A stretch of DNA of 64,000 nt from a bacterium (GTDB taxonomy: Bacteria > Patescibacteriota > Minisyncoccia > Phycocordibacterales > CAIZLB01), in assembly GCA_031411135.1 (NCBI GenBank), contig JANOAN010000009.1, positions 7,175-71,174 of the forward strand. The letters are read 5' to 3'. Positions 1 to 64,000 of this stretch are shown in pieces. Positions within the stretch are counted from its first letter, which is position 1, and each line of letters begins with the position of its first letter. The notes below the pieces were generated by a model that had not been told where the DNA came from, ran no database searches, and worked only from the letters and a program-made list of their open reading frames with translations. A program made the position numbers and the translations under genes.

Positions 1-110
1 TTTTATCAGCGCTATCTTTGAAAGCACTAAAAATACTGCACTCAAAGATAGGGCCGAATTTCCAATATAAAAAACTTAAATTTCTATCCAAAACAATACT
101 ACACAAAAAA

Positions 111-133
111 GACCCCGTAAAGGGGTCATTTTT
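111..133 (+). terminator. Intrinsic terminator-like hairpin (gaccccgtaaaggggtc + T-run)
   Basis: Perfect 7-bp stem with 3-nt loop followed by tttttg. Probably terminates a plus-strand transcript entering from the left edge. Confidence 0.5.
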
Positions 134-149
134 GTCCATGGTTTTTATA

Positions 150-183
150 AAAAAACGCGGAACCTCCTTTCGAAGGTTCCGCG
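150..183 (-). terminator. Intrinsic terminator of the minus-strand gene 206..706
   Basis: Hairpin cgcggaacc-tccttt-cgaaggttccgcg. It is preceded on the plus strand by an A-run, which is a T-run for minus-strand transcription. Confidence 0.55.
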
Positions 184-205
184 TTGTGAATTGCTCGTCG
201 GCCGA

Positions 206-706
206 TCAGTCGTGGTCGTCGTCGTGATCGTGATGATTCGGGTTTTCACCAACCGCAGTGATCTGTCTCGCAACGATCGCGAAGCGGTTAGTCATCACGA
301 AGATGGATTCGACGAGACCGAAGGCTAGCATGGCCCACATGGTCGTATTACTGGGGTCGAAGTGACCCTGCATGATTTGAACCACGAAGACCACCACGAC
401 GGTTGTCCATTCCAAGAGCCCTGTGATCTGGTCGAGGAGGAATGCCCCCTTGCCCAGTTCGTGGGTTGTCATGGTTTTGGCGATCTCAAACATGAGAACG
501 ATGAACGTGATGCCGAAGAAGACCAGTTCGGCAGTGTGTCCCGGCTTCCATCCGTAGAGCGTAAGGGTCGCCCATGTGGCGACCAAGATCACAGCGCTCC
601 AGGTAAAGAGATGCCGGGAGTGTCGCGCAATGGCCATGATGCGGCCAAAGATCGACTTGCGTGGTTTTGCGGTTTTTGCGGGTGTTGGTGTTGCGGTAGT
701 TGTCAT
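206..706 (-). CDS. Hypothetical polytopic membrane protein with a His/Asp-rich C-terminal tail (HHDHDDDHD). GC-richer than its neighbours.
   Basis: 166-aa ORF with about 4 predicted hydrophobic helices. Acidic/His-rich tail suggests metal binding. Visibly higher GC than the surrounding genes. No family recognised. Confidence 0.5.
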   Translation of the reverse strand: MTTTATPTPAKTAKPRKSIFGRIMAIARHSRHLFTWSAVILVATWATLTLYGWKPGHTAELVFFGITFIVLMFEIAKTMTTHELGKGAFLLDQITGLLEWTTVVVVFVVQIMQGHFDPSNTTMWAMLAFGLVESIFVMTNRFAIVARQITAVGENPNHHDHDDDHD

Positions 707-738
707 GAGTCTGGTTGTTGGTTGTGAACCGTAAGCAA

Positions 739-786
739 TTTTTAGTTACGGGTTTTCAAAGTAAATACATATTTACCCTCAAAACC
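739..786. repeat. 12-bp perfect inverted repeat (gttacgggtttt ... aaaacccgtaac) with a 24-nt spacer, just upstream of the gene 206..706
   Basis: Read directly from the sequence. A second small hairpin (ccgtaa..ttacgg) lies immediately 5' of it. Confidence 0.5.
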
Positions 787-860
787 CGTAACTAATCTAT
801 TAAAGAACTTTGTAATATAGTACACTAGATATAGCAATTTGTCAATGTAACGTAATCAAC

Positions 861-893
861 AAAAAAAAGCGACCTTTCGATCGCTCTTTTTAT
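861..893 (-). terminator. Terminator downstream of rpmA
   Basis: Hairpin agcga-cctttcga-tcgct flanked by an A-run and a T-run, so it could act in both directions. Confidence 0.5.
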
Positions 894-898
894 TCTTT

Positions 899-1171
899 CT
901 ACTCTACCTCTACTGTTCGCTTCTTTGTAATTGTATTGTCGAAGTTTACCTTTCGCTTTGTACCGTATTTTACAGTACCTTCTTTCTTTGCATATAAAGT
1001 GTGGTCAGATCCGACACCTACGTTTTTACCAGCCATGATTTTAGTACCACGCTGTCGTACGATAATAGATCCTGCAGATGCCTTTTCTCCTGCATAGAGT
1101 TTAATACCCAAGTACTGTGGGTTAGAGTCGGTGAGGTTTTTAGCGCTACCTCCAGCTTTTTTGGTTGCCAT
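899..1171 (-). CDS. rpmA: 50S ribosomal protein L27
   Basis: 90-aa ORF with the L27 signature: MA.KKAGGS..N..DS....LG.K...GE...[23 protein letters not shown]. Confidence 0.93.
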
Positions 1172-1245
1172 TTTATAAGTATTTTAAGATTTCTTAATGT
1201 GTGGAGAATAGTATACCTAATTATACAACTTAATCAAGTCTTAAT

Positions 1246-1452
1246 ATGAGAAAAATCCTTTGGCCAGTAATTGCAACAGTTTCATTGGTTTTGAGTACCT
1301 ATGCCTTTATTTTAGGCTCTAAAGTCATTAAAAGTAGCCAAAACGCACCTCCAATTTACATAACTTATCCGGAAGGGTACAAGGATTTACCAGATTTACC
1401 ACCAAAACCCAAAACCATCAAGACCAAGAAGTCAAAGCTTGAAAAACCCTAA
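1246..1452 (+). CDS. Small membrane-anchored hypothetical protein
   Basis: 68-aa ORF with an N-terminal TM helix and a Pro/Lys-rich tail. Confidence 0.35.
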   Translation: MRKILWPVIATVSLVLSTYAFILGSKVIKSSQNAPPIYITYPEGYKDLPDLPPKPKTIKTKKSKLEKP

Positions 1453-1538
1453 AAATGTGGTTTCATACAATTCGAGATTATACCCTTATTTAAAGTCATT
1501 TAATAGCACATTCTACATGCAAAATCGCCTTAAAAGCA

Positions 1539-1567
1539 TTGACAGGAGACTTCAGACGTGCTAGTAT
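1539..1567 (+). promoter_or_regulatory. Sigma70-like promoter (TTGACA – 17 nt – TGcTAGTAT)
   Basis: Consensus -35 box, 17-nt spacer and an extended -10 box, about 120 nt upstream of the ORF at 1688. Confidence 0.5.
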
Positions 1568-1576
1568 GTTTGAGTA

Positions 1577-1598
1577 CCACATGACAGCATGTGGTTTT
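1577..1598 (+). terminator. Leader hairpin + T-run (attenuator-like) about 15 nt downstream of the predicted start site
   Basis: ccacatgacagcatgtgg followed by ttttatt. Lies within the 5' leader of gene 1688..2143. Confidence 0.35.
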
Positions 1599-1687
1599 AT
1601 TGTGCAAGCGTTTAAACCTGCCTCATCTGACAAACGCATTATTAATTAAGGAATTGGCTTATTTTACAACTATCTATCGGACTAGCT

Positions 1688-2143
1688 ATGCTTGCTTCAG
1701 GATTCTTGGGTAACAGCCAACCGGTTGAAACCGCAGAAGCCACAACAACCATCGCTATTACTGCAACCACAACAGCGAACCTTAACATCAATAAAAACTA
1801 CAACTTGGCACAGAAGGTAAGAAACTTTACCTCTGATAAGCCATTGATGGCAGAAATTGCCTCATGTGAATCTCACTTTAGACAGTACGAAAAGAATGGA
1901 TCAGTTCTTCGAGGACGAGTAAATAACAAGGATGTCGGACTATTCCAGATCAATGAGTACTACCACCTAGAACGATCAAAAAAACTTGGGTACGATATCT
2001 ATTCAGTAGAAGGGAACATGGCCTATGCTAGACGCCTTTATAGTGAAGAGGGTCCAACCCCTTGGTCATCATCGTCTCCTTGTTGGTCAAAGACTACTGC
2101 GTACAAAGACTACCAGTTAGCAAGTCAGCTTGCGGTTAAGTAA
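1688..2143 (+). CDS. Lytic-transglycosylase-like (SLT/lysozyme-like) small protein
   Basis: Motif IASCESHFRQY...DVGLFQINE matches the catalytic E-S ... GL(F/M)QI signature of transglycosylase SLT-type domains. Thr/Ala-rich N-terminus. Confidence 0.5.
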   Translation: MLASGFLGNSQPVETAEATTTIAITATTTANLNINKNYNLAQKVRNFTSDKPLMAEIASCESHFRQYEKNGSVLRGRVNNKDVGLFQINEYYHLERSKKLGYDIYSVEGNMAYARRLYSEEGPTPWSSSSPCWSKTTAYKDYQLASQLAVK

Positions 2144-2346
2144 AAGATACCTAAAAACAAAAATACCTTCATTAAATATGAGGGTATTTTTGTTTTTAGG
2201 TAATTATTGAAAATTTAGAGTTATCAACAGTATATACTAAAAACCTTGACTTAATATTTTATTAACTGCATAATTAAGCTCGGATACTGGATGTGCAATG
2301 CATGTTCAGAGAGGGTAGTGAAATTCAACCTCAACTACGGAAACAA

Positions 2347-2994
2347 ATGAACAAACTGCTTCTACTGTGGCTTTTAGCCACGTCAGCTATGGTGGCAAGT
2401 GCTACCCCTGTCTCGTACTCTGGACACACTTCATCCGGAAGTGCGAATGACCCGATCACTGGTGGTCAGTTCACCTACGACACTGGTTTGAACTTTGACT
2501 ATGAAATCCGCCTGTTTCCATACGGTGATGGACAGTTCATCACAATATTCGTCTACCCTCGGAATAATCCGGGAATGGTGGAAAGGTTCACCATTGGGGC
2601 GGGTATGCCACTAGCGCAAAGTCCCGGCAACCTGCCGATCGGTGTTGAAATCCCATCGTCGATGGACGGTGTCCTCGGTGATAACACTATCGCGTACGGA
2701 GCTATTAACAGTTCGATCTACTCACCTACGTCCACGGGACTGGGTTACATCAAGATCCTGGGCTACACTCCGGGTACACTTCTGAGCGGGATCGATACCA
2801 GTTTAGCGGTCGAAATGCGCCAGATTACTACTGGCACAGACGGTTTGCCGTCAGTGTCAGATGCGACACTGTGGTACAACTACACTACGATACCCGTGTC
2901 GGCACCTACACCAGAATTGGGGAGTGCGGTTCTGCTTATTATAGGGTTTGTGTGCCTCGTGATACTTCGTCACCGAAAAATCCGAACAGAGTGA
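2347..2994 (+). CDS. Secreted or surface protein with an N-terminal signal peptide and a C-terminal sorting-signal-like anchor (PTPELG + TM + RHRK)
   Basis: Start moved to MNKLLLLWLLATSAMVASA (signal peptide). C-terminus PTPELGSAVLLIIGFVCLVILRHRKIRTE resembles PEP-CTERM/LPXTG-type anchors. GC-richer than neighbours. Confidence 0.5.
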   Translation: MNKLLLLWLLATSAMVASATPVSYSGHTSSGSANDPITGGQFTYDTGLNFDYEIRLFPYGDGQFITIFVYPRNNPGMVERFTIGAGMPLAQSPGNLPIGVEIPSSMDGVLGDNTIAYGAINSSIYSPTSTGLGYIKILGYTPGTLLSGIDTSLAVEMRQITTGTDGLPSVSDATLWYNYTTIPVSAPTPELGSAVLLIIGFVCLVILRHRKIRTE

Positions 2995-3020
2995 CAGCAC
3001 AGTTCGGAAGAAGATCAAGA

Positions 3021-3062
3021 ACCCAGGCCTCGTTGCCACCGCAACGACGCCTGGGTTTTCTT
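3021..3062 (+). terminator. Nested GC-rich intrinsic terminator
   Basis: acccaggc..(cgttgc cacc gcaacg)..gcctgggt followed by tttc ttttt. Confidence 0.6.
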
Positions 3063-3101
3063 TTTATGCACATAATCATATCTGATATATAATGCCTTCA
3101 C

Positions 3102-4817
3102 ATGACCCAAGAACAAGCACTGGATATCTTAAAAATGGGTTACAACGCCTACATAACCGGCCCTGCAGGAAGCGGTAAGACCTACGTCTTAAATAAGTAT
3201 ATTTCATACCTTAAAAATAAAAATGTTGAAATTGGTGTCACTGCTTCAACTGGTATTGCAGCAACTCATATAGGTGGAGTAACGATTCATTCGTGGACTG
3301 GGATGGGAATCAAAAGTGTTTTGACTGAATATGATATTGAAGCGCTTCAAGAAAAACAATATTTATGGAAGCGCTTCGAAAAAGTAAAAGTGTTGGTCAT
3401 CGACGAAATCTCTATGCTTCATCATTTTCGATTGGACTTGGTGGATAAAGTTTGTAAAGGTTTCAAGAGAAACAATAAGCCATTTGGTGGCATACAGGTA
3501 ATATTGTGTGGAGATTTTTTTCAGTTGCCACCAGTTTCAACCTCGTTTGATGAGGCAGGATATTTTGTCTACCACTCCGAATCATGGAAAAATAGTAACT
3601 TTAAAATTTGCTACCTTGAAGAACAACACCGTCAATTAGACAATGCAACCATTTCTATTTTAAATGAAATTCGAAATAACAATGTAAGCCAGAAAAGCTT
3701 TGAAATACTACAGAGTAAAATTGCATTACCACACACTGATGTAGACGGAGCTTTTTCACCAACCAGACTTTATACACATAATGTCGACGTAGACATGATT
3801 AATTATAAGGAATTAGAAAAGATAAAAACAGATGAAAAAACTTTTGAAATGATTTCAAGGGGAGGGGACTTGCTTGTGGACTTATTAAAAAAATCTTGTC
3901 TTGCACTTCCAAAAATAAAATTAAAAGTCGGAGCGAAAGTCATGTTTGTGAAAAATAATTTTGAAGTTGGATATGTAAACGGAACACTTGGAACCGTAAC
4001 CGCGATTGGCAAAAACGGGCCGGTTGTTCGGACTTATAAAGGCCAGATTATCGACGTTGAGCCAGCAAGTTGGAAAATTGAAGAGGATGGAAAGGTAAAA
4101 GCAGAAATCACTCAATACCCACTTCGTCTTGCTTGGGCCATCACAGTTCATAAAAGCCAAGGAATGAGCCTTGATTACGTCGAGGTGGACCTCTCAAAAT
4201 CATTTGAGAGGGGAATGGGGTATGTGGCACTTTCCAGAGTTCGCTCGATTGATGGGCTTCGAATTATTGGACTCAACGACACTGCATTAAAAGTAAGTGA
4301 CGAAGTCGTGGAATTCGACGAAGAACTTCGAGAAAAATCAGCTAACACTGTGAGGGGATTTATGGATCTTGAAAAATTAGAAGTTAAAAAACGCCAAACC
4401 GACTTTCTAAAAAACATTGGTGCAGAAAACACTGACCCTGATGATGTGGCAAAAAACACATCAACAAAAAAGACAAAGAAACCTGGCACGTTTGAACTCA
4501 CAAAAAATTTAATCTTAGAAGAACGTTCACTCGACGACATTTCGCATATTAGAAATTTAAAAGTAGAGACCATTCTAGAGCATTGTGAAAAAATTCTTAA
4601 GGAGGATCCTCTGTTTGATTTTTCAACATTATACAAGGCTGTGAGTATTAGAAAGCAAACTAGAATTATCGAAGCTTTCAAAAAAGCTCATAAAATTTCA
4701 GGAAAATTTAACCTAGAAAAGGCAACTTTGGCACCAGTAAAACATCTTTTAGATGGAACCTTCAGTTATGTAGAAATTCGAACAGTGCGGATGATGTTAT
4801 TTCAGGATATGATATAA
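3102..4817 (+). CDS. PIF1/RecD-family ATP-dependent 5'-3' DNA helicase
   Basis: Walker A GPAGSGKT, Walker B VLVIDEISM, and motifs typical of PIF1/AAA_30 helicases (QLPPV, the C-terminal region containing ITVHKSQG). C-terminal extension of about 120 aa. Confidence 0.75.
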   Translation: MTQEQALDILKMGYNAYITGPAGSGKTYVLNKYISYLKNKNVEIGVTASTGIAATHIGGVTIHSWTGMGIKSVLTEYDIEALQEKQYLWKRFEKVKVLVIDEISMLHHFRLDLVDKVCKGFKRNNKPFGGIQVILCGDFFQLPPVSTSFDEAGYFVYHSESWKNSNFKICYLEEQHRQLDNATISILNEIRNNNVSQKSFEILQSKIALPHTDVDGAFSPTRLYTHNVDVDMINYKELEKIKTDEKTFEMISRGGDLLVDLLKKSCLALPKIKLKVGAKVMFVKNNFEVGYVNGTLGTVTAIGKNGPVVRTYKGQIIDVEPASWKIEEDGKVKAEITQYPLRLAWAITVHKSQGMSLDYVEVDLSKSFERGMGYVALSRVRSIDGLRIIGLNDTALKVSDEVVEFDEELREKSANTVRGFMDLEKLEVKKRQTDFLKNIGAENTDPDDVAKNTSTKKTKKPGTFELTKNLILEERSLDDISHIRNLKVETILEHCEKILKEDPLFDFSTLYKAVSIRKQTRIIEAFKKAHKISGKFNLEKATLAPVKHLLDGTFSYVEIRTVRMMLFQDMI

Positions 4818-4864
4818 TTTAGTCGCGCTTCAATCGTCATTGCGCGATCTGATTTTGCAAAATC

Positions 4865-5347
4865 ATGAATTTCATAACAACTTACATATACCCAATTTTT
4901 GTTTACTTACCAACAGTTCTTCTCATTACATATTGTTTAAGTGAAATGGTCTGGTCTCACAGACTTAACAATCATCCTTCTTGGGTTTTTACAAAATCTT
5001 TTTTTCTTTTAATGGGAACTTCGGTTTCGTATTTAGCCATCTCGATGGGGAACAATGATTCAAATTTTTACATGCCACATATTTTGAATTTCTTTTTCCT
5101 ATACGCAGTTATTCTTTTTAGTATACTTTCGGCTGCTTATATTTTAAAGCTTTTAAGGGTCACTTGGTCTCATGAATTTAATATAGTTCAACAAAAGCAT
5201 AATTTAGGAAGCCTGGTGATCCGTCTTTTAATTAGAACTCAAAAGTTTATTTTGGACACACATTTTGCTCAAGTAATCGCTTTCGTAGGACTTTTACTGG
5301 TACTTATGGGTCTTTTGTTTGGACAAATAGTCACCTCACTCAGGTAG
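4865..5347 (+). CDS. Hypothetical polytopic membrane protein
   Basis: 160-aa ORF with about 5 hydrophobic helices. No motif recognised. Confidence 0.4.
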   Translation: MNFITTYIYPIFVYLPTVLLITYCLSEMVWSHRLNNHPSWVFTKSFFLLMGTSVSYLAISMGNNDSNFYMPHILNFFFLYAVILFSILSAAYILKLLRVTWSHEFNIVQQKHNLGSLVIRLLIRTQKFILDTHFAQVIAFVGLLLVLMGLLFGQIVTSLR

Positions 5348-5495
5348 TTGACAAATATTTAAAATAGTAGGATAATAGTAACATAAGGTTCTTTTATAAA
5401 GCTCGTTGGATGCAATAAGGGCAGGGTATTAGCCTTTTCTTATTGCATCCTGCGGGAATCCTTCCTCAGGGGCAAAACCCACTACTAATAACCGT

Positions 5496-5696
5496 ATGAA
5501 AACTCTAGCGGATTTAATAGCCATTGGAACGGTGATAGTTTGCTTCATTGGCTTAGTCAAAGTCACTGATGAGGCCACGCGGTACTTCGCAACTACCAAC
5601 CCGGTCCCGAAAGAAAACAAGGAGAGAAAACTCTCCCCAAAGAAGGAACTAAAGGTCTACGACCCGCAATATCTTGCAGGTCTTAAGAACTTCTAG
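5496..5696 (+). CDS. Small membrane protein (hypothetical)
   Basis: 66-aa ORF with an N-terminal TM helix and a basic tail. Followed by the strong terminator at 5701–5772. Confidence 0.35.
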   Translation: MKTLADLIAIGTVIVCFIGLVKVTDEATRYFATTNPVPKENKERKLSPKKELKVYDPQYLAGLKNF

Positions 5697-5700
5697 ATAC

Positions 5701-5772
5701 AACAACACCCACGCGTGGCGCTGCCGAGTCCTAGTCAGGATTCCGCAGTGCTCGCGAGTTGGGTGTTTTTTA
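5701..5772 (+). terminator. Long multi-level hairpin + T-run
   Basis: aacacccacgcg...cgcgagttgggtgtt enclosing two inner hairpins, then tttttt. Confidence 0.5.
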
Positions 5773-5904
5773 ATAGAGGGGATATAGGGCCAAAGTATAT
5801 ATACATGTCGCACAATATATCTTTTGCGACATAAGTACCTATAGAATACAGAAACCACTTCCCCGATAATATATTTAAAAATAGATAGGTTTTAAACCTT
5901 AACT

Positions 5905-6162
5905 TTACATCCCGGTACTACTTGCAGTTCCACTACTATTGGCCACTTCTCTTACAAAAACTAAAATTTGCAACAAATCATTCCATACCAAAATCAAAAT
6001 ATCTTTTACATATAATGCAAATTCTCTAACTGCGGGCTTGGATAACACACTTACTACATTTATGCCCAACAAATGAAGCATTACGATAGAAATAACTATT
6101 GCAACAATGAATTCAACGAATCCTCCAGATTGATTGCGGTATCCTTTAAAGTTTTTCTTCAT
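5905..6162 (-). CDS. Small membrane protein, possibly a prepilin-like N-terminus (GGFVEFIVAIVI)
   Basis: 85-aa ORF 2 nt downstream of asnB. The G-F-x-E-F + hydrophobic stretch is only loosely pilin-like. Confidence 0.3.
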   Translation of the reverse strand: MKKNFKGYRNQSGGFVEFIVAIVISIVMLHLLGINVVSVLSKPAVREFALYVKDILILVWNDLLQILVFVREVANSSGTASSTGM

Positions 6163-6163
6163 T

Positions 6164-8032
6164 TTATTTTCCTGTTAAAAGTCGGGCTAATTGAGTCTGA
6201 TCTATAGCTTTTATGTATATATCATACCATAACGCCAACATGAGTAGAATAAAGATCCGGCGTGAGTTATCCACTTTAAAAGGATCGTGGGTTTTAAATA
6301 GTAGATCTACTGAATCCACATTAAAATCTGACTTTATAAGCTCGTTATTAAGTACATAAGCCTTTATCGCATCCGGATTATCCTTCAGCCAATGCTTTAT
6401 AGGTGTTGGAAAGCCCAATTTTTTGCGTCCTGAAGTGGTTTCTGGCAGAATTCCTTTGAAAGCTTGACGTAAGGCATATTTCGTGGTTTTTCCTTTATAT
6501 TTCAAAACATCCGGGATAGTTGAAGAGACTTTGTAAACTTCCATATCAAGAAACGGCACACGAGCTTCTAACGAATGCGCCATCGTCATTTTGTCGGCCT
6601 TTGCTAGAATATCTCCAGTCAACCAGTAGTTTATATCAACCATTTGCATCTTTTTTGAATCAGACAAATTAGTAATTTTTTTATAAAAAGGAGAGAGGAG
6701 ATCAGCACTTCCCTGCCCACTTCCCTCTTTTAATAGTGAACCAATCTCAGACGTTGAAAAAACGCGTGCGTTACCGATATATCGCTCTTCAATTGATAAA
6801 AGCGATCGTTTTAAATAATTTTTTCCAAAGAAGTTAAACGGAAGCTTTGTTAATGGTTTTATAATAAATCGAGGAATCCATGATATAGCATTTAGTGCAA
6901 AAGGTTCTCGGTAAATATTATATCCTCCAAATAGTTCATCCGAGCCCTCGCCAGACAAAACTACCTTAACTTTTTTAGAAGCTTCGCGAGCTAGAAAATA
7001 CAAAGCTACCGCCGAAGGATCTGCCACTGGTTGATCAAAGTGCCATGCAATATTTGGTAAGTTTTTTAAATATTCATTAAAATCAACTTTTATTTCCGTA
7101 TGATTTGTACCTAATACATCTGAAACCTCACGGGCCTCTCTTTGTTCACTTACTTCATCAAAACCGATAGTAAAAGTCTGTACCGGATCCAGTCCGTTCT
7201 CTTTTCGAATTTTTTGCATCAACGTCACGATAACCGCGCTATCAATTCCACCTGAGAGAAATGCTCCAACCGGCACATCAGAGATCATGTGATGCTCGAC
7301 TGAGTCTTTCATGACATTAAAAATATCTTTTGAAAAATCCTTATCGCTATCTGCGCCAAACTGATACTCCCAATATTTTTTCACTTCATACGAGTTATTA
7401 TTTAAATCAATCTTCAAAAAGTGTCCCGATGGAAGTGTGTAAATATCTTTAAAAAACGTTTCTTTAAGAGGGTTATATTGAAACTCCATATATAGTGATA
7501 AAGCTTTTCTATTTAGCTCTCTCTTATATCTTTCATCCTTCAAAAGTGCCTTAATCTCAGAAGCATAACCAACCACAACTCCCTTTTCTAATCGATAATA
7601 AATCGGTTTAATTCCGAATTGATCTCGTGCAATAAACAAAATATTTTTCTTTTGGTCATAAATAGAAAATCCAAACATTCCTCGCAATTTATTCAGCATT
7701 TCTTCGCCGTATTCTTCGTATGCATGCACTAAAGTCTCCGTATCGCTTTCGGTCTTAAAAATGTGACCCTTAGACTTCAAATCCACTGACAATTCTTTGT
7801 AGTTATAAATCTCCCCGTTAAAAACAATCGTCACTGTGCCGTCCTCATTTGAAATTGGTTGATGTCCTCGCGACAAATCAATAATAGACAATCGACGCAT
7901 CCCAAAAGCAAACTTATCCTCAATTAAAAAACCGTCATCGTCCGGTCCTCGATGTTTAATTTCATCCACCATCAATTTGATGGCTTTCTCACTAATACTT
8001 TTTTCCGCTATAATTCCTGCAATTCCGCACAT
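6164..8032 (-). CDS. asnB: Asparagine synthetase (glutamine-hydrolysing)
   Basis: N-terminal MCGIAG (class-II amidotransferase Cys2) and SGGIDS PP-loop. 622 aa. Confidence 0.9.
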   Translation of the reverse strand: MCGIAGIIAEKSISEKAIKLMVDEIKHRGPDDDGFLIEDKFAFGMRRLSIIDLSRGHQPISNEDGTVTIVFNGEIYNYKELSVDLKSKGHIFKTESDTETLVHAYEEYGEEMLNKLRGMFGFSIYDQKKNILFIARDQFGIKPIYYRLEKGVVVGYASEIKALLKDERYKRELNRKALSLYMEFQYNPLKETFFKDIYTLPSGHFLKIDLNNNSYEVKKYWEYQFGADSDKDFSKDIFNVMKDSVEHHMISDVPVGAFLSGGIDSAVIVTLMQKIRKENGLDPVQTFTIGFDEVSEQREAREVSDVLGTNHTEIKVDFNEYLKNLPNIAWHFDQPVADPSAVALYFLAREASKKVKVVLSGEGSDELFGGYNIYREPFALNAISWIPRFIIKPLTKLPFNFFGKNYLKRSLLSIEERYIGNARVFSTSEIGSLLKEGSGQGSADLLSPFYKKITNLSDSKKMQMVDINYWLTGDILAKADKMTMAHSLEARVPFLDMEVYKVSSTIPDVLKYKGKTTKYALRQAFKGILPETTSGRKKLGFPTPIKHWLKDNPDAIKAYVLNNELIKSDFNVDSVDLLFKTHDPFKVDNSRRIFILLMLALWYDIYIKAIDQTQLARLLTGK

Positions 8033-8037
8033 AAGTT

Positions 8038-9312
8038 TTATTTTTTAGGAGGTAAATATAACATAGGGTCTAAATACGCATCAACCGCTGAAACTGGCAT
8101 TGTTAGGCTTTTTCCAGGGCAGGACGCGCTTGGTCTAGTCTGCACGTTTACCGCTGTTGCCACATAAACACTAAGGTGTAGGTGAGGCCCTGTGCTATAG
8201 CCCGTATTTCCACTATAGCCGATAATTTGTCCTGCATCCACCTTATCACCCGCTTTAACACTTATGACCGACATATGGCCATATGTGGCCGCTAAACCGT
8301 TGTTAAACTTGATAAGTACCCATTTACCGAAAGACACCCTTCTACAATCTATATCTGTATCCCCTGTTCCTGCTACAATCCCAGAAGCGACTGCTTTTAA
8401 AGTTGTCCCAACAGGTACGCCAAAATCCATTCCATTGTGAGAGCCTGAAAGATACAATCTCTTACCTGCAGCAGTTTTTCCGAATAGTTGAGTAATTCGA
8501 ACATCATCTACTGGCCACATTAATGCCGATGAACCTGATTGCGGAATACTATTTGGATCAAGCTGAAACTTAATTTTAGATTCATAGTCGAAGATTTCCT
8601 TTTCGAATGCAATTTTTTTAGCAGTCGCATCAGCCAGAAGTTTTTGATACGCCGCTTCTTCTGACTTTGTATCAGTTAATGTCTTCTGCTGCTCAGTTTT
8701 TGTAACTTCAACTACCTTTTTCTTGCCCGTCAATTCCTTTTGCAAATCAGCTAATTCCTGCTTGGTTTTTTCTACTGCGGTTTTATTAGTCTCAAGTTTT
8801 TGCTTTTCATTTTTAATCTGAGAAACTTTATCTTGGATACCTGCATTAAATTGGTCTTGTTCATCAAGCTTTACAAAGAAATCAGAAAAGTTTTTATTGT
8901 TCAGTAAGTTGATAACTACGTGAAAATTATCATTCTGGGAAATCTCTCTAAGGCTCTTTTCCAAACCATCATGTAATGTATCTATCTTATTCTTTGAATC
9001 AGTAATTTTCGAAGAGAGTTGTTTAATGTTTAAGTTGGCAGAATCAATTTTGGTTTGAATTTTAGTAATCTCCAGGGTCAGTGCTTTTCGACTTTGTTCT
9101 AAAACAGTGAGCTGCTGTTTTAGACTCGCCCCTTTATCACTCGCCTGGGAGGCGAGGTTCTGATACTTGGCAATTTCAACATTCAAAGCCTGGATTTTCT
9201 GATTCTTATCGTCAATTTCTCTTTGAAGTGCAGCCACGTCCACACTCTGGGCACTTGCAAAAGGTGCTACAACAAGAAGTATTATTAAAATAAAAAGCTT
9301 ATTCATTTTCAT
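8038..9312 (-). CDS. Secreted coiled-coil M23 family peptidoglycan endopeptidase (EnvC-like)
   Basis: Signal peptide, long coiled-coil region, and a C-terminal M23 domain (H..D ... GNTGYSTGPHLHL). Confidence 0.8.
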   Translation of the reverse strand: MKMNKLFILIILLVVAPFASAQSVDVAALQREIDDKNQKIQALNVEIAKYQNLASQASDKGASLKQQLTVLEQSRKALTLEITKIQTKIDSANLNIKQLSSKITDSKNKIDTLHDGLEKSLREISQNDNFHVVINLLNNKNFSDFFVKLDEQDQFNAGIQDKVSQIKNEKQKLETNKTAVEKTKQELADLQKELTGKKKVVEVTKTEQQKTLTDTKSEEAAYQKLLADATAKKIAFEKEIFDYESKIKFQLDPNSIPQSGSSALMWPVDDVRITQLFGKTAAGKRLYLSGSHNGMDFGVPVGTTLKAVASGIVAGTGDTDIDCRRVSFGKWVLIKFNNGLAATYGHMSVISVKAGDKVDAGQIIGYSGNTGYSTGPHLHLSVYVATAVNVQTRPSASCPGKSLTMPVSAVDAYLDPMLYLPPKK

Positions 9313-10429
9313 GGGAAAGGCCTATTTTAAGAAGCTCTTTCGCAATGATGTGTGCTGCATCTTTTTTGGCGATTTTTTGAGTAGCAATTCGCATTCTATC
9401 GCTTATGTTTGGATTTTGAACAATTCGGTCAATTTCGTTAGCAATAATTTGCGGACTTAAGTTTGACTCTTCAATAACAACAGCGGCACCTTCACGGGCA
9501 TAATTGTAGGCATTTTTTCGCTGATGATCCCCATTTGAATTAGTGATTGGTACAATAATACTTGGAAGGCCCCAACATGCGATTTCAAAAATAGTTCCTC
9601 CACCTCTTGAAATTACTACCGAAGCACAGCCTGCGCTCATGCGAAGTGCGATAGTCGAAAGATAGTCAAACGGTCGATAACGTTCTTTGTGTGGGTGACC
9701 TTCAAGGGCAACGTCAGCAATGCCTTTAACACTCTCGATGTTGGCTTTTCCAACTTGATGAATCACTTGATATTTATTTAGTAAACCAGGTAGAGCATTC
9801 AAAATAGAATCATTGATAATTTGAGCTCCAGTTGAACCTCCCAAAATTAAAATAATGGGGACATTGGGTTCCAAATTTAAATATTCTAAAGCACCAGTGC
9901 TTAACACTTCACGAATTTCTTTTCGCACTGGTTGTCCTGTGTATGCCACTTTGTCTTTTGGAAAAAATTCTGCAGCTTCTTTAAATGAGACAGCTACTTT
10001 GTATGCAAATTTTCCTGCCCAAGCATTTACGCGACCAGGAACGCTGTCTGAATCATGAATGACCAACGGAATGCGCAAAATTCGGGCAGCCATATATGCT
10101 GGAAAACTTGAAAATGCCCCTTTCCCGAAAACCACATCTGGAAAAATAATAAACATTTTTATAAGTGCTACTACGCATCCCCATCCCATCTTGAAATAGT
10201 CAACAAAGTTTAGAATGGATTTATATAGGCGCTTCTTTCCCGCTGGAACTTTTTCAAATCGAATATCCAAGTCAAAAAGCTCTTTTTCATTGTATGGAGA
10301 GCCTGACATGAAATAAATATTCGGGTCCAGTATCTTCTCCTCTCGGGCGGTTTCCCTGATTGCTTCAGCCACGGCAATTAGAGGGTAAAAATGCCCGCCA
10401 CTTCCCCCTCCTGTCATCAAGATTTTCAT
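9299..10429 (-). CDS. murG: Undecaprenyl-PP-MurNAc-pentapeptide N-acetylglucosaminyltransferase
   Basis: MKILMTGGGSGGHFYPLIAVAEA N-terminus and glycosyltransferase family 28 architecture. Adjacent to ftsW. Confidence 0.9.
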   Translation of the reverse strand: MKILMTGGGSGGHFYPLIAVAEAIRETAREEKILDPNIYFMSGSPYNEKELFDLDIRFEKVPAGKKRLYKSILNFVDYFKMGWGCVVALIKMFIIFPDVVFGKGAFSSFPAYMAARILRIPLVIHDSDSVPGRVNAWAGKFAYKVAVSFKEAAEFFPKDKVAYTGQPVRKEIREVLSTGALEYLNLEPNVPIILILGGSTGAQIINDSILNALPGLLNKYQVIHQVGKANIESVKGIADVALEGHPHKERYRPFDYLSTIALRMSAGCASVVISRGGGTIFEIACWGLPSIIVPITNSNGDHQRKNAYNYAREGAAVVIEESNLSPQIIANEIDRIVQNPNISDRMRIATQKIAKKDAAHIIAKELLKIGLSHENE

Positions 10430-10438
10430 ATAAAGTTA

Positions 10439-11545
10439 TTATACTATTTTCTTCTGAAACCTCGAAATGTTAATAACTACCCCCACAGACGCCAGAGCAA
10501 AAAACAAAGCAGTACCTCCGTGGCTTATAAATAGTAGTGGTGTTCCAGACAATGGAATAATGGCAAGCATCGCTGCAATATTTAAAAAAGATTGAAGCGC
10601 AATCAACACAATAATTCCCACAGCAAGCAATGACCCGTACATTTCCGTCGAGCGTATGGCTACTTTGAATCCTTGGAAAGTAAAAAGAAGATAAAGAATT
10701 ATAATAGCGAAAGATCCAACGAATCCGAATTCTTCAGATGCTACAGCAAAAATCGAGTCCCCTATTGGCTCTGGTAAGAAATTAAACTTCTGAACACTTT
10801 GTCCAAAGCCTCGGCCGAACACCCCACCCGAACCGATTGCGATCAGTGATTGTTCAATTTGATAACTTGAACCCTGCGGATCTTTGGATGGATCAATAAA
10901 TGTTTTAACTCGCTCCATTAAATATGGCCGCATGAAAATCAAACAGATTAAACCAATGAGACCAACGACTCCGATACCAAAAACATGTAGCCATCTGCCA
11001 CCTGCTGCTATGAACATGGCAGTTCCAGCTGCAGCCACCACAATAAAAGTATCAGTATCTGGTTGCATTAAAATTAAACCAGCAGAAATTCCGAGCATAA
11101 TTAGAAACGGAACGGTACCGTGCTTGAAAGTATCCATTTTATTTTTAGCTGCCGTTAGTAAAGTTGCTAGATACATTACAAACCCTATCTTATAGAATTC
11201 TGCAGGCTGAAAGTTAAAGGATCCTATTGATATCCAACGACGTGCACCACCGTGAAAAAATCCTACACCCGGAATAAAAACTGCAAGCATGGCAAAAAAT
11301 GAAAATAAAAATACCCAGAAAGACATTTTACGCCACCAGCTGAAGTGAACTACAGATGCAACAAAGCACGCGATACTTCCCGCAAGAAGTCCTAATACCA
11401 ATTGATTAAACATTACAGAATAGTATTTGACTTCTCCATTATTATTAGCGAGAAGCCCGCTTGACGCCGAAAGGAAAATAAAAACTCCAAAAATAACAAG
11501 AACTAGAACAATAATGAAGAAAGGACGGTCGACTTTGCGGTGCAT
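10439..11545 (-). CDS. ftsW: SEDS-family peptidoglycan polymerase (FtsW/RodA); its position suggests FtsW
   Basis: 10 TM helices and the SEDS motif GARRWISIGSFNFQPAEFYK. Lies between mraY and murG. Confidence 0.8.
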   Translation of the reverse strand: MHRKVDRPFFIIVLVLVIFGVFIFLSASSGLLANNNGEVKYYSVMFNQLVLGLLAGSIACFVASVVHFSWWRKMSFWVFLFSFFAMLAVFIPGVGFFHGGARRWISIGSFNFQPAEFYKIGFVMYLATLLTAAKNKMDTFKHGTVPFLIMLGISAGLILMQPDTDTFIVVAAAGTAMFIAAGGRWLHVFGIGVVGLIGLICLIFMRPYLMERVKTFIDPSKDPQGSSYQIEQSLIAIGSGGVFGRGFGQSVQKFNFLPEPIGDSIFAVASEEFGFVGSFAIIILYLLFTFQGFKVAIRSTEMYGSLLAVGIIVLIALQSFLNIAAMLAIIPLSGTPLLFISHGGTALFFALASVGVVINISRFQKKIV

Positions 11546-11635
11546 AGACTGATTATAGCAAAGTTGTCTTTAAGTTGTAACTTTTATTTTATTTCCATAT
11601 GCAATCGAATTTAATATTAGAATTCTCACAACAGA

Positions 11636-11670
11636 AACACCCCGGCCGTCGCGTGGACAGCCGGGGTGGA
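11636..11670 (-). terminator. GC-rich hairpin terminator (ccccggc..gccgggg)
   Basis: Directly downstream of gene 11689..12270. Confidence 0.45.
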
Positions 11671-11688
11671 TTTCTTCTGCAAACATTG

Positions 11689-12270
11689 TCACTTTTTTGC
11701 AAGTAGAACGTGACGCTTTACATTTGTTGCTGAGCGGATCTTCTTTAGTCTTTGCTGAGCTACTTCAGATTCTCGGTTGATATGACGCCGTGAAAACTCA
11801 AAATCAAGACCTTTGAGCCAGGCTCTCTTCTCGAGCAAGGGTTTGATCCGGTGAATTACAATTTTCTGTACTTTTGAAATGGCATCTGCGAGTTTCAAAA
11901 GCACCTCGTGGGACTCTGTCTCCTCACACTTTTTCGCGAAGAAGTCGCAAAGGCGCCTGAAGACTTGTGTCTCATTGGAAATACAAGAGTCCTCATAGAC
12001 CTCTTGGCATGAATCCCACTCATTTACTAATTCTTCCAATCGAAGATCACGTTGACGTGCTTGCCAAGCTCTAAGAAAGCGGACTTGGGCCCTTACCTCT
12101 TGATATTCTTTGAAAAGTATTCCATCAGGGTTACCTCTTTCATTTGCTGTCCGCAAGCCAACCAACATAAGCGCTGTTGTGTAGCGGAGCCTTGTGACGA
12201 GGATTGGAACATCCGCAATATCTTGAGGTGGGGTAGTCCAGGAATACCGACGTTGAGATTTCTCTTCCAT
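11689..12270 (-). CDS. Hypothetical protein (GC-richer) occupying the slot where murD normally sits
   Basis: 193-aa basic protein with no motif recognised. Lies between mraY and ftsW. Visibly GC-richer than the flanking genes. Confidence 0.45.
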   Translation of the reverse strand: MEEKSQRRYSWTTPPQDIADVPILVTRLRYTTALMLVGLRTANERGNPDGILFKEYQEVRAQVRFLRAWQARQRDLRLEELVNEWDSCQEVYEDSCISNETQVFRRLCDFFAKKCEETESHEVLLKLADAISKVQKIVIHRIKPLLEKRAWLKGLDFEFSRRHINRESEVAQQRLKKIRSATNVKRHVLLAKK

Positions 12271-12378
12271 GTGTTTTATTGATGTACTTTGGATGCCGAT
12301 CGACCACGGATGTGATCAATTGTGTACAGCATCCTACTTAAATAGAATGCCACAAAATAGTAGATAAATCAATAGCAG

Positions 12379-13443
12379 CTAACTTATGAGTGCAATAATC
12401 GCCCCTAACAATCCACACACAATAGAGATAACCCAATATCTCATCGTTATTTTAGACTTTGGCCAACCCATCGCTTCAAAATGATGATGCAGCGGGGCAA
12501 TTTTAAAAACTTTATATCCAAAATATTTTTTTGAAATCATTTGAATAGAAGATGAAAGAGATGTTATAACCAGAGGGAAAGCCACTATAGGAAGTACGAG
12601 AACTTCATTTGTAAGAAATGCCACAACTGCAAGCGTTACTGTAATTCCAATCATTCCAGTCTCCCCCAAGTAAAACCTGGCCGGTGGAATGTTAAACCAC
12701 AAAAATGCGAGAATTCCTCCTGCAACAACTGCACAAAAGGCAGAGAGGTCAATCTGGTGATTTCCAAAAGCAATTACTGAATACGCAACAAACGCAGAAG
12801 ACATTACCCCAGCAGCTAGTCCATCAATTCCATCTATCACTGATCCTGAAAAAGTGGACATAACAACAAAAATAAAGAATGGAATAAACCACAAGCCCAG
12901 ATAAAGATCTCCGTCAAATGGAATATGTATTGAAAGATTTTCGAGCTTAAAATAAAACCACCACGCTCCGATTGCACCAATTAAAATAACCATAAGAGTA
13001 CGCATGGTGCGTGAAATTCCATCACTCATTTTTAATCCCTTTCCATAAATCTGGAGGAAGTCATCTACGAGTCCCATAATTGAGGCAAAGAGAAGAATTG
13101 CTAAAGGTAAAATAGTTTGGTTACGACTTAAAAAGTTCAACTTTTCAGCCATTGGACTATCAAATAAATAAGGTAGAACTGAAAACAGAAGGCTCACAAT
13201 GGCAACCGCAAGCCAGACAATCACCCCACCCACCCGAGGGGTCGAAGTTTCAGCGTCCTCATTGTGAATCTTCATGAAAGCCTTAGACATTTCTTCGGTG
13301 TTTTCGTTGCTACGTGAAGCCTTTTTCCACATCTTGTACTTGTACATGTAGCGTGTCAGAACTGGCGTAATCAAAATTCCCACGATGAAAGTTAAAAATG
13401 ACGGCAGGGTGATTTTGATTACGTTTATGATAAGGTCAGTCAT
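12379..13443 (-). CDS. mraY: Phospho-N-acetylmuramoyl-pentapeptide transferase
   Basis: MraY/WecA polytopic topology with conserved DD..D and the C-terminal ..HHHFE.. motif. Confidence 0.88.
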   Translation of the reverse strand: MTDLIINVIKITLPSFLTFIVGILITPVLTRYMYKYKMWKKASRSNENTEEMSKAFMKIHNEDAETSTPRVGGVIVWLAVAIVSLLFSVLPYLFDSPMAEKLNFLSRNQTILPLAILLFASIMGLVDDFLQIYGKGLKMSDGISRTMRTLMVILIGAIGAWWFYFKLENLSIHIPFDGDLYLGLWFIPFFIFVVMSTFSGSVIDGIDGLAAGVMSSAFVAYSVIAFGNHQIDLSAFCAVVAGGILAFLWFNIPPARFYLGETGMIGITVTLAVVAFLTNEVLVLPIVAFPLVITSLSSSIQMISKKYFGYKVFKIAPLHHHFEAMGWPKSKITMRYWVISIVCGLLGAIIALIS

Positions 13444-13549
13444 ATAATTTATTTATTTTTCTTTTTTGAAGTTGTTTCATCGTTGAATAACCAATAAACT
13501 GCTTCAAAAACAAAACTAAAGAAATCTAATGTTGCTGATAAAAAATGCA

Positions 13550-14104
13550 TCATGCAATTGTTTGATTATTTTGCTCCTTTTGATTTTTAAAAGTCTCGAT
13601 TTCAGCTTGCACTTTTTCAAAATCAGGAAGCTTGCCGACCTCTGTAATTCCAAGATGAGCAAGAAGTTCAAACGATGGCGAATACACAAAAGTCCTAGAA
13701 TCTTTTGGATCAGTTTTTTTATCCACTAACCCCCTAATTAAAAGATTTCGTAAAATAAAAGAAGAGTTTACACCTCGAATGTAATCAATATCACTTCGGC
13801 GAATTGGGGATTTATATAAAACAATTGAGAGAGTTTCGAGAGATGCCTTTCCTAATTCTGCAGATTCTTCTTCTTTTGTTATTTTTTTAATCAGTTCTGA
13901 AGATTCTGAATTAGTCGCGAGGTAAACCGTGTCTTCTTTTTTTATGAGGACGGTTCCCCTGTTTTCTAAACTTTTCTCCAGTTCAATTAACCCTTCGGAA
14001 ACTTTATCAACTTCAACAGAAAGCATTTTTGAAAGTTCTTTCAAAGAAACCGGTTCAGACTTCCAAAACAATAGGGCTTCAATTTGATTAGATAGATTTG
14101 TCAT
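13550..14104 (-). CDS. scpB: Segregation and condensation protein B
   Basis: ScpB winged-helix pattern (IEALLFWKSEPVSLKEL ...). Immediately downstream of scpA. Confidence 0.8.
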   Translation of the reverse strand: MTNLSNQIEALLFWKSEPVSLKELSKMLSVEVDKVSEGLIELEKSLENRGTVLIKKEDTVYLATNSESSELIKKITKEEESAELGKASLETLSIVLYKSPIRRSDIDYIRGVNSSFILRNLLIRGLVDKKTDPKDSRTFVYSPSFELLAHLGITEVGKLPDFEKVQAEIETFKNQKEQNNQTIA

Positions 14105-14107
14105 ATA

Positions 14108-14851
14108 TTAAGTGTAGCTTGGAGTTCCTATACTATAGCTCTCCATTTCGATTTCATCAAACAGTCCCTCCTGGCGTGCGTCCACAGTCCCCTGTTTAAC
14201 AAGTTCAAGGAGGGCAAGAAAACTGACAATCACATTCACTTTCTCAACCTTCCCTTTACCACTGAAATCTGAGAAAGACATTTTAATGGCTGATTTAATA
14301 CGCACAGTGAGACTATCCATCATTTCTTCGAGACTGACTACTTTTTGAACTTTTAACTTTGGAAGTGGCACTTCGGCTTTTGGAAGACTATTTAGGACAC
14401 GAGCGATTGCTTCAGAAATGTTATTAAGTTTTACATCCTCTCCTGGGTTGAAGAATACTTCCCTTTCTGGAGAATTTTCTTGGAAAAATAGAACGTTATT
14501 GCCAAATATTTTTTTGATTTCATTTGATTGGCGACGCATCACTTCTAATTCTCGCAGTCGAAGTTCTAAGTCTTCAATACTTCCATTTTCATCTTCAGTT
14601 AATGGCAAATTTGGAAGTAAAGACTTTGCTTTTATAAGTAGCAACGTAGACGCAATTAAAATAAATTGGGTGCGATCACCCATGGAATATTCTGGCAATT
14701 TGTTGATGTGGTTAATGTATTCGTCAGTTACAGATGCGAGAGAAATATCGCTGATGAAAAGCTTTCTCTTCTCCACCAATGATAACAACAAATCCAAAGG
14801 TCCTTCGAAGACTTCAGTTTTAATTTTGAATTCGGGAAGGGTGGCGTTCAT
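14108..14851 (-). CDS. scpA: Segregation and condensation protein A (kleisin)
   Basis: FEGPLDLLLSLVEKRKLFISDISLASVTDEY N-terminal ScpA motif. Confidence 0.8.
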   Translation of the reverse strand: MNATLPEFKIKTEVFEGPLDLLLSLVEKRKLFISDISLASVTDEYINHINKLPEYSMGDRTQFILIASTLLLIKAKSLLPNLPLTEDENGSIEDLELRLRELEVMRRQSNEIKKIFGNNVLFFQENSPEREVFFNPGEDVKLNNISEAIARVLNSLPKAEVPLPKLKVQKVVSLEEMMDSLTVRIKSAIKMSFSDFSGKGKVEKVNVIVSFLALLELVKQGTVDARQEGLFDEIEMESYSIGTPSYT

Positions 14852-14854
14852 TTA

Positions 14855-16186
14855 TTACTCAGATAATCTTTTATCGATTCGATTAATGTCACGTGGGAAA
14901 AGCGTTGCTTCCTTCACGTTCTGTAGCCCTAAAAATTTTGCAGTAAGTCTTTCAAGGCCCATTCCCCATCCTCCGTGTGGCGGCATGCCGTATTTGAACG
15001 CCTGAAGGTAAAATGAAAAAAGATCGGGATTTAACTTCTTATTATTAAGTCCTTCAATTAGACTGTCGTAATCGTGACGTCTTTGACCTCCTGTAGTAAT
15101 TTCCACTCCTCTAAACAGCAAGTCAAAGCTCTTGGTAAAACCCTTATCGTTTTCATCTTCGTAAATGTAGAAAGGCCTTTTTGAAACTGGATAATGTGTG
15201 ACAAAACAAAAATCAGAATTGTGTTCTTGCTTTGACCACTCACACAACCAGCGTTCATCTTCCGGTTCCAAATCAGGTTCGTGCTGTTTGTCTTTACCAG
15301 TTTTTTCAAAAATTAATTTCTGTGCCTCACGTAATTTTAGTCGAGGAATAGATTCAGGTACATTAGGAATTTCTGCTCCTAATAATTTAAATTCATTCTC
15401 ACAATTTTTCTTAAGGTGCTCACAAATATAAGCCATCACTTTATTTTCCAAGTCCATAATATCAGTATGGTCTTTAATAAAACCAAACTCGACATCCATA
15501 GAAGTGTACTCACTCAAATGGCGGCTAGTGCTGTGTTTTTCAGCACGGTACACGTTACCAATTGAAAAGACTCTCTCGAGTGCTCCAACCATGATCTGTT
15601 TATATAATTGAGGGCTTGTCGCAAGGCTGGCCTTTTGATCGTAAAGATATTTCACTTCAAAAACTTCTGCGCCTCCCTCCGCATCGTTTCCAACAAGCTT
15701 CGGCGCTTGAAATTCGGTAAAACCTTCGCTGTTTAAAAATTCTCGATAAGCTTTAGCAATTTCAGCTTGTACTTTGAAAATCGCTTGGCTTTTATCGCTT
15801 CTTAATGTGAATGGAAGATAGTCAAGATATGTATCCAAGTTAACATCCGAACCCAATTCAAAAGGAAGTTCTTGCGCACTGCTTAAAATTTCCATACTTA
15901 GAATCTCCAATTCAATATCTCCATTCTGCTTTTCAGCCTGAATATTTTTTGGAGGTCGAGCGTTAACTTTTCCTAAAACTTCAACAACCCATTCAGAACG
16001 AACTTTTTCTGCAACCTCTTTTGCAGTCGATCCAGGTAAAACTACCCCCTGTACCTTTCCTGTCATATCTCGAAAATCAAAAAAAATCATTTTTCCTTGA
16101 TCTCGTCGAACATCAATCCAACCTTTAATAGTAACTTCCTGTCCTGCTTGAGCCTTTAAATCCTTGATAAATACGCGGTTTTTCAT
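14855..16186 (-). CDS. Class IIb aspartyl/asparaginyl-tRNA ligase (archaeal/eukaryal-type AspRS-like, or AsnRS)
   Basis: N-terminal OB fold, motif 2 FRAEKHSTSRHLSEY, motif 3 GGWGMGLERL, and the FPRD tail. Asp versus Asn specificity cannot be decided from sequence alone. Confidence 0.75.
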   Translation of the reverse strand: MKNRVFIKDLKAQAGQEVTIKGWIDVRRDQGKMIFFDFRDMTGKVQGVVLPGSTAKEVAEKVRSEWVVEVLGKVNARPPKNIQAEKQNGDIELEILSMEILSSAQELPFELGSDVNLDTYLDYLPFTLRSDKSQAIFKVQAEIAKAYREFLNSEGFTEFQAPKLVGNDAEGGAEVFEVKYLYDQKASLATSPQLYKQIMVGALERVFSIGNVYRAEKHSTSRHLSEYTSMDVEFGFIKDHTDIMDLENKVMAYICEHLKKNCENEFKLLGAEIPNVPESIPRLKLREAQKLIFEKTGKDKQHEPDLEPEDERWLCEWSKQEHNSDFCFVTHYPVSKRPFYIYEDENDKGFTKSFDLLFRGVEITTGGQRRHDYDSLIEGLNNKKLNPDLFSFYLQAFKYGMPPHGGWGMGLERLTAKFLGLQNVKEATLFPRDINRIDKRLSE

Positions 16187-16314
16187 AGGGGTTAGTTTAG
16201 CAAAAATAAGCTTTTTTTGAAAGACATTGGATAATTATACATATTTATTGTACCATTTTCACACCCTGACATAGTGTCAGAAGAGTACACAACCCTCAAC
16301 AAGGAACCATACCA

Positions 16315-16758
16315 ATGAACCTTCCGATACATAAACGCCCCGATGGCTTGCCAATTCGAATCATCCTTTGCTCAGCTTTCGGAGCGACGGGGGGCCTCCA
16401 CCTTTGCGAAACAACACTTCGAGAAACCTTCAAGATCAGCACTCGAAAAGGTTTCTGCGTCGTTAAGCAACTTGCTGAGATGCCCAACATCTTGCGGACA
16501 GACATAACGCAGGCCGTGGTCGTCTTCTCCAACGACAAAAGACTTATCCATGAACAGATTGCCAACCTAAAAAAATGGGTTGCGGAATGGAAAGCAAAAA
16601 ACCCCAAACTCTTCGCCGTCCTTTATAGCCGACACACGCCGGAAGAACAGGATACTTTTGATGGGTACATTGTGTGGTCAGATCTTAAGGTGCCGGATAT
16701 CCACGCAAAGTTTCGTGAGTTCTTCACCCCTGTGCTCGGTGAACCTCCCAAGTCGTAA
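16315..16758 (+). CDS. Hypothetical protein (GC-richer)
   Basis: 147-aa ORF. It ends exactly at the start of the repeated terminator module. Confidence 0.4.
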   Translation: MNLPIHKRPDGLPIRIILCSAFGATGGLHLCETTLRETFKISTRKGFCVVKQLAEMPNILRTDITQAVVVFSNDKRLIHEQIANLKKWVAEWKAKNPKLFAVLYSRHTPEEQDTFDGYIVWSDLKVPDIHAKFREFFTPVLGEPPKS

Positions 16759-16763
16759 GTCCC

Positions 16764-16821
16764 AACCCCGCCCCATTCACCAGATCCCCGCTCTCGGTCG
16801 AAGGAGCGGGGTTTTGAGTTT
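16764..16821 (+). repeat. ~57-bp 3'UTR/terminator module, copy 1 (..cccgctctcggtcgaaggagcggggttttgagttt)
   Basis: About 95% identical to 17588..17643. Contains a hairpin cccgctc..gagcggg followed by a T-run. Confidence 0.7.
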
Positions 16822-16940
16822 GGTATTTAATGTGTTATAAAAACACAAACAAACCGCTCTTTTAATCCAGTGTGCAATTCCGCATACTTGCTTTTCCGAG
16901 CATCCACGAAACCATCCACCGCCCGAAACCCTTCTAACTT

Positions 16941-17585
16941 ATGAACTCACCGATTGAACCGCCTAACCAACCCTTCTTTATCGTCCCGGCTGATGTAAAC
17001 TTCATCGAAAGATGGATAGAGCCTGCTGCCCAAAAAATCCAGAGATTCGTAGGGCTAGACTGTTTCTTTTGGGGAACAATTGCTTTCTGGATTTCTTTGA
17101 TCTTCGCTGTCGTAAACATACTCCTGTTTTCTGTCACGATAGCAGTCTCCCTTCATACAGGTAAATTCTCCAACGTGCTACTCGGTGGGCTGTGCCTCTG
17201 GGTTTTGATCACTCTGAGAAAACACACGTGGCACAATCTAACCTGTCACGACTGCGGAATAAGAGCACAGCGAAAATTGGCTTACGAAATGCTGGTCGAT
17301 GGATATAAAAATCCGTTCCTGTTTCAACCTCGGAACTTGCTACTTACAGCATTATTAATGATCTTGATTACGATCACTGAGATAGGATTTCCATGGCAGA
17401 CAATCCTGGTGATAGCTCTGTTCAAAGCACCGTTCGTCGCCGGCTACATTGGTCAAGCATTGTGCTCCTGCACACCATTACCACCAGGAAAGAGCAAGCT
17501 GCGTCAAGCATGGGAAGCAGGAAAACTGTGGTTGGCTTCAGCTACCGCACCTGCTACCCCAATGCCCGAGCCTAATGGCGCCTAA
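16941..17585 (+). CDS. Hypothetical polytopic membrane protein (GC-richer)
   Basis: 214-aa ORF with several TM helices. Ends exactly at repeat copy 2. Confidence 0.45.
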   Translation: MNSPIEPPNQPFFIVPADVNFIERWIEPAAQKIQRFVGLDCFFWGTIAFWISLIFAVVNILLFSVTIAVSLHTGKFSNVLLGGLCLWVLITLRKHTWHNLTCHDCGIRAQRKLAYEMLVDGYKNPFLFQPRNLLLTALLMILITITEIGFPWQTILVIALFKAPFVAGYIGQALCSCTPLPPGKSKLRQAWEAGKLWLASATAPATPMPEPNGA

Positions 17586-17587
17586 CC

Positions 17588-17643
17588 ACCCCGCCCCATT
17601 CACCAGAGCCCCGCTCTCGGTCGAAGGAGCGGGGTTTTGAGTT
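17588..17643 (+). repeat. ~57-bp 3'UTR/terminator module, copy 2
   Basis: Direct repeat of 16764..16821 with 2–3 mismatches. Confidence 0.7.
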
Positions 17644-17644
17644 T

Positions 17645-17836
17645 TTATAACCCCAGCGACTGCATCTGACTAAAATTCGAAAGGAAGCTTGGTATAGCAA
17701 ATAGCAAACCAATCGCTGGTAAGACCACAGCTAGCACACTGATAATAAAAGCCCATTTTATATACTTTCTAGTTTTTTCTACCGATGCGTAAATTGCGTT
17801 AATTTTTTCTTCAAGTGATTTTAAAGTTGGTTCCAT
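17645..17836 (-). CDS. Small membrane protein (hypothetical). Last gene of the Ddl/ATP-grasp operon.
   Basis: 63-aa ORF with one TM helix. Confidence 0.3.
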   Translation of the reverse strand: MEPTLKSLEEKINAIYASVEKTRKYIKWAFIISVLAVVLPAIGLLFAIPSFLSNFSQMQSLGL

Positions 17837-17848
17837 GTATACATTATA

Positions 17849-18856
17849 TCAGCTTGAAAATGAATTTGAAATAAATTCTGCCATCGATATCCCGGCTGCT
17901 TTTAATTCTTTTGGAAATAGAGAGTTTTCCATAAGCCCTGGGAACGTATTTATTTCTAAGACATAAATTTTTTCATGCGAAACAATGAAGTCTACCCTGG
18001 CATGCGATTCAATTTTAAAGATTCTAACGATAGTTTTAATAATGTCATGTACTTTTTCTAAAACATCTGCACTTAAGGTCAGCGCAGGACAAATTTCCTG
18101 AGTATCTGCATCATCATATTTAGCTTTATAGTCAAAGAAATCTCTTTTTGTAATAATTTCTACTGGTGGAAGAATCCTCAGTTCATTTTTATTCTTTATA
18201 AAACCAATTGTGTATTCCCTACCTTGAATAAACTCTTCACACAATACCTGATCTGAAAAATAGGAAACATTATCTATTCCCCCGGGGAGATCTTCAATTT
18301 TTGTACAAACTGTACATCCTCGGCTAGCCCCACAGGTAACGGGTTTAATAATGATTTTTTTGTTGCATTCCTTGAAAAAAGATTCGAGAGTCTCTAATTT
18401 TTTTTGATTACTTAAATCTAAAACCATACCTTTTGGCACCCTTATTCCTGATGAAGCCATCATCTGTTTAGTCCAGTTTTTATCAAAACAAAGTGCTGAA
18501 CTTGAAAATGGGGTCGAGAGAATTTTGATTCCTCCCAAAGCACACAGGGCAGGCAAAATTCCATCTTCTCCGAGAAAATTGTATATAGAAATAATGGCAT
18601 TATTCCCAAGCTTTTTTAATGAATCAATTGACAAATCCTTTAGATCCTTCAGTGAAAGTGTTTTTGGATGATTTATAATTTCTCTAATCAATTCTGGATT
18701 TTGTAAATTAGACTTTTTATCATCTGTCACAAGGCTGTCTACTAGAACAATATTGGCCTTGTAATCTTCAGGAAGGTTATTAAGAAGATTTAAAGTAGTT
18801 GCAATCGAGCCGCTGCTCGTATTTAGGCAAGTTGAAGTAAAAATTATTATTTTCAT
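17849..18856 (-). CDS. ddl: D-alanine–D-alanine ligase family ATP-grasp enzyme
   Basis: N-domain GEDGILPALCALGGIKILSTPFSSSALCFDKNWTKQ matches Ddl GEDG..QG.LE..IPYVGS...SA..MDK..TK. C-domain has EFIQGREYTIG ... FFDYKAKYDD ... ARVDFIV ... LEINTFPGL. Confidence 0.7.
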   Translation of the reverse strand: MKIIIFTSTCLNTSSGSIATTLNLLNNLPEDYKANIVLVDSLVTDDKKSNLQNPELIREIINHPKTLSLKDLKDLSIDSLKKLGNNAIISIYNFLGEDGILPALCALGGIKILSTPFSSSALCFDKNWTKQMMASSGIRVPKGMVLDLSNQKKLETLESFFKECNKKIIIKPVTCGASRGCTVCTKIEDLPGGIDNVSYFSDQVLCEEFIQGREYTIGFIKNKNELRILPPVEIITKRDFFDYKAKYDDADTQEICPALTLSADVLEKVHDIIKTIVRIFKIESHARVDFIVSHEKIYVLEINTFPGLMENSLFPKELKAAGISMAEFISNSFSS

Positions 18857-19419
18857 GTAATTTTATTTATTTTAATAATATTTCCCGAAAATGAATCAAT
18901 GAACTTTTTAGCATGAACGAACCCATCAATTATGCACAATTCCTTTTTAGTTGACGGGTGATGAACATAAAAACCGTGCACGACCCCATTTTTTATTTCA
19001 CATCCCAAAACGACAATAAGATGACCACTTTTACCCCTATAAAATCCAAAACCAACGGAAGCAATAATCAAGCCACCACTTTCGATTATTTTTCTCATAG
19101 AATCTATCGAGACATTTCTTTCTGCAATTGATTCAAGATAAAATTTTTCCGCAGTGAATTCTGCGATTTTTGAATGTATCCAACCAACCCCATCTTTATA
19201 CGCTCCGACATTGAACGCCTCATATATTAGGTTTCCAATGGATACTTTGTCCCTTCCAAATGCCTCTGCTACCATTTTTATGCATGCTATTCCACAAGCC
19301 TTCCTATTCCAAAAAAATGCCTCCTCTTTATTTAACATTCCTTTTTCCTTCCAATTTTTTAAAGTATTTTGGTCATAAAAAGGAACATATTCTATAGGTA
19401 GTAGTATTTTCTTTCTCAT
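18853..19419 (-). CDS. Peptidase-C39-like (papain-fold) Cys/His protein; could be a peptidase or an acyl/aminoacyl-transferase
   Basis: Putative catalytic Cys in NRKACGIACIKMV and downstream His in GHLIVVLG. Spacing is typical of C39/C39_2 domains. 4-nt overlaps with both neighbours indicate translational coupling. Confidence 0.5.
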   Translation of the reverse strand: MRKKILLPIEYVPFYDQNTLKNWKEKGMLNKEEAFFWNRKACGIACIKMVAEAFGRDKVSIGNLIYEAFNVGAYKDGVGWIHSKIAEFTAEKFYLESIAERNVSIDSMRKIIESGGLIIASVGFGFYRGKSGHLIVVLGCEIKNGVVHGFYVHHPSTKKELCIIDGFVHAKKFIDSFSGNIIKINKIT

Positions 19420-20252
19420 AGTTTTTTGTCATTTATTAAGTACTCAAAAATATCATCGTACATTTTACTAATAATCGCCTTCTGCTTTTCACCTAAATTT
19501 GCAAAGTAGCTGCTGTCCGGTGCTGAGTTAACCTCGAGAACACTATAATTCCCTTTTTCTGGCTTAGAAATATCTCCTTGAATCTTTACGTCAATTCCAC
19601 AAAAATCTAAGTTTAGTTCCTTCCCGATTCTTAAAGCTAATTTAAGAAAGTCAGAGTAAGTCGACGAAGTAACATCCTTGGCGATTCCCCCCAGACTTAG
19701 ATTAGATGGTATGTATGGCCCAACTGGGTGCTTGCTAAAGACACAGATCACCTTCTTCCTTAAGACTACAAATCGATAATCGACCCCTTTTATATATTCC
19801 TCTAGTATTATAGTGCTATCAATTTTTTCGATATTTTTTATTGCTTGAAAAAAATCATCCTTACTTCTTACAATTGACACACCTTCGCCCTTAGAAAGCG
19901 AAGCTGGTTTTACAACAACAGGAAATTTGTGAGTTTTCAAAAAACTATTACAAATATTATTTATATTTTCTCTATTTTTAGATACAGAAATATTCAATCC
20001 ATCTGGAACCTTTATCGAGCAATCTTTTAAAGCTTGTTTAGTTAAATGCTTATATTTAGCAATAGTAAAAGCTCCTGCAGGATTAATATCATTCAGTGTA
20101 TATCTGAAATATCTCTTATTTCCATCTGGTCTTGCAATATAGCCTGACGAACCATCTTCAAATAAACGAATGCCTAACTTTCTCTTTAATGCACCTTTCC
20201 TCGAAAGCGATGACATCAGAGACCTGACACTATGAGGAATTTTTTTGTCCAT
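19416..20252 (-). CDS. RimK/GshB-like ATP-grasp ligase (amino-acid ligase)
   Basis: ATP-grasp motifs FPVVVKPASLSKGEGV, IILEEYIKGVDYRFVVL and SVLEVNSAPD. Confidence 0.65.
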   Translation of the reverse strand: MDKKIPHSVRSLMSSLSRKGALKRKLGIRLFEDGSSGYIARPDGNKRYFRYTLNDINPAGAFTIAKYKHLTKQALKDCSIKVPDGLNISVSKNRENINNICNSFLKTHKFPVVVKPASLSKGEGVSIVRSKDDFFQAIKNIEKIDSTIILEEYIKGVDYRFVVLRKKVICVFSKHPVGPYIPSNLSLGGIAKDVTSSTYSDFLKLALRIGKELNLDFCGIDVKIQGDISKPEKGNYSVLEVNSAPDSSYFANLGEKQKAIISKMYDDIFEYLINDKKL

Positions 20253-20304
20253 CCAAGAAGATTACCTCATCAACATTAAATTTAAATAAAAAAGTTATTA
20301 ATTT

Positions 20305-21138
20305 CTATTTATTATAAAGTTCGATTACTTTATTCCTCATTTCTTCCGTTACAACTTCTGGGCGTTCGAACAAGTTAACCTTATATACATCTCCGATATT
20401 TACGACTAATTTTCTTCTCCACAAGTCAGCTTTAATTCTTCTAAAAGAAACAGGTATAACCAGAGCATTTGTATTTCGCGCCAGGATTGCCGCACCCCAC
20501 TTGAAAGGTCCGATCGGATTAGCATCAGTTTTATCCATCCAGATTTTTCCTTCTGGGAAAATAGCTACGGTTCCACCTCTTTCTATAATATCGGCTGCAG
20601 GTATCGTTGCTATTTCGGCTCCCTTTCCATAAGTCACTTTTATTACTCCGAATAAAAGGTAGACTGCATGTAAAATTCCAGTGTATTTTAATACTTTTAA
20701 GTACAAATGGCTCACTTGTGTCGTACCCATGAATCTAAATGGTTGTATTCTTGAAAATGGAGAGACAAAGAGATCAAAAATGAAGCTGTCATACGAGCTA
20801 ATATGATTTGAAATAAATAATATTGGCTCTTTAATATCCTTTAACTTCTCTCTTCCGTTGATAGTTAGGTCAAAAAACGAATGGTAGAAAATATAAAAGA
20901 TTGGCCAGCATACAACTTGAAATACGTAAGAAATAAAGTGTCCAAATTGATAATTCATCTGTCTGATTATGTCTCCAAAGAACTTTCTACCTAGAAAAAA
21001 AGCGACTCTTTCAGAGTCGCCTTGTTTCCGGCTGATATTCTTAATAACGTTTGAGGAATTCTCTATCGTATGATCGTAATGTTGATTCATTTGGTGACGC
21101 AATGTTGAGTGCGTCGCTGTAGCTATATAATAGCACAT
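20305..21138 (-). CDS. PlsC-like (lysophospholipid/glycerolipid) acyltransferase
   Basis: H(X)4D motif FISNHISSYD and FPEGK motif. N-terminal TM helices. Confidence 0.65.
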   Translation of the reverse strand: MCYYIATATHSTLRHQMNQHYDHTIENSSNVIKNISRKQGDSERVAFFLGRKFFGDIIRQMNYQFGHFISYVFQVVCWPIFYIFYHSFFDLTINGREKLKDIKEPILFISNHISSYDSFIFDLFVSPFSRIQPFRFMGTTQVSHLYLKVLKYTGILHAVYLLFGVIKVTYGKGAEIATIPAADIIERGGTVAIFPEGKIWMDKTDANPIGPFKWGAAILARNTNALVIPVSFRRIKADLWRRKLVVNIGDVYKVNLFERPEVVTEEMRNKVIELYNK

Positions 21139-21163
21139 TTAAGCTTGATAAGCAACGTTGGTA

Positions 21164-21670
21164 CTATGCACGAGATGAATACAGCAAGGAAAAGAGAACT
21201 ATAATTAGCATAATCACAGTACCTGACGCCGAAGCCAAAAATAATTCTATTGGTGAGGACAAGTGATAAAAATCTGGCAATGCCAATGTCTGAAAAATTA
21301 TAATAAAACTTTCGGAAACTAAACCTAAAGATAAAAATATGGAATCTAAAATTTTATGTATTCCCTTCCTGCTAATTTCATAACCAATAATTCTCTGGAC
21401 AATATAGAAAATAAAAATATAAATAATAGTAAACAACCCAAGACGATAATTGAAATTATCACTAAAAAATCCGTCGGGCAAAATAGATGCAATCGGGTGC
21501 CAATGAGTAAAGGCCTGATAAAGCATCACTGCTGGAAAAAAAGAAATGAGAAGAACATAGAGAACTTTACGTCCTCTGTAAAAAGCGAGAAGTGTCATTA
21601 CTAAAATTACAATTCCGAGAGTTAAATTCTCTGGTATGACATTTAAAAAGTTCGGCATTTGATTTTGCAA
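21164..21670 (-). CDS. Polytopic membrane protein (hypothetical). First gene of the putative operon.
   Basis: 168-aa ORF with 5 hydrophobic helices. Confidence 0.4.
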   Translation of the reverse strand: MQNQMPNFLNVIPENLTLGIVILVMTLLAFYRGRKVLYVLLISFFPAVMLYQAFTHWHPIASILPDGFFSDNFNYRLGLFTIIYIFIFYIVQRIIGYEISRKGIHKILDSIFLSLGLVSESFIIIFQTLALPDFYHLSSPIELFLASASGTVIMLIIVLFSLLYSSRA

Positions 21671-21742
21671 AATTTATGACCTCGTCACGAATCCGGCTCG
21701 ATTCGTGTCGCACGGTGTCGATTGAAGTGCGACTTCATTATA

Positions 21743-22822
21743 CTACAATCCTTCCTTTCTCAAATCCTCTATCAAGTTTTTTGCGTTCTTGGAAAGTTTG
21801 TGTGGAATATCAATAAAAACCTTAAGCATCAAATCCCCTCTCTTTGATCCATTGCTAATCACAAATCCACGATTTTTAATTCGCAAAATTTCACCATGTT
21901 GAATTCCTGCTGGAACTGGAACAGTAATAGACCCATCGACTGTTTCGATTTGTTTATCAGAGCCAAGAAGTGCATCCGAGATTTTAATTTTTAATTCACC
22001 TGCAATATTATTTCCTTCTTTTTTAAAGTTTAGACTCTTTGTAACGTGAATACGGATAAAAAGATCTCCGGCCGGCCCACCAGTGATTGCTTCACCTCCT
22101 CCAGTTAAGCGAACAGCTTCGCCGTCTTCTACACCCGCAGGAATTCGTACATTTATTTCATCATTTTTGTTTTCAATTCCACTTCCCTTACATTGATGAC
22201 ATTTTTCTTTTGGAATTTTTCCAGATCCAAGGCACACTTCGCACTGACGATTAACTGCAATTGATCCAAAAATAGATTGACGAACGTCTTTAATTTGACC
22301 CTTTCCTTTACAATTATCACAGGTTTTCATGTCAGTGCCCGGCTCGTTCCCTTCACCTTTACATCGTCCACACGCAGAATTTTTGCGAAGTAAGATTTTT
22401 CTGTCTACTCCATAGACAGAATCCTTGAATGAAATTTCAACATCAACCGCTATATCTGCACCTTTTCGAGCACGACCTCTGGCCCTTCCACCCCCTCCAA
22501 AAATTCCACCGAACAAGTCGCCCAAATCAAAACCTTCTTCTCCTCCAAATCCACCTTGAAATCCGCTAAAGTCAAAACCACCGAAACCTTGTCCACCTTG
22601 GAAACCTCCTTGACCTCCTGCTGTGCCAAATTGATCGTACTGTGCTCTTTTACTTTCATCGGATAATACTGAATATGCCTCGCTTGCCTCTTTGAATTTT
22701 GCTGAGTCCCCCCCCTCCTTGTCTGGATGATGCTGGTGTGCAAGTTTTCTAAACGCTTTTTTAATCTCGTCTTGGGAAGCGGTTTTTGAAACTCCTAAAA
22801 TTTTGTAGTAATCTTTGGCCAT
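21743..22822 (-). CDS. dnaJ: Chaperone DnaJ
   Basis: J-domain with HPD, Gly/Phe-rich linker, and four CxxCxGxG zinc-finger repeats. Confidence 0.92.
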
Positions 22823-22827
22823 GGTTT

Positions 22828-24267
22828 TTATGCAGTTTTAGGAAAAAGTGGACTTGAGGGCTTTTTATTTGAAACGATGAATTCAGTAATTTTTTTACTT
22901 GTTTCCGGAAGAAGTGGTTCGAGCATGAGAGCGATATTGTAAAGTCTCGACACGTAATTTGTCAAAAAGTTCTTAGCTTTTTCTGCATCTATTTTTATAA
23001 GCTTGAATGGCTCTGTCTCAGAAATTTCTTGATCAAGTGAACCAATCTCCTTCCAAATCATGTCACATGCCAAATCCATCCGATAAGTATCCATATGTTG
23101 ATTCCATTTATTAGAAATCTTTACTTCTGAAATATTTACAGGTTTTTCTAAATACTTCTCAGACATTGTGAGAAGTCTTGAAGTTAAATTTCCTAATCCA
23201 TTCACAAGATGAGACTCGTAAGACTCTGCAAATAGTTTCTCGCTCATAGGAGAACCTTCGCCTGGATGTATGTGTCGCAAAACGAAATATCTAACAGCGT
23301 CGGTTCCATACTTTTCAATTAATAAAAGAGGGTCAACAACATTTCCTAAAGTCTTTGACATTTTTATTCCACCTTCTCCTAGAACAAACCCATTTACAAT
23401 TATTTGGTGAGAATTCTGAAGTCCCGCAGCCATAAGCATTGCCTGCCAAATTGCCGATTGTTGTTTCAAGTTATCCTGTCCGCAATATTGGGTTGGATTT
23501 CCTTCTGTCCAGTATTTTTTAAATTTTTCAGTGTCATTTGGCCAACCAAGAGCTGTAATATAGTTAGTCAAAGCATCAAACCACACATACATTACATGCT
23601 CATCATCCCCAGGAACCGGAACTCCCCATGCCATTTTACTTTTCAATCGAGAAATAGAAAAATCTTTTAAGCCACGAGAAACAAGACTTCTAATTTCCTT
23701 CATGCGACTTTCAGGAATTACAAACATTGGATTTTTTTCATATAAATCCAGAAGTTGTTTTTCAAAAGCAGAAAACTTAAAGAAATAATTTTCTTCGTCA
23801 ATAATTTGAATCTCCAAATTAGGATGATCTGGACACTTTCCATTCACAAGTTCTGAATCAGTCTTTTCAAGTTCACATCCCACACAATATTTTGTTTGAT
23901 ATCGTGCTTTATATATAAACCCATTTTTTTCTACAATCCTCCAAAATTCTTGCGCACCCATAACATGTTCTGGATTTGTGGTTCGACTGAAATGATAATC
24001 CTTATTTACTCCTAACTTATCCAAAAGATTTTTAAAGTTTTCTGAACCCTTGTCAACATATTTTTGTATTTCAATCCCTTCTTTTTTTGCAGCGTCATAA
24101 AGTTTCTGACCATGTTCGTCCGTACCAGTATTAAAAAATACGTCAAACCCCTGTGCACGTTTATAGCGCACCACAGCATCAGCACGAACGAATTCTAGTG
24201 CGTGCCCTGCGTGGGGGTTAGCGTTTACGTAAGGTAAAGTGGTGGTGAGATAGAAAGCTTTAGACAT
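22828..24267 (-). CDS. metG: Methionine–tRNA ligase
   Basis: Class-I HIGH region (PHAGHALE), zinc knuckle CVGCEL...CPDH and KMSKTLGN. Confidence 0.88.
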
Positions 24268-24378
24268 GGAATTAGGTGTTATTGTACCGCAAAGGGCAGG
24301 TCAATGCTATTGACATGTTGAATTAGTCGATGTAATGTATTTAGGTATTGTTCACCAAAACCAACCAAAAAACACCCG

Positions 24379-24681
24379 ATGATTCAAACAGCACCACAAG
24401 CCCCAACCGCACTAAATACCGAATTCGGTGTATTCCAAACCCTTGCCGATGGGACACTGTACTACTGCGTACCAGAGCGCATCAAAGCAAACATCGATCA
24501 GGCGTCTAGGGACGCCTTGAAGCACTTTAAATTCATGCCCCATCGTAAAATGGGACACTTCCAGTTCGAAGGAATCTCGTGTCTCATGAAGCAGGGAGAT
24601 AGTCCACTCGGTGTATCTCACCGCTGGAGCACAGCTTACAGGACAAGGAGGGAAGAACTTCGTTTACTTGGCTTGGCGTAG
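24379..24681 (+). CDS. Hypothetical protein (GC-richer)
   Basis: 100-aa ORF followed by a strong terminator. Confidence 0.35.
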   Translation: MIQTAPQAPTALNTEFGVFQTLADGTLYYCVPERIKANIDQASRDALKHFKFMPHRKMGHFQFEGISCLMKQGDSPLGVSHRWSTAYRTRREELRLLGLA

Positions 24682-24692
24682 CCACTGTCCCC

Positions 24693-24746
24693 GACCCGCG
24701 AATCACAAAAGGCCCGCGCCTCTCGTGATTCGCGGGCCTTTTTGTT
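24693..24746 (+). terminator. Strong GC-rich terminator (12-bp stem cccgcgaatcac/gtgattcgcggg + T-run)
   Basis: Read directly from the sequence. Sits between convergent genes. Confidence 0.65.
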
Positions 24747-24754
24747 TACTAACC

Positions 24755-26620
24755 CTACTTCGCCTCTGCATCATGCACCTTCCCCTCTCCACCATCCTCC
24801 TTTTTCGGTTCTTCTTTAGCATTCTTACTCATCGCCTCACCAATCTTTGAGAGCTCGGTTGATAGTGCTTCTGTTGCCGCCTTCAATGCTGCCATGTCTG
24901 TTCCCTCTTTAGCCTTCTTAGCATCAGCAATCTTTGCTTCAACTGCAGTGATTATATCTGTACCAACCTTGTCTTTATTATCCTTAACTGCCTTTTCCGC
25001 AGTGTAAATTAATTGTTCAGCTAAGTTTCTGACTTCAACTTCTTCTTTTTTCTTTTTATCATCAGCGTCATTCATTTCTGCATCTTTTTTCATGCGTTCA
25101 ATATCATCTTTTGAAAGACCTGATGAAGCCTCGATTCTGATTGATTGTTCTTTGTTAGAAGCCTTGTCTTTTGCTTTAACATTCAAGATTCCGTTCGCAT
25201 CTACATCGAATGAAACTTCTACCTGTGGCATTCCGCGAGGTGCTGGTGGGATTCCGTCTAAAATAAATCGTCCGAGGGATTTATTGTCCCGTGCCATAGC
25301 ACGTTCTCCTTGGAAAATATGAATTTCTACTGAGGTTTGATTGTCAGCAGCAGTTGAGAAAGTCTGCGAACGAGAAGTTGGAATAGTCGTATTCTTTTCA
25401 ATAAGTTTTGTTCCTACTCCTCCCATAGTTTCAATACCAAGTGATAGAGGAATAACATCAAGAAGCAAAATATCCTTTACGTCACCGCTGATAATTCCAC
25501 CTTGGATGGCCGCGCCTAGCGCCACCACTTCGTCTGGGTTGATAGACTTGTTTGGTTCCTTACCGAAATAATCCTTAACCATCTGCTGAATTTTTGGCAT
25601 TCGAGTTTGTCCTCCAACCAATACAACTTCGTTGATGTCTGTAATTTTAAAAGGAGATGCTTCTAGCGCTCGCTTTGTAATCTGCATGGCACGAGTTAAG
25701 AATTCATCTGCTATTTCTTCTAACTTTGCTCGAGTGATTTTCATAACCAAGTGCTTTGGACCATTGGCATCAGATGTAATGAATGGAATATTAATCTCTG
25801 ATTCAGTAGCAGTCGACAATTCAATCTTGGCCTTTTCAGCTGCTTCATCTAATCGTTGCATTGCAAGAGCGTCTCCACGAACATCTATCCCGCTGTCTTT
25901 TTTAAATTCATCGGCAATCCAATTCAAAACCTTGTAATCAATGTCTCGTCCTCCAAGTCGGTGGTCTCCGTCAGTTGACTTAACTTCTACTACATCATCA
26001 CCTACTTCTAGAATTGAAATATCGAAAGTTCCTCCTCCAAAGTCAAAGATTGCAATCTTTTCGTCTTTCTTTTTATTAAATCCATACGCAAGAGCGGCTG
26101 CGGTTGGTTCGTTAATGATTCGTAGAACATTCAAACCGGCAATTTTTCCAGCGTCTTTTGTTGCTTGTCTTTGAGAGTCATTGAAATAAGCAGGAACAGT
26201 AATAATAGCCTCAGTAATTTTTTCTCCAAGCTTTGCTTCTGCATCATTTTTTATCTTAGTTAGAATCATTGCTGAAACTTCTTCTGGAGAATAGAATTTG
26301 TCACCCATTTTTACTTGAACACCATTTGTAGAGGTCTTTCCGACTTCATAAGCAATAGTCTTCATGTCTGCCTGAACACCAGCTTCATCAAAACTGTGAC
26401 CGATAAATCGCTTGATACCCTGAACAGTATTCTTTGGATTTGTCACAGCCTGGCGTTTCGCAAGAAGACCAACCAATCTTTCATTCGTCTTTGAAATCGC
26501 GACAATCGAAGGAGTAGTACGAGCACCCTCTGCATTTTCAAGAATGCGAGGATCACCCGCTTCCATAATAGCGACTGCTGAGTTTGTTGTTCCTAAATCG
26601 ATTCCAATGATTTTTGCCAT
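24755..26620 (-). CDS. dnaK: Chaperone DnaK (Hsp70)
   Basis: [18 protein letters not shown], and a full-length Hsp70. Confidence 0.95.
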
Positions 26621-26651
26621 ATTTTATTTTTTAAATTAATTTGTTTTTATA

Positions 26652-27251
26652 TTATACCGTGTCTGTCAAGTTTTTCGCTTCGTATACGGAAACCATCGCT
26701 GGTCGAATTATTTTCTCTCCTGTTTTGTATCCCTTTTGAAGTACTACGGCGATCGTTCCATCCTGTGTTTTGTCTTCTGTAGGAACTACTTGAATTGAAT
26801 GATGTAAATTTGGGTCAAAAGTTTCACCAACTTCTCCAAATCCTGTAATATTGTTTTTACTAAACACGGCTAAAACTTTTTGATAAATGCCTTCTACTCC
26901 ACTTCTCCATTCTTTCGACACACTTTCCCATTTTTCCTTATCACCCATAGCTTGTTCAAATGAATCTAAGGTTGGAAGAAGTTCTTCTGCAAAATGAACA
27001 TTTGCATAACGGATCATTTCTATTTTTGATTCATCATCGCGCTTTTTTGCATTAACGTAATCCGCCTTCATTCTCTGCATTGACTCAAGATATTCCATCT
27101 TGGCTAGTTCAGCGTTTTTAAGCTTTTCCCGAAGCTTTTTTATAGTGTCTTTGGCTGTTTCACCTTCCTCTTCGAACACTACATCGTCTTCGGTTTCTGG
27201 GGAAATTTCAACTGCCTCCTCATCTTGGGGTTTTTTATTGTCGTCTTTCAT
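26652..27251 (-). CDS. grpE: Nucleotide exchange factor GrpE
   Basis: 199-aa acidic N-terminus, coiled coil and C-terminal β-domain. Immediately upstream of dnaK. Confidence 0.75.
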   Translation of the reverse strand: MKDDNKKPQDEEAVEISPETEDDVVFEEEGETAKDTIKKLREKLKNAELAKMEYLESMQRMKADYVNAKKRDDESKIEMIRYANVHFAEELLPTLDSFEQAMGDKEKWESVSKEWRSGVEGIYQKVLAVFSKNNITGFGEVGETFDPNLHHSIQVVPTEDKTQDGTIAVVLQKGYKTGEKIIRPAMVSVYEAKNLTDTV

Positions 27252-27292
27252 AAGTAGGGGTATTTTAAGGATTTATGGGGAGGAATGCAAGT

Positions 27293-27580
27293 TTAGATCG
27301 CAGACTCCTTATCTAGAACATTTACCTGGTAATCAGCAACAACCTGAACTTTAAGATTTTCAATATCCTCTCGTGTAATTTCATTAAAGCCTCTTGATCG
27401 AATAAAGTTCTCAATACTCTCTGGTGTAGGAACTTCGAAAGGAACACCCTCTCTTGTTGTGTCTACTCCAGACTGGAAATGGGTTATGACCATCTCTATT
27501 TGGTCTTCTCTGGTAACATTATTTGGCAATTGCTCTGGTGTGCTCATTTTATTATGAATGTATGTATGGATAATATACAC
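27293..27580 (-). CDS. Hypothetical protein
   Basis: 95-aa ORF. The true start is probably the internal Met (MSTPEQ...). Confidence 0.3.
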   Translation of the reverse strand: MYIIHTYIHNKMSTPEQLPNNVTREDQIEMVITHFQSGVDTTREGVPFEVPTPESIENFIRSRGFNEITREDIENLKVQVVADYQVNVLDKESAI

Positions 27581-27606
27581 ATTATATCACATGATACAAT
27601 AGCCCC

Positions 27607-27771
27607 ATGTCAAAATCTGCAATATGGATTGGAATGAGTGTAGGATCATTTATAGGTGGATTTATTCCTACACTTTGGGGAGATAATTTTATTTCTTTTA
27701 CTTCGGTGACATTAACGGCTGTAGGTGGAATAATTGGGATTTATGTTGCGTATAAATTGACAGAATATTAG
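27607..27771 (+). CDS. Possible 54-aa Gly-rich small membrane protein (below the ORF-track size cutoff)
   Basis: MSKSAIWIGMSVGSFIGGFIPTLWGDNFISFTSVTLTAVGGIIGIYVAYKLTEY has two glycine-zipper-like helices. Confidence 0.3.
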   Translation: MSKSAIWIGMSVGSFIGGFIPTLWGDNFISFTSVTLTAVGGIIGIYVAYKLTEY

Positions 27772-28029
27772 AGCACATAATTTCGGAAAGTGTTCTACAT
27801 ATCAATCGGCTCTATTAATGAGATTGTTCTGGTCACACCTTAATATTTTTCAAAGGAAGTTGCATATTATTGCAATTCGATGAGCACCTTCTAGATTCTA
27901 GAGGAGTTCTGACAAGCGCATGTTGCACAAACCGAAAAATTACGAATGGGAAGACTAGGCTATCTCTAAAAGGAACATCACCGTGAGGTGGTGTTTTTTT
28001 GCTTTTGTACAGCAAAAAAACAGATAAGG

Positions 28030-28066
28030 AAACGCCCGCCAGCTTGTGAAAGCCGGCGGGCGTTGA
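28030..28066 (-). terminator. GC-rich hairpin (cgcccgccagc..gccggcgggcg) downstream of gene 28083..29411
   Basis: A second plus-strand terminator (caccgtgaggtggtgttttttt) lies at about 27985–28010. Confidence 0.5.
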
Positions 28067-28082
28067 TTCAGTCCCGATCAAA

Positions 28083-29411
28083 TCAGTTGTTGTAGATCGG
28101 ACTTCGCAGTCTCAGATACTGCTTATCACCTGAGGTCGACAACTCGATCCTCCAGTTGCCGCCCACCAGCGTTGGCGTTACGTTCAAGGATGAAAAATTC
28201 ACAAGGTCTGTGGTGACCTCAATTTTCCCCCCATACAATGGCATGTAGCCCAGGTGGAAACTTGGCCACTCGTACCTTGTGGTAGTAACACCCGAGACAA
28301 CGCTCAGGACTGTTGACGTAACTTGTGGTAGCCCTTCGACCAACAGCAAGGTGGCGTTTTTCTTGCACGCCACGTCATAAACGATACCACCAAGCCATTG
28401 CGGGACGTTTTCTTGTCCGACACTGCTTGAAACGTTTTGAAACATGGCACCACTCGCAGTATAGTTTTGAAAAATCGCAATTTCGTGCGATTCCCCTCCT
28501 GCCATTCCAACCACATTCTGGTAGCTGCCTGACGGCAACATCCATGCATGATTGAACCCGTTTCCATAGGCGTTCCCGTTCACGATAATCCAGCTGTAGC
28601 CGTTTCCAGCGTACACATCTGAGATATTTGTGTTATGGGGATCGTTAGCAAGGAGGATACCTTGGCCGAAGGTTGACACACCAAATCCTGTCATCACACC
28701 GTTCGTGACAATGGCCAGGAAATTGCTTCCGCCAGACATTGCCGTGATCTGATCTGTGTTTGCCCATGGTTTCAAAGTCCCCCCAGACGGGATTGCAGGC
28801 AACATTCTCGGCGCCGTACTTCCGCCATTGATGTCTCCCCATGCAGTTAGGCGAAATCGCCCGGAGGAAATGGGTAGGTTTGCATCATAGTAGTATACGA
28901 CTGTCGCGTTGTAGGTTGTAGCAAACCCCAGAACGCTGTAGTTCGAGGTCGGATTTATTCCTGCAAATGGGAACTGTCCGACACGATTTGCAGCATTTAG
29001 TCCGCGAGTCACGACTTTTCCATTATCGAGGACAAATGCCGAATGCTGGAGACCGCAGTCGATTGCAACAACCCGTGTTGCTCCGTACGTTGCACAATCG
29101 GCCTTTGTGAAGTTAGCCGCCCGGTTATCCGGGAAAGCTGTGTTTGTAAACCCGGCAACTTCCCCGTTTTCACGAAGTGCGAGGCCGAATCCATCTCCTG
29201 CCTTTACCGATATAGCGTCAGTGATGTTTGGGATCGCACTTTTGGGAAAGCTCCCAATTGCGACGATCCCTGTGTTCACCTGTGCAGATGCTGTTGAAGT
29301 TAAAATGAGGGTGATGAGTGTCAAAATGGCACTCCCGATGCTGTTTTTCGTTTTAGTTTTCATGAGGACAAAGTCCGATTGAAAAATAACACTAATTATG
29401 CACTTAGTCAA
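28083..29411 (-). CDS. Secreted RCC1-repeat (beta-propeller) protein, GC-richer
   Basis: Signal peptide. Repeats fit G..HS.AL..DG.V...G.N..GQ, for example DCGLQHSAFVLDNGKVVTRGLNAANRVGQF. Adjacent to a tRNA. Confidence 0.55.
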   Translation of the reverse strand: MTKCIISVIFQSDFVLMKTKTKNSIGSAILTLITLILTSTASAQVNTGIVAIGSFPKSAIPNITDAISVKAGDGFGLALRENGEVAGFTNTAFPDNRAANFTKADCATYGATRVVAIDCGLQHSAFVLDNGKVVTRGLNAANRVGQFPFAGINPTSNYSVLGFATTYNATVVYYYDANLPISSGRFRLTAWGDINGGSTAPRMLPAIPSGGTLKPWANTDQITAMSGGSNFLAIVTNGVMTGFGVSTFGQGILLANDPHNTNISDVYAGNGYSWIIVNGNAYGNGFNHAWMLPSGSYQNVVGMAGGESHEIAIFQNYTASGAMFQNVSSSVGQENVPQWLGGIVYDVACKKNATLLLVEGLPQVTSTVLSVVSGVTTTRYEWPSFHLGYMPLYGGKIEVTTDLVNFSSLNVTPTLVGGNWRIELSTSGDKQYLRLRSPIYNN

Positions 29412-29417
29412 TAGCTG

Positions 29418-29489
29418 TGACCCTACAGGGAATCGAACCCTGATTTAAGCCTTGAGAAGGCTCCGTCCTAACCGTTAGACGATAGGGCC
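29418..29489 (-). tRNA. tRNA-Glu (anticodon CUC)
   Basis: Reverse complement folds into a 72-nt cloverleaf: acceptor GGCCCTA/TAGGGTC, D-stem GTCT/GGAC, anticodon loop TTCTCAA, T-arm CAGGG-TTCGATT-CCCTG. No encoded CCA. Confidence 0.8.
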
Positions 29490-29512
29490 ATGACAGACAG
29501 TTTTACATAAAC

Positions 29513-31279
29513 CTAACGTACTGTCGAGGAAGCAGTGCTTGTTGCTGTGTTATTAACAACATCCCCCACTCCTCTATCCGGCGGAATTTGATAATAATTA
29601 ATTAAGTATTTTGTAAGTTCAATAAATGGCTTTGCCAAAGTTTCAGAAGCATAGTTCACGCCACGTGGGTTTACAGTGTAAAGAAATACAATAAATTTTG
29701 GATCGTAAGCCGGTAAAAATCCGATGAACGAGTGTAAATACTGATCCTCTTGATATCCCGCCCCCTTAATTGGAATCTGGGCAGTTCCAGTTTTAGCAGC
29801 AATAGAATATCTTGGATTTTTACTTTTACCATCAAGAAGAGAAGTGTCTACGTTATTAATAAGCATTCGTGTTACAGCAAGCGCCGTTTCCTCTTTGATT
29901 ACTCTCCCCCCTTTTTCAGGTTCAACATTTTTATCAATACCGATTCGATAATTAATCTCTTTTACCACGTGCGGTGTCACCAAATACCCGCCGTTGGCAA
30001 TAGTTGCCTCTGCACGAATAGTTTCAATCGGACTGATGGCAATACCCTGCCCGAACGCAGCTGTCACGAATTCAACATCATTATTGCGCTTCAAAGTATC
30101 AATCAGTCCTGATGCCTCATTCGGCAAATCGATTCCGGTTTTATCTCCCAATCCAAAGGATTCAAGATACTTTCTAAAAAGTGCATTGCCAACTTGCTGT
30201 TCAATAAAAACGAACCCCGTGTTCAAAGACTTAGCTAATGCGTACAACAGCGTAATTGTTCCGCGTCCTTTTTTGTCGAAGTTTGAAATAGTTCTATCAT
30301 TTACCTTAACCGATCCTTTGTCGTTATATGTTGTTGAAGCTGTAACCTTTCCAACATCGACCCCAACTGCCATTGTTAAAGGTTTAATAATCGAACCCAT
30401 TTCATACACAGATTCTACAAGGTCATTTCTAAGATCACCCAGATCAGAAACCGACCCTAAATTATTCGGATCAAACGAAGGTGTTTTCCCCATTGCATAA
30501 ATCTGGCCATTCATCGGATTCATGATAATTCCGCCGGTTAATTTAGAACCATACTGCTTTTCAATTCCGACTAACAAATCCTCCAAATATTTCTGCGTAT
30601 CTGGTTCAATACTTGTAACAATGTCACCTTCCATTTTTTCCCCATCAATGGAATTTTTAATATTAGAAAATATTTCAGCAAAGAAGTTCACATATACATC
30701 CTCACCACCTCGCCTTAAAGTTTCATCATAATACCTTTCAAGCCCATAACGACCGGCGTATTCATCACCCTTAAAACCCATAAACCCGAGCACATTTGAC
30801 GCTAAAGAACCACCTGGGTAGTAGCGCCACTTCTCTTTGTATATAGAAATTCCTGGAATCTTTAAATCTGTGATTTTTTTGCCAGTTGCTTCATCAATAT
30901 GCTTTGCAATTTCTTCGTATGAATCGTTTTGCTTGTTTGCCCTCATTGTAAAGTCCTGTTCATCAATTTCAAGAACCGCAGAAAGCTTTTTAAAAACTTC
31001 TGCAACACCTTCCGCGTTAGACTTCTGCAAAATTTTTGGATTAATTGCCACATTGAATCCAGTTTTCAAAGTAGCCGCTGAAATCAACTTCCCATCCTTA
31101 GTACTAAAATAAATCGTACCGCGATTGAAAACCTCGCCTGAAGAACGCTGGTATTGTCGGTCTGCACGGTCTGCGAAATCATCATAGTGTATGATCTGAA
31201 CAGAATAAAGCTTTGCCACAAGCATAAGCACAATGGCCAATATAAAAAATGAAATGATGCGGATGCGTTTCTGGAGCAT
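29513..31279 (-). CDS. ftsI: Class B penicillin-binding protein (transpeptidase); its position suggests FtsI
   Basis: N-terminal TM helix, PBP dimerisation domain, and transpeptidase motifs SIIKP, SLN, KTGTA. Confidence 0.8.
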   Translation of the reverse strand: MLQKRIRIISFFILAIVLMLVAKLYSVQIIHYDDFADRADRQYQRSSGEVFNRGTIYFSTKDGKLISAATLKTGFNVAINPKILQKSNAEGVAEVFKKLSAVLEIDEQDFTMRANKQNDSYEEIAKHIDEATGKKITDLKIPGISIYKEKWRYYPGGSLASNVLGFMGFKGDEYAGRYGLERYYDETLRRGGEDVYVNFFAEIFSNIKNSIDGEKMEGDIVTSIEPDTQKYLEDLLVGIEKQYGSKLTGGIIMNPMNGQIYAMGKTPSFDPNNLGSVSDLGDLRNDLVESVYEMGSIIKPLTMAVGVDVGKVTASTTYNDKGSVKVNDRTISNFDKKGRGTITLLYALAKSLNTGFVFIEQQVGNALFRKYLESFGLGDKTGIDLPNEASGLIDTLKRNNDVEFVTAAFGQGIAISPIETIRAEATIANGGYLVTPHVVKEINYRIGIDKNVEPEKGGRVIKEETALAVTRMLINNVDTSLLDGKSKNPRYSIAAKTGTAQIPIKGAGYQEDQYLHSFIGFLPAYDPKFIVFLYTVNPRGVNYASETLAKPFIELTKYLINYYQIPPDRGVGDVVNNTATSTASSTVR

Positions 31280-31298
31280 GTATACTGGTTATTATAAC

Positions 31299-31595
31299 CT
31301 ATACAAAGCGAATCTCTAATTTTTTATTAAAGGTTTCAGCAATTTTAGTTAAAGTTGATAGGCTTATATTTTCACTCCCACTCTCAATACGTGCAATATT
31401 GCTTTGAGTCATGTTTAATTTCTTGGCTAAAGCAAGTTGGGAAAGTCCAGCTTTTTTTCGAAGTAATAAAATAGCATACGCAGTTTCAAGTTGCCTGCCG
31501 TACATGTCGAAGAGGCGCTTGTTTTCGGGGTCTTTGAGCCAAATATTGAGTTCTTCATTAAAATCTGTAGCTTTTGTAAAATTTTTTTTATTCAT
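31299..31595 (-). CDS. XRE-family HTH antitoxin (HigA-like)
   Basis: HTH LSQLALAKKLNMTQSNIARIESG. Overlaps the upstream toxin gene by 8 nt. Confidence 0.7.
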   Translation of the reverse strand: MNKKNFTKATDFNEELNIWLKDPENKRLFDMYGRQLETAYAILLLRKKAGLSQLALAKKLNMTQSNIARIESGSENISLSTLTKIAETFNKKLEIRFV

Positions 31596-31950
31596 AGTTT
31601 TGAGGGTTATTTAAAGTATCGCAATAATGAGATAAAGATTTTTGTATTTCTCTCAGTGGTGTTTTGTCTGTTTTTTTAAGGAAAGCTGAAAGTAGAATTA
31701 TTTTCTTGTGGATAAACCCAAAATAAAATATTCTGTGTTGATTATGTCCAAAACTTACTCTTAACTCCCTTATTTTACCAACAATGTGTTTTGAATATGG
31801 TTCTTCGATGTATCCATTGGACATTTGTAAGAAGCGAATATACTTTTTAATTTTTGCTTGATTTTTATCATCCAAATTTAATATATATTCCTTAACAGGC
31901 TCTCGACCTGTTTTGCTGTTTTTATAATATTTTACTTCGTATTCATCCAT
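31588..31950 (-). CDS. Gp49/HigB-like (RelE/ParE superfamily) type II toxin
   Basis: 120-aa ORF matching the Gp49-like pattern (EVKYY.....REP..EYI..L....QAKI...I..L...G......K.I.G.I.ELRV..G....RIFYF.......ILLSAFLKKT.KTP..EI..). Confidence 0.65.
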   Translation of the reverse strand: MDEYEVKYYKNSKTGREPVKEYILNLDDKNQAKIKKYIRFLQMSNGYIEEPYSKHIVGKIRELRVSFGHNQHRIFYFGFIHKKIILLSAFLKKTDKTPLREIQKSLSHYCDTLNNPQNYE

Positions 31951-32099
31951 AAGTAGTATATATCCTATAAGATATATGTCAAATTAAAAAATAATTTCTA
32001 TTATGGATAAGAGAGATTAAATATAGATGAAGAAAGTATAAATTTTAATTACAAGGAAGCACCCATAAGGGTGCGGATACTATGGACTCATATTTAGGT

Positions 32100-32522
32100 C
32101 TAGAGATTCACTAACAATACCTTTGGCACTATACCCATGGCACGAGAAACCATAAGACGTGTATTCCCGCTTACAAGGTGCAGTGTTTCTCCAATTTTAA
32201 GTATGATGGGAGCGTCTAGACTCTCACCAATTTCCATTTTTATCTTTAAAGACTGCCAATCTCTATTTTCAGCATCAGCATGATATTTAACCATCCCCCA
32301 GTCTCCAGTTGGAATATCGTACGAGTCTGTGTTTTCCAACTTAACCCACTCCTCCTCTGAAAGTGGAACTAGTTCTGAAACTTTAGCGGTCGCCATAAAA
32401 CTAGATACAAAACCACTTGCATTTTTTCTTGCAAAAACTCCCGCAACTCTTTCTATCTCACCTACTTCACTTTCGAGTTTAGGTAATATAAATATATCTT
32501 TAAAACTTTCTTTAGTTTCCAT
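32100..32522 (-). CDS. Hypothetical protein
   Basis: 140-aa acidic protein with no motif recognised. Confidence 0.35.
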   Translation of the reverse strand: METKESFKDIFILPKLESEVGEIERVAGVFARKNASGFVSSFMATAKVSELVPLSEEEWVKLENTDSYDIPTGDWGMVKYHADAENRDWQSLKIKMEIGESLDAPIILKIGETLHLVSGNTRLMVSRAMGIVPKVLLVNL

Positions 32523-32552
32523 ACCTAAAGTATATCAAATTTTTCTTACAAC

Positions 32553-32873
32553 CTACCGCATCGCCACAGTCTTCAAAATCTCCTTCGTCACAAACGACAC
32601 CCTCGCCGGCTGATCAAAACCCAAAGCCTTCGCACTCTCCATAGTAATAGAACCCTTTGACTTTATATATTCAAATTCTTTCTCACCTAATTGTGAGTTG
32701 ATAGTCACAATTTCATCCTGCATTTTTTCACGAGCAGCCACATTCCAAATAGTCTTGTTTATGAAATACATATAAGTGAGTCCGAGCAGAATTATAATCG
32801 CAACCATCGTCCAAAAAACGCTTTTTGAAATTTTTTCTATTTTTTTGATTGCTTGTACTGCTTGTTCGGTCAT
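32553..32873 (-). CDS. FtsL-like small bitopic division protein (assigned by position)
   Basis: 106-aa ORF with N-terminal TM helix and a coiled-coil-like ectodomain. Directly downstream of rsmH. Confidence 0.4.
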   Translation of the reverse strand: MTEQAVQAIKKIEKISKSVFWTMVAIIILLGLTYMYFINKTIWNVAAREKMQDEIVTINSQLGEKEFEYIKSKGSITMESAKALGFDQPARVSFVTKEILKTVAMR

Positions 32874-32885
32874 TTTATTTTGTTT

Positions 32886-33803
32886 TTAAATTTTTTCTAT
32901 TATTCTTAATTTGGCGCTTCTTGAACGTGGGTTCTCCTTCATCTCCTCCTCGCTCGGAACTATTGGCTTTTTAGTAATGATGTAAACTTTTCCTTCCTCT
33001 TCTTCCTTTTTAAAATATTGTTTGACGATCCTGTCTTCTAAACTGTGATATGAGATGACTGCGAGGCGTCCTTTGGGTTTAAGTATCTGAACCGCTCCCT
33101 CAAGTCCTTGTGACAATGTTGTAAGTTCATCGTTCACCGCCATCCTTAGTGCCTGAAAAGTCTTTGTTGCTGGATGAATGCGACCGAAACGAAGCATTGA
33201 CGGGTATGTACTTCGGATTAAATCTGCCAATTGTTTTGCTGTCTTGATCGGCGACTCATCTCTTGTCTCAACAATTCTTCTGGCTATTCTGCCTGCGAAC
33301 TTTTCCTCTCCATAACTTTTAATAATCGTTTCAATCTGATCTACTGACCAATTGTTTACAATGTCGGCTGCGGTAAAATTGTATTTATCACGAGCCCCAA
33401 AAGTCATTTCGAGCGGATCTTCGCTCTTGAATGAAAAACCTCGTCCGCCTTCTTCCAATTCATACGAGCTAAGTCCGAGATCAAAGAGGACTGCGTCCAC
33501 CGACGAGCCGGCTGTGACTTTTTCCAAGGCTTCTCGAACCAACTCGGCAATGTTAGCGAAGTTGTCTTGGCAATAATGGATTTTGGATTGTTTTTTTGAT
33601 GCATGTTTTTCTAAGTTATCTTTTGCGCGTTTTAATGCTTCTGGATCTAAATCAATTCCTATGATTGTTACATCCCCTTTTGTTCTTTTTAAAACCTCTT
33701 CACTGTGCCCCCCATCTCCGAGATTACAATCAACAAATATTGAACCCTTCTTGATGGCTAGTTCATCTACCACTTGTTTTAAAAGTACGGGAGTGTGCCT
33801 CAT
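32886..33803 (-). CDS. rsmH: 16S rRNA (cytosine1402-N4)-methyltransferase
   Basis: MRHTPVLLKQVV...VDCNLGDGGHSE N-terminus is diagnostic for MraW/RsmH. Confidence 0.9.
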   Translation of the reverse strand: MRHTPVLLKQVVDELAIKKGSIFVDCNLGDGGHSEEVLKRTKGDVTIIGIDLDPEALKRAKDNLEKHASKKQSKIHYCQDNFANIAELVREALEKVTAGSSVDAVLFDLGLSSYELEEGGRGFSFKSEDPLEMTFGARDKYNFTAADIVNNWSVDQIETIIKSYGEEKFAGRIARRIVETRDESPIKTAKQLADLIRSTYPSMLRFGRIHPATKTFQALRMAVNDELTTLSQGLEGAVQILKPKGRLAVISYHSLEDRIVKQYFKKEEEEGKVYIITKKPIVPSEEEMKENPRSRSAKLRIIEKI

Positions 33804-33807
33804 AGGT

Positions 33808-34242
33808 TTAGATCACGCCGATCTCTCCTAATTTCTGAGCCAAATGGTCGGCCTGTTTAAGGACTTTAGATTTGTATTCCTTCCATCGTCCTTCGTCCCA
33901 AATTTCCACTCGGCTATGAACTCCTGCGAAAACTACTTTGTTATCGATACCAGCAAATTGGCGAAGAAAATCGGGAATTAAGATTCGGCCAATTGCATCG
34001 ATTTCAATTTCAACGGCGCCTGCAAGCATGATGCGATTAAATCCGCGCGTGTCTGCCTGCCCCATCGATAAACTTCCTAGTTTTTCGGAGATTTTATTCC
34101 ACTCTTTTAACGGATACATGAATAGACAGTTATCGAGACCGTGAGTCACAACAACTTTTTTACCTATCTCTTTGCGGAACTTTGATGGCATTGAGATACG
34201 TTTCTTTTCATCTTGGGAGTGTGTATATTCGCCGATCAACAT
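33808..34242 (-). CDS. mraZ: Transcriptional regulator MraZ
   Basis: MLIGEYTHSQDEKKRISMP... duplicated SpoVT/AbrB-like halves. 144 aa. Confidence 0.88.
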   Translation of the reverse strand: MLIGEYTHSQDEKKRISMPSKFRKEIGKKVVVTHGLDNCLFMYPLKEWNKISEKLGSLSMGQADTRGFNRIMLAGAVEIEIDAIGRILIPDFLRQFAGIDNKVVFAGVHSRVEIWDEGRWKEYKSKVLKQADHLAQKLGEIGVI

Positions 34243-34987
34243 AGAAGCGTTTTATAAAGATTTTGAGAAGCTTACTTAAGGCTTTTCGTGGCTCTTTAAA
34301 TTTACCACTTCTTCCCACTTAGTTACCATTTTATCCCACATGAATACCCTTTGCAAACACAAAAGCCCACTGGAAGGTGGATAACTTGGAACTATTGCAA
34401 AAAGCAGGACTAAGTGTAGTATTTTCTTCGGGAAATCGAGGAAAGGAAATTCAACAAAAATCGACAATGCCTCGTCATAGAAAAAAACCAAAACCACGCA
34501 GAACCATACCAAAACCGAAGAAACGTAGGCCGTCTCGCAAATCTGAGCCGAGGGGCGAGCACTTCGATCCCAAATTGCCTTGGGAGCCGGACAAGTAAGC
34601 TCAAATTGGGACAAATGGCAGTAACGAGACCCTTCGAAAACAATACCGACGTGTCACTTCTTCCAGAAGGCAGGCATAAGCAGTGAACCAACCCGTCAAC
34701 TTGCAAATGAACCTAAAATAGTTACCATTTGCTAAGGGAAATCGAGAAGTAAAACTTCAACCAAGTACATCATGGGATCAATAAAAAAAACGGACTGTGA
34801 AACCAAAGCAGAAAAAAACACAGAAGCGTAAGCTTCCGCGTCGCGGACAACTCCGAGAAGATCAGTGTGCCTCTGAGGCATGCGTCGCCGGGATGCCCCA
34901 GCATCCGGACTGAACACCCCCCCAAATCAAAAACACCCCCGCGCGACCTGATGGTCTCGCGGGTGGTTTTGTTTTTAAAATTACTTA

Positions 34988-35329
34988 TTATGACTGTGCT
35001 TCTCCTCCATATTCTTTCCCCTCTTCCATTGCAGGTCTAACGGCAATAATAGTAATAAATTTTGTGGCTGGATTGAGACCACCATAACCTTCTGACACAA
35101 CACCCATTACTTTTTCATTTGTAGGCACTTCCATTTCTCCATCATCTATTCCTCTTGTACCTGGATCTGCCTCTAAAGTGTCGAATTTAAAATGTTCAAA
35201 ACCGTCCTTTAAAGCTTTTTCCATTTCTCGTCTTATAGGAGCAAGACTTGTTTCACTTACTGTAAAAGGGATTCGGGCTAAAACTTCATCAATCGCTGGG
35301 ACACTACTTACAAGTTCGTGGTGGTTCAT
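34988..35329 (-). CDS. Hypothetical acidic protein
   Basis: 113-aa ORF with a strong terminator downstream (34930–34975). Confidence 0.35.
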   Translation of the reverse strand: MNHHELVSSVPAIDEVLARIPFTVSETSLAPIRREMEKALKDGFEHFKFDTLEADPGTRGIDDGEMEVPTNEKVMGVVSEGYGGLNPATKFITIIAVRPAMEEGKEYGGEAQS

Positions 35330-35383
35330 ATTTGTATATGCATTAAATTAATAACTTTATTCTAAACCCTCAATAACAACAGG

Positions 35384-37006
35384 TCAAACCACCTCCCCAA
35401 ACCTCTTTACCAAAAACTCCCTATCAATGACACTTAAAAACCAACCTGCTTTTGGACCGCTTTTCTTTCCCAACACCGATAAATAAATCGCCTCAAAAAA
35501 TTCTTTTGGATTTATCTGCGTAGACTCTTTAATTTCATGTAGTTTTGAGTGCATCGCCTGACCTTCTATAACGTCAACCGATTTTAAATATTCCAATACC
35601 ATGGAGATGGCTTTTTTCTGAGTATCATTCAAAGTAATACCATCTGGCAACTTTTCCTGAATCGCAAATTGATAATCCTCTGGAGCGTACGTATCAATCC
35701 AAACTTGGGCATAATGTAATCGCTTCTTAAGCTCTTTTTTATCCTCATCTGATAGTGGATGCCCAACTAAATGTTCTGCTTCTTTTTCAATATCCAAGTG
35801 TCGCATCTGTGAAAGGAATGCAATTTGCGAAAATCTAGGCAAAGCTCTTGCAATAATCACCTCTCCTTTTGGATGTATCAACTTGAACATTCTGCTGTAG
35901 TCATCCTCAATCTTTGCAAAATATCCTGTTGCAAACTTATCATATGTATCAAAAAGAATTGCTACAGTATCGCCTTCAGGATCAAATTCAATTGTGCGCT
36001 GTGGTTCTTTTTGGAGCATTAACAGTCTAACAATTTCTGCAGGGAGCAAATCCACAATGTCCTTGGAAAATGAACCTCGTCCTTTTGATGAAGACATTTT
36101 CTTTCCAGCAATATTAAAAAATTCGTAAGGAATATTGTATGGAGGTTCATACCCAAAAACTTCTCTGGCTATAGTTTCTGCTACATCACGAGACCCACCC
36201 TTCGTAGAGTGATCTTTTCCACCACCTTCAATATGAACCCCTACAATTCCAAATTTGGCAGCCCATTCTAATTTCCACGGTAATTTTGCACGTCCGTTGT
36301 ATGGAGAAACAGAGCCTTTATGTCCACAGCCAGTAGTCCAATCTAAATCTCGACATACATACTGAACCATCTCTGAATATTCACCTTCTCCTGTTGTAAA
36401 ATCCTCTGCGAGAGTAGTGGAAACTTTTCCACAATTTTCACAGATAACATTTACAGGAAGCCACTTGCCCTCTTTTACAGATCCGGAAACACTTTTGTAA
36501 ATTTCTCTTATCTTCTCTCCATTTTTTAGAGTTAGTTGAATTGCTCGATTATAATCTCCTCTCTTGTATAAATCAGAAGAACGGTAAATTTCAGGAGTGA
36601 ATCCAATAGCTTTAACTACTTCGACAAACTCTCCTCCAAAATATTCCGCAAAGTTTTTTCCTACAGGAATATTTTTACTATTAGGATCATTGTTTGTTTC
36701 TGGTGTTGGAGACGGCACATCACATAGCGGCTTGCCTAAAAATGGCTTGAAAGTTTTTTCATCTAAGTAAACCGGTAACCCATCCATAGGATCAAAGTCA
36801 TTTATTTCAAAAAGATATTTATGTGGTATTCCGACTTCTTCAAGTACTTCTGCCACAATCCCGTGAATTGCCACACCTCGAAGAGATCCGACATGAACCC
36901 GACCAGAAGCGGTTTTTTCATCACGAATAATAAGCGGCTTACCACTTGCAATAACATCTTTATATTTTTCCCTTACCTCATTGATTATTTTGTCTGGCCA
37001 ATACAT
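35384..37006 (-). CDS. lysK: Class I lysine–tRNA ligase (archaeal-type LysRS)
   Basis: HIGN-like TASGRVHVGSLRG near the N-terminus and KMSSSKGRG. About 540 aa. Start moved to the internal Met (MYWPDKII). Confidence 0.65.
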   Translation of the reverse strand: MYWPDKIINEVREKYKDVIASGKPLIIRDEKTASGRVHVGSLRGVAIHGIVAEVLEEVGIPHKYLFEINDFDPMDGLPVYLDEKTFKPFLGKPLCDVPSPTPETNNDPNSKNIPVGKNFAEYFGGEFVEVVKAIGFTPEIYRSSDLYKRGDYNRAIQLTLKNGEKIREIYKSVSGSVKEGKWLPVNVICENCGKVSTTLAEDFTTGEGEYSEMVQYVCRDLDWTTGCGHKGSVSPYNGRAKLPWKLEWAAKFGIVGVHIEGGGKDHSTKGGSRDVAETIAREVFGYEPPYNIPYEFFNIAGKKMSSSKGRGSFSKDIVDLLPAEIVRLLMLQKEPQRTIEFDPEGDTVAILFDTYDKFATGYFAKIEDDYSRMFKLIHPKGEVIIARALPRFSQIAFLSQMRHLDIEKEAEHLVGHPLSDEDKKELKKRLHYAQVWIDTYAPEDYQFAIQEKLPDGITLNDTQKKAISMVLEYLKSVDVIEGQAMHSKLHEIKESTQINPKEFFEAIYLSVLGKKSGPKAGWFLSVIDREFLVKRFGEVV

Positions 37007-37010
37007 ATTA

Positions 37011-37994
37011 TTACATACCCGTGTTAGGTTGCTGTGGTGGGACACTTACTACAGGAACGGGATTCTGCGGAGGTGGCACGTCATTATTTGGGACAGAAGG
37101 AGCAGGAGTGCCGATGTATTGTGACTTTCCATAACCTAAAATCGGAATAAAAATGAATGGTAAGAAAATAGTACCAATCAAAAACCCAGTTCCCTTTCCA
37201 AAAGCTTTGAGGAAGTGACTAAGCGCAATGATTGCTATGACAAAGTTTACAAACGGTATAAACATTAATAACACCCACCAAGTTGGCAAACCTCCAATTT
37301 CAAGCATGATTACAATGTTGTATATAGGCACAATTGAAGCCCATCCAGGTTTTCCCGCCTTATTAAAGGTCTTCCACATTGGTACAACACCTAAAAATAT
37401 CCCTACTATTAATGCGAGGAGTAGAGGAATTATGAAAAATCCCGTGAATGCCAAAATCGAAAAAGCACCCGCATCCATTGTATATTTTGTCTTTGTTGCA
37501 GTTACCTGATTTTGTGGATCTTTAGCATCAGAAGAACTTGTTTCAGTTGTTCCACTAATTTGACTCTTTAAGTCTTTTACCAGAGTATACAAATCCGTAT
37601 CCAACAACTTCCACTCTTTTCCTTCCATTACAAAAGTAAAATATATGACCTGTGTATAGGGATTATTTTTGTCATCTTTTATATTTATATTTGCAGTGGT
37701 AGAAACTTCAACCTCAGAATTCGCACTATCTTCGAAACTTACATCTGAAAAGGTTAGCTTATAACCTTCCATTTTAAATGGTGTGACCATAAAAATGTCG
37801 CTCGGAAGCTCTGGGTCTGCATTTTTTGAAAGAATAGCCCTGACACTAGCGTGATCGCTTGTGGTAAAGCTTTCAGCAATGATATCTAGCCTTGATTTGA
37901 TTGTGACTTCATCAGTATTTGAAATTGCTAGCGCTGACCCTGTTACTCCAAAGGAAATTACCAATGTTAAAAAAGCTGTTAAAAATTTTTTCAT
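37011..37994 (-). CDS. Secreted N-terminal domain + C-terminal polytopic membrane domain protein (DUF-like), Pro-rich tail
   Basis: Signal peptide. C-terminal half PGWASIVPIYNIVIMLEIGGLPTWWVLLMFIPFVNF is typical of small conserved membrane-domain families. Confidence 0.4.
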   Translation of the reverse strand: MKKFLTAFLTLVISFGVTGSALAISNTDEVTIKSRLDIIAESFTTSDHASVRAILSKNADPELPSDIFMVTPFKMEGYKLTFSDVSFEDSANSEVEVSTTANINIKDDKNNPYTQVIYFTFVMEGKEWKLLDTDLYTLVKDLKSQISGTTETSSSDAKDPQNQVTATKTKYTMDAGAFSILAFTGFFIIPLLLALIVGIFLGVVPMWKTFNKAGKPGWASIVPIYNIVIMLEIGGLPTWWVLLMFIPFVNFVIAIIALSHFLKAFGKGTGFLIGTIFLPFIFIPILGYGKSQYIGTPAPSVPNNDVPPPQNPVPVVSVPPQQPNTGM

Positions 37995-38043
37995 AGATTT
38001 ATATACAATGTTTAATACAAATATTGTATATTATTGCTTGTTT

Positions 38044-38565
38044 TTACTCAATAGAAACAACAGTATACTTTGCAGCACCAGAAGGAGTGCTAAAAGTAAA
38101 CGACTCACCTTTCTTTTTCCCCATCAGTGCGTGCCCTAGTGGTGACTTGAAAGAAATTTTTCCAGTTTTCATATCAGATTCCTCAGATCCAACAAGTGTG
38201 TAAGTCTTTGTAGCTGATTCAGTTCCCTTTTTTACAACCACCGTTGAACCAACCTCAACAACACTACTGTGGTGTGCTGTGACAATTTCAGCATGAGCCA
38301 AGACATTCTCTAAAACAGAGATTCTGTCCTCGACTGTTGCTTGCGCTTCACGTGCTTCTTGATATTCTGCATTTTCAGATAAATCTCCTAGAGACTTGGC
38401 ATACTCTAGTTCTTTTGCAACCTCCTTTCTCTTAACGGTCTTTAACTGTTCTAGTTCCGCCGTTAATTCCTTGAAACGCTCTTTTGTAAGATATTCTTTT
38501 TGCGACATTTTGGTTATGGTAATTAACCTTCCACCATCCAATTTACTTTTATTAATTGCCGACAT
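38044..38565 (-). CDS. greA: Transcription elongation factor GreA
   Basis: Coiled-coil N-domain with LSENAEY and a C-terminal FKBP-like domain. Confidence 0.85.
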   Translation of the reverse strand: MSAINKSKLDGGRLITITKMSQKEYLTKERFKELTAELEQLKTVKRKEVAKELEYAKSLGDLSENAEYQEAREAQATVEDRISVLENVLAHAEIVTAHHSSVVEVGSTVVVKKGTESATKTYTLVGSEESDMKTGKISFKSPLGHALMGKKKGESFTFSTPSGAAKYTVVSIE

Positions 38566-38633
38566 TGTATTACTTTTTAAGCCTAGCGTAAAGACTATAC
38601 GCTTTGATTAAGTCATTGTTGAATATATAATCA

Positions 38634-40436
38634 TTATCTGCCTATATCATTAGAAGGAATTTCTACAATTGTACTTGTTGATGCAGTAGAAGTGGAAACC
38701 ACCTCACTCTTTCCGAACGGTTTTGATAGACCTACATATTCTGGCTTGTTCATTGCTATCCAATCCACAAATTCCCGCATGGCAACGGAAGCGCCAATAG
38801 TATTTGATGAAGGTGAGCGCTCTAACATGATAACAAAGCTGTATTTTGGACTCTCGTATGGGAAGAAGCCAATAACCGCAGAATTTATAAACTGATTTGA
38901 AACACCAACCTGAGCTGTCCCTGTCTTGGCTGCGATTTTGACATATGGAACGTTCAATATCTTTGCGGTCCCCATCGTGACAGTCATTCGCATACCATCG
39001 TGGATAATTCCAAAATTTTTTGAACTATCTAAAGGAAGCTGTTCAAATACTTTTCCGGAAGAATTGGGATCATCCTTGGCAATAATTGAAGGCATAATAA
39101 GCTGTCCTTTTGTGGCAATAGCAGAAACTGCACGCAAAGCTTGTATTGGTGTTAGCTGGAATCCATATTGACCAATAGATGTGTTGTACGTATCTCCCAC
39201 TCTCCAAATTTCTCCATTAAAGTTTTTAGCTTTCCATTCAATTGATGGGATAACCCCGTCACTTCCTGAAAAGAAATTATTCTCAGGTGATTCTCCAAGC
39301 CCAAACATGCGCGCATATTTTTCTAGGTTAGCGATACCAAGACCCTTCTGATCCTTGAAACCTCCACCGATTTCATAAAAATAAATATCGGATGAAACTG
39401 CAATCGCCTCTTGCATATTTGTCCAACCGTTAGCACGCCAGTCTTTAAACACTGTAAACTCTCCTGGTTTGAATGGGTTTGGCACTTTCAATTCTCCGGT
39501 ACTTAAGATTTTCTTATCTGGAGAGATAATATTTTCTACCAAGGCGGCTAGTGCAAAAATTGGTTTTACAATTGAACCTGGAGCATAGAGACCCGAACTT
39601 AAACGATCAAGGAAGGGTTTCGCTTTGCTTGTTTGGTATTCATTAATAGTTGCGACATCTGATGCGTCCGACATAACATTCGAGTTGTATTCTGGGTAAG
39701 AAACTGCAGCAATCATCTCTCCGGTATTTAAATCCATAAGCGCCCCTGATCCTCCAACATATCCTGCTCTCCTTGCTGTTTGAGCCAAAACTTTATACAA
39801 AGCCTCCTGCATCTCTACATCAATCGATATTTTTATATTATCCCCCTTCTTTTCAGGCTTGACGACTGAGTCTGTTACTGGATTACCCTGTACATCTGTC
39901 TCCGTTATTTTGAGTCCATTTTCTCCAGCTAAGATACTGTCAAAATATTTTTCTACACCATCCTCTCCAGAATAAGCTGTGTTGTAGTAAAATCCTGATC
40001 TGTCCTTCTTTGGGTACTTAACATAACCGCTGAGAATATGTGTTCCTAAAGCTTCTCTGTATGATCTTTTTACAAAGTCTGAAAAATCTGGGTCAATGGT
40101 ATTCCAAGCAAGAAGCTCCCCGTTTCGATCATAAATGACCCCGCGTTCTCCGAAAATAAGTGATCGCTGTAAGCGGTTATTCTCTGCAATATTTTTATAG
40201 TAAGCGCCCTTAACGATTTCTAGCTGTCCAAGTCTATACAAATAAGCACCACCAATGGCAAGAAAAAGAACTATCAAGAAATATATCGTGCGTCTATTGA
40301 TAGGCTTTTCAATTCTCCCTTCGAATTGGTCAGTATCAAAGTCTGGCAAGTTTGAAGAATCGAGGAAAATCTCGTCTGGATCGAGGGCTTCGTATTTTTT
40401 TTTCTTTCTAAAAAACTTAACAGAGAAAGTTGGCAT
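38634..40436 (-). CDS. mrdA: Penicillin-binding protein 2 (elongasome transpeptidase)
   Basis: Motifs SIVKP, SSD, KTGTAQ. Lies directly downstream of mreBCD. Confidence 0.8.
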   Translation of the reverse strand: MPTFSVKFFRKKKKYEALDPDEIFLDSSNLPDFDTDQFEGRIEKPINRRTIYFLIVLFLAIGGAYLYRLGQLEIVKGAYYKNIAENNRLQRSLIFGERGVIYDRNGELLAWNTIDPDFSDFVKRSYREALGTHILSGYVKYPKKDRSGFYYNTAYSGEDGVEKYFDSILAGENGLKITETDVQGNPVTDSVVKPEKKGDNIKISIDVEMQEALYKVLAQTARRAGYVGGSGALMDLNTGEMIAAVSYPEYNSNVMSDASDVATINEYQTSKAKPFLDRLSSGLYAPGSIVKPIFALAALVENIISPDKKILSTGELKVPNPFKPGEFTVFKDWRANGWTNMQEAIAVSSDIYFYEIGGGFKDQKGLGIANLEKYARMFGLGESPENNFFSGSDGVIPSIEWKAKNFNGEIWRVGDTYNTSIGQYGFQLTPIQALRAVSAIATKGQLIMPSIIAKDDPNSSGKVFEQLPLDSSKNFGIIHDGMRMTVTMGTAKILNVPYVKIAAKTGTAQVGVSNQFINSAVIGFFPYESPKYSFVIMLERSPSSNTIGASVAMREFVDWIAMNKPEYVGLSKPFGKSEVVSTSTASTSTIVEIPSNDIGR

Positions 40437-40438
40437 GC

Positions 40439-40711
40439 TTAGATTCTAATCCTTTTCTTAATCAAATCAAAGATGACAAAAATACAAGTCATGGTCAAAG
40501 TAAACGGCCACCTTAGTATAAAGACATGCTGATTTAGTACAAAAGGACTTGCATAAAGGAGGTCAGCTGCGAATCCGACAAAAATAGCAAAAAAATACTT
40601 GTCAAAAATCCACATAGAGATAATCAACACAATACCAAAGACCCACCATGGAAATACAAAGATTGAAGCGAGAAGAAAAATATTAAAAATTACTCGGGAC
40701 AATTTCGACAT
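40439..40711 (-). CDS. MreD-like small membrane protein (assigned by position)
   Basis: 90-aa ORF with 3 TM helices between mreC and mrdA. Confidence 0.35.
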   Translation of the reverse strand: MSKLSRVIFNIFLLASIFVFPWWVFGIVLIISMWIFDKYFFAIFVGFAADLLYASPFVLNQHVFILRWPFTLTMTCIFVIFDLIKKRIRI

Positions 40712-41444
40712 ATCGAATAGAATAAATTGGAACTAATGATTTGAAGAGAACGTAGGCGAAAGCGTCTCCCACAACAGAATCGACCTTGTTTACCGTACCT
40801 AGAAGAATATTCTGCATCGACGGCCAGATTACAGGATCACCAACGTTGATTTTTGATTCACTTGGGACCTTTATATAGAAGTTTCCTCCACCCCTACCTT
40901 CTGATGCAACGGCCTCTGAAGAGGTTCCCACATAAACTTCTTGGCGTTGACCTGAGGAAGAATACAGAGTAACAACTGATGTGCGAGGAAAGACCGCAGT
41001 AACATAGCCGATAAGGACGTCTGCGCTGGCAAAGACTAGGTCGTCTACTTGGATACCGTTATCTGTACCGCCGTTTACGACAATTGAATCATAGGGGGAA
41101 AACGGCGGCCTTTGTGCAACTGAAAAAAGACTTCCTTTTGGACGCTTTACATTCATTCCATCATTTGCATTTAAAAATTCTTTTAAACCTTCATTCTCTG
41201 ACTCGAGTGCAGTAATTTTAGCATTCAGATACTGAGGATCTTGATTTTCTTCGGTGTATTGTGGTTCTGACTTGTTAAAATTAAAAATATTTTTTACCCA
41301 CATAATTCCAGAAACTAAACTTTCTGAAAACAAGCTTCCTAGTACAATCAACAATATACCCATGATCACGCCGACAACTCGATCGCGACCTAAAAATTTC
41401 TTTTTTCGTCTATCGGTTTGGAGGTAGCTCATCTTCGTTGTCAA
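40683..41444 (-). CDS. mreC: Rod shape-determining protein MreC
   Basis: N-terminal TM helix, coiled coil and C-terminal β-domain. Confidence 0.7.
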   Translation of the reverse strand: MTTKMSYLQTDRRKKKFLGRDRVVGVIMGILLIVLGSLFSESLVSGIMWVKNIFNFNKSEPQYTEENQDPQYLNAKITALESENEGLKEFLNANDGMNVKRPKGSLFSVAQRPPFSPYDSIVVNGGTDNGIQVDDLVFASADVLIGYVTAVFPRTSVVTLYSSSGQRQEVYVGTSSEAVASEGRGGGNFYIKVPSESKINVGDPVIWPSMQNILLGTVNKVDSVVGDAFAYVLFKSLVPIYSIRYVEIVPSNF

Positions 41445-42486
41445 TTAATATATCACGATAAGTGTCTAAGTCCTCAAGTACAATACCCGCCCCTCGGGCC
41501 ACTGCCGTTAAAGGATCATTCGAAACATAAACAGGAATCCCTACATGCTCTGCTAAAACCTGAGCAATTCCCTTAATAAGGGCACCACCACCTGTTAGGT
41601 GAATTCCGTTATGCATGACGTCGGAGAGAATTTCAGGAGGAGTGGTTTCAATTACTTCTTTTACAGCATCAAGGAAAGTGTCAATTGATGCGCCGATTGC
41701 TTCGCGAATATCCGCGTCCGTTATAACCACTTCGCGGGGAAGTCCTGTCACCAAGTCGCGACCTCGAATAGCTGCTTCGAGGGGAGGGTTCATTGGAATA
41801 ACTGATGCAATAGCCATCTTGACGCTCTCGGCTGTTTTTTCACCGATTAAAATTTTAAATTCATTTCGGATGTATGAAATAATGTCAGTGTTGAATTTGT
41901 CGCCGGCAACTTTCAAATTTTTTGCTCGCACAATTCCACCAAGTGAAATTACAGCAATATCAGTTGTTCCACCACCAATATCAATAACCATACTTCCTGT
42001 CGCATCTTTTACTGGAAGTCTGATACCGATCGCTGCTGCCATTGGCTCTTCTATTATATGCACCTCTCGCGCGCCGGCATTTTTCGCAGCATCTCGGACG
42101 GCGCGCCTTTCAACATTCGTTACTCCGTACGGCACTCCAATAACAACTCGAGGACCTAACATTTTTTTAGACAAACCTTCGGCCTTTCTAATCAAATATG
42201 CGAGCATCTCCTCTGTGATTTCAAAGTCAGAGATGACGCCGTCAACCAATGGTCGAACCGCCACGATGTGTGCCGGCGTTCTACCCAACATCGCCTTAGC
42301 CTGCTCACCCACCGCTACCACACGCCCAGTCTTTTGGTTCACCGCCACCACAGATGGCTCGTTGATGACCACACCTCTTCCAGACACATAAACAAGGGTA
42401 TTTGCAGTACCCAAATCAATACCGATTTCATTAGATAGACTGCGATTTATGCGCTCGCGAAGCTTTTTAAACATTATGCTTACCAA
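41410..42486 (-). CDS. mreB: Rod shape-determining protein MreB
   Basis: IGIDLGTANTLVYV, DIGGGTTD and actin-fold motifs. Confidence 0.92.
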   Translation of the reverse strand: MVSIMFKKLRERINRSLSNEIGIDLGTANTLVYVSGRGVVINEPSVVAVNQKTGRVVAVGEQAKAMLGRTPAHIVAVRPLVDGVISDFEITEEMLAYLIRKAEGLSKKMLGPRVVIGVPYGVTNVERRAVRDAAKNAGAREVHIIEEPMAAAIGIRLPVKDATGSMVIDIGGGTTDIAVISLGGIVRAKNLKVAGDKFNTDIISYIRNEFKILIGEKTAESVKMAIASVIPMNPPLEAAIRGRDLVTGLPREVVITDADIREAIGASIDTFLDAVKEVIETTPPEILSDVMHNGIHLTGGGALIKGIAQVLAEHVGIPVYVSNDPLTAVARGAGIVLEDLDTYRDILIDNEDELPPNR

Positions 42487-43726
42487 TATAAGCCATTAAT
42501 TGATCTTTATCAAATAGCTCATCTTTTGAAGCAATTCTGTCCTTAAATTCGTATTTTCCTTCAGCAATTGACTTTTCACCAATAGTGATTCTAAGTGGAA
42601 TTCCAATTAAGTCAGCGTCACCGAATTTCTCTCCGGCTCGAGCATCTCTATCATCCAAAAGAACTTCAATTCCCCTTTCTATTAATTCCTTATACAGTTT
42701 TTCTGCAGCTTCGATAACAACACCTTCAGTTTTCATCGCGATGATGTGAACTGCGAATGGTGAAACTTCGGCTGGCCACACAATTCCCTTATCATCACCC
42801 AAAGCTTCAACAATAGATCCCATTAAACGTGGTACTCCGATTCCGTAACAACCCATAATTGGAAAATGACTTGTACCTTCTGCGTCTTTATATTTCAAAT
42901 CTATTGCTTCAGAAAATCTTGTACCCAGACCAAAAATATTAGCAATTTCAATTGATTTTGCTTCAGTTAATTGTTCATCTGTAAATCCTCCATCTTTCAA
43001 ACCTTCACTATTACAAATTTCTTTATTTATTGCGATTTTTTTATCAGCATTGTAGTAAATAATATCCTCACCTGCATCAGTTAACATTTGAAATTCATGA
43101 GAGTATTTTGAAAAACTTCCTCCTGAGGCAAAAGTTATATAAGTTCTATCTCCAATACCTGCTCTTCTGAATATATTTGTGTAAGCAATTTTTGCTTTCT
43201 CATAAAAATCATCATGCTCTTTTTCGTTTTTACTGAAAGAGTACATATCCTTCATCAAAAATTCTCGTCCACGTAGAATTCCGCTTTTTGCACGCATTTC
43301 ATTTCTGAATTTTGTTTGAAATTGGTATGGATAAATTGGAAGATCTCTGAAAGAGCGAAGATGATCCCTCAAAAGATCTGTAAGTGGTTCTTCATGACTA
43401 AAGCCTAACCCCATCACATTTCCATTTTTCAAAGTAGTCTTAAACCAATTATCCACCACCGCATCATCCCATCGATTAGTTTTTTCCCACAATGATTTTT
43501 CCTGCAAAGCTGCAAGTCGAAGTTCCTGTCCTCCGATTGCATTCATCTCTTCGCGAATAATATTTTCAATTTTATTTAAAACTCTAAGTCCAAGTGGTAA
43601 GAATGAATAAACCCCTGCAGTCATTTTCTGGATAAATCCTGCACGGATTAACAACTGACTATTTTTAGCTACTTCATCAGACGGTGCTTCCCTACGTGTT
43701 TTGGTAAAAAGTTGTGATTGTCGCAT
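42467..43726 (-). CDS. proS: Proline–tRNA ligase (short form without editing insertion)
   Basis: MRQSQLFTKTRRE...AGF..K...G.YSFLPLG and class II motifs. Start moved to the internal Met. The 45 codons upstream look non-coding. Confidence 0.8.
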   Translation of the reverse strand: MRQSQLFTKTRREAPSDEVAKNSQLLIRAGFIQKMTAGVYSFLPLGLRVLNKIENIIREEMNAIGGQELRLAALQEKSLWEKTNRWDDAVVDNWFKTTLKNGNVMGLGFSHEEPLTDLLRDHLRSFRDLPIYPYQFQTKFRNEMRAKSGILRGREFLMKDMYSFSKNEKEHDDFYEKAKIAYTNIFRRAGIGDRTYITFASGGSFSKYSHEFQMLTDAGEDIIYYNADKKIAINKEICNSEGLKDGGFTDEQLTEAKSIEIANIFGLGTRFSEAIDLKYKDAEGTSHFPIMGCYGIGVPRLMGSIVEALGDDKGIVWPAEVSPFAVHIIAMKTEGVVIEAAEKLYKELIERGIEVLLDDRDARAGEKFGDADLIGIPLRITIGEKSIAEGKYEFKDRIASKDELFDKDQLMAYIGKHNV

Positions 43727-43889
43727 GGTGGTTATTCTAGCATGATATTTTAAAGTTTTGGAAGTAGTTTGACTTAATGCGAATAGAGTTGTATTATTTA
43801 AGTAGATTACGGAAGTCACTATCGTCCCTAAAGCAGTCACGAGCTTTTGTAAGCACACCAACCACCCAAATCACAATGCCCATCACATT

Positions 43890-44324
43890 TTGGATTCAGT
43901 ATGTTCCAGCAGCAATTGGAACACTGCTAGTCTTGGCGATGATGCCATACGGCAAGCATTAAAAAGACTGGCGTCTTTTAAAAAATCACAAACCTCCCCC
44001 CCATCCGGGGGCACCATGGGCCAGCAATCAACCGCTGGCCTTTTACATTTCTACAAAGTAGTGGTATTCTTACATTCGGAGAAATCAAATCGATTTCAGT
44101 GGAAGGAAAAAAACCCCAACCCCTCGACCACAATGAACAACGACCCTGACTACCCAGACCTCGTAGATCGCGGACTTACCAAAGCTGAGCAAAAAGAACT
44201 CAAAGATGGTGAACCATTATGGTGCAAATTACTCGTTTCTCTAGCTCTGGGAGGAATCATCACCATTTTTGGAATTGGATTTGGCTTCTGGCAACTGGCC
44301 CGTTGGCTCAGTCTCAAGCACTAA
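43890..44324 (+). CDS. Hypothetical protein with C-terminal TM helix (GC-richer)
   Basis: 144-aa ORF followed by the terminator ccaccgc..gcggtgg + tttt at 44338–44364. Confidence 0.35.
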   Translation: MDSVCSSSNWNTASLGDDAIRQALKRLASFKKSQTSPPSGGTMGQQSTAGLLHFYKVVVFLHSEKSNRFQWKEKNPNPSTTMNNDPDYPDLVDRGLTKAEQKELKDGEPLWCKLLVSLALGGIITIFGIGFGFWQLARWLSLKH

Positions 44325-44367
44325 CCTGCTTACACCCCCCCACCGCAATCTGGCGGTGGGTTTTCAT

Positions 44368-45474
44368 TTACTTAAACAATCCAACAACATCCTGAAACGT
44401 AACAAAAACCATTAACAACAACAGAAGAATAAAACTTCCTGCATTCAGCGCCTGCAAAACTTTCTGATTAAATGGCTTCCTTCTGATCGCTTCCAAAATT
44501 ACAACAACCAGTCGCCCTCCATCAAGCGCAGGAATTGGTAGTAAGTTTAATACAGCAAGATTCAAAGAAATAAACGCTGCAAAGTTTGCAAGATAGACCC
44601 AACCCAATCGTGCCGCCTGACCAACGTGTGTAGCAATTCCAACCGGACCAGAAACTTCACTTGATTTTGCCTCGCCTTTAAAAATTCTAACTAAGAAATC
44701 AAAAGTACTAACGACTATTTCTTTTGTTATGTAAACAGTCTGCTGGTACCCTGCAACTATCGCCGCGCCAAGCGGCAACTTCACTGTCGCAACATCAGCC
44801 ATCATAATTCCAAGCCCCTTCTTACCTGCCTGCACCCCGTTAATTCCGTCTTTTGGAGTAGTTATAAAAGTCTGCACATCACCGTTTCTACTAACCACGA
44901 CACCTAAAGTGCTAGTACTTAAAATAATTTGTTCTCGGATCTCGGCTGTTTTTAAAGTTGAAGTGCTGATAACTGTAGAGGATGATGCAACCCCACTTTG
45001 AAGTCCAACTATTTCATCACCTGCTTTTAATCCTGCAAGTTCCGCTGGGCTTCCCTTTGATACACCTGTTATAAGAACACTCGGATTACTCGAATATTCA
45101 GCAGGAAAATCCTCAACTGGAGCTTTGGCGCCTGCCATTAATGTCGAAGTGAAGAGTACCCATGCTAAGAGCGCATTGAAAACTACACCTGCAATCAAGA
45201 CCAGGGCTTGCTGCCAACGGGGCTTGGCTAAAATATTATCCGGAGACAAAACATCCTCCGATCCTTCACCATAAATTTTTACATATCCTCCAAGTGGAAT
45301 TAAATTAATAGAATATCTCGTTCCACCTTTTTTAAATGAAAACAATCTTGGTGGAAAACCAATTGCAAATTCGTCCACGCGAACTTTGAAAAGTCTAGCA
45401 ATTAAAAAGTGCCCCAACTCGTGAATAAACACCAGGACCGAAAGAACTATTAAAAAAATTATAGCTGTCTGCAT
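44368..45474 (-). CDS. rseP: RIP metalloprotease RseP (site-2 protease, M50)
   Basis: HELGHF near the N-terminus, PDZ domain, and C-terminal LDGG motif. Confidence 0.85.
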   Translation of the reverse strand: MQTAIIFLIVLSVLVFIHELGHFLIARLFKVRVDEFAIGFPPRLFSFKKGGTRYSINLIPLGGYVKIYGEGSEDVLSPDNILAKPRWQQALVLIAGVVFNALLAWVLFTSTLMAGAKAPVEDFPAEYSSNPSVLITGVSKGSPAELAGLKAGDEIVGLQSGVASSSTVISTSTLKTAEIREQIILSTSTLGVVVSRNGDVQTFITTPKDGINGVQAGKKGLGIMMADVATVKLPLGAAIVAGYQQTVYITKEIVVSTFDFLVRIFKGEAKSSEVSGPVGIATHVGQAARLGWVYLANFAAFISLNLAVLNLLPIPALDGGRLVVVILEAIRRKPFNQKVLQALNAGSFILLLLLMVFVTFQDVVGLFK

Positions 45475-46025
45475 TAGTTAGAAATCTCTGTCTCTTTTTT
45501 AGCGAATAATTCATCCAGCTTCTTGTTTGCTTCTGTGACGAATTTTTCCATTTGATCCTTGTAGCGCATCATTTCGTCCTCACCTAATTCTCCTGATTTC
45601 TTCTTTGACTGTAAGTCATCGTGGACTTCGTTTCTTTCTCTGCGAATGGCAATCTTGGCTTCTTCTAATTTTTGCTTTGCAATCTTGATCAACTGTTCTC
45701 GTCTTTCACCTGTTAAGTCTGGAAAAATGACTCGAATACCCTTGTCGTCAACCACAGCAGAGACACCGAGGTTTGCTGCAACGATGGCTTTTTCAATTTC
45801 TTTGATTTGTGAAGAATCCCAAGGTGTAATTCGCAAAGTACGAGGATCTTCGTTTGTAACAGACCCTACAGCGTTTAATGGTGACATTGATCCATATGAA
45901 TCAACTCGGACAGAATCGAGTAGTGCGGCGCTCGCGCGTCCTGTTCGAATGGTCGAAAATTCACGAACTAACCAATCATTTGTTTCTTTAATTTTTGTTT
46001 GGAATGTGTTGAAGTTATATGGCAT
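45474..46025 (-). CDS. frr: Ribosome recycling factor
   Basis: 183-aa ORF with ...IRTGRASAALLD.V.V.YG... typical of RRF. Confidence 0.88.
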   Translation of the reverse strand: MPYNFNTFQTKIKETNDWLVREFSTIRTGRASAALLDSVRVDSYGSMSPLNAVGSVTNEDPRTLRITPWDSSQIKEIEKAIVAANLGVSAVVDDKGIRVIFPDLTGERREQLIKIAKQKLEEAKIAIRRERNEVHDDLQSKKKSGELGEDEMMRYKDQMEKFVTEANKKLDELFAKKETEISN

Positions 46026-46035
46026 ATTGGCATTA

Positions 46036-46707
46036 TTATACAGCTAAAGCCAAATATTCCAAACACAGCTTCATAGACGAAGCACTGTCTCTCATAAAAT
46101 GTTCAACGGCTATAATTGCTTTTAAACTCTCCTTTTTAGGTTTTTTATGAAGTTTGTGCCAACCAGCAATGACTTCTGTAATAAACTCACACACTTCTCC
46201 ACGTGTTACTTTTTCTTTTTCCAAGAAGACTACAACCTCTTTGATAATTTCCATTCTTGTCGCGACAGTTTGTTTTAAAAAGTTTTCGGGGTTAAGCGCC
46301 AGATTTGATGAATGTTCAATTTTTAAATCTAATTCGATCTCTCTGAATCGTGATAACAAAGTTGGTATAATTTGCGATTTCGACGGAATGAGAAAAAAGA
46401 AGATAGTATTTAGAGATGGTTCCTCGATAATTTTTAATAAGGCATTTTGTGCAGGAATAGTAATAGACTGAGTTGAAATGATCATGACTTTGTTTTTTCC
46501 TAATGCTCTTCTTGAATTAAAATCTGATATTAAATTAATATCATCTACTCCAATTGAAACACTTTCGAAAACAATTAAATCTGTGTGGCGAAATGAATGT
46601 TCTACGATATTATTTTTTAAAATGTCTTTTGTTAAGTGGGTAATAATTGAGGAAAAAGAAGAGACTGGGGTAAAGATAATTGAGGCGTGGTGGAGGTTTT
46701 CTAGCAT
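46036..46707 (-). CDS. holB: DNA polymerase III delta-prime-like clamp-loader subunit (short)
   Basis: QNALLKIIEEPSLNTIFFFL...PTLLSRF matches the delta-prime sensor region. No Walker A, as is usual for delta-prime. Confidence 0.5.
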   Translation of the reverse strand: MLENLHHASIIFTPVSSFSSIITHLTKDILKNNIVEHSFRHTDLIVFESVSIGVDDINLISDFNSRRALGKNKVMIISTQSITIPAQNALLKIIEEPSLNTIFFFLIPSKSQIIPTLLSRFREIELDLKIEHSSNLALNPENFLKQTVATRMEIIKEVVVFLEKEKVTRGEVCEFITEVIAGWHKLHKKPKKESLKAIIAVEHFMRDSASSMKLCLEYLALAV

Positions 46708-46782
46708 GGGTATATATTAGCATAACCATAAAAAGAGCCCCGCTGCGGCTTGAACGCATGTCGGGGTCTTGTGAGTGTGGAG

Positions 46783-47139
46783 TCATGCCGCTTTTTCGAG
46801 CGACCATTTGAATATGGTAAACAAGTACGGCGCCATGCTGAAAGCTCTAGTTTGAAAGCGAATTCCGCTTCTGTGGAGGTTTCTTATTGCCAGATTTAAC
46901 TCCACTTCTGCTCCCATACGGATTTGATTTCCTTCTTCTCCGTACGAATGCTCCGCCAAGCATACCCGCGGGAGTCTGTCATCTGCATCTGAAACTTCAC
47001 CAACGAGCTTATATGGAACTTCATCTAGCAGGAAGTACAATTCCATTTTATCTTTACACTCCTCTGGGTGCAAATGAAACCAATGCACAACCTCGAGTGT
47101 TTTTCGTAGATCGTGTGGAAACTGAATTTCTGGTGACAT
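46783..47139 (-). CDS. Hypothetical protein (GC-richer)
   Basis: 118-aa ORF. No motif recognised. Confidence 0.3.
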   Translation of the reverse strand: MSPEIQFPHDLRKTLEVVHWFHLHPEECKDKMELYFLLDEVPYKLVGEVSDADDRLPRVCLAEHSYGEEGNQIRMGAEVELNLAIRNLHRSGIRFQTRAFSMAPYLFTIFKWSLEKAA

Positions 47140-47247
47140 TGTAACTATTTTAGGTGCATTTAAACACCATGGTCTCTCCTTAAGACCGGTTTGATTTTTA
47201 TGGGTGAATGTACTCGGGAGTACTAAAGTTAATTTATATCAAAATAC

Positions 47248-48261
47248 CTACCTCTTCGCAATAATCGTCTTCTTATATGTATCCAAATGTTCCAGTGCAA
47301 TTCCAGTCCCTTTAGCAACACAGTATAAAGCATCTTCAGCAAGCATCGCCTTTACACCAGTTCTTCTAAAAACCAATTCAGGTAAATTTCTTAACATCGA
47401 CGAACCACCAGTCATCATGATTCCATTATCAATAATGTCCGACGCCAATTCAGGAGGAGTTTCTTGGAGCACATCTTTTACAGCCTTAATCATTTCACGT
47501 AATTCTTTTGCAATGGCTTTTACAATTTCATTTGTCTTTATTTCAACTGAACGTGGAAGTCCTGTTAAATAATCTCTGCCTTTCACTGACATCGAAAGTT
47601 CTTCTTCAACAGGAATTGCAGAACCAATATTTATTTTAATATCTTCGGACATTTTGTCACCAATTGCCAAGTTATAAGTTTTCTTTACATAATCAACAAT
47701 CGCGGCATCAATTCTGTTTCCTGCGCACTTTACCGAAGTACACGAAACGATTCCACCAAGCGAGATCACGGCTACGTCTGTAGTTCCTCCTCCAATATCA
47801 GCCACCATGTGTCCACGCGCTTCTTGAATAGAAATCCCTGCACCAATCGCAGCGAGAATAGGTTCTTTTACTACATACGCATTTTTAGCCCCCGCCTTGA
47901 TCGCCGCTTCAATCACGGCACGACGTTCAGTTGAAGTCACACCAGCTGGAACTGAAATTAAAATTTCAGGTTTTAAAATATTCCATTTACCCAAAGCTTT
48001 ATTAATATAGTATCGAAGCATGGCTTCAGTTACACGGTAGTCCGCGATCACACCATCCTTCATTGGGCGATAGGCAATAATAGTGTCAGGAGTTCTTCCA
48101 ATCATCTCTTTTGCATCAAGTCCAACCGCTAAAATTTTATTGTCCTGTTCAGAGATTGCGACAACAGAAGGTTCATTTAGTACAATTCCCTTTCCAGGAA
48201 GGAAAACAAGGGTGTTTGCTGTTCCTAAGTCTATTCCAAGCTTGCGAGAGAAAAATGCCAT
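47248..48261 (-). CDS. Second MreB/Mbl-like actin homologue
   Basis: LGIDLGTANTLVFL, DIGGGTTD. Paralogue of the mreB at 41410..42486. Confidence 0.88.
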   Translation of the reverse strand: MAFFSRKLGIDLGTANTLVFLPGKGIVLNEPSVVAISEQDNKILAVGLDAKEMIGRTPDTIIAYRPMKDGVIADYRVTEAMLRYYINKALGKWNILKPEILISVPAGVTSTERRAVIEAAIKAGAKNAYVVKEPILAAIGAGISIQEARGHMVADIGGGTTDVAVISLGGIVSCTSVKCAGNRIDAAIVDYVKKTYNLAIGDKMSEDIKINIGSAIPVEEELSMSVKGRDYLTGLPRSVEIKTNEIVKAIAKELREMIKAVKDVLQETPPELASDIIDNGIMMTGGSSMLRNLPELVFRRTGVKAMLAEDALYCVAKGTGIALEHLDTYKKTIIAKR

Positions 48262-48324
48262 GCCTGTATATTACGGGTAATTGGAGGATTTGCAAAGTAG
48301 AAATATTGAAACACATTTTTAGGG

Positions 48325-48426
48325 TTGAAATCAAGTTTGTCGTATTGTATACTTTTAACACTTTGGTCTTTTACCGGAAGGTATCTGGCTCCGAGATTGC
48401 CACCCTGCAGGGTGGCTTTCGTTTTT
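48325..48426 (+). ncRNA. Candidate small RNA: sigma70-like promoter (TTGAAA-17-TATACT, 48325–48353) followed about 45 nt later by an intrinsic terminator (gccaccctgcagggtggc + T-run, 48399–48426)
   Basis: Promoter and terminator read directly from the sequence. No plus-strand ORF lies between them. Convergent with the 3' end of the MazF-like gene and abuts it. Confidence 0.4.
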
Positions 48427-48811
48427 ACAGATAGTCCCTAAGGCGGTCAAGTACTAGGCTATGTTCAAAATCATCAATAATCCGAATTTTACGATTAAGC
48501 CTTGAGCTATCCAAAAGCTTTATTTGACTAATGATGGCCGAGGTGCCAGTAGAACTTAGAGGAACATACCAGCTTCCTTCTTTTCTTTTAGAAGTAAGTG
48601 GGATAGCTAAAAAAGTCGTAGGAGAAACTTTTTTTAGGATCAGAACCGGCCTTTCAAAAAATTCATTCTTTCCATCCTGTTCACTGCCAATATTTGCACC
48701 AATTGAACAAAACCATATTTCTTTTTCTCTCCAGAAAATACCTGTGGGTCTTTCTGTTTTTTCGTGTATTTTTTTCTTGAGTTCAGTCCACCTATTGAAA
48801 TCTTTGTTCAT
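48425..48811 (-). CDS. MazF/PemK-family toxin-like protein (solitary)
   Basis: IWFCSIGANIGSEQDG...ERPVLILKKV...FLAIPLTSK matches the PemK/MazF core (G.E..g..RP.lVls...v..iPlTs). No protein antitoxin ORF upstream. Confidence 0.55.
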   Translation of the reverse strand: MNKDFNRWTELKKKIHEKTERPTGIFWREKEIWFCSIGANIGSEQDGKNEFFERPVLILKKVSPTTFLAIPLTSKRKEGSWYVPLSSTGTSAIISQIKLLDSSRLNRKIRIIDDFEHSLVLDRLRDYL

Positions 48812-48896
48812 ATTCTCTAGGATAAATAAATGGAAGCTAATATTTATTAATTTATTATTAAATTGAATTTATCCATAGTGATATACTAAATAAAAA

Positions 48897-49358
48897 ATGT
48901 CAGTGCATAAAAACTTCACCCACACTTCAGACTTCATAATATATACCCTCTTACTATTAAGTGTGTTCTTAGAATGGCTTTTTCCTACTGATCTTGGAAT
49001 AAACAGATTTGTCTCCGTGACATTAGGGGTATTTATGCTTTTAAGTTCATGGCTACTAATTTTTATTGCAAAATATCAGTTTAAAATGCACGGACAAAAA
49101 AGTGGACCAGGAAATCAAACGACCTCACTTATTCAGAGCGGACTTTTCAAATACAGTCGAAATCCAATTTATCTTGGAGTGATTTTTATCATTCCAGCTA
49201 TTGGATTAATTATAAGCAGTATATGGCTAATCTTAACAATCATTCCCTGCTTTTGTATGCTTAAAAAAATCTTGATTGAACCTGAGGAAAAGTATCTTTT
49301 GGGTAAGTTTAGTGGTGAATATGTAGATTATTGTAAGAAAGTTGGACGGTGGTTTTAA
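48897..49358 (+). CDS. Isoprenylcysteine carboxyl / phospholipid methyltransferase-family membrane protein
   Basis: FKYSRNPIYLGVIF ... EPEEKYLLGKFSGEYVDYCKKVGRWF (ICMT/PEMT C-terminal signature). Confidence 0.65.
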   Translation: MSVHKNFTHTSDFIIYTLLLLSVFLEWLFPTDLGINRFVSVTLGVFMLLSSWLLIFIAKYQFKMHGQKSGPGNQTTSLIQSGLFKYSRNPIYLGVIFIIPAIGLIISSIWLILTIIPCFCMLKKILIEPEEKYLLGKFSGEYVDYCKKVGRWF

Positions 49359-49398
49359 TTGGTATGCACAAATGCAAAAAAGCTGGTAATATCAAAAT

Positions 49399-50031
49399 AT
49401 GAAGCCCGAATCCCAACCAAAAATGGAAGCTGAGAAAAGTGGAAAATTTTTAGAATTGTATAAGCTGGAAAGAGCAGAAATGGAAAAACTTCAAGAAAGA
49501 ATCCGCGAAAGCGACGGATTTATAAGAGTTTTTATGCACGTACTCAGTTATATAGACCCCGCCAATTTGCAACACCCGAATGAAATGAAAACTCTTTTGG
49601 TTGCTGGAGGAGTAATGCGATCAGAAAATCAACAACCAATATTCCTTTTTGAAAATGAATTTAGAGTACAAGAAGTTATAAATCTTTTAAATCAGCAAGG
49701 GGGACTACTTAAAGATACTTACATTATTCCAACTTTAAATGGTTGGGGTTATCCTGTCATACCAAACAATTTAGAAAATAGAGATGCTAACGAATATAAG
49801 CAAAAAGCTGGAATATTCTTTGCAAAACTTTTGACAGATTTAGGAGTCACAAAAATTATGGCTGGTGGAAAAGAACTTGAGGTAAAAGATGAACAGCTTG
49901 AGAATTGTCTTGGAAACTTTATACGATTTATACAAAACTATAGTGAAATTGAAGTTAAGCTGTCATTAGGGTCATCTCCGCTTAATCGGAACTCTGAAGA
50001 AATAAGAGATGGTCACCCTGAATTGTTATAA
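49399..50031 (+). CDS. Hypothetical protein
   Basis: 210-aa soluble protein. No motif recognised. Confidence 0.35.
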   Translation: MKPESQPKMEAEKSGKFLELYKLERAEMEKLQERIRESDGFIRVFMHVLSYIDPANLQHPNEMKTLLVAGGVMRSENQQPIFLFENEFRVQEVINLLNQQGGLLKDTYIIPTLNGWGYPVIPNNLENRDANEYKQKAGIFFAKLLTDLGVTKIMAGGKELEVKDEQLENCLGNFIRFIQNYSEIEVKLSLGSSPLNRNSEEIRDGHPELL

Positions 50032-50075
50032 TAAGTACACCTTGATTTTTCCCCCATATACTGCAATATATAGAT

Positions 50076-52043
50076 GTGTATATCGTCACAGTCTCTCCTA
50101 TCGCTCGCGGTGCCTTTACTGACCAACTAACTTATTGGTCAGCGCACTTTTTCAACCCCGGATCAATCATCTCAGTTCCCTTCCGAAGCAAAGAAATCAG
50201 CGCCTTGGTCCAGCGATGTGAATCAGCATCAGACGCAAAAATGGGAGTAAAGAATGCAAATTTTGAAGCGAGGAAAATCGAAGAGCACGCAAAAGAGATA
50301 AAATTAATAAGAAGCGAATCCGTCGAAGCAGCACGTTTCATCAGTGAATTTTATTGTCTACCCATTGGATCTGTCTTATCAGCATTTATTCCGAGTTGTG
50401 CTTTTAGTATAAAAGAAAGTTCAGTACAAGAAGAAAAAAAGCCAGATATAATAAAAATTGATACTAACGAGAGTGGTGTAAAAAGTAACCCTCCTGCTGC
50501 AATTATTGTATCTCGTGCTCCATCATCTGAAACCCTGACTGTCCAATCTGCCACCGAAGATCGGGCAAAAACTTACAAAAGTATTATCAGAGAAGAATTT
50601 GCTCGCAGGAAATCAGTCTTGGTAATTGCCCCTCGCATCATTGATGCTGAAAATATTTTTGAACAATTAACAAAAGGTATTGAAGGATCGGGGGTCATAA
50701 TTCACAGCGGAATGTCTAAAAAGAAAATTGAAGAAGAGTGGCAAAGGGCAAAAAGTGCCAATCATTCAATCATTTATGTTTCGACCCCGGGTTTCTCTAT
50801 GATTCCCCGAGACGACATTAGTGTCATCATAATAGAGCAAGAAGCTTCAAGAATGTATTTTGCTGGATGGTCTCCGATAATTGATTGGAGAATGGCTATT
50901 GAAAAGTACGGATCTCTCATCGGCGCTCGGGTGGTTTTAGGAGACACATTACTTCGAATTGAAACTCTAGAAAGGCGAGATAATGGCTTAATAAGCGATA
51001 TTTCCCAAGCGGTTTTTCGCGTTGAAAAAGCTCCGCAAACAATTATTGTAGACATGAACGATAAGGAGCACAAAATCAAAGACGGCTTTAAATTAATTAG
51101 TGAGGAACTATGGTCAATGATCGGTTACGCTAAAAAGAAGAACGAACGCATGGTAATTTTTTGTTCAAGACGTGGCCTCTCACCACAAACCCTATGTGGT
51201 GACTGTGGAAAAACAGTCATGTGTACACGGTGCAGTTCCCCCGTCGTTTTGCACCAGCCAAAATCTGGTGACAGATTTTTCCTTTGTCACCATTGCGGAG
51301 AAAAACGCTCTGCTCTAGAGGCTTGCAAGAATTGTGGAGGGTGGAAGTTAACTACCCTCGGAATTGGTATAGATACGATTGGCACACTAGTTGAAAAAAA
51401 ATATCCTGATTCAAAAATCTTCAAAATCGATAAAGATGCAATTAAAAAAGAATCCGATGGCAAGAAGATAATAAAGGATTTTCTAAAAAACGATCATGCC
51501 ATACTTTTGATTACTGAAACCGGATTGCCATTCATACCCACTGTTCCATATATCGCAATCGCCTCATTTGATTCCCTATTCTCAATTCCTGATTTTAGAA
51601 TTAGCGAGAGGATTGTTCACAACCTAATAGATCTAGCAGAAAAAACTGAGAAGTACTTCTTGATTCAATCTCGAAATGCAGAGTCACCACTTTTAAAAAC
51701 TGTTGCGGGTGGCGGACTGATGGAATTTTTCCGAATGGAATTAGAAGCTCGCGAAAAAATGGAATATCCACCATTTATGACTTTTATAAAATTGACTATT
51801 TCTGCACCAAAAGCCACAGCGATGGAAATTCTGGAAGACTTACAGGAAAAACTCCAAGAATGGTCACCGATTATCTTCCCTGCCTTCACTGCCACTGTAA
51901 AAAATGAAGTGGTTATGAATATTTTATTGAAAATCGAGAACGATTACTGGAAAGATGTTGAAAAGAGCAAGTCACTCCGTCAAATTATCCTATCCCTATC
52001 GAGAGAGATCACCGTTCAGATAAATCCAGAAAGTATGTTATAA
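50076..52043 (+). CDS. priA: Primosomal protein N' (PriA) homologue with degenerate Walker A/B motifs
   Basis: PriA Cys-cluster CGDCG..C.RC......H.......CHHCG..R.....CKNCG aligns with E. coli PriA. Helicase motif I reads SRAPSSETLTV instead of GVTGSGKTEVY. Motif II reads IIIEQEAS instead of VVDEEHD. Synteny priA-def-fmt is retained. Confidence 0.75.
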   Translation: MYIVTVSPIARGAFTDQLTYWSAHFFNPGSIISVPFRSKEISALVQRCESASDAKMGVKNANFEARKIEEHAKEIKLIRSESVEAARFISEFYCLPIGSVLSAFIPSCAFSIKESSVQEEKKPDIIKIDTNESGVKSNPPAAIIVSRAPSSETLTVQSATEDRAKTYKSIIREEFARRKSVLVIAPRIIDAENIFEQLTKGIEGSGVIIHSGMSKKKIEEEWQRAKSANHSIIYVSTPGFSMIPRDDISVIIIEQEASRMYFAGWSPIIDWRMAIEKYGSLIGARVVLGDTLLRIETLERRDNGLISDISQAVFRVEKAPQTIIVDMNDKEHKIKDGFKLISEELWSMIGYAKKKNERMVIFCSRRGLSPQTLCGDCGKTVMCTRCSSPVVLHQPKSGDRFFLCHHCGEKRSALEACKNCGGWKLTTLGIGIDTIGTLVEKKYPDSKIFKIDKDAIKKESDGKKIIKDFLKNDHAILLITETGLPFIPTVPYIAIASFDSLFSIPDFRISERIVHNLIDLAEKTEKYFLIQSRNAESPLLKTVAGGGLMEFFRMELEAREKMEYPPFMTFIKLTISAPKATAMEILEDLQEKLQEWSPIIFPAFTATVKNEVVMNILLKIENDYWKDVEKSKSLRQIILSLSREITVQINPESML

Positions 52044-52622
52044 ATGTCGTATATGGCAACTAAAAAAATACCCCCATCCCCAATTGAAATTGTTCAACAG
52101 GATAACCCCGTATTGCGTAAAAAAGCCCAAGCAGTGCCTTTAGATGAAATACCAACACCTAAAATCCAGAAAATCATAGCAGATATGATCAAGGCATTAG
52201 ACTCGCAAGATGACGGAGTGGGTATTGCTGCGCCTCAAATTGGCCATTCATTGGCTATTTTTGCAATCTCTGGCAAGGCACTCGAAAGAATTAATCAAGC
52301 CAAAGATGGTGACGAAGCTCCCAAAAAAACTTACAAAAATCTAGTATTTATAAATCCAAGAATTATTAAACTTTCAAAAGAAAAAAAGTGGATGGACGAA
52401 GGTTGTCTATCTGTTAGATGGCTTTATGGAAAAGTAGAGCGATCAATTCGCGCTACAGTATCTGCATATGATGAGAATGGAAAAAGTTTTGAGAGAGGTG
52501 GAGGTGGAGTTTTAGCTCATATTTATCAGCACGAAGTCGACCATTTAAACGGAACACTATTTATCGACAAAGCAGTGGATTTAGAAGAAATGGAACCTGA
52601 GGAAAACGAAAATGCAAAATAA
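52044..52622 (+). CDS. def: Peptide deformylase
   Basis: GVGIAAPQIG, EGCLS, QHEVDHLNG. Confidence 0.9.
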   Translation: MSYMATKKIPPSPIEIVQQDNPVLRKKAQAVPLDEIPTPKIQKIIADMIKALDSQDDGVGIAAPQIGHSLAIFAISGKALERINQAKDGDEAPKKTYKNLVFINPRIIKLSKEKKWMDEGCLSVRWLYGKVERSIRATVSAYDENGKSFERGGGGVLAHIYQHEVDHLNGTLFIDKAVDLEEMEPEENENAK

Positions 52623-53466
52623 GATTATTTTTTTCGGAACTTCAATATTTTCAGTAGAGGTTTTAGAGCAATTAAAAGTACAAGGATTAGTTCCTGATGT
52701 AATTGTTACAACAACGGACAAACCCCAAGGAAGAAAACTCGTCATGACTCCTCCACCGGCTAAAATTTGGGCAACGGAAAATAATGTTCAGGTATTTCAA
52801 TTTGAAAAGTTAAAAGATGAGGCAGTTGAAACATTAAAGTCTTTAAACGCAGACTTATTTATTGTAGCTTCATATGGAAAAATTATTCCTCAGGCGGTTT
52901 TGGATATACCACCGAAGGGAGCCTTGAATATTCACCCTTCTCTCCTGCCGGAATATCGTGGGCCTTCCCCGCTTCAAACTTGCATTTTAGATGACTGTAA
53001 AAATATTGGAGTGACGATTATAAAAATGGACGCGGAAATGGATCATGGGCCAATTGTTTACATGAAGCCATTTGAAATTCCAAATTGGCCAGTGAATGTT
53101 CTGGAACTTAAGAAAATTTTAGCAATTAAAGCAGCAGATATGCTTATTAGAATTTTACCTGCGTGGCTTGTTGGGACCGCTTTAATTATCGAGCAAGCTC
53201 ATGACCAGGCAACCTTCACAAAAAAGATTGTAAAAGCAGATGGTGAAATTGATTTGAGCGGAGATCAGTGGAAAAACTACTTAAAAACACAGGCATTTTT
53301 TGGCTGGCCAGGAACTTTCTTTTTTACTGAAAGGCATGGAAGGAAAATCAGAGTGAAGATAAATAGCGCTTCTTTTGATAAAGAAAATAATAAATTAGTT
53401 ATCGAGAGAGTCACCCCAGAAGGAGGAAAGGAAATGAGGTACGATGATTTCTTAAGGGGAATTTAG
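52612..53466 (+). CDS. fmt: Methionyl-tRNA formyltransferase
   Basis: IIFFGTS N-terminus and NIHPSLLPEYRGPSPLQ formyltransferase motif. Confidence 0.88.
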   Translation: MQNKIIFFGTSIFSVEVLEQLKVQGLVPDVIVTTTDKPQGRKLVMTPPPAKIWATENNVQVFQFEKLKDEAVETLKSLNADLFIVASYGKIIPQAVLDIPPKGALNIHPSLLPEYRGPSPLQTCILDDCKNIGVTIIKMDAEMDHGPIVYMKPFEIPNWPVNVLELKKILAIKAADMLIRILPAWLVGTALIIEQAHDQATFTKKIVKADGEIDLSGDQWKNYLKTQAFFGWPGTFFFTERHGRKIRVKINSASFDKENNKLVIERVTPEGGKEMRYDDFLRGI

Positions 53467-53541
53467 GAATACCCACTTTCCCGTCACCCGTTGACAATTA
53501 ATTAGCAATGGGTGGTCTGGCTCTACCCATTTACAATTCTA

Positions 53542-53901
53542 TTACCCCTTAATCATCCTCTTCACCTTCTGCGCTCCCTTCTTTTTCAAAACTTGATTCT
53601 TGTCTTTGGCAGACGCAAGCATGTCATGGATTTCATCCTTTACAATATCGATCGCAGAATAAATATCAGTTGATTCTGCCACAGCATAAGGATTTTTTCC
53701 CTTAGTCATTTTTTCCTTGTTGATTCTGATTTCTGCTTTGAAGACATCTCCTTTCTTGTGGTGTTTAGTTGTACGAGCCAATTCGACGACAACTATTGCT
53801 TCGTCGTGTAGAAATTTCTTTATGGTTGAAAGCTTCTTTGTTAAATACTGATTGATTTTGTCGTTAATCTCAACATTCGTAGCTTTGATGGTGATGTTCA
53901 T
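53542..53901 (-). CDS. hpf: Ribosome hibernation promoting factor (HPF/RaiA)
   Basis: MNITIKATNVEINDKINQYLTKKL... typical of HPF. Start moved to the internal Met. Confidence 0.7.
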   Translation of the reverse strand: MNITIKATNVEINDKINQYLTKKLSTIKKFLHDEAIVVVELARTTKHHKKGDVFKAEIRINKEKMTKGKNPYAVAESTDIYSAIDIVKDEIHDMLASAKDKNQVLKKKGAQKVKRMIKG

Positions 53902-53955
53902 ATATTTAATATTAAGCTGGTATGGAGTCATTATACGACATTATCTTCTTACGAG

Positions 53956-54210
53956 CTATTGCGAGTTAGAAGATAAGAAGTGCCCTTGTGGTACACCTAT
54001 TTCAAGAATCTTACCTCCCATGTGGTGTCCGGTGATTATTTTGATTTTTGAAGTTGAAATACTGAAGTGATTTGCGATTATTTCAATAACCCTCTTGTTA
54101 GCGCGATTCTCTTTGGCAGGCTCTTTTACTGATATTTTGAAGGAAGTGTCTCGGACTTTCTCGAGGTTCTCATGATTTGAGTCTGCGGTGACTTTGACGT
54201 GAATTAGCAT
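53956..54210 (-). CDS. DUF167 (YggU-like) small protein
   Basis: IHVKV.ADSNHE ... ISVKEPAKENRANKRVIEI.A..F.IS.SKIKII.G pattern. Confidence 0.5.
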   Translation of the reverse strand: MLIHVKVTADSNHENLEKVRDTSFKISVKEPAKENRANKRVIEIIANHFSISTSKIKIITGHHMGGKILEIGVPQGHFLSSNSQ

Positions 54211-54279
54211 AGAATTAACTTGATTATTGCATAATCTTTAGCTATGATGAAGCCCAGCAACAACGGTGTTGCGATACAT

Positions 54280-54351
54280 TCCCCTGTAGCTCAGCGGTAG
54301 AGCAATCGACTGTTAATCGATTGGTCGTAGGTTCGATCCCTACCGGGGGAG
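54280..54351 (+). tRNA. tRNA-Asn (anticodon GUU)
   Basis: 72-nt cloverleaf: acceptor TCCCCTG/CGGGGGA, D-arm GCTC-AGCGGTA-GAGC, anticodon arm ATCGA-CTGTTAA-TCGAT, T-arm GTAGG-TTCGATC-CCTAC, discriminator G. Confidence 0.85.
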
Positions 54352-55899
54352 CATAGAAGTGATTTTAGCCTCAGAATAAGCTTTTGCGTTGTCAGCAAAG
54401 GCTTTTTTGAGTTCGAAATTGTTTTCGAAGCTAAGCACTCGGTCACGGTACTTTCGAACTGGCGTTTTTAGCTCGTACTTCACTGAACCGTCTTTAATGA
54501 TGATTTCACTGAATAGATTTTGCAGAAGCAGTCTTTTGTCACCTGATGATTTTCGTTTGTTGTAGATGCTCTTAGCCCTCTGAGCAAGGTCAAGAATGTC
54601 GATATATGTCTCAAAGTATTCAGCTTCCTGATTTTTGAGTTTCTCTAGCTCAGCTTGGATTTTCTTTTGGTCAGCGATAGCTGTATCGTTCTTGGTTCGC
54701 CACATCTCAGTAGAAATATCACCTGAGAGCTTATCATCGTACATACGGTCTATTTTGACCTGTAGAGAGGTGTATTGAGCGTTCAGTGTCGATATGACAC
54801 TTAGCTTGTACTCAGCTTCTTTCTTGTGATTTTCTTTTATACGCCTCTGTATCTCTTTTGCTTCTTCAGCCGTAATGCTTTCGAATACGCTCATCACATC
54901 AATTAACCTTTTTTCAACACGGTCTTCTCGAACACCACCTTTTTGAGTACAGACTTTGTTGTGTTTACACGCACAATACACTCTGCCTTTTTGCACTTCA
55001 GACGAAATTGTACCCTTACACTCACCACATTTAATCATCTTAGAAAAGATATATTCGTGCCTTTGATAGAAAGGTGCTTTTCCACGAGTTCGCACTTCCT
55101 GAATGATGTCGTAAGTCTCCTTGATAATCAGGGGTTTATGAGTACCCTCACGCAATTCACCTTTCCAAAGGAAGCAACCATAATTGAAAGGGTCTTTAAG
55201 AAACTTCTCAATCTGACTTTTGTATAACCTCTTATCGAACCGAGAGCGAAGACCCACCTCCCACGCTTTTTCTTTAATCGCTTTCATCGAGTAATTACCA
55301 CTCGCATACATCTCAAGCATTTTTCTCGCTTGGTTAAATGTCTTGTCATTTGGTACGAACTCTTTTTTACCTTTCTCACCAACTGATAGATAACCAAGCT
55401 TAAATGAGCCTGGGTATTTACCCTGTGAAGCTTTTTCAGTCTGACCCTTTCGTACTTCTTCAGAAAGGTTATTTGTGTAGAAGCGAGAAATGGCAACTTT
55501 CATATCCCACACAAGGTTTTCGTGTGCTCGTGTATTTCTGCTTACAATAAAGTTTTCTTTGACAAAATGCACCTCGTTTTCACCACTCATTATCCATTCG
55601 CTTATTACCGAGGCGTCTTTGAGATTTCGTGTAAGACGGTCAATTTTCTCAGAGAGAATAAGTTTGATTTTATTCTTTTTTACATAATCAAGCATCTCAT
55701 AAAATACCTTACGGATTTGCTTGCCACTTGCTGACTCAGATATTCTGAATATCTTTACAACATCAATCTGATTTTTATCTGCGTACTGCTCAAGTAAGTG
55801 TTGCTGAGCATCTAGAGAATAGCCAGTATCTTCTTGTTCTTTCGAAGATACACGGCAATATAGAACACATTTTTGACTAAAGTTAGTTGAACTTTTCAT
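54340..55899 (-). mobile_element. Large serine recombinase (integrase). Its last 4 codons overlap the 3' end of tRNA-Asn.
   Basis: N-terminal resolvase domain with catalytic Ser (YCRVSSKEQ), recombinase domain, zinc ribbon C..C...C..C, and coiled-coil C-terminus. 519 aa. Confidence 0.85.
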
Positions 55900-56215
55900 A
55901 GCTTTATTTTATCACTTAATTGCTTATAAATTAACTGCCGAGCTACAACCGAGGTTTACCTTTTTGAATAGGTAACCTTGATATAGCTTCTATGTAGTCA
56001 GAAATGAGATACACGACTACGAGACCCTTTCTGAGAAGACTAGTCATTGGTACTGACTGGAAGTTCATCTTACTCATCTTTTTATCTCTAATCCATATCT
56101 GGAGACCCTACGACACAAATCAGACAGCTCGGTGGCAACCTCGGATAGCCATTTTCCAAGCTTTCGCATTTGTGCCTTAGAAGTCCCTTAATTATTTTCA
56201 CGAAAACTGTCGTCC

Positions 56216-56476
56216 TTAATTTTCGTGTTTCGTAAGAGCATCTTTTTCTTCTCTGCTCTTAAAAGAAGTTTCTTCTGACATTGTAGGCTGTGGCTCACAA
56301 GAGCCTGAAATAGGTTCTCCACTGGTCATTGGAGAACCTATTTCAACCACCTGTGATGTCGCTCGATGCTTTTTAGCATCTTCAAAATCAAAACGAGCTA
56401 ACAAGTCAAAAAACGTGACGATTTCGTCACTTACTTGTACGGCTTCTTTTGTTTTCTGATAACCAGTTAACGACAT
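56216..56476 (-). CDS. Hypothetical small protein (island cargo)
   Basis: 86-aa ORF. Confidence 0.3.
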   Translation of the reverse strand: MSLTGYQKTKEAVQVSDEIVTFFDLLARFDFEDAKKHRATSQVVEIGSPMTSGEPISGSCEPQPTMSEETSFKSREEKDALTKHEN

Positions 56477-56548
56477 AAAGTGTCGTCCGTGGGTGAACCC
56501 TTGGACTACTTTATTGTTGCGTTATTTGGTCTTTAAGTATTCACTGAA

Positions 56549-57367
56549 CTAGCTCAGGTATACCGAAAAAGGTAGTTTCTTTTTCCACTTTGTATAATCT
56601 GCTTTTTTCAGAATGTAACCCTCTAAGGTTTTAAGAGATTTCATATTTTTATTGTGGCTGTGGATAAGCAAAAACCGCACGAGCCATAATTTTGTTAGCT
56701 TCTTATCTTCACCAGTTCTCTTATAAAACTTCTGATATTCTTGCGGATTGATTGTCTGACAAATATTTTTTAGCTGTTCAATACTATACTCAAAGTAGAT
56801 TTCATTTGTGAGCCATTTGTCATCTTTTAAGCCCTCGCTCTGCAACCCCAATTGAGGTATGAAATGCGGTAGATTTCTTTTTTCAGCAATAATCTTTTTT
56901 ATTGAGTACTGAGGTAGAGACAAAAAATCTTTAACCGCCTCGGTCTCAATGCCAGGTGATATTTTGAGATAAATGCAATTATCATTTTCTCCTTGATTAT
57001 GGTCTATCCACTCGATACCACTAAGATTTGAAAGTTTAATCATTTCATCAGTGACACAATCACAAAAGAAAAGTTCAGCCATAAAGTATTTTAACTGAGG
57101 TGTGTTAAGACGATATGCCACCTGAAAATTATCAAGCGTCACTTGTTTCCAAAAACGATAAAAAGCCTTTTTAATACCACCATTCAAGAGTATCTTGAAA
57201 TGCTTTATCCTCTCTGGGAGAGAGCACTCAAGCAAGTAGAAAGTGTCGCCTATATGAAGCTCTTTCCTTATTTTTTGAGCCAGTTTCTTGGTCTTATCAT
57301 TATGGATTTTCTGATAAACGACAAGATTTTTTCTATATAGCTTTTGCTGTAATGGTGACCAGTCCAT
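56549..57367 (-). CDS. Hypothetical protein (island cargo)
   Basis: 272-aa ORF. No motif recognised. Confidence 0.4.
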   Translation of the reverse strand: MDWSPLQQKLYRKNLVVYQKIHNDKTKKLAQKIRKELHIGDTFYLLECSLPERIKHFKILLNGGIKKAFYRFWKQVTLDNFQVAYRLNTPQLKYFMAELFFCDCVTDEMIKLSNLSGIEWIDHNQGENDNCIYLKISPGIETEAVKDFLSLPQYSIKKIIAEKRNLPHFIPQLGLQSEGLKDDKWLTNEIYFEYSIEQLKNICQTINPQEYQKFYKRTGEDKKLTKLWLVRFLLIHSHNKNMKSLKTLEGYILKKADYTKWKKKLPFSVYLS

Positions 57368-57573
57368 AGCACCATTTTAGCAGTTTTAGAGCTTCTAAGC
57401 ACTCAATTATCACTCTGGAAAAAGCCAAGAAAAAGAGAGGCTATTTGTGCAACAAAAGCCAATACCAAAATACTAACTACCAATGCTACTAAGCACGATG
57501 ATACAAAACCAATTATCTCAACAAGATTGAAAAATGCAGATACTATTTTATGTGCTATTGCTTCCATATATCT

Positions 57574-58482
57574 TTACCAAAACTTTAGCTTCCTGAAAAA
57601 CCCAAATACTTTTTGTACGAAGCTTTGCTCGGGTTGTTTTATTTCCTGTTGAAGCGATGAAGTTGTTGTGCTTGTGGCTAGTGTTTTCTCAATCTTTTCA
57701 GTCTCAAATAACTTTGTTTTCTCCTCAGTTTTCTTGGGTATAGTTTTCTGCAATGGAGCTATCTTTGTTGTGATAGTTGGTGTAATTTCTGGAGTTTTTA
57801 CTTCCTCATTTTGTGTAAAAAACTCAGGGTGATACAAGCGATACAGCTCAACGATTTTCAAATAGTTGGCTGGATTGGAGACTTTGAGCAAGTTTATTTT
57901 TGCTGACCATTCATCAGCAGGTAGGGTCTCTAGCCACTCGTACAAATCGCCAATAGTAGCTTGTTTTTGTGGTGCAGTATCTGTTTGATATTTCTGTATG
58001 ACAGTATCTCTTTGCTTGTCATAATACTCATCAATTTCTTTCATCTGCTTCTGTATTTCTTCTATCTGTCTATCTACATCAGCTTGATTATTGACTTGCT
58101 GTTGGTATTGAGATTTTTGAGCCTCAAGAGCACTGATTTGGCTTGAGTATTTGTTATCAATTTTAGTGAACACCTCAGAAGCACCACCCCAAGTTGAGAG
58201 CGTGCCATTCTGAGCTAGCGTACCTGTCGTGTATGTCTTTTCAGTTTCCCATTCCTGACGAAGCTCGGCTATCCTTTGGTCAATGACACTTATGGAAATT
58301 GTAGGACTATTTTGAAGCTGTGACTCTAAGCTCTTAAGGCGATACTCAAGAGCTGATTTTTCCTCTTGCTGTTTGATGTACACATCATTAGGCAAGTAGT
58401 TGTAACTTGTTGCGTATGCAGTAGAAAACACGCTGAAAAAGGCGAATAGAGCCACTGCAAAGGCATATTTATATGTAGGCAT
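57574..58482 (-). CDS. Secreted coiled-coil protein (island cargo)
   Basis: Signal peptide MPTYKYAFAVALFAFFSVFSTAYA, then Gln/Glu-rich coiled coil. Confidence 0.45.
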   Translation of the reverse strand: MPTYKYAFAVALFAFFSVFSTAYATSYNYLPNDVYIKQQEEKSALEYRLKSLESQLQNSPTISISVIDQRIAELRQEWETEKTYTTGTLAQNGTLSTWGGASEVFTKIDNKYSSQISALEAQKSQYQQQVNNQADVDRQIEEIQKQMKEIDEYYDKQRDTVIQKYQTDTAPQKQATIGDLYEWLETLPADEWSAKINLLKVSNPANYLKIVELYRLYHPEFFTQNEEVKTPEITPTITTKIAPLQKTIPKKTEEKTKLFETEKIEKTLATSTTTSSLQQEIKQPEQSFVQKVFGFFRKLKFW

Positions 58483-58741
58483 AGTTGAACACTTCTATAC
58501 CCCAAAACTGGTTTAGCCAAACTGCACTATTAAAAATGGAGAGATTGCAGAAAGGGACAGCCGAGGTGTTCAACTACAACGGGAACCCCAAAGGAGTCCA
58601 ATCATAGAACTCGGACTGCCCCTTTCTGCCTACGATTGGACAGAAAAGGCAAAAAGCCCTCACTCTATGGGTAAAAATCCCTATGTAGTTGAACAAGTAA
58701 AATATAGCACAAAAATAAGCTGAAATTAAGCCCTATTTGCT

Positions 58742-59122
58742 TTAGCTTTTGGAAAGTTCATTTACTCTCTCGATTGACTCTCTCAGCTCATCAGACATTT
58801 CAGGCGAGCGTGACCGATTACGCACTGAGGGACAGCCAAACTCGTGTGGTAGTTTCTTTGATAAATATCGCAAAGCAAAGTGTGCATCTTTCTCTAAGTA
58901 CTCACAAATAGTCTTCCGTGCCTCAAAAATTGGCTTGCTTTTCCACCCTTGTTTTAGCTGTAAAAACTCAGGGTTCTTTTTTTGATAGTTGTAGAGGGTC
59001 TTTTCTGAAATATCTGCGAAAAGACAAGCTTCTGAGTCAGTACAGTCCATATGAAAAGCGGTTTTAAGTTCAGTTAAAACCTTGTCAGTTATTACAGTTG
59101 GTCTTCCTCCTCTTTTTGACAT
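58742..59122 (-). CDS. HTH DNA-binding protein (terminase-small-subunit-like or transposase-like N-terminus)
   Basis: MSKRGGRPTVITDKVL N-terminus is characteristic of phage small terminase / transposase HTH proteins. Confidence 0.4.
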   Translation of the reverse strand: MSKRGGRPTVITDKVLTELKTAFHMDCTDSEACLFADISEKTLYNYQKKNPEFLQLKQGWKSKPIFEARKTICEYLEKDAHFALRYLSKKLPHEFGCPSVRNRSRSPEMSDELRESIERVNELSKS

Positions 59123-59210
59123 ATTGGGAGCTTTTATGTGTTGCCTACACAGGGAGGTGCTTGATAAGGTAATTATATCAAAAAATGGCTGGAAATGTTA
59201 GAATGTTTTT

Positions 59211-59618
59211 ATGAAAGACGACGCTACATTCTTTGTTGGACAAAAAGCTTTTATAAGAAAGGGTGATGAGGTTTTAGTACTTAATGACCCCAAGGAGGGC
59301 TTAGATTTTGCTGGTGGAAAGATACAGGAGGGTGAAGATGATTTGGTTACGTCACTCCAAAGAGAGGTGCGTGAAGAAACTGGACTTGAGATAAAAGTTG
59401 GTAACCCTTTTACTACTTGGGTCAATGAGTTTCCTGTACATCATAGATTTGCTGGTAAAAAAGTATTTCTAGTGGGTTATAAGTGTGAATATGTTTCAGG
59501 TGATATTACTTTGAGCGATGAACACAATAATTTTCACTGGGTCAATAAAGACAATTTTAATGAAGTCAGTGACGGCTCTGTTTTCTTTGACGCCCTTAAA
59601 AAATACTTTACTGAATAA
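59211..59618 (+). CDS. Nudix hydrolase
   Basis: Nudix box GGKIQEGEDDLVTSLQREVREETGL. Confidence 0.8.
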   Translation: MKDDATFFVGQKAFIRKGDEVLVLNDPKEGLDFAGGKIQEGEDDLVTSLQREVREETGLEIKVGNPFTTWVNEFPVHHRFAGKKVFLVGYKCEYVSGDITLSDEHNNFHWVNKDNFNEVSDGSVFFDALKKYFTE

Positions 59619-59621
59619 TCT

Positions 59622-60119
59622 ATGATTTCCTTACGTTTTATCCCTATTTTTGAAGACAAGGAGTTTACTGATGCTGTAGCTGAGTACAAGCAGATTTGGG
59701 AAGCTGAGGGTGTCAGAATTATTGATGCTTTCAAACAGATAACAGGACTCTCTTTTGTTGAAAATCGGATAGCTATTGTTATATACGAGGGCGTGAGTTT
59801 TTCAGGACGTACCCCAAACGATATGATGAAATTGCGTGCAAGCTATACGGCTGATGTTAAAAAGGCAACACTCGTACACGAATTATCTCATCGCTTGCTT
59901 TTTAATCTCAAAAATAGACCTGAGGGTGATGAACACCAAGTCATTAACTTATTTCTTTATGATGTGTGGGTAGAGTTGTATGGCGAGGACTTTGCAAATG
60001 AAATGGTAGAAATTGAAAAAAAGCGAGCTGAAAATTATCAAATTGCTTGGGATTTTGCACTTTCACTTACGAAAGAGCAAAGAAAAGAAAAGTTTTCAGC
60101 CCTGCAAAAAAGCTTATAA
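59622..60119 (+). CDS. Hypothetical protein with an HExxH motif (VHELSHRL)
   Basis: 165-aa ORF, 3 nt downstream of the Nudix gene. Confidence 0.35.
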   Translation: MISLRFIPIFEDKEFTDAVAEYKQIWEAEGVRIIDAFKQITGLSFVENRIAIVIYEGVSFSGRTPNDMMKLRASYTADVKKATLVHELSHRLLFNLKNRPEGDEHQVINLFLYDVWVELYGEDFANEMVEIEKKRAENYQIAWDFALSLTKEQRKEKFSALQKSL

Positions 60120-60121
60120 AT

Positions 60122-61240
60122 ATGACAAATAATCAAGATGAAAACTCAATAAAAATTGTAGAGGCAATTCCTGAAGATGCAAAAGGGATTACTACTGTTT
60201 TGTATAAAACTTGGCTTGATACCTATCCCAATGAGGAAATAGGTATCACGAAAGAAGATGTTGAGGATAGCTACAAAGACGCTTTTACAGAGGAAAAAAT
60301 AAAAAGTCAGCAAGAAAGAATAGCGACCACTCCTGAAAATCAAAGACGATTGGTCGCTAAAAATGGCACTGATGTTATTGGTATTGCCACAATGATACGT
60401 AATAATGATAACAATCAGCTAAGGACGATATATGTGCTTCCTGAGTATCAGGGTAAGGGTGTAGGCTCAATGCTATGGAATGAAATAAAAAAGTTTTGTG
60501 ACCACTCTAAAGACACGATTGTTCAAGTAGCCACCTACAATAAAAGTGCTATCTCTTTCTATGAAAAGCTGGGTTTTGTTGATACTGGAAAGAGGTGGTC
60601 TGATGAAAAATGGAAAATGAGAAGTGGTGCAACTATCCCCGAAATGGAGATGATGATAATAGCAAAAAACCAAAAAGATTGGTCTGAATACTACGAAATA
60701 ACAAAGGCTAAGCCACCCACAAAACTTCTTGTAAAAGCTCTTGAATATGTCACTGATAAAGGCAAAGCTATTGATATTGGAGCTGGTGCGTTGAAAGACA
60801 CACGATACCTGCTTGAACAGGGTTTTGAGGTCACTGCGATTGATAAAAGCCCTTTAATGGAGCAGGGAGTCAAAACACTAGAAAATGATAAGGTTCAGGC
60901 TTTTACGACCTCATTTGAAGATTTTGATTTTTCTGAAAATAAGTATGATATTGCCTCTGCAATGTTTTCTCTGCCATTCACTGAGCCAGCACATTTTGAG
61001 ACAGTCTTTATCAAGATAAAAAACTCACTCAAGAAAGGTGGTGTGTTCTGCGGTCAATTCTTTGGAATGAATGATGAATGGTCAAAAAATCCTAAGATGA
61101 CTTTTCATACTGAAGCTCAAGTAAAAGAATTGCTCAATGGTCTTGAGGTGCTTTCTTTTAAGGAGGTTGAGGAAGATAGTACTACGGCAAACGGCACACC
61201 AAAGCATTGGCATATTTTCCATATAATCGCAAAGAAATAA
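60122..61240 (+). CDS. GNAT N-acetyltransferase fused to a class-I SAM-dependent methyltransferase
   Basis: N-terminal half has RTIYVLPEYQGKGVGSMLW...ISFYEKLGF (GNAT motifs A/B). C-terminal half has AIDIGAGALKD (MTase motif I) and a D/E acidic loop. Start set at MTNNQDEN. Confidence 0.6.
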   Translation: MTNNQDENSIKIVEAIPEDAKGITTVLYKTWLDTYPNEEIGITKEDVEDSYKDAFTEEKIKSQQERIATTPENQRRLVAKNGTDVIGIATMIRNNDNNQLRTIYVLPEYQGKGVGSMLWNEIKKFCDHSKDTIVQVATYNKSAISFYEKLGFVDTGKRWSDEKWKMRSGATIPEMEMMIIAKNQKDWSEYYEITKAKPPTKLLVKALEYVTDKGKAIDIGAGALKDTRYLLEQGFEVTAIDKSPLMEQGVKTLENDKVQAFTTSFEDFDFSENKYDIASAMFSLPFTEPAHFETVFIKIKNSLKKGGVFCGQFFGMNDEWSKNPKMTFHTEAQVKELLNGLEVLSFKEVEEDSTTANGTPKHWHIFHIIAKK

Positions 61241-61243
61241 TTT

Positions 61244-61774
61244 ATGAACTATATCTATCACTGGGTTCCAAAAGATATGCAAGGAGATGTACTTTTCCCT
61301 CTGAACACTCTTAAAGACACGCACCCTGATTTGTATGATAAGGAAGCAAGCAAATATGTAGGACGAGAACAAATAATGCAACACAAGCTTCCTGTTTTGA
61401 ATTGCTTATGGAACGACGTATTGCATTTTTCCGCCGTTCACCCCTCAGAAGTAAAACAGGCTTTAATTGACGCTGGTAGAACAAAACCTTTTGATATTGA
61501 GTTTTTTGAAGTAGACCCACATCTTTTGACCACTGAAAATACAATTGTTTATTTATACAAGCACAGCAGTATGGCTGACAAATTGAAAGAAGATAATTTT
61601 GCGAAGTATAATCCTGATGATATGGCTCAGTATTCTGTATTGCCACAAGAAACAAAAGATTATTATAAAGAAATAATTTCTCAGGGTAAAAATCCGCTAC
61701 TATTTCATCGAGTACCGCACATACTTTTCAGAGGCTCACTCGACACGTCAAAGATTAAAAGAATTAAAGCTTAA
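61244..61774 (+). CDS. Hypothetical protein
   Basis: 176-aa ORF tightly packed in the cargo operon. Confidence 0.35.
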   Translation: MNYIYHWVPKDMQGDVLFPLNTLKDTHPDLYDKEASKYVGREQIMQHKLPVLNCLWNDVLHFSAVHPSEVKQALIDAGRTKPFDIEFFEVDPHLLTTENTIVYLYKHSSMADKLKEDNFAKYNPDDMAQYSVLPQETKDYYKEIISQGKNPLLFHRVPHILFRGSLDTSKIKRIKA

Positions 61775-62374
61775 ATGACTGAACCTCAAAACTTTACCCC
61801 TGCATATTTAGTAGCTTGTGCCGAACTGTATCACTTAGATTTTATCGCAAGCAATTTCACAAGGTCTGCAAAACTCCTACACGAGCAAGGAAATGGCTCT
61901 GAACATTCACAGTCATTTCACCTATTGGTATCAATGGCTTTTGAGCTTTTTCCTAAAATCCTCATCGGCTGTGAGACCTGTCTACTTCACCAAAACGACG
62001 TAACTCTGACGGTAGACGAAATAAGAGCAAAGATTGTTGATGAACACAGAAAAGTTGGTCATAATCTGAAAAAGCTTTTTGAGAAGTATCCTGACCTTAT
62101 GCAAGAGCTTGAAATTGAAGCCGTCACGAGAGTCCCTGATGACCCAAGCAAAGAATGGTTTGTAAGCGAGTACCGATTTAAGGTTAAAGACTATCAGTAC
62201 CTACTAAGTATCAAAGACGTGGAAGCTGTGAGGTACGGCTCATTCTCACAAAATCGTGATGTGGCTATGGACTGCACTGGTGATGAAAAGATTTTGAACC
62301 TGCTTTTGAAACTCCAAGAGTTTGTGCATAAAAAGAAATTAGAGACTATTCAGCAGATGAGGGCTACAATATAA
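61775..62374 (+). CDS. Hypothetical protein (possible HEPN-like R-x-x-x-H motif, weak)
   Basis: 199-aa ORF starting 1 nt after the previous stop. Confidence 0.3.
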   Translation: MTEPQNFTPAYLVACAELYHLDFIASNFTRSAKLLHEQGNGSEHSQSFHLLVSMAFELFPKILIGCETCLLHQNDVTLTVDEIRAKIVDEHRKVGHNLKKLFEKYPDLMQELEIEAVTRVPDDPSKEWFVSEYRFKVKDYQYLLSIKDVEAVRYGSFSQNRDVAMDCTGDEKILNLLLKLQEFVHKKKLETIQQMRATI

Positions 62375-62477
62375 AAATTAGACGGTAAGCAAAGACCTAA
62401 CATCTCGTAAAGTGCTTGTAATATAAGGGTATTCTTTGAGCCAATCTATAGTTAGAAAGTCGTCCTGTAAAGCGAGC

Positions 62478-62580
62478 ATTGTAGACAAACCTCTTTTACT
62501 GTTGTAATATCCCAGCAGTTCTTTAAACCTCTGGCTGTATCTTTTAGGGCATTTAGGTGTCTTGAAAGATGCAGCCACAA
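62478..62580 (+). repeat. ~100-bp promoter/leader module, copy 1 (tagaca-17-taatat then a 10-bp stem hairpin)
   Basis: About 93% identical to 63069..63168. Lies about 40 nt upstream of an ATG at 62622. Confidence 0.65.
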
Positions 62581-62621
62581 CTCTAAACTTAGGCTGTTGC
62601 CACATACAAAACCACTGTCTT

Positions 62622-62945
62622 ATGAAAAAAATTGACACTAAAACTGTTTCCACAATTCTAAGAAAGGCACAGAAAGGCCCTCGAATGACTGGTGGAAAAA
62701 GATGGTCAGAAGGACGCCTGAAAGTTATCTCGAAAGAAAACCCAGCAATAGCGACATTTCTGAATGAATTTCATTTTTCAGGTTCGAGATTCCACAGGAT
62801 GTCGGGAATCGAATCTGCGGTAATACTCTACGAAATCTTCAGGGTGTCCAGCAGGAAAACTTCGTCGACGAAGAAGAAACCTGAGCCTGAAATCGTCTAC
62901 GGCCCCGCTGGTCGCGACCGCATCAGAAGACGGCCTCAATTATAA
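62622..62945 (+). CDS. Hypothetical basic protein
   Basis: Internal Met of ORF 62562..62945 chosen because it sits downstream of the conserved leader. The overlapping minus-strand ORF 62378..62653 is a less likely alternative. Confidence 0.3.
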   Translation: MKKIDTKTVSTILRKAQKGPRMTGGKRWSEGRLKVISKENPAIATFLNEFHFSGSRFHRMSGIESAVILYEIFRVSSRKTSSTKKKPEPEIVYGPAGRDRIRRRPQL

Positions 62946-63068
62946 CGCCCGCCGACAACTCATACTGAGCCTGTCGCAGCGGGCTTTTGTATTTTTATAC
63001 CCAGGAAGAAAACTTCCTACCCCTCCATCAAGCAGGTTCGAGCATCCTCCCACCTTTGGTGCCTTGTA

Positions 63069-63168
63069 GACAAAATTCTTTTCCCGTTGTAATATCCCAA
63101 CAGTTCTTTAAACCTCTGGCTGTATCTTTTAGGGCATTTATGTGTCTTGAAAGATGCAGCCACAACGG
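63069..63168 (+). repeat. ~100-bp promoter/leader module, copy 2
   Basis: Direct repeat of 62478..62580. Lies about 40 nt upstream of gene 63206..63502. Confidence 0.65.
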
Positions 63169-63205
63169 ACTAGTATCACTCACTTAAAATAAACCAGGAG
63201 ATACA

Positions 63206-63502
63206 ATGAACGACGCAGTCACGCAAGCAGAAAGAATCTTTAAGGTCGGTGAAGGTGTCTACTTCCGGTCAGACACGATGGGAACACCCGAGCTCGACGA
63301 ACTCGTACGCAAAGCTGTTAGGAAACATGGTGCGGGCCCGCATGTCATCATTCGAACCGATATCGGCCGTGGCGATGGTAACCAAAAATTGAAATTCAAA
63401 GGATCCATCAGTGCCGGCCTCGGTGAAGATGCCCCGGCAGCTTCAATGGTCGATGAAATGACGTGGGACTCGCGTTATTTCAGTTCCATTCCCCGCACAT
63501 AG
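63206..63502 (+). CDS. Hypothetical protein (GC-richer)
   Basis: 98-aa ORF with RBS aggaga 8 nt upstream. Confidence 0.4.
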   Translation: MNDAVTQAERIFKVGEGVYFRSDTMGTPELDELVRKAVRKHGAGPHVIIRTDIGRGDGNQKLKFKGSISAGLGEDAPAASMVDEMTWDSRYFSSIPRT

Positions 63503-63649
63503 CAGACACCAGCCCCAAGGCCCCATTCAGCGTTAGTCCCCTCGACTCACGTTGTTGGGGCCTTTCGTTTTTATGTGAGTAAATAAGTTCGAACCCCCTC
63601 CCGCCTTTGGAGCCGTGGTACGTCTAGGAAGATTTGGTATAATACATTT

Positions 63650-63859
63650 ATGAATAAAGATGCCAAAAATTCAAAGTTAGAATATTGTAAGGAAGAACTA
63701 AAAAACCTATTAAATAAATTAGTTGAGGGAAACTATCACATTACGGCAGAATTTATCTATGACCATATTGCAAACTCTGGAGTGGACATGAAAATCCATC
63801 CTGAACTCCAAAACCAAAAAACTATGTACGAGTTCTTGAAAGAGGAAGAGGCTGTATAA
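63650..63859 (+). CDS. Hypothetical small protein
   Basis: 69-aa ORF with a tataat box about 20 nt upstream. Confidence 0.3.
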   Translation: MNKDAKNSKLEYCKEELKNLLNKLVEGNYHITAEFIYDHIANSGVDMKIHPELQNQKTMYEFLKEEEAV

Positions 63860-64000
63860 TTTTTGCTTACTTCCCCACCAAGTAGGTTCGAACCCTCCAG
63901 AGGGCTGCTGTTTGTATTCAATCGCTTTGCTCTTGAACAAACAGGGAGCATCCTCCCACCTTTGGAGCCAGCTATTGACTTATCTTATATTTATGTTATC

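Follow-up and report, generated by a model that had tools for sequence, protein, structure and literature searches.

The window, a 64,000-nt stretch of a Patescibacteria contig, contains five plus-strand genes (g1 to g5) packed in positions 59211-62374 of the ORF listing, with spacers of 3, 2, 3 and 0 nt at the g1/g2, g2/g3, g3/g4 and g4/g5 junctions (Table 1). An earlier sequence-only reading had described them as a closely spaced cargo operon inside an island, and its coordinate pairs match the listing. The island placement was also confirmed by the tRNA-Asn gene, the overlapping gene for a 519-aa large serine recombinase, and the housekeeping genes to the left of the tRNA (PriA, Def, Fmt, HPF and MreB). 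The setting is best explained as an island of about 8.1 kb that the large serine recombinase inserted beside tRNA-Asn in the chromosome of a Paceibacteria-like member of the Patescibacteria. The presumed island ends share just the 6-nt GAGCAT, and the att sites are so far putative.

Table 1. Features of the island and of the five-gene block (positions in the window).
Feature	Position	Strand	Evidence
tRNA-Asn(GTT), left island border	54280..54352	+	ARAGORN; Rfam RF00005 70.8 bits
Large serine recombinase, 519 aa; stop overlaps tRNA 3' end	54340..55899	-	Pfam Resolvase 3e-25, Recombinase 8e-9, Zn_ribbon_recom 4.6e-5
Four family-less island ORFs (86, 272, 54, 302 aa)	56216..58482	-	
Small-terminase-like HTH protein, 126 aa, divergent from block	58742..59122	-	phrog_4102 1.6e-12
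Conserved upstream stretch, probable promoter/leader of block	59130..59204	.	81% identical to L178 394-468, directly upstream of L178 first gene
Variable 5' segment (g1, g2, GNAT half of g3)	59205..60664	+	0.3-kb DUF1653 segment instead in L178
g1, MutT-like Nudix hydrolase, 135 aa	59211..59618	+	PF00293 1.3e-13
g2, minimal gluzincin-like HExxH protein, unannotated family, 165 aa	59622..60119	+	
g3, GNAT (residues ~10-175) fused to TehB-like class I SAM methyltransferase (~180-372), 372 aa	60122..61240	+	Pfam
Core common to block and L178: methyltransferase domain, g4, g5, ~100 nt downstream	60665..62478	+	86% DNA identity, 1814 nt
g4, conserved unannotated family, 176 aa	61244..61774	+	
g5, rare unannotated protein, 199 aa	61775..62374	+	

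Like other tRNA-integrated islands that carry a large serine recombinase, this one has the recombinase gene directly at the tRNA 3' end, housekeeping genes on one side and cargo that varies between close strains. Unlike in those islands, the host here belongs to the Patescibacteria and the cargo families are mostly unannotated. Literature searches returned nothing on serine-recombinase islands in Patescibacteria. The four family-less ORFs have no significant Pfam, NCBIfam or PHROG match and no homologue in any fetched locus, and the HTH protein has a 36% identical homologue at the equivalent position in L178, the nearest relative.

No terminator-like sites were found inside the five-gene block, and promoter-like sites there are not more frequent than in shuffled sequences. 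The single transcription unit of the sequence-only reading is plausible given the common strand, the spacers and the lack of an internal terminator, and g1 to g5 are probably co-transcribed. Since same-strand junctions of 5 nt or less are common in this genome (22 of 60), four consecutive ones (about 0.37^4 = 0.02) are only mildly unusual. Shine-Dalgarno-like sequences were found upstream of none of the five starts. All five ORFs are intact and retain their family-invariant residues. The 8239-bp contig L001, from an independent Logan assembly, matches positions 54307-62545 of the window exactly, and therefore the fused g3 ORF is not an artefact of the GenBank assembly.

The block resembles an integron gene-cassette array in its co-directional, promoterless and tightly packed small accessory genes (GNAT, Nudix, methyltransferase and unknowns) and in the variation of order and content between relatives. 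However, the spacers leave no room for attC sites, the sole recombinase present is the large serine recombinase instead of a tyrosine IntI integrase, and the points of exchange were a start codon and a boundary between domains. An integron array was therefore rejected.

Domain identities of the five products

The Nudix identity proposed earlier for g1 was supported by Pfam, with 51.5 bits against PF00293 (cut-off 21.1), which places the protein in the superfamily. Its Nudix box contains REVREETGL, and the x7 spacer of G-x5-E-x7-REUxEExGU is longer by one residue; the best solved relatives are MutT/Nudix proteins (2e-5). The score against the MutT/8-oxo-dGTPase equivalog TIGR00586 is 28.8, under the cut-off of 97.9, and those against every other NCBIfam Nudix equivalog are likewise too low.

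The HExxH motif by which g2 had been described is conserved across 69 homologues: it comprises H86, E87 and H90, of which E87 and H90 never vary and H86 is kept in at least 90% of the sequences. The family is larger, with 274 homologues, none of which has a Pfam domain over the g2 region, and g2 itself matches nothing in Pfam, NCBIfam or the PDB sequences. In other phyla, the family includes lipoprotein or secreted forms, the lipoproteins being found in soil bacteria. Structure prediction, which the sequence-only reading had recommended for the unknowns, gave an AF2 model of pLDDT 96 with gluzincin-like fold matches. Foldseek retrieved M1, M4 and M30 catalytic domains with probabilities of 0.9-0.99, but with E-values of 0.025-0.3 and TMq of 0.4-0.5. 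As in gluzincins (M1 aminopeptidase/LTA4 hydrolase, M4 thermolysin-like), the conserved HExxH lies on a helix, a small beta-sheet precedes it and a helical bundle follows. In contrast to them, g2 has just 165 aa and no flanking domains, and is a putative peptidase. E104, H105, D114 and E132 are candidates for the third zinc ligand, none of them assignable. The g2 protein is best explained as a predicted zinc hydrolase of minimal gluzincin type. Two other assignments were discarded: DUF2268, as the alignment with a DUF2268 protein is confined to the HExxH helix (probability 4.7%), and SprT, for which Pfam SprT-like gave an E-value of 0.08.

The N-terminal half of g3 belongs to the GNAT superfamily by Pfam (residues 46-159; PF00583, 59.8 bits, cut-off 20.7; PF13673, 58.3), but its score against the RimI equivalog TIGR01575 is 47.6 bits, under the cut-off of 86.4. 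The C-terminal half, a class I/TehB-like methyltransferase by Pfam (residues 180-372), scores 39 against PF13649 (cut-off 27) and 27.9 against PF03848 (TehB, cut-off 20.4). TehB is a tellurite/selenite SAM-dependent methyltransferase, and its solved structures 4dq0 and 2xva rank with the best relatives in the PDB. However, the NCBIfam TehB equivalogs gave scores far under their cut-offs (40.5 vs 218 and 25.7 vs 219.5), and the g3 methyltransferase family is set apart by an N-terminal W-x-EYY...KPP motif and by frequent fusion to further small enzymes. The ORF is open from 60047, and the length of 372 aa is counted from the ATG at 60122.

The GNAT::methyltransferase fusion is genuine and rare. 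The sequence-only reading had called the architecture uncommon, and a domain-architecture search against 1.84 billion representative proteins agreed with it: only 2 of the 150 best g3 matches span both halves, most of the others being stand-alone GNATs of about 180 aa or methyltransferases of about 190 aa. The two exceptions (P0250 and P0251) have the same architecture at 43-44% identity and come from two other lineages; P0250 is placed between tRNA synthetase genes, without g1, g2, g4 or g5 nearby. Stand-alone methyltransferases begin 5-13 residues ahead of the W-x-EYY motif, the region in which g3 has M176-M178. On the methyltransferase side, the search gave 2338 relatives with an E-value of 1e-10 or lower. 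Across the methyltransferase family, the fusion partners are GNAT (P0250, P0251), NUDIX (P0256), GrpB (P0262) and DUF1653 (L178), and the g3 GNAT family is also found joined to a serine hydrolase (P0263). Literature searches returned nothing on GNAT-methyltransferase fusions of the g3 type.

AAC(6')-Ie/APH(2'')-Ia is a bifunctional antibiotic-modifying enzyme that arose from the fusion of two adjacent group-transfer genes. Like such enzymes, g3 has two independent transferase domains in one ORF, with the join at what was once the border between two genes, and each half is far more often encountered by itself. In g3, unlike in AAC(6')-Ie/APH(2'')-Ia, a RimI-like GNAT is paired with a SAM methyltransferase of TehB-like type.

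The g4 family has 172 homologues and is present in 236 GTDB species, ranging from bacteria, including Patescibacteria and Bacillota, to DPANN archaea. It has 12 invariant residues and no Pfam, NCBIfam, PHROG or PADLOC match. The start at 61244 is backed by family conservation of M1, Y5, H6 and P9; the gene caller placed it at 61277 on the independent contig. The AF2 model that was obtained, again along the lines proposed earlier, has a pLDDT of 93.7, and its top PDB fold matches are nearly all ADP-ribosyltransferases, at weak scores (Foldseek E of 0.6 or worse, TM 0.33-0.39). An invariant His lies on the first strand and a near-invariant His on the second core strand. Compared with the ADP-ribosyltransferase fold (DarT, cholera-toxin-like, Arr, Tpt1/KptA), g4 differs in having no conserved Glu that could be assigned as catalytic, and a profile search of g4 against PDB sequences was empty. 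A Tpt1/KptA-like identity was considered for the YH.. and V-H-[LF]-S motifs, which are alike by eye, and was rejected, as comparison with three Tpt1 sequences by hhalign gave a probability of 0.6%.

The g5 protein has nine homologues, no known family and no solved relative. The weak HEPN-like R-x3-H motif that had been noted in it did not hold up, since the Arg is present in 6 of 10 family members and replaced by Lys in the other 4, H96 alone being invariant. With no R-x4-6-H conserved in the ten-member family, the HEPN reading was rejected on the motif, and by hhalign the g5 profile is unrelated to that of the neighbouring DUF4145 protein. Homologues of g5 are located in arrays of unrelated small enzymes (among them Flavodoxin_2, glyoxalase, SRPBCC, NUDIX and HhH-GPD).

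Mosaic junctions and recurrence of the genes

Blastn colinearity with L178 is broken at 59204/59205 and 60664/60665, on either side of the variable 5' segment (Table 1). L178 lacks the Nudix, g2 and the GNAT; instead, its DUF1653 segment is fused in frame to the same methyltransferase at the same point as the GNAT of g3: KDWSEYYEITKAKPP. The comparison shows a gene fusion caught in the making, by a cassette-like swap whose ends fall precisely on a start codon and a domain boundary, and such swaps illustrate a route by which tightly packed CPR genomes acquire bifunctional enzymes. By this account, the older 3' core would consist of the TehB-like methyltransferase domain followed by g4, with g5 added in the closest strains. 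The swapped-in 5' segment (Nudix, gluzincin-like g2 and GNAT) would have landed directly upstream of the methyltransferase, and the in-frame join of the incoming GNAT would have created the fusion.

Another reading is that chance brought together island genes that are silent or decaying and not under selection for being expressed jointly, with g3 as a recent read-through heading to a pseudogene. It is consistent with this recent mosaic, with the five starts lacking Shine-Dalgarno-like sequences and with methyltransferase remnants in relatives. However, it is very unlikely in view of the intact ORFs and their family-invariant residues, the retention of the GNAT::methyltransferase architecture in two diverged lineages, and the conservation of the upstream region with L178.

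The five-gene block is not a recurring unit. None of the other loci among the 181 fetched contains all five, and the most families shared by one other locus are four types (L041, where the Nudix is non-orthologous). Homologues are scattered, an outcome which the sequence-only reading itself had regarded as refuting its five-gene block. Around g4 in 76 species the neighbours are very diverse (134 flanking genes, 151 different Pfam families), about 70 of 76 g4 loci lack any partner, and so do 81 of 82 g2 loci, many of whose contigs are short. Homologues of g5, the other GNAT::methyltransferase fusions and most g2 homologues stand alone.

What does stand of the proposed co-location is a smaller part, the methyltransferase-g4 pair, sometimes with g2. 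Five matches to the methyltransferase family were found in the 76 g4-centred 16-kb loci, all of them immediate neighbours of g4 and spread over three or more separate branches of the g4 tree. This adjacency is non-random. The g2 gene co-occurs with g4 in three other loci: L041 has the order methyltransferase-g4-Nudix-g2, which differs from the block, and a Nudix just 25% identical to g1; L116 has a g2::methyltransferase fusion that overlaps g4 by 4 nt, its methyltransferase being of another family; and L091 has g2-g4. Methyltransferase-g4 pairs are found in L018/L019, and L042 combines g4 with a GNAT of the g3 family (59% identical). In L020 and L017, methyltransferase remnants adjoin an intact g4.

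Function of the block

With modest confidence, the block is on balance best read as mosaic cargo that is transcribed together, its enzymes modifying small molecules or doing housecleaning independently of one another, with the methyltransferase-g4 pair as a recurrent core. The products would be separate enzymes, namely a housecleaning pyrophosphohydrolase of the MutT type, a zinc hydrolase, two transferases that depend on acetyl-CoA and on SAM, respectively, and the g4 enzyme. Most likely, each would act alone on small molecules such as xenobiotics, antibiotics, or damaged or unusual metabolites, and the methyltransferase and g4 are the sole pair likely to have a common substrate.

Shuffled gene order together with alternative fusions is a classic signature of functional linkage. 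The subsets in shuffled order and the alternative fusions (L041, L116, L091) therefore count against independent cargo, and argue for a modular multi-enzyme pathway around g4 in which g4, the TehB-like methyltransferase and g2 would work on one substrate, with the Nudix and the GNAT as accessories. Candidates for the substrate are a nucleotide-linked or peptide-nucleotide compound or, if g4 is ADP-ribosyltransferase-like, an NAD-derived adduct trimmed by the Nudix. Consistent with it, the subsets recur in unrelated branches of the g4 tree (also L018/L019 and L042), fusions tie the methyltransferase to GNAT, NUDIX and g2, and the weak fold matches of g4 point to ADP-ribosyltransferases. Nevertheless, this pathway is possible but rather doubtful, since the partners are absent from most g4 and g2 loci, the L041 Nudix is distant from g1, the methyltransferases of L116 and Cytobacillus are of other families, and the methyltransferase decays beside an intact g4. 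In addition, the nearest relative lacks g1, g2 and the GNAT, the ADP-ribosyltransferase-like signal is weak (E 0.6, TM 0.37) and the Tpt1 profile comparison found nothing. The bolder proposal is unlikely: g4 would be a new NAD- or nucleotide-using transferase of divergent ADP-ribosyltransferase-like fold, working with a dedicated TehB-like methyltransferase (and a minimal gluzincin and Nudix in some lineages) in a modular modification or detoxification system exchanged by Patescibacteria on serine-recombinase islands.

An island-borne anti-phage defence module, acting by a nucleotide signal or nucleic-acid modification, is extremely improbable. It would fit the recombinase-bearing island, the matches of g1 to the PADLOC candidate PDC-S07 (2.7e-15) and of the methyltransferase half of g3 to mad2 (1.1e-9), and the GmrSD_N, DUF4145, ParE or nSTAND genes near some g5 and g4 homologues. 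However, the PADLOC matches reflect generic single-domain Nudix and class I methyltransferase similarity, g2, g4 and g5 match nothing, and the block has no cyclase, sensor, nuclease or membrane effector. Moreover, g5 lacks a conserved HEPN motif, homologues are found mainly among metabolic and housekeeping genes, and g4 and g2 relatives are absent from IMG/VR, so the nucleotide-signal defence offered as an alternative by the sequence-only reading found no support. A 2026 paper on defence markers deals with small serine recombinases, not large ones, and names none of the families of the block. A phage origin was likewise rejected on the lack of g4 or g2 relatives in IMG/VR and on the generic nature of the PHROG matches.

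As a system, the mosaic cargo is ordinary, consisting of small accessory enzymes on a mobile island. Its value lies in g2 and g4, two uncharacterised families that now have high-confidence models and defined conserved residues, and in the methyltransferase-g4 adjacency, which is a concrete lead for g4 function. Outside the Patescibacteria, the neighbours of g4 in Ignavibacteria, which include GNATs, an isochorismatase and a quinone reductase-like gene, speak for independent cargo; against it, g4 relatives in Cytobacillus and Thioclava adjoin a class I methyltransferase or a small Zn protease, the Cytobacillus methyltransferase being of a family other than that of g3.

Layout of the block and its setting

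The sequence-only reading had described g1–g5 (a Nudix hydrolase, an HExxH protein, a GNAT::methyltransferase fusion and two unassigned proteins) as a five-gene cargo operon inside an island, and the five ORFs lie where it placed them, in agreement with the ORF listing. For g3, the mechanical ORF begins at a TTG at 60047 and the ATG at 60122 was used instead, while the start of g4 was set at 61244 because M1, Y5, H6 and P9 are conserved in its family. The genes are separated by 3, 2, 3 and 0 nt. No terminator-like site was found within the block, and promoter-like matches were not above the shuffled expectation. Since 22 of the 60 same-strand junctions in this genome are of 5 nt or less, close packing is usual and four tight junctions running are only mildly unusual. 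Shine–Dalgarno-like GGAGG is absent before all five starts (59186–59210, 59597–59621, 60097–60121, 61219–61243 and 61750–61774), the 25 nt ahead of each being A/T-rich. Logan contig L001 (8239 bp, a separate assembly) is identical to 54307–62545; therefore, the long g3 ORF is no artefact of the present assembly.

Features of the block and its surroundings (window positions)
Feature	Position	Strand	Remarks
tRNA-Asn	54280–54352		
Large serine recombinase			519 aa; Resolvase, Recombinase and Zn-ribbon domains; ends within tRNA-Asn 3' end
Small-terminase-like HTH protein	58742–59122	−	phrog_4102, 1.6e-12; divergent from block
g1	59211–59618	+	135 aa
g2	59622–60119	+	165 aa
g3	60122–61240	+	372 aa, counted from first ATG
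g4	61244–61774	+	176 aa
g5	61775–62374	+	199 aa
GAGCAT	54349–54354; 62474–62479		first copy at tRNA-Asn 3' end
106-nt direct repeat	62476–62581; 63061–63166		copies 93% identical
24-nt motif GAGCATCCTCCCACCTTTGG(T/A)GCC	63040–63063; 63591–63614; 63946–63969		T-loop-like GGTTCGA ahead of 2 of 3 copies
T-arm-like piece	63882–63904		83% identical to tRNA-Asn T-arm

The island setting was borne out by the tRNA-Asn, the recombinase and the housekeeping genes on the left (PriA, Def, Fmt, HPF, MreB, RseP, ProS and PBP2). Rightward, the recombinase is followed by four ORFs without family, the HTH gene and then g1–g5. In L178, the nearest relative, a 36% homologue of the HTH protein occupies the same position, which points to an island backbone part or a regulator. 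For g4, g5 and g2, the nearest homologues come from Nomurabacteria, Taylorbacteria, Paceibacterota and Pacebacteria MAGs, which identifies the host as a member of the Patescibacteria (CPR).

The first 106-nt repeat copy is where L001 stops and where DNA homology with L178 also runs out. The repeat and T-arm-like stretch probably marks the island's right-hand border, or else consists of what tandem integrations left behind. Its elements (62476–63969) separate small ORFs, GC is raised there (0.42–0.45) and no Rfam match was found at E ≤ 1. The second GAGCAT lies exactly where the L178 homology stops, with 11/18 identities around it; this 6-nt match, a weak one, may be the att core used by the serine recombinase.

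The 5' half of the block and the g3 fusion

L178 encodes g4 and g5 homologues of 91% identity each and is colinear with 60665–62478 (86% DNA identity), as well as with the upstream region 59130–59204 (81%). Between these stretches, L178 carries 0.3 kb encoding DUF1653, whereas the window has 1.46 kb with the Nudix, g2 and GNAT. The DUF1653 is joined to the methyltransferase at the same residue as the GNAT in g3 (…KDWSEYYEITKAKPP). This comparison indicates that the 5' half of the block is a swapped segment, with breakpoints at the first start codon and at the GNAT/methyltransferase boundary.

g3 consists of a GNAT (residues 46–159) and a TehB-like class I SAM methyltransferase (MTase, residues 180–372). 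When 1.84 billion representative proteins were scanned in full with HMMER (5103 matches), both halves were covered by only two of the best 150 matches, P0250 (374 aa) and P0251 (364 aa), with the two-domain make-up confirmed by Pfam, so the architecture is indeed uncommon, as had been proposed. The rest were mostly stand-alone MTases (~190 aa) or GNATs (~180 aa). Stand-alone MTases start 5–13 residues ahead of a W-x-EYY...KPP motif, where g3 has M176–M178, and the fusion point thus corresponds to a former gene start. The MTase family is a fusion hub, joined elsewhere to NUDIX (P0256), GrpB (P0262) and DUF1653 (L178 478–1353), and the GNAT family of g3 has a member joined to a serine hydrolase (P0263).

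Families of g1, g2, g4 and g5

g1 belongs to the Nudix hydrolases (PF00293, 1.3e-13), with MutT-type enzymes as nearest solved relatives; its scores against every NCBIfam equivalog were under cut-off. g2 had no family match in Pfam, NCBIfam, PHROGs or PADLOC, and none of its at least 274 homologous clusters has a Pfam domain over the g2 region. H86, E87 and H90 are conserved among the homologues. The AF2 model (pLDDT 96) matches, by Foldseek, the catalytic domains of M1 aminopeptidases/LTA4 hydrolase, M4 vibriolysin and M30 lugdulysin with probability 0.9–0.99, but E is only 0.025–0.3; as modelled, g2 is a minimal gluzincin-like protein. Forms of ~184–221 aa from soil bacteria or soil metagenomes and Sphingomonadales (P0201, P0221, P0194, P0237 and P0241) carry N-terminal lipobox or signal peptides, from which a stand-alone exported enzyme is predicted there, while Patescibacteria forms are without signal peptide. 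Some homologues of that set have HEHGH replacing HELSH.

g4 belongs to no family of the annotated collections, but 172 homologous clusters were found for it, and its relatives occur in 236 GTDB species, ranging over Patescibacteria, Ignavibacteria, Bacteroidota, Chloroflexota, Thermoleophilia, Cyanobacteria, Elusimicrobiota and DPANN archaea, and is also present in Cytobacillus, Bacillus and Thioclava (33–35% identity in cultured bacteria). One homologue from cultured bacteria is annotated as "group-specific protein" in a related record. The invariant residues number twelve, with H6, N21, Y38, R41, W56, D58 and H159 among them. The AF2 model is confident (pLDDT 93.7); no solved structure matched it at E ≤ 0.001, and PDB sequences yielded nothing in a profile search. 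Its best fold matches, all weak, are nearly without exception ADP-ribosyltransferases (DarT, CopC, PltA, cholera toxin and Arr; E 0.6–2.5, TM 0.33–0.39), and weak matches in a viral structure library include DUF3626 and RNA 2'-phosphotransferase. An ADP-ribosyltransferase-like fold is suggested by the model as a lead, not a finding. A Tpt1/KptA-like identity was rejected, since profile comparison with three Tpt1/KptA sequences gave a probability of 0.6%.

For g5, only nine homologues were found, and neither a family nor a solved relative. The R-x3-H that had been taken as HEPN-like reads [RK]-x3-H, with K in 4 of the 10 family members, and no R-x4-6-H is conserved among the ten. That the block is a defence module is very improbable: besides the failing HEPN motif, its PADLOC matches are generic, and neither sensor nor effector is present. 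The g5 homologues are found in Patescibacteria within arrays of unrelated small enzymes (Flavodoxin_2, glyoxalase, SRPBCC, OmdA, two NUDIX, EamA and HhH-GPD) or adjoin GmrSD_N, in no case alongside g4 or the MTase. Two Pacebacteria-type loci (L011 3755–12579 and L012 1766–8093) show long co-directional small-enzyme arrays beside ftsZ/ftsA enclosing g5 homologues; the L011 array adjoins a resolvase. DUF4145 is also among the members, and such a protein adjoining one g5 homologue is unrelated to g5.

Recurrence of the gene pairs and reading of the block

As seen from L178 and from the g4, g5, g2 and fusion loci, the five-gene block does not recur. The 134 immediate neighbours of g4 in 76 species-level loci of ~16 kb comprise 151 Pfam families, the commonest type being methyltransferases (6/134; three TehB-like, three RsmB/F). 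On the g2 side, 82 metagenome loci gave g4 once and a distant GNAT once; a 74% g2 homologue adjoins Ddl and UvrABC. The P0250 fusion is flanked by tRNA synthetase genes, with no block partner.

With family-specific HMMs, the TehB-like MTase appeared five times in g4-centred loci, always as the immediate neighbour of g4: intact and upstream in L018, L019 and L041, as a remnant in L020 and convergent in L046. The five cases are spread over at least three distinct branches of the g4 tree; at ~16 genes per locus, the chance of three independent events all adjoining g4 is ~(1/8)^3. Other partners recur in shuffled order: L041 reads MTase–g4–NUDIX–g2, tight throughout, with a Nudix just 25% identical to g1; L091 has g2–g4; L042 has, two genes past g4, a GNAT of g3's family (59% identical); and in L116 a 402-aa g2::MTase fusion, of another MTase family, overlaps g4 by 4 nt and adjoins a large serine recombinase. 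On a Cytobacillus oceanisediminis plasmid (L179, NZ_CP085393, 5995–7434), the gene after g4 encodes a class I SAM methyltransferase, and on a Thioclava plasmid (L180, CP155823, 5177–6537) g4 is divergent from a DUF2268 Zn-dependent protease, both of families different from those of g3 and g2.

These recurrences make g4, MTase, small zincin, GNAT and Nudix a loose guild, in which MTase–g4 is the sole statistically convincing pair. The two may share a substrate; MTase remnants beside intact g4 (L020, L017) show that g4 is not dependent on the MTase. The shuffled order and the alternative fusions favour a real modular pathway made up of g4, MTase and g2, which Nudix or GNAT would join in some cases, but this is rather unlikely, as the large majority of homologues are solitary, the recurring partners are non-orthologous and L178 lacks g1, g2 and the GNAT. 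A silent or decaying juxtaposition is quite improbable because all ORFs are intact and invariant residues are kept.

We lean slightly towards the most economical reading, a co-transcribed mosaic island cargo. The encoded proteins would be small group-transfer and hydrolytic enzymes working independently, of classes that typically act on xenobiotics, antibiotics or aberrant metabolites, with the genes in such close packing that in-frame fusions would arise when segments are replaced. The observation is thus confirmed and the earlier interpretation partly supported: the island setting and the rare fusion hold, and a recurring block, a defence role and a HEPN motif found no support. As a system, recombinase-island cargo is already a known kind; the value left lies in g2 and g4 as widespread unannotated families, now well modelled, in the MTase–g4 association and in a clear case of gene fusion through segment replacement.

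Another g4-bearing island was observed in Paceibacterota (L002/L018, DASYKZ010000011; L002 positions 63–9532), in which two adjacent large serine recombinases are followed by MTase–g4, a helicase of the PIF1 family and a diversity-generating retroelement (RVT_1 reverse transcriptase and bAvd).
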